NCBI GenBank assembly: GCA_943704425.1
Contig: CALSCP010002822.1
Coordinates: 1-64,000 of the forward strand
Source of the DNA: Ministeria vibrans ATCC 50519
Taxonomy: Eukaryota; Protista; Filasterea
DNA length: 64,000 nucleotides
Reading direction: 5' to 3'
Translations under genes and position numbers: made by a program
Notes under the pieces: generated by a model
Databases searched by the model: none
The model's input: the letters and a program-made list of their open reading frames with translations, nothing else
Told to the model about the DNA's origin: nothing
Shown here: positions 1 to 64,000 of the stretch, piece by piece
How the letters are laid out: each line of letters starts with the position of its first letter
Position numbering within the stretch: position 1 is the first letter of the stretch

Positions 1-92
<92 letters not shown>
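1..92. repeat. poly(A) homopolymer tract, probably intronic
   Basis: 92 consecutive A at the window start; similar A/T tracts lie inside introns elsewhere in the window. Confidence 0.9.
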
Positions 93-93
<1 letters not shown>

Positions 94-149
94 GGCGGAT
101 CACAGGGAAATAATCACTTGGCCACTCACTCAAAAATGTTTGGTGGTAG

Positions 150-1310
150 TCCAACTCTCCTTTGGGAGTGATTGATGTGCGCCAGTGTAAGAGTGTGGGC
201 GAGTTTCATGACAAAGACATTGACTTTGGGTTTGCGCTGGTGATGCCCGAACGCACCTACTTTCTCTTTGCGAGCGACAGAAATGCCCAACAGGTTTGTC
301 TTTGTGAGTGTGTCTTTGAGATTGTGATTGATTGTGCATGTGTATGTGTGGTGGTGGTGGTGGTGGTGGTCTTAGGCGTGGCTTCAAGACATTCAACTTG
401 CGGGGAACGTTGCCAATGTGGGTCCATTGCGTCGGTCAGCGAGTCTCTCTGCCAGCAAACAGCAACACCTTGGCGTCGGTAGTGTTAGAGAAGGAAGAGG
501 GTGCAGTCGCAGTGCAGCGCAGGGTGGAACGACCACTGACAGTGACGATGACGACGACGACGACGATGATGATGACTTTGAGGTATATTATGACATACTT
601 TGCGCTCTGTTGTCTGACCTTGATGTTGTTCCGCTTGCTTTTTGTGGTAGTCTGAGGATGAGGACGAGGGGAGCGACGCAGTACCAAGTGCTTCGGTTCG
701 ACCAGTGTCGACAATGACTCATGTGAGTCTGCAGTCGCTTGATATGGATTCTGCGCGCATGCAGAACATTTTGGGGTCCCTCTTTCGCTCAAACAGTGTT
801 GCTGCGCGTCTCTTGAAGGACTACAGCCGCTTTGTTGGCAAATCCTATCTGGAGAAGACCATTGAAGAGGTTCTCGAGTCCATTTGCTCGTCCAATCTCG
901 ACTGTGAAATTGATCCTTCACGCGCAACCAATGGTAACAATCAAAAATTCTATAATATCATTGTAATATTATTATTGTAATAATAATAATAATATTATTA
1001 TTATTATATTATTAGTCTTGTGAACATATTTTACTACCTTTGGTATTGATTAACTTTGACTGTATTAATTATGTTTCAGCGTCTACTCTCGACCAAGCAC
1101 GAATGAATCTTCTGGGCGTCGCCGACTCGCTCCTGTCAGCGATTCTCGAGGCGGCTGTTACTGCACCCGTTCACTTGCGTCTCGCCTGTGGCGTTCTTCA
1201 CGCTGAGGTTCAGAAGTGCTTCTCGCCCACCGAAGCTGATCGCGCTGTCAGTACGGAGATTGTTTATTTATGCTGTAGTGCACATTTGTAGGTTATCATC
1301 GAGCATTCAT

Positions 1311-1350
<40 letters not shown>

Positions 1351-2759
1351 TTCTCAGGTGGCTTTTTGATGCTGCGATTTTTCAGTCCTGCGATTGTACA
1401 GCCTTTTGCGCATGGATTTCCACGTCCCAACTCGACTGTGCAGGTTGGAACGACAGATGAATGCTCTCCTTCTCTCGCTCATGTGCTCACACTTTCTCAC
1501 TCACACACTTTCTCTCTCTCTCTCTATATCACTTTGTTTCTCTCTCTCTCTCTGCGTTTTTTATCTTCATGTAGCGGTCACTTGTGCTTGCGACCAAACT
1601 GCTCCAGACGACAGCGAATGGAGTTGAAATGGGTGGAAAGGAAGACTTTATGAGTGTGGTGGGATCATTTGTGACGTACAATCAAGACCGTGTCATTGAG
1701 TATGTTCGTGAGATGGCCAGTGCAGAGCCTCCAAGCACCCCCATGGAGGCGCCCAAGAAAGGTATAGAGATAAGATGACGATACAATTTCTCAGTTGTCA
1801 TGTGTAGCGGACGGCGCAGACGACAGAGATCCCCCGTACGAAGAAGGAGCTACGGTGGTGAGCGAGGATGAGTACATCACAGCGACAACGACTCTCCACA
1901 CCCATGTACAGCGTCTTGCGGGTCTGCTCAGACGAGAGGTAACACAGCTGATTTTTATGGATAAGAGAACGACTACGTCTTGCTTACTCTTCTTTTCTCT
2001 GCCACTTTTGTGTGGTAGATTGCGGCATTTCAGGTACAAGGAACGGTGCCCAAGACACCGATGCCTGAGCTGCAGCGTCACCTGCGACGAGTGGAGAATG
2101 CGGCGGTACAGGCGGTGTCAGTGGACAACAGTGCGATGTACACGCTGCTGATGGAGCCCGACATGCGAATTGTGTGTGATCTACTGGATGCGGTGCGCAG
2201 CGAGGACAAGGACTCACTGTGCCTGGCTCTTGTGACTTGGTTTATTCACAACCGACAAGCGTTGCGTCTGTTGCGGATGGTGGTGCGTCGTGAAGTGCAC
2301 TCTGCAATGAGCCTGGCGCTCGAGAACCAGGGTGCCGAAGTGCGCGGAAATGATGGGAGTCGTGCAGGGGCGGCGTCTACGGTCGGCGGTGGCAGGGATG
2401 GAACCAAGGAGCGAGCGCGGAATCGCGACCGATTTGGAATTCTACCTCAGACGCCGTCGAGTGCACTAAAAGGGTGGATGTTGAAGCAGGGAACGGGTTT
2501 GGGGCGAGCGTTTCGGCGACGTTGGTTCGTCCTGGGGCTCACCGGCTCGCTTGACTACTACGCTCATGACGACATGAACGAGTGTCTGGGCAGTATCACG
2601 CTCTCACGCTGCTCAGCTGTGCAGCCCATTGACGCACTTCGTATTGATATTGTGGCGCCCGGCCGCACCTTTGTGCTCCAGTGTGAAACTACCGAGGGCC
2701 GCGACAGCTGGGCGCAAGTCATGGCACCCTACTTGCTCCGCAAAAACGATGCCAAGCAG
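150..2759 (+). CDS. RasGAP/PH-domain protein, multi-exon, 5' end upstream of the window
   Basis: PH tail (LGVIDVRQC...ERTYFLFASD...AWLQDI); GAP motifs LFRSNS (Arg finger), CEIDPS, GGFLMLRFFSPAI, KLLQTTANG, KEDFM; second PH GWMLKQG...RRRWFVL...GRDSW; GT-AG introns between these blocks. Confidence 0.85.
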
Positions 2760-2779
2760 GTGCGAGAGATAATAATAGA

Positions 2780-2833
<54 letters not shown>

Positions 2834-2865
2834 ATTGAACTTCTTTTCATTGCCGGCTTATTTAG

Positions 2866-3297
2866 GATCCCCTTGGCGTTCCCGGCGACCTGCTTCGCTT
2901 TGAAGGACCTGAACAGGTAGGACCGAATATACATAAACAGATATAGTGTGTGAGGGTGTGTCTTTATACATTGTGTGTACTTGTGCATGGTATGTTAACG
3001 ATCACAAATTCTCAGATTTGGGCAGGTCCTTTGAGCAATGGATCGCGCGCTGTGATTCTGTTTAATCGGCACACAGATGCGAGTCCTTTTTCGACGATTC
3101 CTATGACACTCGACTTTTCCGATGTGGGACTCTCGAGCCAGTCGAGCGCGGAAGTGCGCGATCTGTACGCGCGGCAGTCTCTGGGGGTGTTTACGGGCGC
3201 ATACACTGCGCAAGTGCCGTTGCATGGCGTTGTAGTGCTCAGAGTGTCACCTCTGAGTGCATTGGAGCGGGACACTCTCTGGAGACCCACTCTCTGA
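2866..3297 (+). CDS. alpha-galactosidase/melibiase (GH27) C-terminal beta-sandwich, last two exons only
   Basis: exon 2866-2916 DPLGVPGDLLRFEGPEQ; exon 3016-3297 IWAGPLSNGSRAVILFNR...AEVRDLY...VPLHGVVVLRVSP, the typical GH27 C-terminal pattern. Confidence 0.8.
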
Positions 3298-3634
3298 CGA
3301 TAAAAATACCCTTTTGTCGTCGTTCTCCTCTTTTCCTCAGAAAAAGAAGAGAGGGGAAACGGTTTTATTGAATGCCAGAATACGACAATGCAGACTCCCT
3401 CGTGTCCATCTCAAGAAAGAATCCTTCGTATCGTGGGAAGGAGGAGAGGTTAGTCGTGAAAGACGACGCATTTTCTTGGAACCCACCAAAGATACTTCGA
3501 GCCCCAGAATCCAACCGCTCCAGGTTTTAAATTTTGCGTGCCCTAATCCCTATAAACAAGATGGATAACAAGGAGTTGACGGTGTTTTCGCAGAAAGTGA
3601 GTGAGTGAGCCAGAAAGGCTTGCTCCGAAAAAAC

Positions 3635-4085
3635 ATCTCTTCGGGCGCTTATCGCAATCTGCCCACACGCCTCTGTCTCTCACTCCGCCTTCTTTCTTTG
3701 TCTCTCTCCATGCCCCCTTCGCACCACCCAAGCATCTCTTCTCTGTCCGCCCACCCATCCCAACGCCTGTCGTTCACTCCGCCCTCTCCCTCTGTCTCCT
3801 CTCTCCCTCTCTCCATGTGCCGCCTCTAACAAAGAAATCCCACCACGCAGGCCCTCTCTTCTCTGTCCAGCCGCCCATCCCAATCTGCCCACGCTCTTCC
3901 CTCTTTCAATCCACTCTCTCCCTCTTCGTCTCGCTCCATGCATCTCTCTAACAGAGAAATCCCACCACTCAAGCACCACCCAAGCGTATCTTCTCTGTCC
4001 GCCCACCCATCCCAATCTGCCCACACGCCACTGTCTCTCATCTCGCTGTCTCTCTCCATGCCCCCTTCTAACAGAGAAATCTCAG
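3635..4085. repeat. degenerate pyrimidine-rich minisatellite, about 4 units of 100-135 bp
   Basis: recurrent blocks CTCTTCTCTGTCCGCCCACCCATCCCAA, TCTGCCCACACGC, CTCCATGCCCCCTTC and TAACAGAGAAATC. Confidence 0.8.
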
Positions 4086-5618
4086 TTCAACGTTGACGCT
4101 GTAAGGCATCGCCGGTGCATTTTATCCGAATTGCCTGAACTCTCACCTCGCTAGTCAATTTCCCCGTGTGTTCTGGCTGTTTCCTGTTGCAAACCCTTTG
4201 TGTACTCACCTTACTCGGCAGCTTTCAGGGCTCTATGTTTGTCGGCGGAGTCTAGCTGCAGCGAGCACCCACTCATTGCATGTCCACCACCGCCTACCTC
4301 TGCCCCGCTCTCTACCCAGTCCAAGCTTGCGGTACTCAGCCTTTACAACAACATCAACGCAGCCCTCGAGTGCCGCCCTAACTCTCACCCTAGTCCCAGC
4401 TCTATCTCGGCACTCCCCTCTACCTCCCCACCTCTGCCGAGTGACAGCCCACCACTCAATCTCTTCTGTGTAAAACAGACGCGCCCGCTCACGTCGCGTG
4501 ATGCCCTCACCCTCTTGCCAGCACAGAGACACACTTTGCACACACCTCGCCCATTCAGACAGAAAAATACCGGCTCTATCATAACTCCGAGCCCCACGCG
4601 CCCTCACTCGCGTGGCACACCGATCGACTGCTCGTGTTTTCACCGGAAGAAATGGTGGACACGAGCGAAAGACACAGTGTCATTCTTTGCCGTTTTATTG
4701 AAGGAAGGCAGGGTTTGTGAGACCTCCCGTTCACCGTTAGTTTACATAGGTTCATTTGACCGTCAGTGTAAAAAGCCAAGCAGAGTAAACATGACAGAGA
4801 TTACGAAAAGAGCAAGTTTTTAGATGCGAACCTGGGCGAATCTGAGTAGGTTTTCTATTCCAAAGTGTAAGAAGCGCCAAACCCAGTTCTATAGCTATGG
4901 TTCCTAGTCAGGCTAGCCTGGCTCTATCTCGCCATCGGTCACTGTCTCTCTATCTCTATGGACAGAAAATCCCATGAGACACGGCTCTCTGTTGAATAAT
5001 GGTCAAACAAAGCACGCTCAATCATTGCTTTTAATTTGTGTCGCCACACAGAGTTCCTCTCTTCGTTTCAAATTATCCCCTGTTCAAACTTTGCATGAGT
5101 CTGCCCCTCCCTGTTCCGTCCAGAGAGAAGGGAGTTTCACTACTAAATCTTTCCTGTCAAGGCCGGGGTGCTCTCGAAGTGATATCCGTTCCAACAAAGA
5201 CGTCACACATCCTTATCGAATCTTTATCTTTTAGCTACCACCAACCCACGGCCATCTCGCCACCTGGCCCTGTCTCTCCAACTAAACGGACAGAGAAGAG
5301 CTGTCCTACCACTCGTCTGACTCTCTTTTCAAGCACAGCTGTCCTACTTCGCCCCCGCTTCCACCTCTCCATCCCTGCCATCAAAAAGTTACTTACCACT
5401 ATGCATACCCCTTGCTGTTTCAAACAAAGAAGTCCCAACACCCAACGAGTCCGCGCAATTGAGCTGGGTGCAAACTCGCCTGGCTACATCTCACCCACCT
5501 CCCAACAGAGAAAGTCCCACGGCTCAGTCTTTTCTGTTTGAACCTCGTGGAAACAATCACGATGCTAAATTTCGTTTCACTCCTGTACAAGTCTCAGACT
5601 GGCACGCCAGCATCATCT

Positions 5619-6989
5619 TCACTTTGCTCTTTTAGCCGCTCCACCCCCTCCGTCCTCTTCCTCTCCACTCTCGTCTCTCTCTCGCTTTGTACATCCACCT
5701 TCCTCCTCCACGCCCTCGGGCAAGTCAACGCGCGTGTGCTCTCCAAACAGCTCTCCAAACAGAGGCGCTTCTGGCGGCCACCAGTCACAGCGCTCCGCCG
5801 ACCCCATCACGTCCACCATCTGCTTCAAGCCCCCCTCCAAGCCCGCATCTCCCCCGGCCGTCTCGAGGGCAAAAGGAGCGAGTGTGGCACGGTAGAGGTC
5901 TGGATCGACCGAGGCAGTCTTCTGCACAAACACCTTGTAGTAATAGAGAAGTGTCCCGCCAACCTGTTTGCACCCCATCTGCATCGTGCCACACGCCTCG
6001 TCGGACACGTTCGCGGGCACTCGACAGTCCACCGTGTGGCTGTTGTTGCGCTGGGATACGTATGTCGCCTGTTTCAACCACTGCGCATCCTCACTGTCGT
6101 CGTCGCCCTGCCAGACAAATCCCACTTGTGTGTTCAGCGAGGCGCCATTGAGAAACTCCAGCAGCGACATCATGGAGCGGAACTCTTGTAGCGGTGGCGG
6201 CAGTACGAAGGTCACGGTAAGCATGTCACTGACGGTGTACCGCTGCATGGGAAGCTCCCGGCCATGAATCAATTGCACATACACCCATTGTTGCGTGCGT
6301 GCCAGAGCGCGGAGGGAGCGGAAGCGCGTTTGAAACAGAAAAACAACGGCATGTTCCTGCGTCGATGGACGCGGCAGTTGTCGCAGAGTGGTGGCGACTG
6401 ACGCAGCCGTCACACGCTGTCCTTGGACCCGGAGTGCACGTGCGACCTGCTCCTTTACCTCGGCAATGTCGCCACGAGAGCGCGCCGTCGGCATGAGTTT
6501 CAACAGAGAAACGGGAGTGGGGAGTACGAGTGCGATGGGCTGCGACATTTTCGCCTCGCCTTCGTTGTGGTATGCGACGGGAACGTGGTACACTCGCTCG
6601 CGCTCCTCTTGGCTCCACCGACTCAGGAAGGCCATCGCTCGTTCTTCACGCATACCAGGTGCTTGTCGGATGTACCGCTCTAGCGTCAGCAGGACGTGGT
6701 CCACTTGATCCTTCTGCCATATATACTCGGCACCTTGGAGAAGCGCCGGTGCAGCCACGCACGCGTTCCAGTCCCCAATGCCATCGGTGCCGATGCCGAG
6801 CTGGCCGTCATCACCAAGGCCCTGCACCCCCTCGTCAGCCAGAATCCTCTCGGCCAGCTTGTTGGTGAGTCTCGCGCCAACGCCGCGGCCGCGCTCAGGG
6901 TTGCCGCCCGGCCGCACTCGTGAGCGACCGTGACCGATTCCCGAGGAGCTCAACATTCTCCAGTTGCTTGATAGTGACAAGGTGTGCAT
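5619..6989 (-). CDS. hypothetical protein, intronless, about 456 aa from the first ATG
   Basis: long open frame with natural composition, an acidic tail and a basic end (AAKRAK); no recognised domain; true start uncertain. Confidence 0.55.
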   Translation of the reverse strand: MHTLSLSSNWRMLSSSGIGHGRSRVRPGGNPERGRGVGARLTNKLAERILADEGVQGLGDDGQLGIGTDGIGDWNACVAAPALLQGAEYIWQKDQVDHVLLTLERYIRQAPGMREERAMAFLSRWSQEERERVYHVPVAYHNEGEAKMSQPIALVLPTPVSLLKLMPTARSRGDIAEVKEQVARALRVQGQRVTAASVATTLRQLPRPSTQEHAVVFLFQTRFRSLRALARTQQWVYVQLIHGRELPMQRYTVSDMLTVTFVLPPPLQEFRSMMSLLEFLNGASLNTQVGFVWQGDDDSEDAQWLKQATYVSQRNNSHTVDCRVPANVSDEACGTMQMGCKQVGGTLLYYYKVFVQKTASVDPDLYRATLAPFALETAGGDAGLEGGLKQMVDVMGSAERCDWWPPEAPLFGELFGEHTRVDLPEGVEEEGGCTKRERDESGEEEDGGGGAAKRAK

Positions 6990-9615
6990 GGACACGGATG
7001 CAGACGACCTGGTCGACGGCCATGCTGCTCATGAGGCTGCACACAGTCTCGAGGCTGCCTCAATTGTTGCTCACCCAGGCGGTTTCACTGGCGCCATGTA
7101 CTCGGCCTCAGGCGCCTTTGTCGTCGCACCCACTTCGCGCGTGGAACTTTCTAGTACTGTCGTGCACGCCACGGCCGCGCGTGCGCGTGTCCATCTCTCT
7201 GCCTCCTCTGTCACAGCCGAATTTGTCCCTCCCGCCAGTGCTCGTGATGCCCCCGTCGCTCCTGGTTCCGCTACTGAAGTCGAACGGGGTGCGTCATTGA
7301 CCACTGCCCCGTTGACGACGCCGATCGATGCAGACTATTTCGCTCCTTGCTCCAATGTTGCTGCTCAGTGGCTAGAGCACAGCAATGGCCTGCACAATCG
7401 CACCATTGGAGGTCTCGCGCGTGCAGACAACGTCGCTCAGGATGTCGCCGTGCTCGCCCGGCCCGAGCCAGGTGAGGCACTTGCCTCCACAACAGCGAGC
7501 GGTCGCCTCACGCCTGCCGAGCTTGAATTTCGTCGTCGCCATCGTGGCTCCTTTGAGCTCCTGTTGCATCGTGCAGTCACGCCTGATGGTCCAAACGAGA
7601 GTCTTCTTGGTGTGCCGTTCGCCCCATCGACGATTGTCGCCGGTGCCGCCCGAAGCGCTTCGCCGTCCGTTGCCGCAGCTCGCGTGCTTGCTCGCTCGCA
7701 GGTTGCTTTCGCTGGTCACACCCCACCCACTATTGCTGAGGTCGCGGTTCTCTACAGTCTCAACGAGCTGCAGCATCGCGCGTTTACTCTAGCCGCGCTG
7801 GAACTCTTTCGTCACATGCTACGGGACCGTTCGCTCGCCTTGCCTGCAAATGCAAGTCGTGCGCGTCGCGAAGCCCTTGACGACGCTCGTAAGCGCATTA
7901 ATGTGCACTTTCAGCATGCGGGCGACGAAGGTTTACGCATGGCATTGCAGGGGCAGGGTGGCACTGGCAAGACAGAGGTTGTCAAGGCCATCATGTATTT
8001 TGCTGAGAGGTGGGGAATCGCTTCACACGTTGCTCTCACCGCCAGTACCGGCTCAGCTGCTATCAACATTGGGGGTGACACCGTTCACTCCTACGTGGGT
8101 ATCAGCGGTGTCAAGCGCGACCGAGAGCAGGAGAATTTGCCTCCGAACATTGCCCAACGCATCCGCAGCACGTGGTTGCTCGTCATTGACGAAATTTCCA
8201 TGCTGCCGGCCGACGTGCTTGGCAAGACGCTCCTGCGTTACGACAAAGTCGGCAAAGCTGTCCGCCAGCTTGCGTCCTTCCTCATCCTCGGTGATTTCTA
8301 CCAATGCGAGTGCGTCGGCGTCGGCGTCCACAAGATCTCCGCCAAAATCGACTCAGCTCACGCCCTGCGAGGCATTGACTTTTGGCGCAATCAAATCAAC
8401 TGTGTCATTCTTCTCACTGAAAACTGGCGCTCCAAGGGGGACCCTACCTTCCAGAGTATTCTCACAGCAATGCGCAATGGCTACAACGGCCCTCCAAACT
8501 CACTCACACCAGCACAACTCGCTCTTCTCAACTCTCGTGTGGTCGGCACAGAGACCGACTCGGGTGTTCCTCTCACCGTCCCTCGCAGCGCCAATGTCGT
8601 CTCTGCCACCAACAAAGTCCGTCGGGCCCTTGTTGTGTACGACTTTGCACGCGAGATGCTCCAACGCCAGTCAATCGCTGCCGCCGTCACGCCTCACATA
8701 AGCGCCGATGCCCAGCGCTATGGCATTGCGCTTCGAGCCCACCTGTGCGGCGCAAGCGATGCCGACATTGCACGTGTCTTTCTCACCCTTCAGTCGCGCG
8801 ACGTCACCGATCAGAGCACACTCAACACGCCCCATTGGAAACTTCAAGGTCGCTGGCCCACCTTGCGCCTCTATGTTGGCCAGGAAGTCTCCTTCACCTC
8901 CAATCTCTGTGTGTCCAATGGAAGTGTCGGCAATGGCACTCGCGGTACCGTTGTCGGCTTTGCCTTCCACCCTGGCACCACCTTCACACTCGTGCGCGAA
9001 CGCTGCGTTGTCTCCCCTACACCATCCGCTGCTGCCACCAGCGCTGACCCCCAACCGCCTATCAAACTCGACTACCCACTGCTCGTGCCCACACCCCCGC
9101 GGATTGCCGGTCAAGATCCCCTCACTCCAATCATCGCTGTTTTCGTCAAGGTGCCCGATGCCTCCTTCCCCTCGTTTTCCGGCCTTCCTTCAAACGTTTA
9201 CCCTGTCCTATACCCACCCAAAACTGTAGCTGCCGGCTGTGCTGATCGCCCAATTCGACTCAACGTCCGCTACGGCTCCCGTCCCCCTTTCACAGTCATC
9301 TTTCGTCAGTTGCCCATTGAGCCCGCCTGCGCCACAACCATTCACAAGTCCCAGGGTCGCACCTTTGACAACGTCTACATCGCCGACTTTACTCGTCGCA
9401 TCGGCATCCTCTACACCGCCATCTCACGCTCCCGTTCCCTCACGGGCATCTTCCTCCCACGAACTCTGCTCGCCAAAGACATCATCGCGTGTCGTCTCAC
9501 TGGTGACCTCCTTGACAACCACAAGCGCCTTGAGGTCAAAGCCGCCGCTTGCCGCAAGCGTGACGGCCTTCTCTCCGTCGCCGAGGCGCGCAGCTCGACA
9601 AATGCTATTTCCTAA
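6988..9615 (+). CDS. Pif1-family SF1B DNA helicase resembling Helitron/Helentron helicases, intronless
   Basis: LNELQHRAF, GQGGTGKT (Walker A), TASTGSAAINIGGDTVHS, LVIDEISM (Walker B), GDFYQ, LTENWR, NGTRGTV, QLPIEPACATTIHKSQGRT, LYTAISRSRS. Confidence 0.9.
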   Translation: MDTDADDLVDGHAAHEAAHSLEAASIVAHPGGFTGAMYSASGAFVVAPTSRVELSSTVVHATAARARVHLSASSVTAEFVPPASARDAPVAPGSATEVERGASLTTAPLTTPIDADYFAPCSNVAAQWLEHSNGLHNRTIGGLARADNVAQDVAVLARPEPGEALASTTASGRLTPAELEFRRRHRGSFELLLHRAVTPDGPNESLLGVPFAPSTIVAGAARSASPSVAAARVLARSQVAFAGHTPPTIAEVAVLYSLNELQHRAFTLAALELFRHMLRDRSLALPANASRARREALDDARKRINVHFQHAGDEGLRMALQGQGGTGKTEVVKAIMYFAERWGIASHVALTASTGSAAINIGGDTVHSYVGISGVKRDREQENLPPNIAQRIRSTWLLVIDEISMLPADVLGKTLLRYDKVGKAVRQLASFLILGDFYQCECVGVGVHKISAKIDSAHALRGIDFWRNQINCVILLTENWRSKGDPTFQSILTAMRNGYNGPPNSLTPAQLALLNSRVVGTETDSGVPLTVPRSANVVSATNKVRRALVVYDFAREMLQRQSIAAAVTPHISADAQRYGIALRAHLCGASDADIARVFLTLQSRDVTDQSTLNTPHWKLQGRWPTLRLYVGQEVSFTSNLCVSNGSVGNGTRGTVVGFAFHPGTTFTLVRERCVVSPTPSAAATSADPQPPIKLDYPLLVPTPPRIAGQDPLTPIIAVFVKVPDASFPSFSGLPSNVYPVLYPPKTVAAGCADRPIRLNVRYGSRPPFTVIFRQLPIEPACATTIHKSQGRTFDNVYIADFTRRIGILYTAISRSRSLTGIFLPRTLLAKDIIACRLTGDLLDNHKRLEVKAAACRKRDGLLSVAEARSSTNAIS

Positions 9616-9871
9616 CTCAAGTGAAATGTACAATAATGTAACAGTCTATTATATTAAATCCTTTCTCCCCATCTTTTCTATTTTCCTTCTCTCCTTGCAT
9701 TGAATAACTCGTGCGCGGAAGAGATTCGGGCGTCTCTGAGGCGTTCTCTCCACCAGTGGCGCCACATGGGCCGATCATTAGGGTCGGTCAGGAAGGAGTG
9801 TGATGACCAACCCGCCCTGCACTTGGTGTCTGGTTGCTGGTCGTTGGCCATGACGCGTCGCANNNNNNNNN

Positions 9872-9905
<34 letters not shown>

Positions 9906-9974
9906 AGAAGAAGAAGAAGAAGAAGAAGAAGAAGAAGAAAGGATAGAGAAAGAAACACAGTGGTAAGTCGAGTG

Positions 9975-15241
<5,267 letters not shown>

Positions 15242-15629
15242 GGGCGGTTGGCTGGAGGGCGTGTGGGAGAGGGTGAGAGGTGAGTGGATGGTGGAGAGGG
15301 CTTAGCGAAAGGGCTAAGGGGAGAGAATGAGTTTTTGTCGAACCTGATCCCTGGCCCAGCGGGGGAGCGAGGAAAGAAGACTCCTGCCATGTTGAAATGC
15401 GGTTACTCGCGATAGCAAGACAACTGAAGAAGAACTGAAGAAGTATGTGAAAAAAAAGAAAATATTGAGTTCAGAACTCCCGAAAAAAAAAAACACACAG
15501 ACGAATATGACGATGAAATAAGGTTTGCTTGAATACACGGTTCTCAGGCTAAACTCGATCAAAGGATCAACTGAGCAGCGAGAAAGGATGTAAGTAGAAA
15601 CAAAAGAAAAGAATGGGGTTTATTTCAAA

Positions 15630-16658
15630 TTAGGTTGCAACTGGCGGACTCTGTTTGACGTTGAGGAGCACATTGCGCATGCGGGAGGTGTCACGCTGGG
15701 ACTTTGCGGCCTTAGGGTTGAAATCGACGAGCTTGGAAATGCGCTCGAACGGAGCGCCGGCGGAAGAATCGTCGCGCTCGGCAATGAACGCTGCCTCGCC
15801 TTCGCGGTTTGCAGCCTTAGTCTTGGTCAGCTGCTCGGCGTACCGTGCGTGCCAGTCGTCGTGCTCCTGCTTTGCCTTCTCGCGCAGCGCATCCACCGCC
15901 TGCTTCTCCTCGGCGTCCTGTGCCTCCAATTGCTTGTCGCGCTCCTCTCGCCATGCCGTAATTGCAGCGGAGTCTCCCGACACAGCCGCAATCGAGGCGT
16001 ACGGATCGGCTGCCTCCTCTGCCTCCGGCTCCTAAACCACCAGTCAGTACAAAAACACTCTCATTTCCCCAGCCTGTAGCTGTACAACCAAAAGCACAGC
16101 CTACCTCAAAGGCGCCGGCTCCTTCAAAGCTACCGCCGCTCATGAGCCCCTCATCGGTGTAGCCACCGCCAAAGTCGCCGTCCGTCGTCGGTGCCACATA
16201 GCCGTCCGCACCGCCCTCAAACGCCCCACTGTCCGCGCCTCCCTCAAACGCGCCGCCATCAACACCCCCCTCGAACGCTCCGCCGTCAACAAAGGCGCCG
16301 CCTGCGTTGAATTCGCTCGTTTCCAAGTTGGTCTAAGAAGGAGACGGATGGAAAAAAAAAATGAGAGAGAGAGAGAGAGAAGATTGTGAAAAAGTCGACA
16401 TCGGAGAGAGACACGTCGAAAAGACGACACAGAGGCGCTGGAGCAGTGCTGGTACAATGCGCTTGGGGCAAGCGACGAGTGGATGGTGCGCTGTGCGGCG
16501 TCACAGAGACAAAAGTTTGGACATGAAAATACAAACCCCAAAGCGACGTTGCACAGCCGCACAGCCCTCATACCCACGTGAAACACCGCGTGAAAAGGCA
16601 AGCTATGGCGCGCGTTGATGGCGCAGAGACGCATTAAAACTCGATAAAAAGAGAGTTC

Positions 16659-16692
<34 letters not shown>

Positions 16693-16908
16693 TTTTGCGG
16701 CTGTTGTGATAGAAACGGGCCACGGCAGCGCAGCGAGACGGCGGAACGCAGCCCGGGTGCACAGGGCAGACTGGGGCGCGGGGCAAGCGGGGGGTTTGCG
16801 GACCTCTGTGAGTGCGGCCAAATCGGCCTTTTCGCTCTCCAGGAAGGCCGCCATGTCCGTGTTGGTGCCCGACGCATCCTCGCCCCCGACAATTTCAAAG
16901 TCAGCCAT
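15630..16908 (-). CDS. CLC1: clathrin light chain, 3 exons
   Basis: acidic N-terminus AAFLESEKADL, WREE coiled coil, C-terminal FERISKLVDFNPK...DTSRMRNVLLNVKQ. Confidence 0.93.
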
Positions 16909-17049
16909 GTTTATGTATGCAAGAAAAGTGTCGAAACTCTTAACTTTAACTAATAACTCGTCAAAGTCACAAGTCAAAAGTGATTAAGTTTCAAGTTTGT
17001 GATCACAACTCGCAGTCTCACTCTTTTTAATAGAAGTATAAAATAAGAT

Positions 17050-17108
17050 ATGTCGGTGAGTCGCACACACGCAAATGGGAAGGGACGCGTCGGATCAGCG
17101 TTTTGCGC

Positions 17109-17157
<49 letters not shown>

Positions 17158-18280
17158 ATATATTTTCTGTGAGTGAGCCATAGCGCATGCTACGACTTCC
17201 TTTGCGCGGCGACTGTGCTGAGACGTGCCCCACGGAGCAAGCAGCGGGCGTCGCAGCGGCTCGTGTGCCCTGGGAGTGGCTGTGGAGGGCACACAGTGTT
17301 TCCATTGACATCCGATGTCACCCGTCCGATTGCCCGTCGTGCCGCGTCCATCCTCCCTGAGCGGATCATCCCTCTAGTGTCCCCTCCATCCGCTCAATCG
17401 GCAATTGCTGTCGTGGAATTGCGAAATGGTTTGCGTCTTTTTTTTTTCGTCAATTTTTTTTTGCAAATATCACTTTGTCTGTGGCAAGAGACGTTAAATT
17501 GCACGCAGATTGCTCGTATGGGGCACCGACAGTGCTGATCTTGCGGTGGACACTGTCTAGAGTCGTGTGTATTGCGTAGATTTTTTTTTGTTGGTCATTT
17601 GTCATTTTTTGAGCTTTTTGTCTCCAGTCGATGAAATGGCGTCGCTGTAACGCGCCTGTTGTCGTGAGAGAGTCTTGTGTGGGGGTTCAAATGGCGAGTT
17701 GCGAGAGATTGGATATTTGGTTCACAAGTCAAAACTCAAGTCATAATTTACTCTCTTTGTCTGTCTTACTTATGTATTGTGTCTGTGTGTGTGTAGTCGG
17801 GAATCAACGAGCTTCTGCGTGCGGAAAAGGCAGCCGGTAAGAGACGCGACAAGGCCAATGGATGACTCGTGTGGGTTCTGATAATGTTTCTGTTGTTGTT
17901 GTTGTTGTTGTTGTTGTTGTGTAGCCGAGCAAGTAGCAAAGGCACGAAAGCGCAAGGCAGCAATGCTCAAGAAGGCCAAGGAGGAGAGCGAAGAGGAAAT
18001 TCTCCAGTTCAAGACACAGAAGGAGAACGAATTTCAGGCAAAACTCAAGGAGGTATGAATGCGCACAGCGAAGAAAAGGAAAAGAAGAAATTAATGCGTG
18101 TCGTAGCAAATTGGCGCCAACGACACGATTGCGGCGAAACTGCGCAAAGAGACGGACCAGTCGATTGACGCGATGATTGCCTCGACGGCATCGCACAAAC
18201 AGGAGGTCATTGACAAGCTGCTAGATGTGGTGTGTGACATTAAGGTCACCTTACACACCAATTACAAGGAGGAAGAGTAG
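17050..18280 (+). CDS. ATP6V1G: V-type H+-ATPase subunit G, 4 exons (missed by the ORF track)
   Basis: spliced MS|SGINELLRAEKAA|AEQVAKARKRKAAMLKKAKEESEEEI...|...KQEVIDKLLDVVCDIKVTLHTNY; 6-nt first exon ATGTCG|gtgagt inferred from phase. Confidence 0.9.
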
Positions 18281-18632
18281 GAAAGAATAAAGTGAAAATG
18301 TAGCAGTTGAGTGTTTTAGTCTTGATGGAGAACTTCCTTGATATGAGTATCAATACGGGGGGGGGGGGGGCACGAGAAAAGCGGAACACGCGTGAAGCAT
18401 GCTTTCCCGAGGCGGCTTCACAAACATGGTCGAACTTTGTGAGAGCACATGTTTGGGTCTATGGGCGCTCCATCTTTCAACTTTCTGAATTCTGGGGGGT
18501 TAATCTATGGCAACAGCATTGCATTACTCTATTTGTAATACATTAATAAAATAATTATTCTTTTCGCTTTGTACTACGATGAGTTCTTATTCGATTGAAA
18601 AATATAATCATGCATCAATTTTTCTTTCTCTT

Positions 18633-24039
<5,407 letters not shown>

Positions 24040-24093
24040 TAATAATAATACTCATTGATCTTTTTATTAATACGTCGTTGTTGAAATGTTATG

Positions 24094-25360
24094 CTACAAG
24101 TGTGCGAGTATGAACATGTGAAGTGGAAGATTGGAGCGACGTTCGACGGTGGAAGGAGTGCAGGTGAGCCAAGAGAGACGCGAGAGCTCACGTGTGCAGG
24201 CAACAAGTTCATCCGAGGGACTGAGAGAGACAGAAGAGAGTACACATGTGAGGAGGGGAGACGGCAAGAGGCACACCAAGCGCTTACCTCAAATCCGGTT
24301 TGATTTCGTAGTTGTTGAGCCACAGATGAAGTTCGTAGACTCTCGGATGGAACGCAATTAGATTGGATGACAGTTCGGTGGTGGAGAGGATGGCAGTGGC
24401 TAAAGGGTTGGGTGAGAGAGACTGTTGGGACGAGAGAGGGTGCGTGAGAGGACAGACTGAGTCGCGTGAGATGAGAGGCGTTGCAGTGTCAGCTGTTGTT
24501 CCTGTTGTTATTGGTGTTGTTGTTGTTGTTGTTGTTGTTGTTGCTGGTGTTGTTGTTGTTGTTGAGGATGTTGTGGTGGTAGTGTTGGTGTTGGTGGTGG
24601 CGGTGGTGAGTTGAATGCGGTGTGATGACTGCATGGAGATGAGGTGGGTGCTTGTGAGGCATGCGGGTGTGCTCTTGTACGTGCATGACTAAAGAAATAA
24701 AATTGTGTGAGGAATGTATTATATATAATTATGTGGTGTGGTGTGATTATTTGGTATACTTTGCAGTTGATTTTTTGCGCGAGAAACCTTTGCACTGGTT
24801 CCTTCAAAACTTCCTTCCAATCTACAAAACACAAACGTACTAAAAGTTACAACACAAAACAAGACAAACACGCAATGTGCTTACATTTCAGTTCTGGTTC
24901 ACTGATTGTTCCGACTCGCTCAATGAACACTCTCCATTGCAAAGTGGTCTCTCGCATCAATCGCAAACAGAACCTCCAAATGCGCTTAATCCTAAAGAAA
25001 AAAGGAAGAAAAAAGAAGGAAAGAACGAAAGAGAGAGAAAAACAAAGTGATAAAGAAAGAAACGGAGAGAAAACAAAGAATGAGCACACAATGGAAGTGG
25101 GTTATCAAGGGTATAAAACGATACGCGTCAGAGAGAGAGGACACGACAAGCGAATGCGGGGACGAGCGGTGGGGGCGTGACGGATCAGCCCAGGCGAGTC
25201 TGAGAGGCTCCATGAGGGCACCGTGAGCATCGGTGACGACGGCACTCACGTGTGTCGGGTGAATAGCGTAGCAGCAGTGCAGGCGGGAAGTCTAATATGT
25301 GTGCGTGTGTGTGTGTGTGTGAGTGAGTCAATAAGTAGTCAGTCAACAGAACTCTCATCC

Positions 25361-25395
<35 letters not shown>

Positions 25396-28300
25396 TGTAC
25401 TCCGTTGAATGACTGTAGGTGATTGCCGGTGCTTCGATCGTCTTGAGCTGCGCCAATAGAAGCCAAAACAGTCACTGGTGAGAATATTTGAACTTCATTC
25501 TTTCGCCACTCAGCCTAAGTGTACAAGAAGTAAATTATTATGATTAGAAGAAAAACGACATGTGTGAGGTCGTACATCGTCGCCAGACCACCACAAAGGC
25601 GACGAGAGATGGGTTCTGTTTGAGGCGTAAGTGCCAAGTGCAATCTTTCGGGCCATTTGAAGTGCACCCGCCTGAAGAACCTCACGCATAGTCAGTATGC
25701 GGAAGCAGAGGGACGACGGAGATGCCTTGAGGTTGTCGGTGAGACGCGCAAGGAGACGACGACGGAGCAGCGCATCACGCGCACAAGACTGCTGTTGTAG
25801 TTGATGAGGTAGTTGGGAGTTGGAGTGAGAGGTGGACGAGAAGGTTTCGCTCTGGAGCGGTGAGACAATGTAGATGCAGGTGAAGGAACGGTCGCTATCT
25901 TCCTTGTTGAGGAAATCCAAAATCTTTTGCGCAAGCATGTCGATCATGGCTTCTGCTGAGTCTGTCTCGGACAAATTAACGCGGTAGTTTCTGATGGTAC
26001 GGTGTTCACCCAACCGCATTTCGGCAAATTCGCACTCGATTTCGGTGAGGAGACGCGCAACGGCTGAGTGCACAATGCGCGACTGCTCATAAGCAACAAA
26101 GCAAAAGGCAGAAATGCGTTTCGTGCCACCGTATGGCCCAAGCTTGAGCTGCGACCAGTGGCGCAGGGCGAGAGGGGATACGGCGACCGACTTGCCCAGC
26201 GACTCCTCGTACTGCATGTAGTTGGTGACGGAGAGCAAGCCCATGCCCTGGTCCTGTGCCTTGGGCGGCACAGCCACAAGCGGCGGAAGACTGTGTGCCG
26301 TAACAACCACTGGTGGCACTTCTACACGCTCGCCGGGCCACTTGTGAGCGACACTTGTTGAATCTACGTCGCGTGTAGAAATGACATTAACAATCACGTC
26401 CATTTCGGCAGCGTTTGCGACGACATGGCTAGAAGGGCGTGTTCTGCGTCGGGAAGGTGCGCCATTCGCGTGGTGGTCATCCGCAGTCGTGTCCATTTCA
26501 CTGTTGCTCTGTGCGAGCAACAGTTGTGCGGCTACGTGTGCTCTGGCACAACCATCGCGCATGGTAGACTCGAGCAGGTGCTGCACGGCAAAGACGCCGG
26601 AGTCGTCGCCGTCAGAGGCGTCACCCAGAGCCCGCACAAACGCCTGGTTGCATAAGTGGAACTCAGTACGACACGTACCGCACTGACGATCGAGTTCAGC
26701 GCATTCGCAGGCGCAATACGCAGTTGGATCGGCCTGGACAGGCTCCACGTCGACGACCAAGTCCAAGTCGTCCGAGTGACGCATGGCCCATACAGCGTCG
26801 TCGCCGGACGAGAGCACAAGCGCAAGTGCAAGTGGATCGGCAAGGAGCGCCAAGCTGTTGTTGCGGTCATTGTCCTCTGACTCATGCTGAGGCGACTCCA
26901 TTGACACCCTTGGTGAATGCTCCTGCTCGTCCGGCGGTGTCTCCATGAGCACATCGCCATCATCATCATGAGAATCGTTCGAAGGCGAGCATGGACCATT
27001 CAGCTCGTCGACATCATCGTTGGATATGGTTAAAGGGAGCACACTCGGTGGAGGTGTGAGCAGTCGCATCTGGTCTTGATCACGCTTCTCCTCTGCTGCA
27101 CGTTCAATGATCATGCGTTGCTCCGCCTCACGTTCGTCCTCTTCGGTGAGACCGACCGGACGATAACCACGCGGAGTGAACGTGAGCAGAGGCTCACTGG
27201 TCGCATCGGGGGTATAGGTTGTGCGTACAGGAGGAATGGAAACGGGGGTGGGAGTGGGAAGGGTATCAACAGCAGTCGTTGTCATGGTATTGGTAGGAGG
27301 GGAAATGGAAAGGTCGGGTGAGAGGCCAAGGTCGTCGAAGTAGGCATTGGTGGCGTCGGGGGTGGAGGGAAAAACCGCCGGGATGTCCAAGGTAGACATG
27401 AAGTCGTCGTTGGCATCGGCGTCTAATGGGGGACTGGTGGGGATGGGGGTATGTTGGGCGTCTGTGTGGTCCTGATCGGCCGTGAGCGGGAGAAGATACG
27501 AGAGGGTGGCTGGAGATTGAGCAGCATTTGTAGTAGCAGCGGCGATTGTGGCGGGTATCTCAGCTAATGTTGCTGTTGTCGTGGCGGTAGTAGTGGCGGT
27601 GATGTTGGGGTGAGTTGCGAGGCGGATCGGTCGGACAGCGTCGATTTGAGGGAGGTGAGCGGCCTGAGAGCGAACGCACGACCAAAAGACTTGGCGGTAG
27701 CGACGAATGAGTGAGAGTGAGAGGGGAACAGGCGAGGAGGTTGAGTTTGACGTGGACAAAGAAAAAGAAGCTGAGGGGTCGTTCTCTGGAGGGCCAAGCA
27801 GGGAGGAGTCGGAGGAAGAAGATTCGGTGAAGATGAGTGCGGCAGGATAGCGCATGGTGATTCCCTCGACCTGCACGTTGACCATGGGGCTGTCGCTCTG
27901 CACGATGTCTTGGAGGCCCGGGTAAAATCGACACCAGTCTTGGATGATGGCATTGTCAAGGGCGCGGTTGGGGTCGTTGGGGTCGTTGGTGGTGGTCGTG
28001 GTGTCGACAAGTTCGCTGGAGTTGGTGTCTTCGGGTGCGCTTGGGGGTACGAGAGACGCCGGCAAACCGTGCGGGGAGAGGCGCAGAGGCGGGGAAGTGG
28101 ATGAAAGGCGCGACGAGTCGCTGCAGGCGAACGCCTTGAGCGTAGGGTCGGGAGCAATGTGGAAGAAGGCAACGAGGGCGGGACCGACTTGGGCAATGGA
28201 GGCGTCGCAGCGCAGGCCATCACGACGATGGTAGGCATGCCCGAGGCGCAAGTAGCCGCACGACAGGAGGGCTACTTCGACGGCGTTGTGCGCGGCTCGC

Positions 28301-28599
28301 CACAGCAGCGTGCGGCGCGTTTGCGAGGTGGCGATGCGACGCTGTTTCGCGACGCGCGTTCCTTCAAACGCCGGCAGTGCCTCGTTCTGCTGGGTAAAAG
28401 CCGCCAGCGCATGCGAGACCGGGCCGTCCGGGGCCCACTGGGCGTCGGCGAGGTGGACGACAAGGACGCCGCGGGCGCGCAACGAGGCATAGGCGCGCAG
28501 AAGCGGCGAAGAGGAATACGACGCGCTTTCGTCGTCATCAGGCACGATGAGCGACCAGATGGCGTGGTCCACGTCACGGACGAGGACCGATGTATTCAT
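24094..28599 (-). CDS. MED13: Mediator CDK8-module subunit MED13
   Basis: LLWRAAHNAVE...YLRLG, VQVEGITMRYP, SPLALRHWSQLKLGPYG...RLGEH, VTDAHGALME, WRVFIERVG, C-terminal LSWLT...RRSNLPLH. Confidence 0.85.
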
Positions 28600-28731
28600 G
28601 CAATACAGAAAAGAAAAGAAAAAGTAATGTGAATTATTGTGACAACAGATAATGTTATCTCAAAAGTCGAAACTGATTGTAAAAATGATTTCACACGCAC
28701 AAATGACAAATGACACAATTTTTTGATCACA

Positions 28732-30669
28732 ATGGATGACGATTTGGATATACCGTCATGCCCTGTTTGCAATGTATGTAGATGGTGGTTGAGGCGAGAG
28801 AGACGGCCTCATATCAAGTGTTTCTCTTGCGTCTCTTTCACACAGGGAAACCGAACGAACATGCCAGCGGGATTTGCACTGCTTGTGTCTCCGTGCGGAC
28901 ACTCCTTGTGAGTGAACGATGCCTGCGGGCGGGGTGGGTGTGGGGACATGGCGAGGGCGTAACGGGTTGTTGTCTGTGCAGGTGCGGCGGATGCGTTGCG
29001 AATCGGTTTGGGCGCTCGATGGTCTCTGGCGTCTGTCCGACGTGCCAGCGCCGGAATCTGCGCGCAAACGACTTTGTCACGTCCGCCTTTGAGGATACCT
29101 TGGTGCACGCAGAGATGCGCGTGCGCGAGAGGATTGTGAACATGTAATAGATTGTTATGTGAGTGAGTGTGTGTTTGACTGTCTCTTGTGTTGCAGTTAT
29201 AACAAACCTGAGAGTTCGTTTTCGTCGTTGCGCGAATACAATGACTATCTTGAGACCATTGAAGATATTGGTAAGGGCGAGAAGCGAGCTAAACAAATAT
29301 CAAGAGAACCATCAGCGGAATTTTGATAATTGTTTTGGGTAGTGTTCAATTTGACGAATGGGATTGATGTGGCTGAGACGGAAGGACGTGTGCGAGAGTA
29401 TGAGAAGCAGAACAGAGCAGATATTGCAAACAACAAGGGGCATACTGTAAGAGAGAGAGTTTGAGAAATATAGAGAGAGTTGTTTGAGTTTGAGAGAGAG
29501 AGAGTTTGAGAGAGAGTTTGAGAGAGAGAGTTTGAGAGAGAGAGAGTTTGAGAGAGAGAGTTTGAGAGAGAGAGAGTTTGAGAGAGAGAGAGTTTGAGAG
29601 AGTTTGAGAGAGAGAAAGAGGAAAGAGAAAAACCAAGTGATAGAGAGGAGAAAGAAACCAAGTGATAGAAAGGAGAAAGAAACAAAGTGATGGAGAGAAT
29701 GGAGGCAAAGTGAGAAGTGACGTATAACTTGTGTTGAATTTCAGGTGGAAGAAATGGACAAGTTATTGCATGAGATTGAGCTTGAGCAAAGAGAGGTAAA
29801 ACAGATTAATTTTTTGATATAGAATTGAACTGTACCCCACCCCAAATGACAAATGTATCACTGAACCCTAAATGACCAGTGTAGCCCTAACCGTCACCCT
29901 AATGCCAATTATTATTATAATCTCAACTCTAATCCTCATGACAACCCTTAGCACGCAGAACAACGACGTCTGGCAGTCGAAGCAGAGAAACGACGGGCCG
30001 ACGAAGAAGTCTTGCGCCACGAAGAACTTTTACGCGAACTGGCGGATAACATGGACGAAGACGCGACTGTGGTCACGAAGCGATTCCGCGAACGAGAACT
30101 GCTCCTCAAAGCAAAGAAAAACCTTCAACTTGTCAGTTTTTTAATTATTATGTTTAATGCGTGCGATATGTTTTTCAACTCTCTTTTGCGTCTCGATTAG
30201 GAATCCGAAATGAGAGAGAGCGAAGCACAAAAATTGGCAGAAAGTGCAGAAACGGACGTTCAACATTTAGGAGTGAGCGGGAGAGGAGCGAGAAAACGAA
30301 AGCGAGGACAGAACGAAGAAAGCGAAAGAGACGAAGAAGATCGATATGTCTATGAGAGTCCTTTTCAAACAGACTCTTATGGGCCAATTGTACCCGATTT
30401 GGACACAATTGAGCGATTGGGGTAACTGTTCATCTCAAAATCTCAATGAGCCTCAATCACACCAGTCTCTTATAATCTCAATTTTCTTTTCAATCATACT
30501 GACACACACACACACTCACACACTAACTCACTTTCACTCCCTCAGCTATGCACACCACATCGCAATGCACTCTGAGTCAGTGCGCGGAGGCTTACGTGCG
30601 TCTGTCGTCGCTCTGCGCTATCTATCTTCTTCTCGGTCGGCTCTTTTTGACTTTGCGATTCACTCCTGA
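28732..30669 (+). CDS. MNAT1: CDK-activating kinase assembly factor MAT1 (TFB3), RING finger, multi-exon
   Basis: CPVC...LLVSPCGHSLCGGCV...CPTC...FEDTLVHAEMRVRERI, YNK...LREYNDYLETIEDI|VFNLTNGID. Confidence 0.92.
29452..29612. repeat. (GAGAGAGAGTTT)n-type tandem repeat in a MAT1 intron
   Basis: repeated GTTTGAGAGAGA units. Confidence 0.85.
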
Positions 30670-30766
30670 CCGCCCAAAGTTCATAATAACAACAATATTA
30701 TTATAATTGTAAAAAATATTCCATCTTTAGATTTCTCTCTCCCTCTCTCTATCTCTGTCTGAGATT

Positions 30767-32561
30767 TTAAGTCTTTTTGGATTTCCAGTTTTCCTGACTC
30801 TGCTGCAAGTTTGAAAGACGGTCCTTGAGGCGACCGCCCTCCACCCGCACGCTCGTGTCGCGCGACTTCCACTTGAAGGCGTCTTGGATTTCAGAGAGGG
30901 CCTCTGCTGGAGAGCGCCCAGTGACTACCTCTTTAGTACCAGGACCCTATTTGGGGCGGAGGGAGGAGAACGCGTTTAAGGCCATAGGGTTAGGGTTCGG
31001 GTTAGAATTACTTTGTATGCTGAGTTGACGGAGATAGCGGCGAGTCGGTCGGCAATGCCCTGTTCAACGGAGACAGCGAGGTCCGATGTAGAGCCCTTGG
31101 CCGACTCACACAGTTGCTTAAGACGTGTGTTGACTTTCTCGTTGCCTGTGTCGCCATCGACGACGAAACTAGGGCCCTTGTAGTCTCCGCGCGCCTTCAT
31201 GATGCCAATCTTGCCGTGGATGTCGTTGAGGTTTGTCAGCAGAATATCTTCTTTGGCGCGGCTCCAGTGCTGAGGCTAAGGATGTGTGCGTGTGCGCGCG
31301 TGAGTGGTGATCAGTATCAAAATGCTAGGGTTACTTTGTCGTCTTCCGTTGCTGGTTTTGTTGCTGCTGATGATGATGCGGAAGGGGCTGCTGGAGGAGC
31401 ATTGGACGGAGGAGGAGGGCGCGTGACAGGCGCGGGGGGAGGCACCGGGTCGCTCTTGGCAGCACCGGGAGGAAGCGATGCAGGAGGTGGAGGAGCAGGC
31501 ACTGCAGAGAGAGTGAGATAGAGAGAGGGGAAAACGAAACAAGTGTGTGAGTGAGTCAGAAAAGTGTGGTATATTGTGGCTACTTTGTGACAGTTTGGTC
31601 AGGGTGGCGCCTTGAGAGTAGTCTGAACTTCCGTCTTTGTGAGCGATCTGCATGTGAACGCCGATTCAGCTCGTGTGATCTCTTTCATCCATTGTACCTT
31701 TGGGGCGACGTATTCGACCCCTTGAGGCGCTGCCAGAACAGTGTTGTAGTAGATTTTATCCTGCATAATATCAGCGGGCACGGCATAGAAGTCGTAGTCG
31801 CCAGGGACAGCGTAGAGTTCCTGTGCGAAAGACAAGAAGTACACTTGGGATGAGGCTTGTAATGCACTATATGGGTGAGTGCACTTGAAAAGAGGCATGT
31901 AATACAATAGCACACGGCACGCAATACAGTAGTGGAGGCATGCAATGCAGCAGTGCACTTGGGGGGCAAGTCATGTAATGGAGTCTGACATACGTCATGT
32001 AACGTGTGCAGTTCACTTTTGATAACACATGTAATGCAGTGTGTATAAAGTTCACATGAGATAAGGTTTGTGCGGTCGCTGCGAGGGCACTGCATCCAAC
32101 AGGGACACACACGAATGTACACACACATATATACATGCACCATTCCATGAACTCTACTCACATGTATACGATTTCGAATTGCAGTGCCAAATTTCTCGAG
32201 AGCATAAAATTATATAAAATTTGCATTTGAGAGTTATTCTCAGCGTAAACATCAAGAAGCAGCGGGGAGGGGGGGGAAAGCAATTGGTGGGTGCAGTGCA
32301 GGGTCCAAGGGTGCATGGGGTGAGGGAGGGGAGCGCTTCTCAGAGTGGAACAGTCCAAAAGAGCGATTTTGCGATCGCACTGCTTACTTCGACTTCCCTC
32401 TGCTGCGTGAGGCTGTTCTGCAGAAGACGCAGGCGGTGGGTGACGTCGTTGGCTGCGGAGGGGTCATTCCACGCCTCCTGCTTGAGCAGGCCGGAGAGGA
32501 GAGCTTCGACTTCAACGAGCTTGTCTTCAATCAGCCCGATGCGTTCGTCCTTGGTTGTCAT
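30767..32561 (-). CDS. hypothetical protein(s); exon structure unresolved
   Basis: protein-like minus-strand segments: MTTKDERIGLIEDKL (32561), VYFLSFAQELYAVPGDYDFY, a Pro-rich exon at 31502, and PQHWSRAKEDILL...IADRLAAI with flanking GT/AG sites; may be more than one gene. Confidence 0.4.
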
Positions 32562-32778
32562 GGCGCACGCAACGACTCGATCAGGCTTGGCAAAAGAAAA
32601 TAAAATAAGATTGGCTGATTCACTTGATTGCGTGGTTATTTTATTGATCTTTGGCGATCTATATTAAAATAATCGAGATCGTGTCACAAATAATACTAAT
32701 TTTGGGCTGAGAAGTGAGAAGTGACTCGAGTCAGAGTTCTTTTTTCCAATTTCGACTCTGCAACACGACGACGACACA

Positions 32779-33195
32779 ATGGGTGCCATACAGCCAAAGC
32801 ACGCGCCCGAGAAAACCACGGAAAAGGTAATGTGGAGAGACTCACGCGATGCGCAATGCTCTCACATGCACGACTCGCTCTCACACGCTTCCTGGACTCC
32901 TTTTTGACATGCAGGCCAACGCTTGGGTTGACGACCACGATAGATATTGCTGTGTTGTACGTTCTAAACCCGAATCACTCTGTGTTTTCTGTCAAGGGAT
33001 AAAATGTGAAGACAAACTGACTGTCGAAATTCTTTTGCTCTCTCTCTCTCTCTCTCTCTCTCACTTTCTGGTGCGCAGGAGTGCTCGTACCACTTCTCAC
33101 TACTGAACAGAAGACACCACTGCAGAGCCTGCGGCGACCTCTACTGCGGCGACTGCTCAGCGTACGTTTGAGTGACTTTCACACGAAAGACAAGT

Positions 33196-33230
<35 letters not shown>

Positions 33231-34304
33231 TGGTTCGATTGCAGTTTTACTGTCTCTCTGAAAAGCCGCGGGTACCCAGCGCACGCACGGGTGCGGGTGT
33301 GCGTGGGGTGCTTTGTGTTCGAGTCTGGGACGTCGCAAGTGGCGGAAACAGTGCGTGCGTACAGCGGGAGAGAGACAGGACCGCTGTCAGACACCCTGTC
33401 AGACATGGCGCGCGGACCGCATCGTCTGCACTTCCGCGGCGGTGCGTACAAGCTCACGACGTCCTCGTCGCCCATCACTCTCTTTCGTGTTGCTGGTCTT
33501 TCTGCCGTCGACAAGGCTACTTTTTGGAGTGTCACTCCCGCAACGGTATACAATCGAAGTGGACGTGTGAGTCGAAGCAACGGATGTAACGTAACCTTTT
33601 TTTTTTTTTTTTTTTTTTTTTTTGATTTGTTACAGCAAGCACTACCTCAAGACACCACCACCACCGACATCACGCAGTCCAACGTCCTTGTTGTTCCCAA
33701 CGGCGTTATGATGTTCGAGGGGTACACTGTGCCCGATTATGTCGACACCAACGCAGACCGTCGAAGGTGAGTCGAGCGCATGGATTGAGTTTGTGTCTCT
33801 CATTGTCGATTGATTTCTACTAGACACTCTGGATGGCAAATATTTATTCCACCAGCAGTTTCAACGGAATTGCTGCACTGGCAGAACGCAGTGCGAGCCA
33901 AGAACGACGATAAGGCAGAGAAACACTTGCGACAGGCGTTCCTTGTGCAACGGCAGTTCTTTAACCGGGCTCGTGAGGGTGGCAGTGGCAGCGGTGGGGG
34001 TCCTGCCTCGCCGCGTCCGACATCGCCTAGTGGAGGCAGTCGGAGGGGCAGTCGCAGCACAAAGTCACGCAAAGGCAGTGGGTCGCAGCCAGAGAAGACG
34101 AAGACTGCTAGTGGCAGCAGTGAGAGCAACAGCAGTGCGCTCACAGGTGTGCTCAGTGGCACTCCGGCGGGCCCTTCGTCCTCCTCCCTGTCGTCGTCTC
34201 GCCCTGCCTCTCCGCGCCCTGCCTCCCCCGCACAGCCTGCCCCGCCTCGCCCGTCCTCTCCTGTAGTCGTTTCTCGCACCACCATGCCAGCACACTCCTT
34301 CTGA
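32779..34304 (+). CDS. FYVE zinc-finger protein, multi-exon, Ser/Pro-rich tail
   Basis: WVDD...C..C...FSLLNRRHHCRACGDLYCGDCS...RVCVGC. Confidence 0.8.
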
Positions 34305-34408
34305 ATACTGAAACAATACAAAACTCTCTACACTATAATGATATCAACTATTATTTTGTTGGCAACCAGACAATGTATTGTAGATTGTATTGAGGGTGGT
34401 CAGTCAGC

Positions 34409-36086
34409 TTAGACGCCGCAGGAGTTCTTTGCGGCGGCGTGGACGGCCACGGGGGAGACGCCGGCGTCACAGAGGTTGGAGAAGACGTTGACAAACTGCA
34501 TGCCATAGCCGTCAAGACGACCGCAAAGCGACATGAAAGCATTGAGCGACTCCTTGTAGCACGCCCACTGGGTGGGGAGCGTCTTGAGACCGACGAGAGC
34601 GGTGGCACGGTCGGCACCGACGAGCTGGGCGGCGACGGACATGACACGTTCGCGAACGAGTTCACGACGGGCCTCCTCGGCACGCACTGCCTTGTAGTGC
34701 ACGTCGACATCGTCGGCGTTGGCGGCAACGGCCTGGGCATGGCGCGCCTTGAGGATGCTAAGTGTCACGTCACGCGTGCTCACGGCATCGCTCTTGTCCG
34801 AGACCGTCGACGTGAGAGGGACCGAAGGACGGCTCAGCTCAGTCTGCGTCTTCTTGTCGTAACCAATGTACTCGCCAATGGCCTCCGAGTTGATCGACAT
34901 CTGACCATACTCCATCACGTGCGACGTGTTGGTCAGCTGCTTGACAATGTCGTACTGCTTCGAGAGGGTCTCGGACAGACCAACTGAGTCAGTGTTCTAA
35001 AGCCAGAGGGGACCTGTGAGTTGGCTCTGCAATATGAGTGTTTGTTTGGCACATTGTACCTCCATCCAGTTGACCGAGTAGACGTCACCGAGGTACGTGT
35101 TGAGGTGCTGGTCCATGTAGCAGGCGTACGAAGACTCGTGTGCGTTGGCCGCAGTCGTCGCGTAGATCTCAATGTTGTCAGGAAGGATTCCTACCAAAAA
35201 AAAGAGAAAAGGAAACAGCAGACGCACAGTTAGAGAGAGACGACGGAAAAACAAAGTGATAGGAGGAAGAAAGAAACAAAGTGATAGAGAGAGAAAGGAG
35301 GGAGAAAGAAAACAAAGTGAGAGAGAGAGAAAAAAAGGAGAGAGTGATAGAGAGAGAAAGGAGAGAGAAAGAAACAAGGTGATAGAGAGAAATAAAAGTG
35401 AGATTTGCGGTACCCTCGAACATGGAGCCACTCTCGCAAGCCTCCATGTAGAAGACAAGCTCCTTGTACATCTTCTTCTCATTCATCGTGGTGAGCGCAG
35501 CCATGAGGTCCTTGGCGTAGAGGTACTCGGTGGGGAAGCCAATGAGGCCCACGCCACCATGGTCGACAAAGTTGATGAAGACGTGGTCGTTCTCGCCCGA
35601 CTCAAGCACCTTGCCCGTAGCCTACACAGAACACCGAGTGAGACGCAAAAGGATAAGAAGCAACAGCAACAACAAAAAAAAAAGAAGGATAATTATCAAG
35701 TCTTATGTATGTAAATGGGAGTGTTAATATGTGACGTACCTTCGACTTGTCGCCAGTCAGGATAGCCACAAAGTTGTCGGGGGTCACATCAGCTCCAGTG
35801 TACTGCTGTTCCTTAGGGAAGGCCTTGACAGCCGTGTAGACGTTGGGGCCGTTGAGGTGGTTGATGACAACCCCTTGGTCGGGGTTCTGCGTGCTGTACG
35901 CAATGTCGTTGTAGTGCATCACTGCAAAAACACCAAAAGGCAAAAGACAAAAAAACATAACAATTGCGTTTGAGCGGCGGATGACTCGCTCGAGCACTTA
36001 TGTGTGTGCTACGTACGGATGATGTGGTCGTCGGGGTATCCACCGGCGTTCTTCAGGATGTTGAGGGCGTGGTAGACATCACTGAT

Positions 36087-36154
<68 letters not shown>

Positions 36155-36412
36155 ACANNNNNNNNNNAAAAAAACAAAAAAAAACAACAAAAAAGAAAAG
36201 TTCACTTACGATTGATGGCGGTAGTTGTAGTAGTTGTTGGAACCTACGGAAGGGAGAGAAGGGGTCAGGGGTGTGTGGGGGCGCGCAGGAGACGCACCGG
36301 CGACGAGAACCGCCCAGTTGGTGCCAGTGCCGTCCTTTCCGTCGCGGAAGGTGGGGAAGGGCAGCGCGAGTGCACAGGCGGCGAAGGCAACGACAACGAG
36401 CGCGGTCTTCAT
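34409..36412 (-). CDS. LGMN: legumain / asparaginyl endopeptidase (peptidase C13), secreted
   Basis: signal peptide [32 protein letters not shown], catalytic DHG and [32 protein letters not shown]. Confidence 0.96.
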
Positions 36413-36648
36413 TTCAAATATCAAATAATTGTTACACAATTGGTTTATGGTTAATTCTTTGTTTATTGTTGATTATGTAATTTAGATTTTAGAAAAAAAA
36501 CCAAACATTTCAGCTTTTTTGCACTGTACACTATGATTAGCGAAGCACTGTGCTGGGGGGTATGCATTTGAAATGCAGGGCGAGGCTCGCTGATACTGTT
36601 TTATCCTTTTCATTTGGGCAGCTTGACTTTTTCGTCGCGTTCGAACAA

Positions 36649-37611
36649 ATGGCCGAAACGCGCACGCTGCTGCAGATGGGCGTGGTCCTTGTGGGCATGT
36701 GGATAGCATACCGCCTGGCGACAGACTCGCCGCCGCTGGCGACGACCGCAGCGCTCGTGTTTGGCGCCAAGCGCGATCCGTTGAACGTCGACCCCACTGT
36801 GACAAGCGCCGCTCTGTTGAGGATACAGCGGGAAAAGGACCAGCGCGAGTGCCTGCGCCGCATCGGCGAGGCGTACGACGAGGGGCTCATCCAGTGGCTC
36901 AACCTCCACGACGTCCCCATTGCGGTGCTGCCGCAGCAGCTGGCGCGTCTCGAAGAACTCGTGCGTCTGCACATTGGGCTGTTGCCTCCTCCAACGGAAT
37001 TCCCCGACAACGGCATCAACGACTCGCTTGGCCAGCTGGCGCGCCTTCGCGAGGTGCTTGTTCACAGTGAAATGCCTCTCACCACGGCAGCGGTGGATGC
37101 GTTCTTCTCGCTGCCCAGCATTCGTCGTCTGTCGTTTGTCGACAGTCGTCTCGTCGTCGATGACAACTACCAGGACGCATCGGGGTCGCAAGAACTCCCA
37201 CTCGCGCGCTCCCACGACATTCTCAGGCTGACGCGCACCAAGGGGGCCAAGCTTAAGCTGCTCGAGTTGCCGGCACCCTGTCGTGTCGTGGTCGCGCACA
37301 TCCACAAGGTCTTTTTGCGCGCACACGTCGCCGTCGTCGAGATTCTGCCGGGCCTGTCGCTCGCCCTACACGACCGCATTGTCCTTGAGCGCATCCAGCA
37401 CGAAGGACTCACGACTCACCGGTGGCAGAGCGACGAGTACCGTGTCGACTCCATTCGCACCGACGACCACGAACAGCTGTCGGTCGCCGAGGGTGTCGTT
37501 GCTGAGGGTGCGCCCGGCCTGCTTGTGTCCATTCCCATGCCCGAGAATGGTCGCAAGGGCGATCGCGTTGTGTGGGTTGGAGTCGATCGAATGGAGAAGA
37601 AGGCCAAATAA
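36649..37611 (+). CDS. intronless protein: N-terminal hydrophobic anchor, about 3 LRR-like units, C-terminal beta-barrel resembling the U32-peptidase C-terminal/EF-Tu domain II-like fold
   Basis: MGVVLVGMWIAYRL; WLNLHDVPIAVLPQQLARLEELVRLHI; VAVVEILPGLSLALHDRI...VDSIRTD...GLLVSIP...KGDRV. Confidence 0.6.
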   Translation: MAETRTLLQMGVVLVGMWIAYRLATDSPPLATTAALVFGAKRDPLNVDPTVTSAALLRIQREKDQRECLRRIGEAYDEGLIQWLNLHDVPIAVLPQQLARLEELVRLHIGLLPPPTEFPDNGINDSLGQLARLREVLVHSEMPLTTAAVDAFFSLPSIRRLSFVDSRLVVDDNYQDASGSQELPLARSHDILRLTRTKGAKLKLLELPAPCRVVVAHIHKVFLRAHVAVVEILPGLSLALHDRIVLERIQHEGLTTHRWQSDEYRVDSIRTDDHEQLSVAEGVVAEGAPGLLVSIPMPENGRKGDRVVWVGVDRMEKKAK

Positions 37612-38022
37612 ACATTATTAATAATTATTATTATTCGTTTTTTTTTTGTCATTTGTTTTGTATCGAATATAAGGAGTGTGATTAATTTTTATTCCGTTGT
37701 TTTCGTGATAGTTGACTGAAACTCATTTGAGAGATCATCACACATCAATGAGTGTTCGTAAGTAACTCACAACTCACAATGTACAATGAATACGTAACAC
37801 TGGTCACAAAAGTTTTGAGAATCGTCCTCGTTCATACTCGCATTTTGAATTTTGATTCTTCCTTTGTTTTCTTGATCAAGACTCGAGAGTCGACTATCAG
37901 TCGAGAGATCAACACACACTCATTTGTTCTTCATTTTCGTGTCATTTTAGATCAGCATAGCCAATGGATGTGAGTCCAACTCATAACTTAGCAGTGAATA
38001 GTTATCAGTTATCACAAATATT

Positions 38023-39118
38023 ATGAGAATCGCTCTCGTTCAAACCCGCGGAGTTGTTGGCGATGTGGATGGGAACATTGCGTTTGCCAAGGAACAGATC
38101 GAGAAGATAGTGCGGGAGGAAGGAAGTGCCGACGTTGTCGTGTTTCCCGAATTTTTCCTCACAGGGTACTTTCTCACCAAGGAACAGGTAGGGATCGGCG
38201 GGTAGACGATGAGCATGGGGCACTGCTCACGCACGGGGATGGCGGGTGGTGCATTTGGATAGGTCGCAGCACTCGCACAGGACCGGGAAAGGAGCATGGC
38301 CCTCAAACAGATGCATCGTCTGGCGGCCAGGCACAACGTCGCTCTGGTGTACGGCTACCCCGAGCGGGCAGTGCGCGATGGCGTCACAGTTGTGTACAAC
38401 TCGGCGCAGGTACGAGCAGCTCAGCGCGGAAATGATCATTTAACAATGATGACTGTTTATATTATAACTATAATTATTATAGCTTGTCTCCTCACACTGT
38501 TTTATAACTATTATGCACATATTATAGCTTGTCTCCTCACAAGGTCGTGTCTTGCTCAACTATCGAAAACAACACTTGTTTGGCGCGCACGAACGTGTGC
38601 TCTTTACGGAGGCACCCAACGAAGCACCCATGGATGCAATGTTGAACGAGGTAACCGAATGTGGGAACAAACGACAGTCATTCAAAAGAGCTGTGCATTA
38701 TGATACATAGGTCAAAGTGACGCTTGGCATTTGTTACGACATTGAGTTTCCTGAATTTGCGCGTCTCTGTGCCCTGCGACAAGTCAAAATACTGTTTGTA
38801 CCGACGGCATCGTTTTCGGAGTGCGTTCCGCAACTGATTGTGCCCACACGCGCAATTGAGAACCACTTGATGATTGTCTACTGCAACCGATGCGGAAAAG
38901 ACACGCCGACGAGCAAGGCTTTCTGTGGTCTCAGCTGCATTGTGGACGGTTCCGGCGAAGTGCTTGTGCAGTGTTCGGGGGACGATACAACAGCTGTGCG
39001 TGTGCGCGACTGTGAGTGGGACAGTGCGCAATGCGTCGAAGCGGAGCAGTTCAATCCGTACTTGACGGACCGACGACCGGAGCTGTATCAAATGTTGCAC
39101 AATTGTAATGTAGACTAA
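38023..39118 (+). CDS. carbon-nitrogen hydrolase (nitrilase superfamily amidase)
   Basis: MRIALVQ, VVFPEFFLTGY (Glu), YRKQHLFG (Lys), GICYDIEFPE (Cys), PTRAIEN. Confidence 0.92.
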
Positions 39119-39189
39119 AATAATATTAGTATGATGGGTTTCAATTGCAAAGTTGTAATGTAGAAAAATAACTATTATTATGATGTGTT

Positions 39190-40515
39190 TCAATTGCTAT
39201 CATACAGATACTTGGGAAGGTCAATGGCGACGGAGCGAGCGACCGGTAAGACACGCTCGTACGGGGCATTGCAGCGGAAGCGCACGCCGTCCAGTTGGCC
39301 CGTGTGCGCACTGGTGCGGGTCAGAAGTTGGAGCGAGACTAGGTTGGAAATCTGAAAGGAAGGAGAAAAAAATGATTAGAGTGGGACAGTATGGCATGAG
39401 AGTGTATGGTGGTGTGTGAGGCTGTCAAGGAAAAATGCTTGAATGAGAATGAAAGACTTGAGAGAATGAATGGATCAAATAAGAGTGAGTAAAAGAAAGA
39501 GTAAGGGAGAGAGAAAGGGTGTCATTTAGAGTGCGTAGCCGCAAAAATGAGAGTGAACAAATGAGTTACATTGAGTGAAACGTAGAGTGAGAGTGAGCAA
39601 AATCATTCAACTTCTTCTTTTTTACCTGAACATAAATATCAGACGACGTTTGCACTTTGTCATTGAGAAGACTATAAAAAATGGCCAACAGCCGATCAAG
39701 AGGAAACGTCGCTGGTCCCATTTTCTTCGGATCAATCTAAATAAAATAATTATTACAATAAAATAATAATAATAATAATAATAATTATAATTATTATTGA
39801 CATTCATTCGTGTAAAAATGTTTTTTTTGTACCTGATCTTTCTTTTGCTTTGCACGCGATTTCTTTCCGCTCGACGACACATTGGCATTGACGGTAAACA
39901 CCTGTACGTCTGACTTTGCGGGATTGTACGATGCAAGAAACGCCGCAATGAGAAGGTATTTGGCGTAGAAGGGCAGTTCAAGTTCGGTTTTGGTGAGGGA
40001 CACACTCGTTTTGAGGTGTGTTGTGTCTTCTTCCTCTTCTTCTTCTCCTTCCTCCCCATCTTCTTCTATTGCTTCGGTTTCAGTGGCTGTACTTGATTTG
40101 TCCTTTTGTGGCTGTTGTTGTTGCGTGATGAGAATCTGACTGTCGAGATCGGCCGCACTGACTTCGCGCAGGTAAATGCGCGGGAGAATGGAGCGCAAAA
40201 TGGGACTGACATGAACGTAAAGCGCACGCGGGTCGGAGCGGTCGCACTTGCCCGCGAGCACAGGCGCAATGTAGCGCGGGAAGAGCAGTGCAGCAAGATA
40301 GCGCAGTTCGTTGAGGTCGTTGCAGGCGACGTTGAAGACGTCAAGCAGCAATTGTGTGTAGTGCGCAAAAAAGAGGGGTTCTTCGCTGGCAGGACATTCC
40401 GTGCGCACTACAATCGCTTTGATTTCCTCTTCGCTGTACGACGGAAAGTGCACGAGCACTGGATCGGTGGAACCAGTTGCTTTGCTAAAAGGAACAGAAG
40501 AAAATTTTGTTGAGA

Positions 40516-40549
<34 letters not shown>

Positions 40550-41487
40550 TATATATATACAAATATATATACTCTCTCCTCTCTCTCATTCTGTTTTACC
40601 CAAACTTGTCCCAGACAATGTCACTGATAAAGATGGAAGCAATGTTGCACTGTTGAGTGAGTTCGCGAAGACGCAGAATCACCGCTAAAAGAGTGGCGGG
40701 GAAACGAGAGTCGCGCAAGCGGTTGGCCCTGTCAAAGACAAGGAAGACGGGCGTCGTCGGTTGCCGGTCGTCCCGCTCGTCCATGGGTGCACGATCACCA
40801 TCGTTGTGAGTGGTGGATAAAGTGTTATGATCGCATGTCTAAAAAGTGCAGCGTACAAAACAGCATAGTCAGAGAGAGGGAGAGAGAAAGGAGAAAGGTA
40901 CAAGTGATAGAAACAAAAGCAAGTGACAGAAACAAGTGATGGAAACAAAAAGAAATGATAGAAACAAGTGAAAAAAACCAAGTAAGTGAAACAAGGGAGT
41001 AAAACAAGTGAGCCAAACACGTGATAGAGGCGAGGCGTACCGTTTTGAGGTGACGGACAAAGTCATTGATGTTTTCACACCTGACCCACGGCCGAAATTC
41101 ATTGTCCTAGCGAAGCCAATCGAGGGGTAAGACAAAACATGGGATGTGTGGGTGGGTGGAGTGCAGAGGGGGCCGGTACCGGGGACGAAATGTGGCCATT
41201 GAGCTGATTGAGAATCGATTCAAAGACTGTGCGCGTTGACAGGGCGTCGATGCAGTTGATCCAGGCGACGCGTTGCTGTCCCTGGAGCAGTCCTTTGACA
41301 ACCTCCGTCTTTCCAGTGGCTGTGTGACCATAGACAAACACGCTGTTGGGCGGCGACTGCAGCGGGAAGGCAAGGGTCAGGAGAAATCGATGGCATTGAG
41401 TGTTTTGGTGTGTACGCCGTTGAGGAGAAGTCTTCTCAGCGTATCGATTTGCTTTCGTCTTTCGGGAAAGGTCTCTTCCAATGACAT
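39190..41487 (-). CDS. ORC5: origin recognition complex subunit 5
   Basis: MSLEETFPERRKQIDTL, FVYGHTATGKT, LVFDRANRLR, HFPSYS, LPFYAKYLLIAAFLASYNP, GPATFPLDRLLAIF. Confidence 0.95.
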
Positions 41488-41813
41488 TGTCACGCAGGAA
41501 CCCAAGTGGTGAGGAGGAGGCTGGACGTGATGGTAGAGAAAAAGAGAGAAGGGAAAGAGATAAGAGTAAGAGAGTAATCATTTCACTCAGTTGTCGAAGT
41601 GAATGTAACTCTTGTGACTTCAACATGAAAATTATATTGACCCCATTCACAAAACCATGGAGGTACAATCAGATACTGAGATGTCCTCAGGCTGTATTGC
41701 GCAGAAAGTAACAAGGTAATGGGCTCAGCGTTTGCTTTGTACCTCCCAATTCGTTTGTTGATATCCATTCCCAATGAGAAAACTTTAAAGATAACATATT
41801 TGTTTTCATTTCG

Positions 41814-44800
41814 ATGGCCGCATCTCTCAAAGGTAAGAAAATCTTCTCCATGGGACGCTAGCACGAGCGGTCTTCTTTGGTTCTTTTGTTCCTTGCGCGA
41901 AATCCTTTTTTTTTCTCCCCTTTGCGTGTAAAAGAGCGACTATATCTCCCTGTTGGTCGTCACAATCATTCCCCAGAACCAGTGTAATGCCGTTTCCTTT
42001 GCGATAAAGAAGCTTACGCTGTCCTTTGTTATATTAACTTTGTGTTTTTTTTTTTCGTTGATGTGTTTCAGAGATTGATGGGCTGCAACGGTCGTACCGC
42101 CAGGGTCTCATCCTTGCTCGGTGCGACTACAGCGACCTTGTCGACCCATTCACTGCGAATACAGCGTCGCCGCAGCTGTACTTTGGCCATTTGCCGGGTG
42201 CGTTGATTGCCGCTCGAAACACTGCCGTTGGGATGCTCCAAAACGGATACGATATTGTCTCCGTGCTCGCCGACAAGCGCCTTACACCAGACGGATCGGT
42301 GCCGTTTGGCAATGATCAGTCGTTCTTTGGCGAGAAGCCGACCGGGTTGACGCCGGAGGAGGAGGCGGAGGAGACGGCCCGTGCTACGTTTGCTGCTGAC
42401 TCCATCAACAGCGGCCGCTTGCTGTGGGTCGTTGCACCCAAGCTTCCTCGTGCCGACATTGCCGCGTGCATTGACACGCTTGAAAAGATGAAGCCAAAGG
42501 TCAACGGCCAGGTTAAGGGCCCTGCCGGCCCCAAAACCGAGCTGACTGTTTGTCTTATCGGTCACGGTGTTATGAACGAGGAGGGAGACTATGCGGTCGC
42601 CTTCAACCATATCCGTCTTGTACCTCGCAATGTGGGCGTGCGTGTTTTTGATGGCTACACCTTGGCACAGCTGCTCGACGATCTGACGCTCAAGACGCGC
42701 TGGAAGCATCTTCTCATCATCGCCGACACCTGCACCGCTGGTACCGCACTCACCAAGGACTCCTACGTGCCAGACAAGGCAGAGATGTTCCTTGATGATG
42801 TGTGGACTCTTGCGTACCACACACCGTCGTACCAGTTTATTGGATCATCGCTGAACGGCACGCAAGGACTTGCTCTGTTGCCTTGGCAGGGAACAGTGTT
42901 CTCAATGGCAATGGATCGAGTGCTTTGGCACTCGAACCCAACTGCCTTTCAAAACCCTGGCGGTACAACGCTCTACAACTGGGCGACAGTGGGACATGTT
43001 GGCGAGAGACTGCGCGAGAGCATGAATGCCATCATGGAGGAGTTCTTTCCCACCGACACCGACCTGGCTCCAACGTGTCTCCATGGCCGTCTCGACCTCG
43101 TTCACTGCAACGTGACACAACCCAATGAGGGACACTTTCTTTTTGTGCGTCATGGCGCACCAGCGAAGTGGACTCGTGGAGACATTACTCAGTCACCTTA
43201 TCATGTAAGCAAATCAAGACCCCTCAACATTTTTTTAAAAATTTCTATATTTGATTTATTTTCTAGCGAACGCCCACTTCCGCAACCTCCATTGCTACAA
43301 CACCGCATCCATTGACACAACCGACCAATTCTGCCACTCTCTCGCGCATTCCTCTCTCTGAAACCCTTTCTATTCTCAACCACGACTGGTCTCGACACAT
43401 CCTCATTGTTGTGCCTCAACTCGACTCACTGCGTCCCGACATCCTCGCTGCTCACCGCTGTGGCCTTGACGAGCCCTTTGCTCCCTTTCAAGAATGGGTT
43501 GGCTCAGATGATTACTACTGCTACAGCCTCTATTGTCATACACTCGCGATCTCACTCACATTCATTCTCATTGTGCGCGCCCCATCGCCCGATTCTTGCG
43601 TTGCTCGTCTCGCGCTCCTCTGGCAACCCGACCTGGTTGAGTTTTACCCTGTGGAGACCGGAGAGAAGCTTCCGAACCGCGTGGTTGTTGTGCGCAATCT
43701 CATCACCAACCCACCTCAATCTACTGCGTCTCATTTGCCTCCGAGTGCCTTCAGGAGGCAGCGCCTCTCGCTTGGTGAGACCACTCAACGTCTGGGCGAT
43801 CTGTCACTCCCATCTGCCCTCAGTTCTCTGCGCGTACAACCTACCACACCCGACGACACAACTGTCCGCATCAATGCTTTTCAGGACATGGGCTCTTGCT
43901 CGTGTGGCTGCTGTGCACGCTGCGGCATCCGCCGAGTAGTGATCCTCACCACCTCTGCTGTGAGCTTGACTGCTGCGGAGCGCGTTGACCTGCTCTACGC
44001 CTGCGCAGCTGCCTCTTCTCGCCTGCTGCCTGTTGACAAGCTCACGCAATCTATTTCCTGTTCCAAAACGGTTCGCTTTGAGGCCCTTTTTCGCGATTTG
44101 TGCTCTGAAAGGCTCGCAAAGGAGCGCGACCTACTGCTGCTCGCTCTGCGCGACACACTGTGGTGCAATTCATGTCCGAGCCAAGACATCAGTGCTCTTT
44201 TTCGCTTGCACCATCACCGTCCTGGCGCAGACAACTCCCTCCAGCTCCACTTTGAGGCCCCACCATCATTGCTCTGGTCTTTACTCTCATCCTCAACTTC
44301 CAACAGCAAACTTGTCGATCTTGGCTTTGACCATGTGTGTGAGCCCACACCGACATTGTACCTCTCTGTTGCACTGCGAACTCGCGACGCAACCGTCACC
44401 AAACCTCTCTCACAGGACACAATGAATGGCATTGTCGACTCAGTCGTCTCCTACGTCCAGTCAGAAATATTCCCTACTCGCGGCTTTCTCCCTCGCCTAC
44501 ATATCTCCACCGCCGCTCAGACCATGTGGGTTGTGCTGAAGCTACCCGAAGACGTTACTTGCGAAGAATACTGTATTCTTGGCGGACTTCTCATGACGAA
44601 TGTACCTCCGGTCATTCAAGAGCGTGCCGTAACAAGTATACGGATTGTGTACGAGGGAGAAGATGAGCATGTGCGGTTGCTGGCGGAGCAGCTTTCAAAG
44701 CACGCCCAATCTCTTCCCGATTCTCGAGCACATGCACATGCTTTCCTGCGAAAAGCCTGGGAGGTGTACACTTTGGACGACGAAACTGTGCGCCGCGTTG

Positions 44801-47800
44801 CGCTTATCGATGCACTTCGATTTGACCTTGTGGCCACAGTCAAAGTGCTCGCATTACACATGGAGAACGACTGCCGTCTCATTGATGTCGTGACTCACAA
44901 CGGTGACGGCGCTGCCGCTATTGCTGCGCGACATAGTGCGACAACGACTCTTGCTTGGCTGCTCAGCAGTGAATGTGGGGTGCGTTGGGATGTTCAACAG
45001 CTTTTTGAGGCGGCCTTTGATGGGGACTCGGAGAGTGTTGTTGAGTTTCTGTACGACCAGTGTGGGCTTGGTCGTGTCTTGACGAGCGACACTGTGAAGG
45101 ATTTGGTGGGTCGTAAGAAGTTTACCGTTGCTGCGTGGGTCTGTACCAAGCTCAAGTTGGAGCTGACTGACTTTGCTGTGGCGACGCTCGAGTCAGTGAT
45201 GGACGCCACTCTTGCTGCTCATCGTTGGTCCGACTGGCACGCAGTGCTTGCGCAGCAGTACCTCAAGAAGGCCACGGGCTTGGCGAGGGCCAAAGCGCTC
45301 GAACACGCGAAAGAGGCACTGCAGTTTGCCTTTGACGATCAACGTCGTGTGGTTGCGTTGCGCGTAATGGCTGAGCTTGAAAAATGGGAGGAGATTGTGT
45401 CTGCTGTGCGTCAAGTAATCCGTCACGTTCACGACCGTGAGATTGTACTCATGTTTGCTTGTGCTCTGTACTGGTCTGGTCAAGGGGATTCAGCGTTGTC
45501 ATATTTGTGTCGCCTTCTCACCACTCCTGCTGTCGTTGACGACGTGGACTCGGTCGAGCCAGGCGATGTATCAAGTGTGCTTTCGCTTGTGTTGATTGGC
45601 CGTGCTGTCAAGATTGGCAGCATTCCCGTGAATATGGAAGTGTTTTCGCAAGTGTTGTCGACTCTCAAGGTTCTGCCTGAGTCTTTTGCTCGTGATTGTT
45701 TGAGCTGGTTGAGTGGCCATTTGGAATCTGACCTGTCGTGGCTTGCGTGGGTACGCTCAGAGCGAATTGCCTTCTTAGCGTCCATCCGCGGATCGGATGC
45801 CGATTTCACTGCTCCGCAACTTGAGTGTGTAGAGCCTGATTCGGACTTGTGGTTGCCTCATCGGCGCGTACAACTTCGTGAACTCTCGGCTCGGTTCTGT
45901 GAACTATCGGCTCGATTGGGCATGCAGCAAACCGAAGACCATGCTCAGTTTATTGCTACGCTTGTCGAACCCATGCCATCGCCGGATTGTCTAGCAAAGA
46001 TCAGTCAACTTCAGGTTCTTGATCTGTCGGGTGCCCTTGCGTCTAGTGGCGTCTTACCGGTGTGTTTGGTGGACGGCAGCCTCACGTTGCAAGTGAAAAT
46101 TTTGATCCTGAGTAACAACGAGCTGGTGGTCCTGCCTGCGAAGCTGTTTCTTTCCTCAAAACAGCTTTTGCGTTTCATCGCCGATGACAACAAGCTTAAG
46201 TGTTTGCCCTCGTCCATTGCGTGCTGTTCCGACCTTGTGACACTATCTGTGGCAAACAATCGTCTTTTCACATTGCCTGAGTCTCTGTCCAAGCTCAGGT
46301 GTTTGCGTGAAGTCAACTTGAGTGGAAATGAGCCACTTCTTTCTCTCGCACGTTTGCCCAATTTGCGCGTACTTTCTCACCTAGCCGAGTCGCTTCAGAT
46401 TCTGGATATGCACGTGGAAGGTGCACCAAGGGTACCTATGCAAGACCCAAGACTGTGGTGTGCAGAGCAGGCATGCACTACTCGCTTGACTCTAAGTCGA
46501 TTCGCAGAAGGTTGGGAAGAGTGTTACTCCATATCACCATGCTAATAATTTATTGAATTTTAGACGTATACCAAGCGGCCATGTTGGATCAATCGCCTTC
46601 TGCCTCCTCTGGCGTGACTGTGATTGTCGGAGGCGAGCCGGCCGCTGGCAAGACAACTTTCTTCCGTGGCATGCTTTGCAAGACATTTGTGCCTGTGCAT
46701 CGCAAGACATGGTATGCGACCGTGTCGTACTGCGACCCGCTGTTGGAGGAAGCGGCGTATGTTGATGAGGAAGACTCTCTTGCGACCACGTCGCTGATTG
46801 AGCGCTCGGCGATTCCCGGCTCCAAAGACACGTCGTGGGAGACGTCTGCGATGAGTCGAAAGATTCATGAGATAACTGTCAATCGAATCTCCAAGGAATT
46901 TGAAGTGACTGCTAGTGTGCGGTCTAGTGTGACAGAAGCAAGTGCGGCCTTGCAAGTTGAATCTCGCGAGAGATCATCGGAAAACGATCCATTGAGTTTG
47001 ATGACCATTGACACACCAAGCGGAAGCGACTTTGATGTTGGCCCCTCCACCTTTGGTGGGGCCGGTGGAACTGGCTCGGGAGCGTCAAGTCGTCTCCCAC
47101 CACTGCAGCCGCCCATTGTTCCTACGACCGCTTCTACCGATGCACCAAGCGTTGAAGTCAAGACGAGCACGGTGCAAGCAGACGTCTGTCAAGTTGTAGC
47201 GAGTTCTCGCCATGCTGTGCTCCCTCGCATTGCCTTCGTTGACCTCGGTGGCCACAGGGAGTTCCGTGTGGTGCAGTCCATTGTCCCTTTTGCGTCGTCG
47301 CTCTATGTTGTCGTGGTTGATTTGGAGAAGATGCGCATGTCGCCAGGGGAGGTCAGATTGGAGGAGTGGCTGACCCTTTCGGCAGTGAAGCAGGCGCGAA
47401 CAGTGATGATAGTTGGCACTCGTGCGAGCACGAGTGGCTACAAAGATTTTGACTTTGAAGCTGAGGCTGCTGGCAGTGATTCGTTTGAGGGCGTGCAAGA
47501 GTCTGTGCGTGAGGTACTGGAGCGACTTGGGCTGCAGTGGTGGGGTGACAAGCCAGTTTGGCCTGTGGACTACGCTACGGATCTCCGCGTTGACGAGCTG
47601 CGTGTGGAGGTGTTGCGTGCCGCCAAAGATGTTGGTGAACAGGTGCGATCGTCTACCCAGATGGCAGTGGCGATGGATGCTGTGCGTACATGTGCAGGTG
47701 GTGGTGCGTTGAGTGTGACCAAGGATGAGGTGCAGCAGTGTCTGGCATCACATCGAGTTCTCTTTCATGAGTATGTGTACGAGGCAAAGCGTGTTGGTGC

Positions 47801-50800
47801 TGCTTTTGTCGATGCTCGACTGCCTGAGCATGTTTTTGTGGATGTGCCGTGGTTGGTGAACGCTGTGGGTTGCATGTACAGCACTGTGCTGGAGAAGGAA
47901 GTGAAGGAAGAGGAGGTTGGAGCGGCGATTTTGCATGATTTGGAGGTGTTACGCGAGCGCGGGGTGTGGACAGAGGCGTTGGTGGATTGGGCGTTGTCGC
48001 AGACTTGTTTTGACGACGCATCATCGTTGAAGCTGCTGCTTCTGCGATGCATGGAACCTCTTCCAACTGAAAAAGTTCATGCTATGGCACCGTCTCCTCC
48101 AGAGGTTTGTGTTGGTCGTGAAGAGCAGATTGAGAAAATTCGACAGATGAAGAGCGACCGTGTCATTGCGTTGCGGGGACGAGGTGGAATGGGTGCGAGT
48201 ACACTCGCTGCACTGTATGCCGCTAAACACGCGTCGCTGTATCACTCTGTCTTGTGGGTCCGTGCCATGACTGCAACATCCATCGCTGCTTCGTTCCGTG
48301 CCTTCGTTGAGTATACATCTCTTGTTGGGGTCAACTTGACGACGACAACTGATGCTGAAATTGCGCGCGTTGTAAACGATTGGCTCTCGCGCTCATGTGG
48401 CTGGTTGATGGTGATGGATGGGTGCGATGACCTGGCGCTGTTGAGGAAGAGCATGCTGGGAATCAGCCCGTTTGGTGGAAGATTGGTTGTTGTATCATCG
48501 AGGCTGTCGAATGAACTGTCTGCCGAAATGCTTGGAATGGAAGTGGAGCTGGTGGAAGTGAAGGAATTTGATCTTCAGAAGGGAGTGGAGTTGATGAAGA
48601 ACCGACTGGAAGCCCGGTCTGGCGAAGAAGAGGAGTTGAAGAAGATTGTTGGGCTACTGGGAGGCATGCCGTTGGCAGTGGAACTGGCAACCGGATATTT
48701 GTCAACTGTGACACATATGAGTGGTGCGGAGTACCACGCTCAACTGTATTCTGTGCTTCGAGAGCGGCCTGGAGAGGACGAGTGGAACTCCCGCCTTGTT
48801 TCCTCTTTTTTGCCGTGTCTGTTTTGGGTATTGGAGTCGAGAGCGACGAAGGTGATGGTGAAGAAGATATTGAGTGTGATGGCGTTCTTGGAAACCAGTT
48901 TGGTGGATGTGTCGCTGTTGCGTGCGCTTGTGATGAGGAGGTGTGTGGAAGATGGCACTAATGCATTGGATCAATTTCAGTCTGCTCTTGAGAAGCTTTG
49001 GCGTGTTGCCATCATCTCTCGGCTGAACGAAGAGTTTATCTCAATGCATGCTTTGGTCCGAGATATGTGTCGGATTCTGATGTTTGATGATGCAGAGCAG
49101 AGGTGGGATTTTCTCAAAACAATGGGATTTTCGATTCTCGGAGAGTTGCGTGTCCTTGAAAACGAACTTTCTCCTGATAATATGGACCAGAATCGTCGTT
49201 TGGGCGAGCAAGGAATGGCGATTTTTGAGTGGTCGTGTGATGAACTAGTTGCGCTGCGGCGAAGGAATGCATCGGGGAGCGCATCAGGGGATGAAGAGCA
49301 CATCGTCTCGCTCGGAATGTCTCTTCACCGGATGTGGAGTGTGACTGGGAATGCATCACGTTCACGCGAGTGCAGATCTATGTTGGATACTCTTGATATT
49401 AGACCGTATGTATCAGACAAAATTTCACCGTGACTTTTTTTGATTGATTTCGTCCTTTTTTTTTTAGGACGAGGGCGTTTCGATCTGCTTTTTATGCAAC
49501 ACTGGAACGGGGCTTTGTAGAGACGCGCTCAATCAAACTGATGTGCTTTGGAAGTACGGGAGCAGGAAAATCGTCACTTCTTTGTGCCTTGCGCGGACTG
49601 CCACTGCCACAGATGAGAGATCGTTCCGTGGCCATCCAAATGCAGCGAGTGCGAATGGTCGATCACGCACACTTGAGGGTCTTTGAGGCAGTGCCACAGG
49701 AGGAGTTTCGCATTGCCAGTCTCATTGGTCCGCCTCGTGAAGAAGGAGACGTGCATCAGGAACCTGCGCGGGGTGCGCCAGCTGCTGGTGAAGCAGAGGC
49801 GACCCACTCAATGTCTGAGCCAATTTCACCGACTACCGCTCAGACAGCTACTCCAAGCTTTGAGACGTGGTTTAAGAAGGCCGCTGATGGTCTCTCGACC
49901 CCCTCAGAGCGCGTCTTTCGCCCACGCGCGTCTGTCCGTCCTATATCACAGGTATTTTTGGAACCGACCCTTTCTGCGCCATCTGGTTCGATGGCTTTCA
50001 CCCCTGCTTTAGCAGCAGCAGTGTGCGCTTTGCTCGAGTCTGAGTTGCAGGAAGATCGGGTTGAACTTGAGGCATTTGACTTTGCTGGTACTTTCAACAG
50101 AGCACAGCACAAGACAAGCACAATATTCATAATGTTTCTTTATATAGGCGATGAGATGTTCAACTTGCTCCCTACGCTCTTTATGGGATCCGAGTCCGCC
50201 TACATCCTCGTCTTTGACCTGTCCGTCATGAACGACGCCACACAAGCACAGCGGCAGTACGAGCACCTGTCCAAGTGGGCTTACCTGATTGCGCACCAAG
50301 TGCCGGAGACGCTCTCGTCGTACTTCCGTGTGCTCATTGTGGGTACCCATCTCGACACGTTCCCCGACGACACTGCGCCGTCCTTGCTGCTGCGCACTGT
50401 CTCGAAAGAGATTGATCGCGTTGTGGGACCGGTGTTGGGCAACCACTTAATTCTGCCTGGGTCTGGTCGCACTTCGTTCTTCCAAGTGGGCAGCGCAAAG
50501 GGCATTGGCCTGCGCGAGCTCAGCGAGGGGATTCATGCTGCAGTGCGTCGTCGGCGATTGCCACTGGAGTATGTCTGTGCACAGGATCTGGTTGGTCGAT
50601 GGTCGCGGATGGGCCGCATTGAGCTGCTGTCGTCTGTCGCTGATCTGCCGAGTGTCGTTTTGAGTGAGACCACACCGGTCATCACAGTCGGGTCGCTGGT
50701 CCCCGACGAGCACGCACTGCGCACAGGACTGGTGCCATACCTTGAGGAGGCTGCTGATGTGTTGGTGTGTCGTGAGGACTCGAGTGCGCGAGGCGTGAGT

Positions 50801-52675
50801 ACTTCGGACACAATTGTGTTTGATGTGCCACGTTTGATTGCGGCTGTTGAGTTGTTGTGCTCGGTGGTGATGGCACAGTGGAAGCGGGCGACGAGTGATC
50901 GCGCGCTTGACATGCTTGATCTGGTGAAGGCAGCAGGACGGCGACTGGACAACAAGAAGACGTTGAAGCTGTTTGCGGAGCTGGACGAGGCACGCCATTT
51001 CTCGGAAGAGGGATTCCCTGTTGACGTTGCGTTGTGGCTCGTGTGGACTGCGGCGGCGCGTGAGGCGAAGGGTGAGCCGCTTTTGGCTGGTGCGGACATC
51101 TCAGACGGGCCGTCGCTCTTTTCGGCGCTTGAGCGACTGAGTCTTGTGTTCCAACACTACACTCGTCTGCTCGTGCCGATGCTTCTGCCTGAACATGCAC
51201 CGTTTGTTGAGAAAGCGACAGCCGCACCAGTACAGGTAATGCTGTACCAGGTGATGAAAGACGAAGAGGACACGCGCTCCGTGCTTCCCGTGTCACTGGC
51301 GACCTTCCATCTGGTTGTGGTGGCGCTGTGGCGCGAGACGATGAATGTGTGTGCGATCCGAGCGACTCAGCGATGCACGGATGTGCTTGTGATGGACAGG
51401 TGTGCTCCGGTGCGAGTGCGTCTCAATGCGGGTGAGGATTTCATCCGTGTGGAGGTGTTTGACGATGGGGGACCACCTGAGCGAGTAGTGGCGACGTTGC
51501 ATCGGGTGAGCACGGGAGTGTGTGACCAGACGCGGAGTCTGCGGTGGGGATGGCGCGGTGTGCCTGTGCTTGTGCCCGCGAGTCCAACGAAACCATCACT
51601 GCCTCTGTTCCGACCATTGGAGGTGGCTGCGTCACCCGAGGTGTACCGTGAAGAAGGGACGCTGGGTGCGGTGCTGCACAGCAAGGAACCGCGGGTGTGC
51701 AACGAGAAGCTTGAAGAGTGGTGGACCAAACGAGTCGGTAAGTGGCGACGAAGAGACAACATAATCCATATTTTGTCTTGTCTTCTCTCATTATTGTCAA
51801 TTACTCGTGTATTATATTTAGGTGTCACAATGTCGCGGCGGTACGTTCACGTAGCGGCATTAATTGTGGGTGTGAGTCGCTACGATTCGACAACGAATCC
51901 TCAATTGGCGGCCTTCCCTGATTTGCCTGGAGTGCGTTGGAGTGTGAGCGCACTTGCAAAGCTGTGGAAGGGACGCGGCTTTAGCGTGCAAAGTGTGACG
52001 GACACGAACACATGCGACCAAGTGACGGGGGTGGAGATTGGGGCAGCTGCACGTCGATTGGCGCGAGATGTGGGAGATGGAGTAGGTCGAGATGCGCTGC
52101 TGATTGTGCACTTGCTGGGCCACGGGGCGGAGGACAGTCAAGGTGGTCTGCTGCTGAGTGATGCCAGCTCCTCACTCAACGGTGGCCAAACGCGATTCAA
52201 CCTTGATGCGCTCAAGGGTCTGCTTTCGGCTGAGATGGGTTGGCTTGGTTGCAATATTCTGGTTGTGTGTGATTTCTGCTGGTCGGGTGCGCTGCTCAAG
52301 GCGGAGCACGACCTGGCATTTGCGAGCCCAGTCGCTCAGTATGGGTACTCGCGCCAGCTGCTTGCCAGCTCATTGGCGGACACGAACAGTTACATGTCAC
52401 ACAAGCAAGTGCCATTGACCCAACCTGATGGAACTGTGGAGATGGTCTCCAAGTACACTCGTCTGACTGAGTTGCTACTGCGCGCGCTAGGACCAACAAC
52501 ACTGGAGGCGTTTTGCGACGGTGAAGAGCACATCACTGCGTTGGGACTACGGCAGAGACTGCGGGAGATGGACACGGCGAACACGTGCCAAGCGATGATG
52601 GTGGGGCGCATTTGGGACGATTGGCGGGGCACGCGCAACGACGGAGACATTTTGTTGTATAGGGATGGGAAGTGA
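41814..52675 (+). CDS. giant ~3,433-aa protein: caspase-like(C14)-ankyrin/TPR-like-LRR-Roc-COR-NB-ARC-Roc-COR-caspase-like(C14)
   Basis: exons 41814-41832, 42072-43204, 43267-46510, 46564-49405, 49468-50087, 50148-51737 and 51822-52675 sum to 10,302 nt (divisible by 3) and every GT-AG junction keeps frame; motifs IGHG/ADTC, LRR LILSNNELVVLP, GEPAAGKTT, DLGG, GRGGMGAST, WLMVMDG, GGMPLA, MHALV, GSTGAGKSS, DFAG, VGTHLD, LGHG/CDFC. Confidence 0.85.
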
Positions 52676-52959
52676 CCGTCTAAAAAGATGAGAGGTTCCG
52701 AGAGATATTTGTACTTCACACTGTTCGATGGTAAAAAACCAACCTGTATACCCAACTCGGGTTGAATTTAAATTTTTTCAGTTTTGTCTCATGTGTGTTT
52801 CACAGCAGACATGGCTAGATAATTTGGCTGTAACATGGTGATTGTAATACTCTTTCATGTATTTCAGCGTAAATGATACATTTCTGAGAAATCCAGAAAA
52901 ACTAATCATTCGAGAACATACAGAGGAACTTTCATTTTCATAGATTCACAAACGGTATC

Positions 52960-55067
52960 TCAATCACCCTTGAGCACACGATAGAGCTCATGCAAAGTGA
53001 CACCGGCAGCAGAAGTGCCCCCAATCACTCCAAATCCCACATACACAGTCATTAATAACCGCTACAGAGAAAACACGCACACAAGTCAAACACTACTCAA
53101 AAGTGACTTGCCACTCTCGTACCTTAAAAAAAGAAGCATCTGGAAACAGTTTGACATAGAACAAGGGCGGAAGCAGAAACTGCAGAGAAGTTCCTCCAAT
53201 TGCACCCACAAAACCAGTCAACAGTCCAAAATGAGGCACAGTCGACTACACGAATGTGCAATGAGAATGAAACACAATTGTCAATACTAATTAATTTGTT
53301 ATACCGCAATGAGAGAACAGAAACAGACCAGACCAAAGCGAATCAGGTTCTTTTTGGCGGTTTCCCCATACGGAGAACATCTTCCACTTGTAAACAGAGC
53401 ACCGTCTACACACGAACCGAGTGAGTGAAGAACCATACGGTAAATGAAAACAAAAGCGTTGTACCTAAAATGTCGGAGACGACAAACAATTGAACGGGAA
53501 AGGTCAAGAAAACGCCCAGAGTGAGAGAAATGCGGGCAATAAGCTCGAGAGACGACCAAGCGGGTGTGAGAGGGACAGTTTCCGCAAACCAGTGAACACT
53601 ATTAAACAAACAGAAAGAGAGAAACAGTGAGTTCGAAAACCGGGTCAAGACGGAGTATTAATTATACTTTTTCATAATTTGTTCGTCTGTGGCAACTGAA
53701 CCAAACGCAGAGTACGCAACACTTCCAAAGCAGAGGTAAAAGGAAGTGGCAATCAACATACATATAATCAAAACCTATACATACAATGCGAGTGAGTGAC
53801 AAAAAAAAATTTGAGGGTTTGATACCAAAGGAAATGACTTTGGGTGTTTCATTGCGGTCTGACAGGGAACGACAGTGCCGATGCCCTCAAAGGCATAGAC
53901 ACCCATACCAAAGGCAACGGGAAGCGACTGCCATGCAACGCCCACTGTGATAGGGGAGGGCAGGTCTGAAGGAACAGAGGGAAAAAGTGTGTGTGTGTGT
54001 GTGAGTGGAGTGACAGTGTTTAGTGTTTGACGAGGGAGTGAGCATTCGATTGGTTGAGGAGTACGTCACTTGAGTGAGTTTTGTGAGTGAATTCCAAATT
54101 CGTACTGTCTTTCTTGTTGAGCTGCAGCTGAGCAACACTCACTGCCAACACAATGACAATCCCCAGACTCAACGCGACCATTGCAATGGCACTGGGCAGA
54201 CCCAGGAAACGCAGTGTGCGGATGAATGAAAGGGCAGTCAGTGTGGGTATGAGCGCAGCAATGATCGCGAAATGAGCATATCCACTTGGCAGAATGAAGA
54301 ACTCTTGTAACGATTCCTATTACAGAAACAAATAATTAGTCTCTCTCAATCACTTCGTTTGCACTTTGTTTGTCTCTCTGTCTCTGTCTCTTATCAAAGT
54401 TGTTCTTACCGCTACAAAGACTAAGTAGACTGTACAGAACCCTAACTGGGTGAAGATGAGGACGGCATCGACTGCGCGTGATGCGCCAGTGCCGTACAAA
54501 TGTTGGGCAATGTCGCTAAAGCTGACGACGAGCGGTGTGCGCTTGACGAGTTCCTAATACATGTGTGCGACGCATCAGAAGACATGCAAGCAAGAGAGCC
54601 ACCCCGCCTCTCTCTCTCTCTTCACCTCTTTGACTTGGACAAGGATGAGCATGCAGTGCGTCGAGATGAGTGCAATGAGGCACATCATCACAATGCCGCC
54701 GATAAGACCACTTTCGCGGAAGGCAAACGGAAGGCCGAGAATGCCCGAGCCAACATACGACTTGAGCAAGTTGGCACCGGTGCTCCAGGCACTAGTACGG
54801 GCAGAAGGGAGAGCGAGAGAGGGAGAGAGAGAGTCAGCGATCACCGCCCGTTTCAATGATACCTCGCTGTCCCACTATGACGCTCGCCAATCGCATTCGG
54901 ATCGTCGTCAATGTCGTCGACCTCGTGCACCGCACTGCCTTGCGCCAGAAGCGACTCCCCGCTCTCGTCCTGGAGCCGTCGCTCGCGTCGAATCTGCAGC
55001 GAAACGAAACCGGTGACACTCTGCACTTCTTATCAGCGGACACCAAGCTCACCTCACGAAGCTCCAT
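52960..55067 (-). CDS. proton-coupled amino-acid transporter (SLC36/AAAP family), multi-exon
   Basis: NLLKSYVGSGILGLPFAFRESGLIGG...THCMLILV, TQLGFCTVYLVF, YAFEGIGTVVP, FLTFPVQLF; many transmembrane segments. Confidence 0.9.
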
Positions 55068-55206
55068 GCAAAAGATCCCCTTTTCAACTCCTCACCACAA
55101 ACAGCCCCTTTTCCCAACAAGACACGAGTTGAAAAGATCAAACGAAAAAATAATGATTTGATTTTTCATTTTTCATTTTCTTTTGAATTATCATTAATTT
55201 TTATTC

Positions 55207-57738
55207 ATGTCCGACTCGGTTGCTCTCGTCCATGCCACCATACGCCTGTTGAGAAACGCCACGGACCCCACGAGCTTCGTTGCGGCGCTCAGACAGGCCA
55301 AGAGCCTTTCCCTTCCGATTTCGTCGTGCACTGCATCGTTTCGTCGTGCCAGCCAAGCGCTGGTGGACGCTGCTCTTGCGTGTGCCGCCCATCGCCAGGA
55401 CGATCCTGCACTGCTGGCGTCTCTTCTGGAGACGGCGGCGTGCTCTCCGCTTGACCTTATCGCGTCACTCTCAAACGCGTTGCGATCCTTTTCGCGTCGC
55501 GCCTCCCTGCTCGACAGCGCGCCCTCCGACCGCGTCGCCGAGGACTCGGAGCCACCCGAGACCGAAGGCGGTCGTCTCACTGCGGCCGAGTACCAGACAG
55601 CCGTTGATTTTGTGTGTGCTCGACTGGCCACTCTCGTCTTGTCGGACGAGCGCTTCTCGTCGGCCATTGACGACGCACTCTCGTCGCCGTCCATCATTCT
55701 CGCCGTCCCCGATCGTGTCTCCAATGCCATTGGGCCTCGACGTCGCCTTCCCGCCGTCCTGACCCCCTCGCGCTTCTTTGCGCGTGTCGTCGACTGTCTG
55801 CTCAACACTGGCAACAGCCAAACCATCACGACTGGCGAGTGGCTGTCGCACTTGTGTTGTCGTGGAGAGTCACACGCCGTAGTTGAAGCACTCGCAGCGA
55901 GACCCTCGCCAGATATTGTGGCGGTCCTCTCTGACGACGCTCTCGAACCCTTTCTTGTCACACTGCTACGCCACCTTCAGAACACACCTGACGCCTCTGA
56001 GGTCACCTCTTTCCTGTTGGCCAAACTGATGGCACGCACAGAGCCTCCCGCAACCCACGCACGTTTCTTGCTCGTGGACAAACTGGCCACGGCGCGCGTA
56101 CACACCGTGGACGCACTGCTCTTGCTATGTGACACCCTCATTGCACTCGAGCTCACAGACGAGACGGTGCAGCGACTCTTTGCTGTGTGGTCCGACGCTC
56201 TCTTTGTGCGCCACACCCCGTCAGATCGTCATTTGTGTGCCACTCAGCTCTTGGTGGCCCTCGTCGGACGCGTGCCCAAGAAGGTACGGCAGGTACACGA
56301 GAGCGACTGGATGCTTGCCTCGGTGGGCGGCATCCAGACTCACTTGGCGTGTCCTCTTGCCGACCGTCGTACCATTGGCATGTACGCCGCTCAGCACTTG
56401 TCACGTTTGCTCTCTCCGCCCAACATTGCACCACTCTCCTTTGACCTATCACCCTCGCACGATCCTATTACACGCGTTCTTGAGCCTCGTCATGTCACCC
56501 AAACCCCCACACATGCGCCTGCTCCTTCTTCTACTCCTGCTCCTGCTCCTGCACCTGTCTCATCCACGCCCGGCATTGACCCTGGCATGGCCACCGACAG
56601 CGACGATGACGAAGATGCCGACCTCATTGGCTATGCTATCCCCACGACGGAGCCACAGCATCCGGCGACCACGAGCAGCGGCGAGCCCAGTGTTGACACC
56701 GCACGCACCTCGGCCGCCTACCGTCGCTTTCACTATGCCCGTGACTGTCTTGATGCTTTCACCGCTATGGACCAGGATGGCTCTGAGGAGGCCGCCAACC
56801 TGCCAGCTCGTCACGAAGGCGCTCTTGACGCTCTGCCGCGCATCTGTCGGCAGTCACCGGCTGATCTCGCTGACGGAGTGGGTTCTCAATTGCTGCGCGC
56901 ACTACTTTTCCTTGAAAACCGATTTGATCTTGCCCAGTTTCAATCGAGGCGCATCGATGCCATGTCAGCCGTTGCCTGTGCTGTGCCTGCACAGGCCACA
57001 GAGTACCTTCCGTCGACATTTTACGAGCGCAACCTCTCGCTCTATCAGCGAGCTGATGTGCTCGTAGTCATTGCACGACTCGCGCAGCGTCTTGGAGCAC
57101 CACCAGCACCGGCCACAGGCAAACCTGACGCACGCATTCAATCGCTGCCACAACAAGAGGAGAAAGACACCGACGAAGAGGACTTGCCACCCGCCGAGGT
57201 AATCCGACGACGCGTCGCGGCCAAGACGCGTCGCTTCAACCGAGGCACTGTGTCGTCCGCTCCCGAAGCGTCTGCGAATCGTCTTGTGCCGTATGCGCCG
57301 CGATTGTTTTTCACACTAATCAATGGTGTCTATGACACCCCTGTGCACGCGCTTGACTTCTCCAGCAACCGCAGTACAGTCGATCTGCTCCAGAGCGAAA
57401 CAGCTCTGTTGGCACAGCTCATCCGCACAGCGACCACCGTGCTGCACAGTGTACTCGGACAACTATGCGCCATTCCCATGGCACGCGCCGCCATTGCCTT
57501 TGTCTGGGCCCTTGTGCGCACTGTCGCGCAGCCCATTGTTTGGCGCATGGTGCTCTTTCTCATCTCTAACGCAGCCACAGCAGGTCCTCCCGAACTGCTC
57601 ACAGACGATCCCAGCAAACGCTGCGAATGGTCTGACTTGCGTGCGTGGGCTGCCGAGTCCTGTCTCGACTGTGGCGACGAACAGTGTCGCGAGTTGGCTG
57701 TCATTGCCATTCAGCTCATTGACGGACTCGGAGTGTAA
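55207..57738 (+). CDS. TELO2: TEL2/TELO2 (TTT complex PIKK chaperone), intronless, 843 aa
   Basis: GIQTHL...RRTIGMYAAQHLS, DSDDD motif followed by LIGY, YARDCL, LLFLENRF...F..RR, LSLYQR, KTRRF, NRL..YAPRLF. Confidence 0.88.
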   Translation: MSDSVALVHATIRLLRNATDPTSFVAALRQAKSLSLPISSCTASFRRASQALVDAALACAAHRQDDPALLASLLETAACSPLDLIASLSNALRSFSRRASLLDSAPSDRVAEDSEPPETEGGRLTAAEYQTAVDFVCARLATLVLSDERFSSAIDDALSSPSIILAVPDRVSNAIGPRRRLPAVLTPSRFFARVVDCLLNTGNSQTITTGEWLSHLCCRGESHAVVEALAARPSPDIVAVLSDDALEPFLVTLLRHLQNTPDASEVTSFLLAKLMARTEPPATHARFLLVDKLATARVHTVDALLLLCDTLIALELTDETVQRLFAVWSDALFVRHTPSDRHLCATQLLVALVGRVPKKVRQVHESDWMLASVGGIQTHLACPLADRRTIGMYAAQHLSRLLSPPNIAPLSFDLSPSHDPITRVLEPRHVTQTPTHAPAPSSTPAPAPAPVSSTPGIDPGMATDSDDDEDADLIGYAIPTTEPQHPATTSSGEPSVDTARTSAAYRRFHYARDCLDAFTAMDQDGSEEAANLPARHEGALDALPRICRQSPADLADGVGSQLLRALLFLENRFDLAQFQSRRIDAMSAVACAVPAQATEYLPSTFYERNLSLYQRADVLVVIARLAQRLGAPPAPATGKPDARIQSLPQQEEKDTDEEDLPPAEVIRRRVAAKTRRFNRGTVSSAPEASANRLVPYAPRLFFTLINGVYDTPVHALDFSSNRSTVDLLQSETALLAQLIRTATTVLHSVLGQLCAIPMARAAIAFVWALVRTVAQPIVWRMVLFLISNAATAGPPELLTDDPSKRCEWSDLRAWAAESCLDCGDEQCRELAVIAIQLIDGLGV

Positions 57739-57832
57739 TTTTATNNNNNNNNNNNNNNNNNNNNNNNNNNNNNNNNNNNNNNNNNNNNNNNNNNNNNNNN
57801 NNNNNNNNNNNNNNNNNNNNNNNNNNNNNNNN

Positions 57833-60805
57833 CCGCGCGCCCACTCGACGTGCGAGCCCGACAGTCCGCCCTTCTCGACGACCTGCACTTCGGCGAGACT
57901 GTGGACTGTACTCGCGTTGAGCAGACGCGTGTTGCCCAGAGCACCTCCGTCGCAAAGTGTCGCGTACACTCGCGCTAGCGCTCGTGCCGAAAAGTGACCA
58001 TTGGCACTGGGTACACTCGCCTGACGCATCTTCTTCATGTTGAACATGCACGGATCCATGATGCCCATGCCACCACTTGAGTCGCCTCCCGGAGTGTCAC
58101 CCGACAAGAGCGCATCCGCATCCTCCATGAGACCCCCATCGCCCGAAGACGCACCACTCTGCTGCGTCTTCTTCTCCTCCTCCTCCTTGTCCTTTTGACG
58201 GTTCTGCTCGCGAAGCTGCGCAATGGCCTTTTGGATTTGAGCACGATCAAAGCCCCCGTCAAAAAACCCGTTGCACAAACTCGCGACACGCTCCATAGCT
58301 TCGTCGGGCACACAACCCATGTACAGTTCCTGCTCGACACCAAGCGGCACCGCAACAACCTCGCGCACTAGCTCGGCAATGCTCTTGCCTGCAACCCTTT
58401 GCACAAGCTCGCCGACCAAGAAGCCCCACGAGAGGTAGTGGTAGCGCGCAAGGTCCCCAGGCGCATGTGCCGGCGCACTTGTCTCCATCTTCTTCCGCAT
58501 CACATCCCAGTCCATGAGCTCTTCAATGGGCGTGCGAGGTGTCACGGCACCCGCCAGACCCGCCTGGTGCGACAGCACATGGTCCACGGTGGTAAGCCCT
58601 TTGCGCGAGAGCGCCGCCGCATCGCAGCCCGTCACAAATTCGGGCCAGACATCGGATACTCGCTGACCATAGGCAAGCAGACCGCGTTCAACGCACCAGT
58701 GAAGCGCAACAGCAGCAACCGCCTTGGTGCATGAAAAGGCATTCATGATTGAATCACTACGCACGGGTCGAGCGTCCACCGCACTCATCGTGCCACCCGC
58801 GACGTCCACCAGGCACGCTCCATTGTGGTAGACACACACTTGAACACCCACAAGCGCATCTTGACCATAGAGATCACACACAAGCTCGCACACGCGCGAC
58901 TCAAGTATGGAGCGTCGGGGTACACTGGTGTCGCCATAGACAATGTTGCGCGAATGCAGCTCGCGCGGAATCGACGTTACAAGTGCGGTGCGAGCAAACG
59001 GCACGAGACACTTCATCCACGACAGTTCCACACCCAGAGATGAACTAGAAGAAGAAGAAAAAAGAAACAAGGAGCGACAAACGCGAGTGAGTGAAAAATG
59101 TGGAGAGAAAAAAGAAAATAACAAAGCGAGACGAGAGAACAAAACAAAAGACGAAATGAATGAACAAAAAGAATGAGACCAACAAAAATTAATAAACATA
59201 ATACAAAGTGAAAAAGAAAATAATGCAACAAAGCAAGAGAACAAAACAAAAGACGAAATGAATGAACAAAAATAATGTGACAACAAAAATTAATAAACGT
59301 CATAATAAAAAGTGAAAAAGAAAGAATGCAACAAAGCAAGAGAACAAAACAAAAGACGAAATGAATGAACAAAAAGAATGAGACAACAAAAATTAAACAT
59401 AATAAAAAGAAAAAGAGAAGAATGTAACAAAGCGAGAGAACAAAAAAAAAACGAACAAAAAATAAGACATACCAGAGGCCGCGAAGGAGAAAGGTAGTGC
59501 GAAAGAAGAAGATGAGTTCGGTGGGAAATGCTTCAATGGGATTCCTCAGCTTCTTTGGAAGCTTTGAACGTTGCTCACGACGCAATTTGGACAGTTCCAT
59601 AAACTCTTTGCGAGCGACTTCACGAGGAGCAGTGTCGCGCAACGAGAAGCGAATCTGCTCCATATCCTCTTTAGCATTGTCACGCTTGAACTAAGAAAGA
59701 TGCAATGTATGAGTTGGACAGTCTGTAGGTATGCATTATGGTACTTTGAGGCCCATTTCGTCAAAGGCCTGCAACAGACCCGCATAGTCCATTTTGGCTG
59801 CGCTAAAGAGCATTCGCGCAAACGCCAGTCGAATGCGCTCATCAATCTTCTTTGTGAGTCCAAAATCAAGCAGAATTGGAATGGCCTCACCATTCTCCAC
59901 TCGAATCACTACAGAGAAGTCCTATGAGAACCAACAGAACAACACCACTCTGCTATGGCTTTTACAGATATTTCCCGGGTGCGGATCGGCATTGAAAAGG
60001 CCGTCGACAAACACCTGATGGCCCATCACACGACACAATGCCTGCAATAATGCCTTGCGCGACACTCCATGCTTTTCCAACTCCTCTACATCCGTCACTT
60101 TGAATCCCTAATACAATACTCAGTACAAAAGCACAAAATCCTTTGTTTTGTTACCTCTTCAAATGTCATGACAAGCACTCGGCGCGTGACCAAGTCAGGC
60201 AGCACATCGGGCAGGCGCACACGAAGACCCGCGCGCTTCATATTCTGCGCCACCTGCGTCATATTCTTTGCCTCGTGTACAAAATCAAGCTCCTTGATAG
60301 CCTCCACTGCCCACGCATCAATGACCGGCTGGAAGTTGAGTGTGGGATCGAGCCAAGCGACCCACGACGTAATCAGCGACAGATTCACCATATCCTGTGC
60401 CATAATCGCCTCAACTCCCTTGTGCTGCACCTTCACTGCCACCTATATATAGAACAAGTGTGAGAACAAACCAAAGTGGGAAGAACAAAAACGAGAAAAA
60501 AAAGAAGGTGAAAGAGAGAAATGTGAAAGCAAGCAATACCTTTCGGCCATCAAAGAGATGCGCAACATGCACCTGTCCAATGCTCGCCGCACCAACAGGC
60601 GTCTCGTCAAAGGTCGCAAAGAGTGCTTCAAGAGGGCGACCTAGTTCACTGACAATCATGGCGCGGATACTCGCCATGTCCGTGCTGGGACATTCGTCCT
60701 GTACTTTGGTCAGTTCCGAAGTCCATTCCTCCGGCATCACATCAGATCGACTGCTCATGTACTGGCCAACCTACCTCCCAAAATATATAAAAACAAAATG
60801 AATGA

Positions 60806-60840
<35 letters not shown>

Positions 60841-62373
60841 ACATTAGTATAATATTGCACTTCTTCGGGGGGGGGGGGGGGGGGGGTTTCTGACCTTGAG
60901 CCAAAACCCTCGGAGCACAACAACCTGCGAAAAGACAAGTTTTGCCGAGCGAGTGTGATGGGCGCTCCAGAGTTGTTCGTCGCGTTCGGGCGAAGGGCGG
61001 ATGCGCTCAGGCCAACTGGAGACCCAGCGACGCCAGAGGTAGCCGGCAATGATGAAAATGGAGACAGAGTAGACGCGTAGACGACGACGAAGAAGAGTCG
61101 ATGCACAGAGAAAGAAGAGCGCAAGCGACAGAAAAGCGAGTGCCACGAGACGTGTGGTGAGTGATGAGGCGAGCAAGAAAGTGTGTGCGACGTGAGAGGC
61201 GCTCGCGAAAAGATGGTAGAGGTCACTGGAGGAGGGCACAGACCAGTCGCCCGTGGTAAAGCGAGTGGTAGCGGTGGTGACGGCGACTTGAAGTACAACC
61301 AGGATGAGGGCCGAGAGCGCGACTGTCTTGAGGGTGCGTATGGGTGAGCCCGCATCCTGCATGGACGCATCAAGACGGTGCACCACGGAGACAAGGTGTT
61401 CCTGTAGCTTGAGTTCGGCAGCGGCAGCAGCACTCAAAGTCGACGACGTGACTCTTCCCGAGACTATTGAGGTTGTACCGTTGGCAAAGCCATCATTCTG
61501 ATCAACGTCTTCGTCGTTGTCGTCGGAGTTTTCCGAGTCATCGTCGTCACCATCGACGAGGACTCGTCGCGAGCGACGTGCTTTTGCAACAGGTGTTGCC
61601 TGAATCTTTTCCGACTTGTGCTCGTCGAGTTCGCGGCGCACAGCGCTCATGAGAAGGGGGCGTGGACGTCGCAACGGTGTACCGTTGGCGCTGACGGTGG
61701 ACATGGCGGTCTCGGTGAGAGCACGACGATCGCCACTGGTGTCGCTGTTGTTGGTGCTCATGAAGCGATTCACATGGCTGGTGTGGGGATAGGAGACGGC
61801 GGTGAAGCAGGAGCGACAGGCGCGCTCGCCCTCGACAAACTTGGACGAGCAGTCGTTGCAGAAGATGAGGCCGCAGATGCGACAGTGGTGCCGGCGGAAG
61901 AAGATGTGGAACTCGGCACGGCAGACGGGGCACGCCTCGACGTCGTTGTCGGGCTGCCACTGGGCGGGTGAGCAGAAGAGGGTCGAGAGGCGATTGGAGG
62001 AGGACAGAAAGGCGCCGGGTGGGCTTCGCGATTGATCGGACGCAAAGGCGCGCCGCAGCAGCGGAGCCAGGCCGGTCATCATGAGCTGACGGTTACCCGC
62101 AACAAAGCTGAGACGGCCCGAGATCATCAGCGACATGGGCGAGGCGCGGCGCTGCACGAGCTGGCGCAGCGTGTCAAACGCATCAAAGCGAATGTGCGCC
62201 TTCTCTCGCTCTGGCACGTCTGCGATGATCCCGTCCACTACGGCGGGGGCGCCAGGCACACGCGTGTCCACCGAGAGCGTGCCCGAGTCCCCGATTTCCA
62301 CAATGAAGACCGCCTCGGTCGGCCGAGGCGGTTCGCTCACGGTTGCGACAATGCGTCGACGGAGCTCATCCAT
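57833..62373 (-). CDS. SCP2-like - FYVE - TM - ABC1/UbiB atypical kinase - beta-lactamase-family serine hydrolase fusion; 3' end lost in an N gap
   Basis: SPMSLMISGRLSFVAGN (SCP2-like); WQPD..C..C...RRHHCRICG (FYVE); LRGFWLK|VGQYMSSR, AASIGQVH, AVKVQH, ELDFVHEA, DGLFNADPHPGN, LLDFG (ABC1); FSCTK, LSHQAGL, YHYLSWG, PSANG (beta-lactamase fold). Confidence 0.9.
59100..59460. repeat. about 103-bp tandem repeat, 3-4 copies, intronic
   Basis: GAGAACAAAACAAAAGACGAAATGAATGAAC starts at about 59135, 59237 and 59340, with a partial copy near 59435. Confidence 0.85.
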
Positions 62374-62696
62374 GGCGAGCAAAATTAGTGAATAATAATT
62401 ATTCTCATAATAATTAATATTCACGGAAGATTCTGAAGACAAGAGGTGAAGCAAGTTGTATACTGATGAAGTCAGAGCAGAGGGAGAGTGGGAGAGACTC
62501 ACCGAGAGAGGCACACATAGAGAGAGAGAGGAGGGGAAGCGTGAAGAGCTCGAGCGACACAATCTGTCATAAGTGTCATCACATAACACATTGTCACAAG
62601 TCACAAGTCACAAGACATATTTTTATTATAATTTTTCTTCTGTATACCGGAGAGGCCTTGCTCGCACCCCCCCTCCTCCCCCCCCCAAACACCAAG

Positions 62697-64000
62697 ATGT
62701 CTTCGGAGCTGTTTGAAAGCCTCGAGTTCGAGTTCACCAACATCATCACAGCCATTACACGAAAAATCAACTCACAAATCCCAAACTACTCGGGAGGTAT
62801 GTAGCCGTGGACGCGCGTGAGGCCCGTTGCAAGATCGACACGCCCTCTGGCTCAGCCCAGTAGTTTATCGTTTTTTTTTTTTTTTTTTTTGAATGTCGTT
62901 CGTTTGGACTCGAAACGCTCGTTGGATTTTGTTGGATTTCATCTAAACGTGGTCGTCTTGTACGCGTGCGCGTCGCGCATGAGCAAAATTCGAACGTTTT
63001 CTCGTTGGTTGAAGCGCTTTTTTTTTTTTGTCTTTCACAACGACTCACAAAACACTCTATTCCCATAGAACAAAAGAAGCAGACCATTAAGTTAACACAG
63101 AAAGAGATAGATGAAGCAGAAGACCGGGTAAGAGGGCAGAGACGAAGCAGAAAGAGAAGAGGAGAGCGAGAGCGAGAGAGAGAGTGAGAGAGAGAGACAA
63201 AAAACCCAAAGTCGCTTCAGGGGAAATTTCCAACTTGACGAATGGTATTGAATTACTGAGACGTCTCGTTGCAGTTGGAGCATATGGAGATGGAGCTGCG
63301 AAGCCAGCCAGCACAGTACCGAGCGAAGCTGCAGTCGCGCGTCAAGGGATACCGCACAGAGCTCGATGCACTTAAGCGTGGTTTGGTAAGGCACAAACGC
63401 AAACGTCTCTCTTGTGTGTGTGTGTGTGTCTTATTGTCTCTCCGTTAGTCACGAGCAGCCAATGACGGGCGAGCAGAATTGTTGGGGGGTCCCGGTGGCA
63501 ACAGTGGGAAATTTGACGTACGAAAAAAGACCCAACAGCGCTACGTAGTAGCTTTTGTCTCTGATGACTCGGGGTTTGTGTTGGATGTGTATAGTATGCA
63601 GCAGAGGAGGCGAGCCAGCGTGAGAAGTTGTTGATGGGGACAGACCGACTGAACGATACGACGCGACGCATTGAAAATGCACACCAAGTCGGTATTGAGA
63701 CGGAGGATATGGGACAGGATGTGCTGAGGAATCTTGATGAGCAACGCGGACAGATTGTCAACTCAACGCGAAGGGTACACACAACCCCCCCCCNNNNNNN
63801 NNNGTGCGCCCTCTCGACAAGCGCCTTTCGCCCGCCGTGCCGTTGCGCTCGAGCGTCACACACACAGATGTTTCGCCCCTATTTTAACTAACTCATTGTC
63901 TGTTTGTGATGTAGCTTCAAGAAACAGACTCGACGCTGTCACGGGCGCGGTCAATCCTCAACACCATGGCGCGCAAGGCACAAACCAACAAGATGATTAT
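62697..64000 (+). CDS. VTI1: Qb-SNARE VTI1, runs off the window end
   Basis: MSSELFESLEFEF Habc start, MEMELR...KLQSRVKGYR, SNARE motif ETEDMGQDVLRNLDEQRGQI...RARSILNTMAR. Confidence 0.92.

Follow-up and report, generated by a model that had tools for sequence, protein, structure and literature searches.

Within the window, a 64,000-nucleotide stretch of Ministeria vibrans genomic DNA, a gene of seven exons occupies positions 41814-52675 of the forward (+) strand and encodes a protein of ~3,433 amino acids. The four open reading frames (ORFs) on which the original prediction was built lie at the places claimed, with lengths of 374, 1077, 950 and 1044 aa, and the joined exons (19+1133+3244+2842+620+1590+854 = 10,302 nt) correspond to 3,433 codons plus a TGA stop. 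All six introns have GT..AG ends, are AT-rich (24-41% GC) and keep the reading frame, and stop codons lie directly outside every exon; the sequence is consistent with the proposed linkage of the four ORFs by frame-keeping introns, including its 3,433-aa sum. The features are as follows.

41814..41832, + strand: exon 1 (predicted), 19 nt encoding MAASLK plus 1 nt, phase 1, donor GTAAGA
41833..42071, + strand: intron 1 (predicted), 239 nt, GT..AG
42072..43204, + strand: exon 2, N-terminal caspase-fold domain
43205..43266, + strand: intron 2 (predicted), 62 nt, GTAAGC..TAG, 24% GC, frame kept
43267..45996, + strand: orphan region, first ~900 aa of exon 3, no recognisable domain
45997..46380, + strand: leucine-rich repeats (LRRs), ~5-6 repeats at the end of exon 3; Pfam LRR_8 (E 1.2e-8), LRR_4 and LRR_14
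46511..46563, + strand: intron 3, 53 nt, spliced in RNA
46564..48071, + strand: Roc-like G domain 1 and a putative ‘COR’ of ~160 aa, first part of exon 4
46632-46655, + strand: Roc 1 P-loop GEPAAGKT, intact (motif reading)
47241-47252, + strand: Roc 1 DLGG (DxxG; motif reading)
47412-47429, + strand: Roc 1 G4 VGTRAS, degenerate (motif reading)
48105..49405, + strand: NB-ARC STAND module, second part of exon 4; Pfam NB-ARC at 48129-48761
49406..49467, + strand: intron 4, the fusion joint, 62 nt, spliced in RNA
49468..50087, + strand: exon 5, first half of Roc 2 with a long insert, ending in switch II between the A and the G of FDFAG
49550-49573, + strand: Roc 2 P-loop GSTGAGKS (motif reading)
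50088..50147, + strand: intron 5, 60 nt, in frame, spliced in RNA
50148..51737, + strand: exon 6, rest of Roc 2 and full COR (AlphaFold pLDDT 89, Foldseek)
50339-50356, + strand: Roc 2 G4 VGTHLD (motif reading)
51738..51821, + strand: intron 6, 84 nt, in frame, spliced in RNA, on a partly family-level basis
51822..52675, + strand: exon 7, caspase/metacaspase-type domain, Pfam Peptidase_C14
52121-52123, + strand: exon 7 His (LLGHG)
52277-52279, + strand: exon 7 Cys (DFCWSG)
52673-52675, + strand: stop codon TGA

The gene is expressed, and four of its six junctions are observed in RNA: introns 3-6 are exactly absent from RNA-derived contigs of two studies (runs X1 and X5). Intron 3 is missing from an X1 contig of 2,255 nt that extends ~1.2 kb into exon 3. 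Intron 4 is missing from an X1 contig covering 47600-50086 and further, and is spliced out, with 0 mismatches, in an X5 contig; it is present in the DNA run X11, whose contig is unspliced across 47589-50197, and the DNA and RNA contigs are identical to each other across the fusion joint. Intron 5 is crossed by an X1 contig coming from exons 4-5, and the intron 6 joint occurs in both X1 and X5 contigs, where part of the signal could derive from paralogous transcripts.

The RNA check of the proposed splices therefore bore out junctions 3-6, and junctions 1 and 2 are predicted from the conserved gene structure of the paralogues. Conservation of exon 2 begins with its very first residue, and no Met precedes aa 54; a first exon of 19-40 nt, carrying an ATG and ending in phase 1, is possible in all paralogues, and the exon 1 peptide MAASLK is identical in a metagenome relative. 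An alternative first exon of 85 nt may start at 41481. In exon 3, conservation sets in at ~aa 25, yet no Met precedes aa 208. In one giant paralogue, C1075, the equivalent of intron 2 is an in-frame GTAAGA..CAG intron of 76 nt, and exon 3 follows exon 2 both in that locus and in a metagenome contig.

A peptidase of family C14 had been proposed at each end of the protein, and both assignments hold up. Exon 2 itself has no match in Pfam (at the Peptidase_C14 gathering score), NCBIfam or PADLOC; its AlphaFold model (pLDDT 75, pTM 0.83) yields 86 Foldseek matches at E<=1e-3, the best being procaspase-1, MALT1, Yca1, caspase-9 and TbMCA2 (top E 2e-6), and 29 of its 30 nearest clusters in the Atlas are Peptidase_C14. 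Candidate catalytic residues are the His of LIGHG (42563-42565) and the Cys of ADTCTAG (42731-42733), at which the modelled strands 156-168 and 212-220, respectively, terminate; in the paralogue alignment H164 and G165 are invariant, and C221 is found in 7 of the 8 copies covering the position. On fold and motifs, exon 2 is a predicted protease of clan CD, Peptidase C14.

Exon 7 is matched directly by Pfam Peptidase_C14 (E 1.4e-5; 25.3 bits vs a gathering score of 21.4), as are 13 of its 16 paralogues (best 1.9e-10). The NCBIfam family ‘caspase, EACC1-associated type’ (NF047832) is matched at E 1.9e-9, with 37.3 bits against an equivalog cut-off of 140, and a profile of the exon 7 family finds Arabidopsis metacaspase-4. 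The His and Cys are invariant across all paralogues covering them, and the DxCxSG motif, together with a conserved Asp in LLLSDA, suggests a metacaspase-like specificity for basic P1 residues.

Exon 3 has only two paralogues in the genome. Searched against 1.84 billion representative sequences, it returns matches to its LRR part only, which resembles thousands of LRR proteins; the predicted LRRs were recovered by Pfam close to their expected position. The orphan region, which includes a Cys-rich CSCGCCARCG segment (43897-43926), has no match in Pfam, NCBIfam, PADLOC or the Atlas. The ankyrin-like and TPR-like helices that had been read into its 44870-45520 part were recovered neither by Pfam at E<=1 nor by PDB profiles, and stay putative.

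Two Roc-COR units had been proposed, one before and one after the NB-ARC. In the first, a G domain is indicated by the P-loop and, after an insert of ~170 aa, the DxxG motif; Pfam Roc matches it at E 4.9e-4 with 20.8 bits, below the cut-off of 27, and hhalign aligns it, in the G domain alone, to the Roc of the second module (probability 57%, E 1e-4). The unit has no PDB match, and a COR was found neither by phmmer nor by PDB profiles nor by hhalign in the ~160 aa available; the COR of this unit stays putative, and its Roc part is a marginal match. The second unit is also below the Pfam Roc cut-off (19.2 bits vs 27), is weakly similar in sequence to the Roc of LRRK2 (E 0.019), and has intact G1, G3 and G4 motifs (GSTGAGKS, DFAG, THLD); removal of intron 5 generates FDFAGDEMF, matching WDFAGHEEF of LRRK2. 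The best Foldseek matches of its Roc-COR model are LRRK1, the C. tepidum LRR-Roc-COR, RocCOR and COR structures, LRRK2 and M. barkeri Roco2 (E 3e-8 over ~490 columns; 6hlu, 3dpu, 3dpt for COR alone, and 4wnr). Pfam COR matches none of 22 family members, and the COR that directly follows Roc 2 is assigned from the modelled fold; with these matches, the second Roc-COR prediction stands.

The NB-ARC assignment is likewise upheld, by Pfam (E 1.3e-8; 34.9 bits vs a gathering score of 23.5) and by the NCBIfam family FxSxx_TPR (E 5.6e-33, covering positions 9-337 of the 830 in the profile; 114 bits vs an equivalog cut-off of 300), and the module can be aligned to Roq1. Walker B (LMVMD), sensor-1 (SSR), GGMPLA (GxP/GLPL) and MHA (49041-49055, with the His of MHD) are present. 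The Walker A motif reads GRGGMGAST (48177-48203), its Lys being replaced by Ala (codon GCG), and independent contigs from RNA and from DNA agree on this sequence; three paralogues keep the Lys (GGVGKST or GTGKT). An NB-ARC module of this kind would more likely have a scaffolding role than work as a switch driven by ATP.

Comparison with its paralogues shows the gene to be chimeric, with parts from two receptor-like families of the same genome. Its front matches two giant paralogues (C1075 and C837; 45-73% identity) with the order caspase-LRR-Roc-caspase-like-NB-ARC-TPR, whose internal caspase-like domain is absent here. Its back is a Roc-COR-caspase module from a family of ~45 or more loci, which normally start with WD40 repeats (one copy begins with ankyrin instead). 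Dozens of paralogues retain exon 5, and dozens of loci carry exons 5-7 together, always without an NB-ARC upstream; exon 6 is 87-93% identical to C1638, C2355 and C73, with a dS of 0.13 to the nearest copies. Intron positions are common to the gene and its paralogues, and the joint itself is an intron of 62 nt that starts where the NB-ARC module ends and runs to the acceptor conserved before the Roc exon of the second family. The end of exon 4 is where the TPR array starts in the paralogues (TPR_12 at E 3e-47 after the NB-ARC of C837); at the joint, both this array and the WD40 array that precedes Roc are absent. This is the sole copy found in the genome that joins the two families, among whose copies gene-conversion tracts reveal active exchange. 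Pairwise dN/dS is 0.16-0.37 in every piece, values that, being pairwise, also reflect constraint on the paralogue; by this measure every piece appears to be under purifying selection.

The expectation that proteases, two GTPase units, a STAND ATPase and LRRs are fused in one expressed frame is therefore supported by spliced contigs and domain matches, weakly for the first Roc. The further description of the protein as an ‘all-in-one receptor’ is accepted in part: the fusion is real, but the chimera is devoid of the parental TPR and WD40 sensors, its NB-ARC has Ala for the Walker A Lys, and G4 of Roc 1 is degenerate. With the repeat arrays of both parents gone, the protein may no longer hold a complete sensor-switch-effector circuit of the classical type.

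We consider it probable, with some reserve, that the locus is one real expressed gene, produced by fusion of two receptor-like families, whose predicted product is a nucleotide-regulated, assembly-activated protease. Such a protease could belong to a conflict, immune or regulated-cell-death system. The second Roc, which is near-canonical, would change its nucleotide state when a ligand or partner binds at the LRRs or orphan region, or when relatives capture the protein by way of NB-ARC and COR interfaces; contacts made by COR and NB-ARC would next draw the caspase-type domains together and so activate them. Junctions 1 and 2, protease and GTPase activity, oligomerisation and the biological role are what we infer in this model.

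The uniqueness of the gene, the small dS of exon 6, the ongoing exchange among copies and the loss of the TPR and WD40 arrays, the Walker A lysine and the Roc 1 G4 motif would also fit a young chimeric by-product of frequent recombination, transcribed and intact but decaying and with no integrated function of its own. We regard this as rather unlikely, given a 10.3-kb reading frame without a stop, four junctions correctly spliced in two studies, intact catalytic dyads and dN/dS well under 1 in all pieces. It is very improbable that the locus instead yields two or more products, with the N-terminal caspase, the Roco-NB-ARC portion and the Roc-COR-caspase portion each transcribed on its own and the spliced contigs representing read-through. 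Junctions 1 and 2 are outside the RNA contig coverage and come from paralogue comparison, so the N-terminal caspase could in principle be a separate transcript, and a single full-length molecule is not provable from contigs, those of X1 overlapping inside exon 4 by only 19 nt. Exons 3 and 5, however, have no start codon upstream of conserved sequence, stops lie immediately outside each exon, and introns 3, 4 and 5 are removed in frame in contigs that run through the unique exon 4.

The gene keeps the assembly modules of both families and the repeat sensors of neither, as might a helper, adaptor or regulator linking the two repertoires and relaying or damping their signals, its NB-ARC engaging the caspase-NB-ARC-TPR receptors and its Roc-COR the WD40-Roco-caspase receptors. 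STAND modules with a dispensable or lost P-loop are known from paired plant NLRs and would suit such a role. COR, moreover, is named as a dimerisation domain in a passage of PMC7159879 that cites Gotthardt 2008. The argument is one from architecture alone, however, and a sensing role could fall to the LRRs and the orphan region of 900 aa; we hold this reading to be decidedly unlikely. Only slightly less doubtful is a more specific proposal, in which a Roco switch and a STAND module act in series between two caspase-type proteases as a single-chain device, either a two-input cell-death gate or a sensor-less hub coupling ~20 caspase-NB-ARC-TPR and ~45 WD40-Roco-caspase genes.

Should the favoured reading, a nucleotide-regulated protease of an immune or cell-death system, be correct, the genome would harbor a large innate-immunity or cell-death repertoire of caspase-type proteases fused to NTPase switches, including a Roco GTPase branch without a described counterpart. 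The gene shows that one expressed protein can combine modules of the two branches. This would bear on the origin of apoptosome- and inflammasome-like machines, on what Roc-COR switches of the LRRK2 type control outside animals, and on the diversification of receptor families through exon shuffling and gene conversion, and would provide a compact system for Roc-COR control of a fused enzyme.

The architecture had been put forward as undescribed, and our literature search likewise found no published report of this layout; its parts can be compared with several known systems. Like NLR inflammasomes and the Apaf-1/CED-4 apoptosome, the gene ties an oligomerisation module of NB-ARC type to caspase-fold proteases, which makes activation by induced proximity plausible. 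The caspase of those systems is a separate protein, recruited via CARD. Here, by contrast, it is covalently fused, no exon has a CARD or Death-fold match in Pfam or NCBIfam, neither WD40 repeats nor LRRs follow the NOD, and the Walker A lysine is absent. Strict NLR/STAND receptors differ in having a repeat sensor C-terminal to the NOD, whereas the LRRs of this gene lie upstream, before Roc 1.

Sensor, NTPase switch and caspase-type effector are combined in one chain in bacterial STAND and conflict systems, and the gene resembles bacterial metacaspase-NACHT-WD40 and metacaspase-NB-ARC proteins in joining a caspase-type protease to an AP-ATPase/NACHT switch (PMC3501461, PMC4986451, PMC7159879). 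Below equivalog cut-offs in both cases, exon 7 is nearest to the EACC1-associated caspases of prokaryotic conflict systems and the NB-ARC to a bacterial FxSxx-COOH NB-ARC-TPR protein. Unlike these bacterial systems, the gene is eukaryotic and intron-containing, has two protease domains and two added Roc or Roc-like units, and carries no C-terminal repeat sensor after the NB-ARC. With Roco proteins (LRRK1/LRRK2, Roco of C. tepidum and the LRR-ROCO candidate receptors of brown algae) it shares LRRs placed before a Roc-like domain and, in its second unit, the Roc-COR tandem fold, there with the THLD variant of G4 seen in LRRK2; group 3 of the brown-algal LRR-ROCO proteins contains a different peptidase, IPR009003 (PMC11378527, PMC3341825). 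In contrast to Roco proteins, in which the output is a kinase or nothing, the gene ends in a caspase-type protease, has inserts of ~170 aa in both Roc domains, and encodes a STAND ATPase flanked in the same chain by two such units, the first of them Roc-like.

The gene at 41814–52675 (+) can be described with good confidence as an intact, expressed chimera that encodes two caspase-fold domains, a pair of Roc units (of which one has a verified COR), an NB-ARC module and leucine-rich repeats (LRRs). The four open reading frames from which it had been assembled (374, 1077, 950 and 1044 aa) are all present in the window, every proposed junction has GT and AG splice-site dinucleotides, and the frame arithmetic agrees with that originally worked out. 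The introns are AT-rich as described, with interiors of 24–41% GC (vs. 50–58% for exons), and the exons total 10,302 nt, corresponding to 3,433 codons plus a TGA, in agreement with the predicted length of ∼3,433 aa.

Exons of the window gene; splice sites were read from the sequence and by frame arithmetic.
41814–41832, + strand, exon 1
42072–43204, + strand, exon 2 (N-domain, caspase fold)
43267–46510, + strand, exon 3 (orphan region, LRRs)
46564–49405, + strand, exon 4 (Roc 1, NB-ARC)
49468–50087, + strand, exon 5 (Roc 2 and COR, with exon 6)
50148–51737, + strand, exon 6
51822–52675, + strand, exon 7 (C-terminal caspase)

Splicing was examined in four public sequencing runs mapped onto 46480–52479. 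Among the six predicted junctions, introns 3–6 (46511–46563, 49406–49467, 50088–50147 and 51738–51821) are exactly skipped, with GT..AG ends, in contigs of X1 and X5, which are runs of different studies, while a contig of run X11 is unspliced across 47589–50197; since the introns are skipped in X1 and X5 and retained in X11, the former represent spliced RNA and the latter DNA. One X1 contig spans intron 3, reaching ∼1.2 kb into exon 3, and another, free of mismatches, covers the NB-ARC region from 47600 and reaches exon 6, skipping introns 4 and 5 on the way. Together, these contigs place RNA from two studies and an independent DNA contig behind the fusion joint at intron 4. An assembly artefact at this joint was ruled out, as independent DNA and RNA contigs concur with no mismatches. 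Derivation of the spliced contigs from a processed copy in the DNA was likewise rejected, as the DNA run has the intron-containing form only. Paralogous contigs are abundant from 50150 onwards, and the intron 6 joint may therefore be partly paralogue-derived.

Contig depth across 50150–52479 is 10- to 20-fold higher in every run, with many variant contigs, which reflects a multi-copy Roc-COR-caspase family. Loose contig ends at 51737 run into sequence that translates like the beginning of exon 7 in a paralogue, and are therefore attributed to paralogous transcripts rather than alternative splicing. Runs X6–X10, labelled with another organism (organism C), yielded contigs ∼90–97% identical to exons 6 and 7 only (50156–52377), coming either from a mixed sample or from a related species that has this family too.

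The first two junctions were approached comparatively. Exon 3 starts right after a stop and contains no methionine before aa 208, yet conservation begins at ∼aa 25; in exon 2, conservation reaches back to aa 1, although no methionine occurs before aa 54. The closest paralogue, a giant gene on contig C1075, has the same exon order and an in-frame GTAAGA..CAG intron (76 nt) at the same position, and a metagenome contig (ENA ERZ23497041, locus L018) is collinear with the window gene. A first exon of 19–40 nt, with an ATG and phase 1, is possible in all readable N-domain paralogues, and the resulting peptides are similar in some. Judged from sequence comparison, junction 2 is likely to be as predicted and junction 1 plausibly so, although the window gene may have an alternative first exon of 85 nt. 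Within L018 (scaffold_5408, 1485–4087), identity to the window gene is 95% in the exon 3 part and only 71% in the exon 2 part, which is C1075-like; this locus would be a third paralogue or a mosaic at strain level.

The paralogue count proposed alongside the original prediction was carried out within the 29.7-Mb genome. It returned at least 28 matches to the N-domain type, most of them directly before an NB-ARC in one open frame, only two paralogues of exon 3 (on C1075 and on a second contig, C837), and ∼45 or more loci carrying the Roc-COR-caspase unit of exons 5–7. The order in the two giant paralogues is caspase (not seen in the examined part of C837), orphan region, LRR, Roc, internal caspase-like domain and NB-ARC, followed in C837 by strong TPR_12 repeats. 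Ordinary Roc-COR-caspase genes have WD40 exons (ankyrin in one copy) directly upstream of a Roc exon, which has a conserved acceptor in common and is without a start codon. In the window gene, the end of the NB-ARC module is connected to this conserved acceptor, and the gene therefore has neither of the two repeat arrays (TPR and WD40) and no internal caspase-like domain; at no other examined locus does an NB-ARC lie upstream of a Roc-COR-caspase unit. The window gene is a chimera of two gene families in this genome.

Several family members show further variation. On C883 (L043, 457–774), ankyrin repeats (E = 1.6e-13) occupy the place of WD40 upstream of the Roc exon, so that the family's sensor position is swappable. 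The copy on C73, 87% identical to the window gene's exon 6, has an 80-nt tandem repeat array (L017, ∼4700–7100) directly upstream, at the expected WD40 place. In the internal caspase-like domain of C1075 (L009 from 9286 to L010 1383) neither catalytic residue survives (VYMMCAS for xGHG, LDTSDS for DxC), and that of C837 has its Cys replaced by Ser; these domains look like pseudo-proteases before an intact NB-ARC.

Pairwise dN/dS is 0.16–0.37 for every piece of the gene. Between exon 6 and its nearest copies dS is only 0.13, and the back half is therefore a recent duplicate. Comparison with C1075 (L009) revealed blocks with zero synonymous differences between blocks with pS of 0.55–0.8.

Blocks with zero synonymous differences between the window gene and C1075.
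∼42220–42375, in exon 2
∼43790–44260, in exon 3
∼44860–45340, in exon 3

These sharp blocks are gene-conversion tracts, which are seen in fast-evolving receptor families.

Homology searches and folds were run on single exons, with some searches reading through the two in-frame introns. A C14-type protease had been proposed at each end of the protein, and both proposals stood. Exon 2 has no Pfam match; 29 of its 30 nearest language-model clusters are Peptidase_C14, and an AlphaFold model built from nine family sequences (pLDDT 75, pTM 0.83) gave 86 structural matches at E≤1e-3, to caspase-fold proteins only (procaspase-1, MALT1, yeast and trypanosome metacaspases, caspase-9). His164-Gly165 is invariant and Cys221 is present in seven of the eight copies covering the position, so that the N-terminal domain combines a predicted caspase fold with conserved catalytic-type His and Cys. 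A protein homologue search with this domain, blind to longer relatives, found one metagenome relative, and a search of prokaryotic genomes found no related locus. Exon 7 passes Pfam Peptidase_C14, resembles the bacterial ‘EACC1-associated’ caspase type and Arabidopsis metacaspase-4, and has a His and Cys invariant in every paralogue covering them.

The orphan region, comprising ∼900 aa at the start of exon 3, matched nothing in Pfam, NCBIfam, PADLOC, the Atlas or PDB profiles, and the ankyrin-like and TPR-like helices proposed there were therefore not borne out. The predicted LRRs are clear (LRR_8, E = 1.2e-8), and a search of exon 3 against 1.84 billion protein representatives returned LRR matches only, with no full-length relative. 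The orphan region also contains a Cys-rich stretch, CSCGCCARCG (43897–43926), a possible metal-binding or lipidation site.

Two Roc-COR units had been predicted, of which the second is supported by motifs and fold; the first has Roc-like motifs, followed by a putative COR. In Roc 1 the P-loop (GEPAAGKT) and DLGG are intact, a ∼170-aa insert is present and G4 is degenerate (VGTRAS); its Pfam Roc score is under the cut-off, it aligns to the second unit's family over the G domain only, and no COR was recovered by phmmer, hhalign or a PDB profile from the ∼160 aa that follow. Roc 1, a candidate G domain, is partly degenerate. Roc 2, which looks functional, carries GSTGAGKS, DFAG (interrupted by intron 5, whose removal is seen in RNA) and the THLD motif of LRRK2. 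The exon 6 model (pLDDT 89) matches LRRK1, LRRK2, C. tepidum Roco and its isolated COR, and M. barkeri Roco2 over ∼490 columns; Pfam COR is absent from the 22 family members searched. Protein homologue searches with exons 5–7 or exon 4, blind to longer relatives, found none, and metagenome contigs searched with the Roc-COR family held no related locus.

The NB-ARC prediction held, the module passing the Pfam cut-off and matching the NB-ARC part of a bacterial FxSxx-COOH NB-ARC-TPR protein (E = 5.6e-33). It retains Walker B, sensor 1, a GLPL-like motif and the MHD histidine, and has Ala for Lys in Walker A (GMGAST; a GCG codon, two base changes from Lys), vs. GVGKST or GTGKT in three readable paralogues. 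The sequence with Ala is the same in independent DNA and RNA contigs.

Roco proteins undergo COR-mediated dimerisation and GTP-dependent cycling, STAND modules oligomerise, and caspase-type proteases are activated by proximity. By analogy with these parts, the product is most likely a protease of a conflict or cell-death system, regulated by nucleotides and activated by assembly; Roc 2 would act as the live switch and the NB-ARC as a scaffold. Because both parental sensors and the Walker A lysine have been lost, two other readings stay in play: the gene may be a young by-product of recombination, which we consider unlikely, or, less probably still, a sensor-less helper or regulator bridging the two families.

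A literature search found no paper combining Roco, NB-ARC and metacaspase, consistent with the original view that the layout is undescribed, and the papers found on both Roco proteins and a caspase domain describe no fusion. Bacteria are known to have caspase-STAND fusions (PMC3501461), an ‘all-in-one’ STAND layout has been discussed for fungi and bacteria (PMC4986451), and a Roc-COR ‘AP-GTPase’ has been found in prokaryotic conflict systems (PMC7159879). In brown algae, whose unicellular relatives reportedly possess at most four ROCOs, candidate receptors include the LRR-ROCO and NB-ARC-TPR families, and the sole peptidase family linked to ROCO is IPR009003 (PMC3341825, PMC11378527), in contrast to the caspase type carried by the window gene.

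Follow-up and report, generated by a model that had tools for sequence, protein, structure and literature searches.

Structure of the Gene

The window, i.e., the whole stretch of 64,000 nucleotides that was analysed, harbors on its forward strand what seems to be one spliced gene of seven exons (10,302 nt, 3433 amino acids). The domains of its predicted product are arranged in the following order: N-type protease, ~880 residues, leucine-rich repeats (LRR), a first Roc-type G domain (Roc1) with a COR-A-sized stub, NB-ARC, a second Roc domain with its COR (Roc2-COR), and C-type protease. The features are listed below.

41814..41832, + strand, putative exon 1: ATG start, 6 codons plus 1 nt, then donor GTAAGA
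42072..43204, + strand, exon 2: N-type caspase-like (clan CD) protease domain
43267..46510, + strand, exon 3: ~880 largely helical residues, then leucine-rich repeats (~45913-46440)
46564..48080, + strand, exon 4, first half: Roc1 G domain and ~150-aa COR-A-sized segment
48078..49405, + strand, exon 4, second half: NB-ARC with winged-helix/DUF7779 region
49406-49467, + strand, phase-2 intron before exon 5: donor GTATGT, matching phase, 62 nt upstream
49468..50087, + strand, exon 5: first half of Roc2, with DFAG at the exon end
50088..50147, + strand, intron within the Roc2 switch II region: 60 nt, in-frame, stop-free read-through; GTACTT...TATAG, low GC
50148..51737, + strand, exon 6: second half of Roc2 and full COR (~50552-51736)
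51738..51821, + strand, intron between COR and C-type protease: 84 nt, in-frame; GTAAGT...TTTAG, low GC
51822..52675, + strand, exon 7: C-type caspase-like protease; stop codon 5 residues past the last strand

The region 42072-52675 of the preliminary description is not a single ORF; it is composed of four ORFs in three frames, and one chain requires six introns. An acceptor site lies at position 42072, the ATG being located in the 19-nt first exon. The introns are of the GT-AG type and 53-84 nt long, plus a first intron of 239 nt. The four ORFs follow one another on the same strand, and the GT..AG segments between them measure 53-62 nt and contain T-rich tracts; two additional in-frame introns coincide with break points of the paralog matches: these matches are interrupted at 50088..50147, and in the paralogs COR and protease lie in separate ORFs, matching the intron 51738..51821. 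The latter, if translated, resembles a hydrophobic helix. All the split codons are in frame, and the ~10.3 kb of exons contain neither a stop codon nor a frameshift. Exon 1 is a guess and the weakest part of the model; its frame is joined to exon 2 via a split codon GAG, and no conservation upstream of exon 2 was found in the comparison with the paralogs. In protein databases, only short fragments of ORFs were found, all from one metagenome project, and an exact-pattern scan of metagenome contigs gave no match.

The Two Terminal Proteases

Both the terminal domains are caspase-like (clan CD, family C14) with the catalytic dyad kept, and are predicted proteases. The dyad motifs pointed out in the preliminary description are confirmed: the catalytic His lies in CLIGHG (42551-42568) in the N-type and in HLLGHG (52109-52126) in the C-type domain, and the catalytic Cys in IADTCTAG (42719-42742) and VCDFCWSG (52265-52288), respectively. 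In both domains, the His follows beta3 and the Cys follows beta4; the HG and D-x-C motifs, which hhalign aligns to each other, are invariant in eight N-type and eight C-type paralogs. The four additional blocks previously proposed to correspond between the two domains do align mutually (hhalign of the two domain families: probability 97.9%, E 5.2e-13, 238 columns), and plain BLASTP of the two domains reaches only 27% identity (114 aa, E 0.029). The two domains had been called twins: they are indeed homologous and both caspase-like, but they are not duplicates, since they share only ~22% identity, are members of different expanded families, and fall in two distinct, well-supported clades.

The N-type domain has no Pfam match. 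Its AF2 model (mean pLDDT 66, pTM 0.77) shows the caspase/legumain/MALT1 fold at residues 7-366, with a helix-strand insertion after beta2. Foldseek assigns it a probability of 1.0 to MALT1, metacaspases, and caspases, and VIA-align gives Z 15-17 with legumain, GPI8, MALT1, caspase-6/7/8, and metacaspases (205-236 residues aligned). These matches, among them the caspase-8:cFLIP complex 3h11, do not tell caspase, paracaspase, metacaspase, and legumain apart (Z 14.7-16.8); caspases and paracaspases, unlike metacaspases, are activated by dimerisation across the beta6 edge. The C-type domain matches Pfam Peptidase_C14 (PF00656) marginally, with 21.8 bits vs. a cut-off of 21.4, and the profile of metacaspase-4 with E 0.033; a paralog, C2175, reaches 27 bits to PF00656.

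LRR, Roc Domains, and NB-ARC

The LRRs are recognized by Pfam (LRR_8) and by SHOC-2/LRRD1-type LRRs of the PDB (E 1e-22, residues 883-1058). Paralogs of exon 3 are located on two contigs only, C1075 (72%) and C837 (45%).

The assignment of Roc1 is based on its motifs (P-loop GGEPAAGKT, 46629-46655; DLGGH, 47241-47255; a degenerate G4 VGTRAS, 47412-47429), a Pfam Roc match of 22.8 bits, below the threshold of 27, a weak hhalign match to Roc2 (probability 53%, E 1.3e-4, 108 columns, G domain only), and its language-model neighbours, the nearest clusters in the ESM Atlas being Roc/COR-A (score 0.95); a PDB sequence search gave no match. An insertion of ~170 aa follows the P-loop. In the G4 motif, the base-specifying Asp is lost (TRAS, THAS in the two Roc1 paralogs, THLD in Roc2), and since this state is common to the Roc1 clade, the degeneracy appears to be old and tolerated. 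The alignment with the NB-ARC of the paralogs begins only ~150 residues behind the end of the Roc1 G domain, a distance the size of a COR-A, vs. ~330 in the full COR of C. tepidum; hence, Roc1 probably lacks COR-B, the dimerising half. A profile comparison detected no similarity between the segments behind the G domains of Roc1 and Roc2.

The motifs of Roc2 are canonical (P-loop GSTGAGKS, 49550-49573; DFAG; G4 VGTHLD, 50339-50356). The domain scores below the Pfam Roc threshold because of an insertion of ~150 aa behind the P-loop, and its profile aligns weakly to the LRRK2 Roc domain (E 0.3-1), to which its fold matches with Z 9.1. In the AF2 model of exon 6 (mean pLDDT 78.6), residues 135-529 superpose on the C. 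tepidum COR (626-940) with Z 13.7 over 279 residues (VIA-align), and Foldseek gives a probability of 1.0 to LRRK1, LRRK2, and C. tepidum Roco (3dpt, 3dpu, 6hlu). According to this model, Roc2 is directly followed by a full COR (COR-A and COR-B), which is the sole full COR predicted in the gene. The proposal that two Roc-COR units flank the NB-ARC can be retained for the two Roc-type G domains, but a full COR is predicted for Roc2 only.

The NB-ARC is recognized by Pfam PF00931 (34.5 bits vs. 23.5, E 1.7e-8), together with DUF7779. Its Walker A reads GRGGMGAST (48177-48203), with the lysine replaced by Ala and six residues deleted, while all six aligned paralogs keep this lysine (GGVGKST; GGLGKST in one); the Walker B LMVMDGCDD (48405-48431) is retained. 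The loss of the lysine could mean that the chimera described below is beginning to decay. No TPR array was found with Pfam behind this NB-ARC, which is followed by Roc2 instead; in the paralogs, 4/4 scanned ORFs run on into long TPR arrays after the NB-ARC.

Relatives in the Genome and Chimeric Origin

The search of the genome gave 61 C-type and 77 Roc2-COR matches, as well as 48 N-type matches, the latter from a profile search that also catches weak C-type ones. Two families of the genome are concerned, caspase-NB-ARC-TPR (~20 genes) and sensor-Roc-COR-caspase (~40 genes), and within the genome an NB-ARC adjoins a Roc2 at this locus only. Near-identity to the paralogs begins exactly at exon 6, with 90-96% nucleotide identity from 50135 onward. 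As far as these comparisons go, two expanded, fast-evolving, receptor-like, lineage-specific families have contributed to the gene, a chimera joined at exon borders by exon-level recombination. Pairwise dN/dS vs. the paralogs, a measure not specific to this gene's own lineage, is 0.20-0.33 in every module. Pseudogene fragments of related chimeras can be seen elsewhere in the genome (e.g., C2647).

Some relatives also contain two protease domains. The sister gene on contig C1441 consists of an N-type protease, ~230 aa, one Roc-COR, and a C-type protease, and the gene on contig C2175 is a stand-alone N-type/C-type tandem of ~620 aa with one intron. Among the two-protease relatives, an intact domain is often partnered with a dead one: the C-type domain of C2175 has a Gly at the Cys position, and C837 and C1075 each harbor an internal protease domain in which the Cys is missing, alone or together with the His. 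In a quick tree, the N and C domains of the gene under study fall in other subclades than those of C1441 and C2175, suggesting that the union of N-type and C-type arose at least twice.

Comparison with Known Systems

The gene resembles Roco proteins (LRRK1/LRRK2 and C. tepidum Roco, with the LRR-Roc-COR organization) in that LRRs immediately precede a Roc G domain, and in that Roc2 combines an LRRK2 THLD-type G4 with a full COR superposing on that of C. tepidum. It differs from them in its output, which is a caspase-like protease rather than a kinase, in the presence of two Roc units per chain with an NB-ARC between them, in a Roc1 that probably lacks COR-B as well as the G4 Asp, and in the insertions of 150-170 aa in both Roc domains. 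No report of two Roc units in one chain was found in a literature search. GTPase-COR modules have also been described in bacterial AP-GTPase-COR conflict systems (PMC7159879).

With the ~20 paralogous NLR-like (STAND) caspase-NB-ARC-TPR genes, the locus shares an NB-ARC that is 35-39% identical and has the same winged-helix region, and an N-type protease of the same family as their N-terminal effector. Unlike in these genes, the Walker A lysine is gone, the TPR sensor is absent, a Roco-caspase module takes the place of the repeat array, and ~1600 residues (sensor and Roc1) separate the N-type protease from the NB-ARC. Exon shuffling has been reported for NB-ARC-TPR receptors of brown algae, in candidate immune receptor families (PMC11378527).

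Exons 5-7, for their part, represent a member of the sensor-Roc-COR-caspase family, with up to 96% nucleotide identity to some of the copies and common intron positions. Unlike the other members, this gene has no WD40 sensor, its module being spliced to the NB-ARC exon, and it carries a second protease of a different type at the far N-terminus.

Proposed Mechanism and Alternative Explanations

The reading that we favor, with a probability of roughly 0.7, is that of one spliced seven-exon gene encoding ~3433 aa, born as an exon-recombination chimera. The product resembles a receptor of immunity or cell death with an unusual, chimeric make-up. Gene structure (from the sequence), domain identities, motif states, and family context are shown here; splicing, sensing, switching, and protease activation are what we infer. 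The LRRs and the N-terminal region would act as the sensor, and Roc2-COR as the only canonical nucleotide switch, whereas Roc1 (with its degenerate G4 and probably no COR-B) and the NB-ARC (devoid of the Walker A lysine) would serve mainly as a scaffold. The caspase-like domains would provide the output, being activated by induced proximity: dimerisation of Roc2-COR through COR-B might bring together the C-type proteases located directly behind it, as in the single-protease members. For the N-type protease, parted from its usual NB-ARC neighbour, activation may come from its association with the C-type one as a pair, in cis or in trans.

A possible, even if rather improbable, alternative is a caspase-like pseudo-dimer formed, edge to edge, by the N-type and C-type domains within one chain, with the Roco/NB-ARC scaffold gating their contact and no COR pairing involved. 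Precedents for the pairing of caspase folds, in trans or in one chain, are the caspase-8:cFLIP heterodimer and the tandem caspase-like folds of separase and gingipain. In these, an active caspase-fold domain is paired with a second one, as might be the case here; on the other hand, ~3000 residues lie between the two domains of this gene, and neither of them has lost its dyad. The co-occurrence of the two types in three architectures (this gene, C1441, and C2175), arisen at least twice, supports such a pairing indirectly, as does the fact that both domains end at or near the last strand; moreover, the combination of intact and dead domains in C837, C1075, and C2175 recalls caspase-8:cFLIP. However, they co-occur in only 3 of ~60 genes, ~40 genes work with the C-type and ~20 with the N-type alone, the support values come from the quick tree only, and the co-occurrence could be due to chance, given the rampant domain shuffling in both families. 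Doubtful is the broader idea that the two types form an obligate heterodimer, an intramolecular pseudo-dimer, packaged as a bare tandem, around one Roco, or around Roco-NB-ARC-Roco, where the GTPase state of this gene's product would hold the protease apart or closed, as a one-chain alternative to apoptosome/inflammasome platforms.

It is unlikely that the gene is non-functional or decaying, having arisen by recent recombination between two multigene families and being open only through its youth. The lost Walker A lysine with its 6-aa deletion, the degenerate G4 of Roc1, the gene-conversion tract over exons 6-7 (90-96% identity), and the pseudogene fragments such as C2647 would be in agreement with decay; against it stand the long exons free of stops and frameshifts, the intact dyads and Roc2 motifs, dN/dS values of 0.2-0.33 across all modules, and the old, tolerated THAS/TRAS state.

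Two neighbouring genes, i.e., a caspase-LRR-Roc1-NB-ARC gene ending at the TGA 49431-49433 followed by a Roc2-COR-caspase gene, are quite unlikely. C1075, the paralog most similar to the front half, is devoid of the Roc2 module, the ~40 Roc2-COR-caspase genes are otherwise independent, and an ATG at 49541 opens the fourth ORF; nevertheless, only 34 nt separate that stop from the acceptor site, and protein-level conservation reaches 24 codons upstream of this ATG, with no other in-frame start. Indeed, the frame of exon 5 is open from 49448 only, no ATG precedes the paralog-conserved block AF..A..RG.V..SIKL, and the paralogs, too, join exon 5 to exons further upstream, by way of a phase-2 intron within two codons of the one observed here, whose GTATGT donor lies 62 nt upstream in matching phase.

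Finally, the preliminary description proposed a switch in which two Roc-COR units of one chain pair via COR in a nucleotide-dependent manner, uniting the terminal proteases; this is very unlikely and weakly supported, because Roc1 has only a COR-A-sized stub with no room for COR-B, its G4 Asp is lost, and the gene is a putative chimera of two families, and in addition Roc1/Roc2 similarity is undetectable past the G domain and C1441 reaches the twin-protease layout with a single Roc-COR. In its favor are the two Roc-type G domains flanking the NB-ARC, the long post-P-loop insertion in both, suggestive of a shared lineage, and the established dimerisation of Roco proteins through COR (Gotthardt 2008, as cited in PMC7159879); in C. 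tepidum Roco, the one Roco with a solved cycle, GTP nevertheless drives monomerisation, the active GTP state being monomeric (PMC11052575). An intermolecular COR-B homodimer uniting C-type proteases, as in the favored reading of a chimeric receptor switched by Roc2-COR, explains the ~40 single-protease members equally well or better.

Biological Meaning

As a rule, the activation of caspase-type proteases depends on multi-subunit platforms with STAND ATPases at their core. In dozens of genes of this genome, caspase-like proteases are instead coupled to LRRK2-type GTPases, and the gene described here is the extreme case, combining two predicted proteases and two GTPases with a disabled NLR core on a single chain. 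Provided that it is expressed and active, the gene would offer a natural test of whether a Roco GTPase can take over the driving role of the NLR ATPase in a receptor for cell death or immunity, and of whether two caspase-fold domains can be regulated in a single polypeptide. The exon-level shuffling between two receptor families also bears on the diversification of immune-like repertoires in protists.

Gene structure

The region between 42072 and 52675, discussed in the preliminary description as coding for one chain, is not a single reading frame; it consists of four consecutive plus-strand ORFs lying in three different frames, with short putative GT..AG introns carrying a T-rich tract at the ORF junctions. 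An acceptor site immediately precedes position 42072, and a putative 19-nt first exon is located further upstream; no further conserved 5' exons were found in an upstream search of 37000-42071. Two additional putative introns lie inside ORF 4, where intron ends, low GC content and the interruption of the paralog matches coincide; the ORF continues across them with no stop only because both lengths are divisible by three. An ORF-based annotation would include both of them, and the second, if translated, would appear as a spurious hydrophobic helix (ILSCLLSLLSI) linking the COR and the protease.

Predicted features of the window gene (window coordinates)
41814-41832, plus strand: putative exon 1, 19 nt, ATG and GTAAGA donor
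42191-43315, plus strand: ORF 1
43205-43266, plus strand: intron at ORF junction
43312-46545, plus strand: ORF 2
46511-46563, plus strand: intron at ORF junction
46581-49433, plus strand: ORF 3
49406-49467, plus strand: intron at ORF junction
49541-52675, plus strand: ORF 4
50088-50147, plus strand: intron inside ORF 4, 60 nt
51738-51821, plus strand: intron inside ORF 4, 84 nt

The resulting seven-exon model, whose continuity was checked for each exon and each split codon, is in frame, without internal stops, and comprises 10,302 nt (3,433 codons plus the stop); all the searches were performed exon by exon. The key junction is the one between the NB-ARC exon and the Roc2 exon. The open stretch of the Roc2 frame begins at 49448, and within it no ATG precedes the block conserved in the paralogs. 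In these, a phase-2 intron lying no more than two codons from the window's site joins the corresponding exon to upstream exons; a GTATGT donor of matching phase is present 62 nt upstream of the Roc2-exon acceptor. The joining of the two exons in one predicted chain is thus supported. Metagenome contigs, scanned once for an exact 30-nt string from the exon 4 end, gave zero matches, and no transcript-like contig was found.

Apart from one ORF without a Pfam match, the ORFs noted around the gene encode domains that are usual in eukaryotes.

Neighbouring ORFs (window coordinates)
6964-9615: PIF1-like helicase
20817-22922: hydrolase and protein kinase
25510-28599, minus strand: 1,029-aa ORF, no Pfam match
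55207-57738: Tel2-type telomere regulator
57463-59286, minus strand: beta-lactamase-like
60844-62604, minus strand: FYVE

The two protease domains

The protease motifs reported in the preliminary description are present in the sequence, and the block-by-block correspondence that it had proposed between the two domains is borne out by the alignment of the family profiles (238 columns, E 5.2e-13), which includes all the listed blocks. The C-terminal protease barely passes Pfam Peptidase_C14, and the C-type profile weakly matches metacaspase-4. The N-terminal protease has no Pfam match, and the N-type profile found no useful match among PDB sequences; an AF2 model of this domain, built on eight paralogs (mean pLDDT 66, pTM 0.77), fits clan CD peptidases over almost its entire length, with a Foldseek probability of 1.0 to MALT1, metacaspases and caspases, and VIA-align Z scores of 15-17 to legumain, GPI8, MALT1, caspase-6/7/8 and metacaspases. 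A helix-strand insertion follows beta2 in the N-type protease. Since the profiles align and neither family shows variation at the catalytic His and Cys, the two domains, as judged from their sequences, are homologous to each other and probably catalytic. They share about 22% identity and belong to two clades with 100% support in a quick tree, so that the "twin" proteases are not recent duplicates; an internal duplication as their source was rejected.

Roc, NB-ARC and LRR regions

Roc2 (GSTGAGKS, DFAG, VGTHLD) is followed by a full COR, and its AF2 model (mean pLDDT 78.6) is matched by LRRK1, the C. tepidum Roco and LRRK2; residues 135-529 of the Roc2-COR model align to C. tepidum COR 626-940 with a Z of 13.7. 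Roc1, a probable Roc unit, has the GGEPAAGKT and DLGGH motifs, while its G4 is TRAS, without the Asp (THAS in its two paralogs). Its nearest language-model neighbours are Roc/COR-A clusters, its profile retrieved nothing useful from PDB sequences, and its alignment with Roc2 is limited to the G domain; BLASTP between the Roc1 stub and Roc2-COR gave no real alignment. Between the end of the Roc1 G domain and the first residue aligning with the NB-ARC of the paralogs there are only about 150 residues, i.e., the size of a COR-A; on the basis of this spacing, Roc1 most probably lacks COR-B, the dimerising half of COR. In both Roc domains a low-complexity insertion of 150-170 residues separates the P-loop region from DxxG (window 46700-47200 and 49620-50050), because of which the Pfam Roc score is below threshold for Roc2 as well as for Roc1.

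The NB-ARC passes Pfam and keeps Walker B; its Walker A reads GGMGAST with a six-residue deletion, and the GKS lysine of this motif is present in all six paralogs (6/6). Roc1 is preceded by LRRs, and these by about 880 residues without domain assignment.

Origin of the gene and its relatives

The window gene is built from known types of parts, namely Roco GTPases, NB-ARC STAND proteins and clan CD proteases. In brown algae, the ROCO and NB-ARC-TPR repertoires are expanded and show exon shuffling (PMC11378527), and bacterial conflict systems contain GTPase-COR modules (PMC7159879). The literature on Roc-COR with caspase and NB-ARC, on two Roc domains and on tandem caspase domains did not disclose the window architecture, and no report was found of a single chain uniting two Roc units with an NB-ARC and a pair of caspase-like domains. 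A word-indexed search with exons 5-7 among the shorter proteins gave no match; a HMMER scan of 1.84 billion representatives gave 28 matches, nearly all short ORF fragments and none a named relative, and the two that were traced came from metagenome project SCHR19-1, as did the single match of the N-domain search.

Within the genome (29.7 Mb, 2,860 contigs), which is that of a eukaryote possessing flagellar genes, at least 61 C-type protease and at least 77 Roc2-COR matches were found, together with at least 48 N-type matches in a profile search that includes weak C-type ones. The usual N-type gene is caspase-NB-ARC-TPR and the usual C-type gene sensor-Roc-COR-caspase; two Roc-COR-caspase copies are preceded by WD40 or LRR fragments. 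In this genome, an NB-ARC is adjacent to Roc2 only at the window locus. The genes of the N-type subclade on contigs C334, C2457 and C2854 run on into sequence without assignment, in which Roc, NB-ARC and C-type domains are all lacking. The closest kin of the front half are located on C1075 and C837.

Relatives on other contigs
C1075 gene: caspase, unassigned region, LRR, Roc1, dead caspase-like domain
C837 gene: caspase, unassigned region, LRR, Roc1, dead caspase-like domain, NB-ARC, TPR
C1441:52415-57751 (L044:916-6252), minus strand: N-type, about 230 unassigned residues, one Roc-COR, C-type
C2175:42995-44925 (L035:2996-4926): tandem of about 620 aa, N-type-like, one intron, C-type

The N-terminal caspase-like domains of the C837 and C1075 genes retain the catalytic residues; the internal domain after Roc1 carries Cys->Ser in the former (L039:283-1236), and both HG->AS and Cys->Ser in the latter (L045:256-1200).

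The back half shares 90-96% nucleotide identity with several Roc-COR-caspase copies, starting exactly at exon 6, so that the sequence from this exon onward looks like a gene-conversion tract, and the NB-ARC exon stops where the TPR arrays of the paralogs start. Accordingly, the window gene looks like a chimera whose parts were joined at the borders of exons and domains. A chimera of the assembly was rejected, since the repeat-like tract starts only at exon 6, while exon 5 and the NB-ARC/Roc2 junction are unique sequence. Compared with the paralogs, dN/dS is 0.20-0.33 in every module.

Two further loci were observed. At C2647:79288-79822 (minus strand), a 50-residue N-type fragment (66% identical, one stop) lies directly beside a COR fragment (66% identical), probably the decayed relic of a related chimera. 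At L036:4230-4650 (minus strand, contig C1049), a Roc-COR-caspase paralog has, just upstream of its first Roc exon, a tandem array of four to five units, each about 60 nt long and resembling a complete short intron (GTAAGA...CTTAG), with 3 nt between them.

Proposed pairing of the domains and possible mode of activation

In the C1441 gene, the N-type caspase, with an intact dyad and a Pfam C14 match at 3.4e-5, is at the N-terminus and the C-type at the C-terminus, and neither LRR nor NB-ARC was found; directly upstream, about 2.3 kb open in all six frames (L044:6524-8895) are presumably a stop-free repeat. The C2175 tandem, which closely follows a CFAP65/hydin-like flagellar gene, has an intact dyad in its N-type-like domain and Gly at the position of the C-type catalytic Cys (CDCGNGG). 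The quick tree places these two genes together, apart from the window, for N and C domains alike, and the N/C union has therefore arisen at least twice. This recurrence, the existence of the C2175 tandem as a stand-alone protein and the frequent combination of one intact and one dead domain in two-protease relatives lend comparative support to a pairing of the N-type and C-type proteases; nevertheless, domain shuffling is rampant in these families and a single protease suffices in most of their members. A pairing in cis is judged rather unlikely. The COR1-COR2 pairing proposed in the preliminary description as an intramolecular switch is highly improbable, given the probable lack of COR-B and the degenerate G4 of Roc1, the absence of detectable relatedness between the segments following the two G domains, the single Roc-COR between both protease types in the C1441 sister gene, and the monomeric state of the C. 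tepidum Roco in its active GTP form (PMC11052575).

The identity and general logic proposed for the window gene are assigned a probability of 0.7. In the most probable mechanism, the LRRs and the N-terminal region would act as a signal sensor and Roc2-COR as the working switch, with Roc1 and the NB-ARC serving mainly as a scaffold, and the proteases would be switched on by induced proximity. In the simplest version, applicable to the whole family, COR-B homodimerisation would gather the C-type proteases, which are located directly after COR-B. The partner of the N-type protease, which has lost its NB-ARC neighbour, may be the C-type domain, in cis or in trans.
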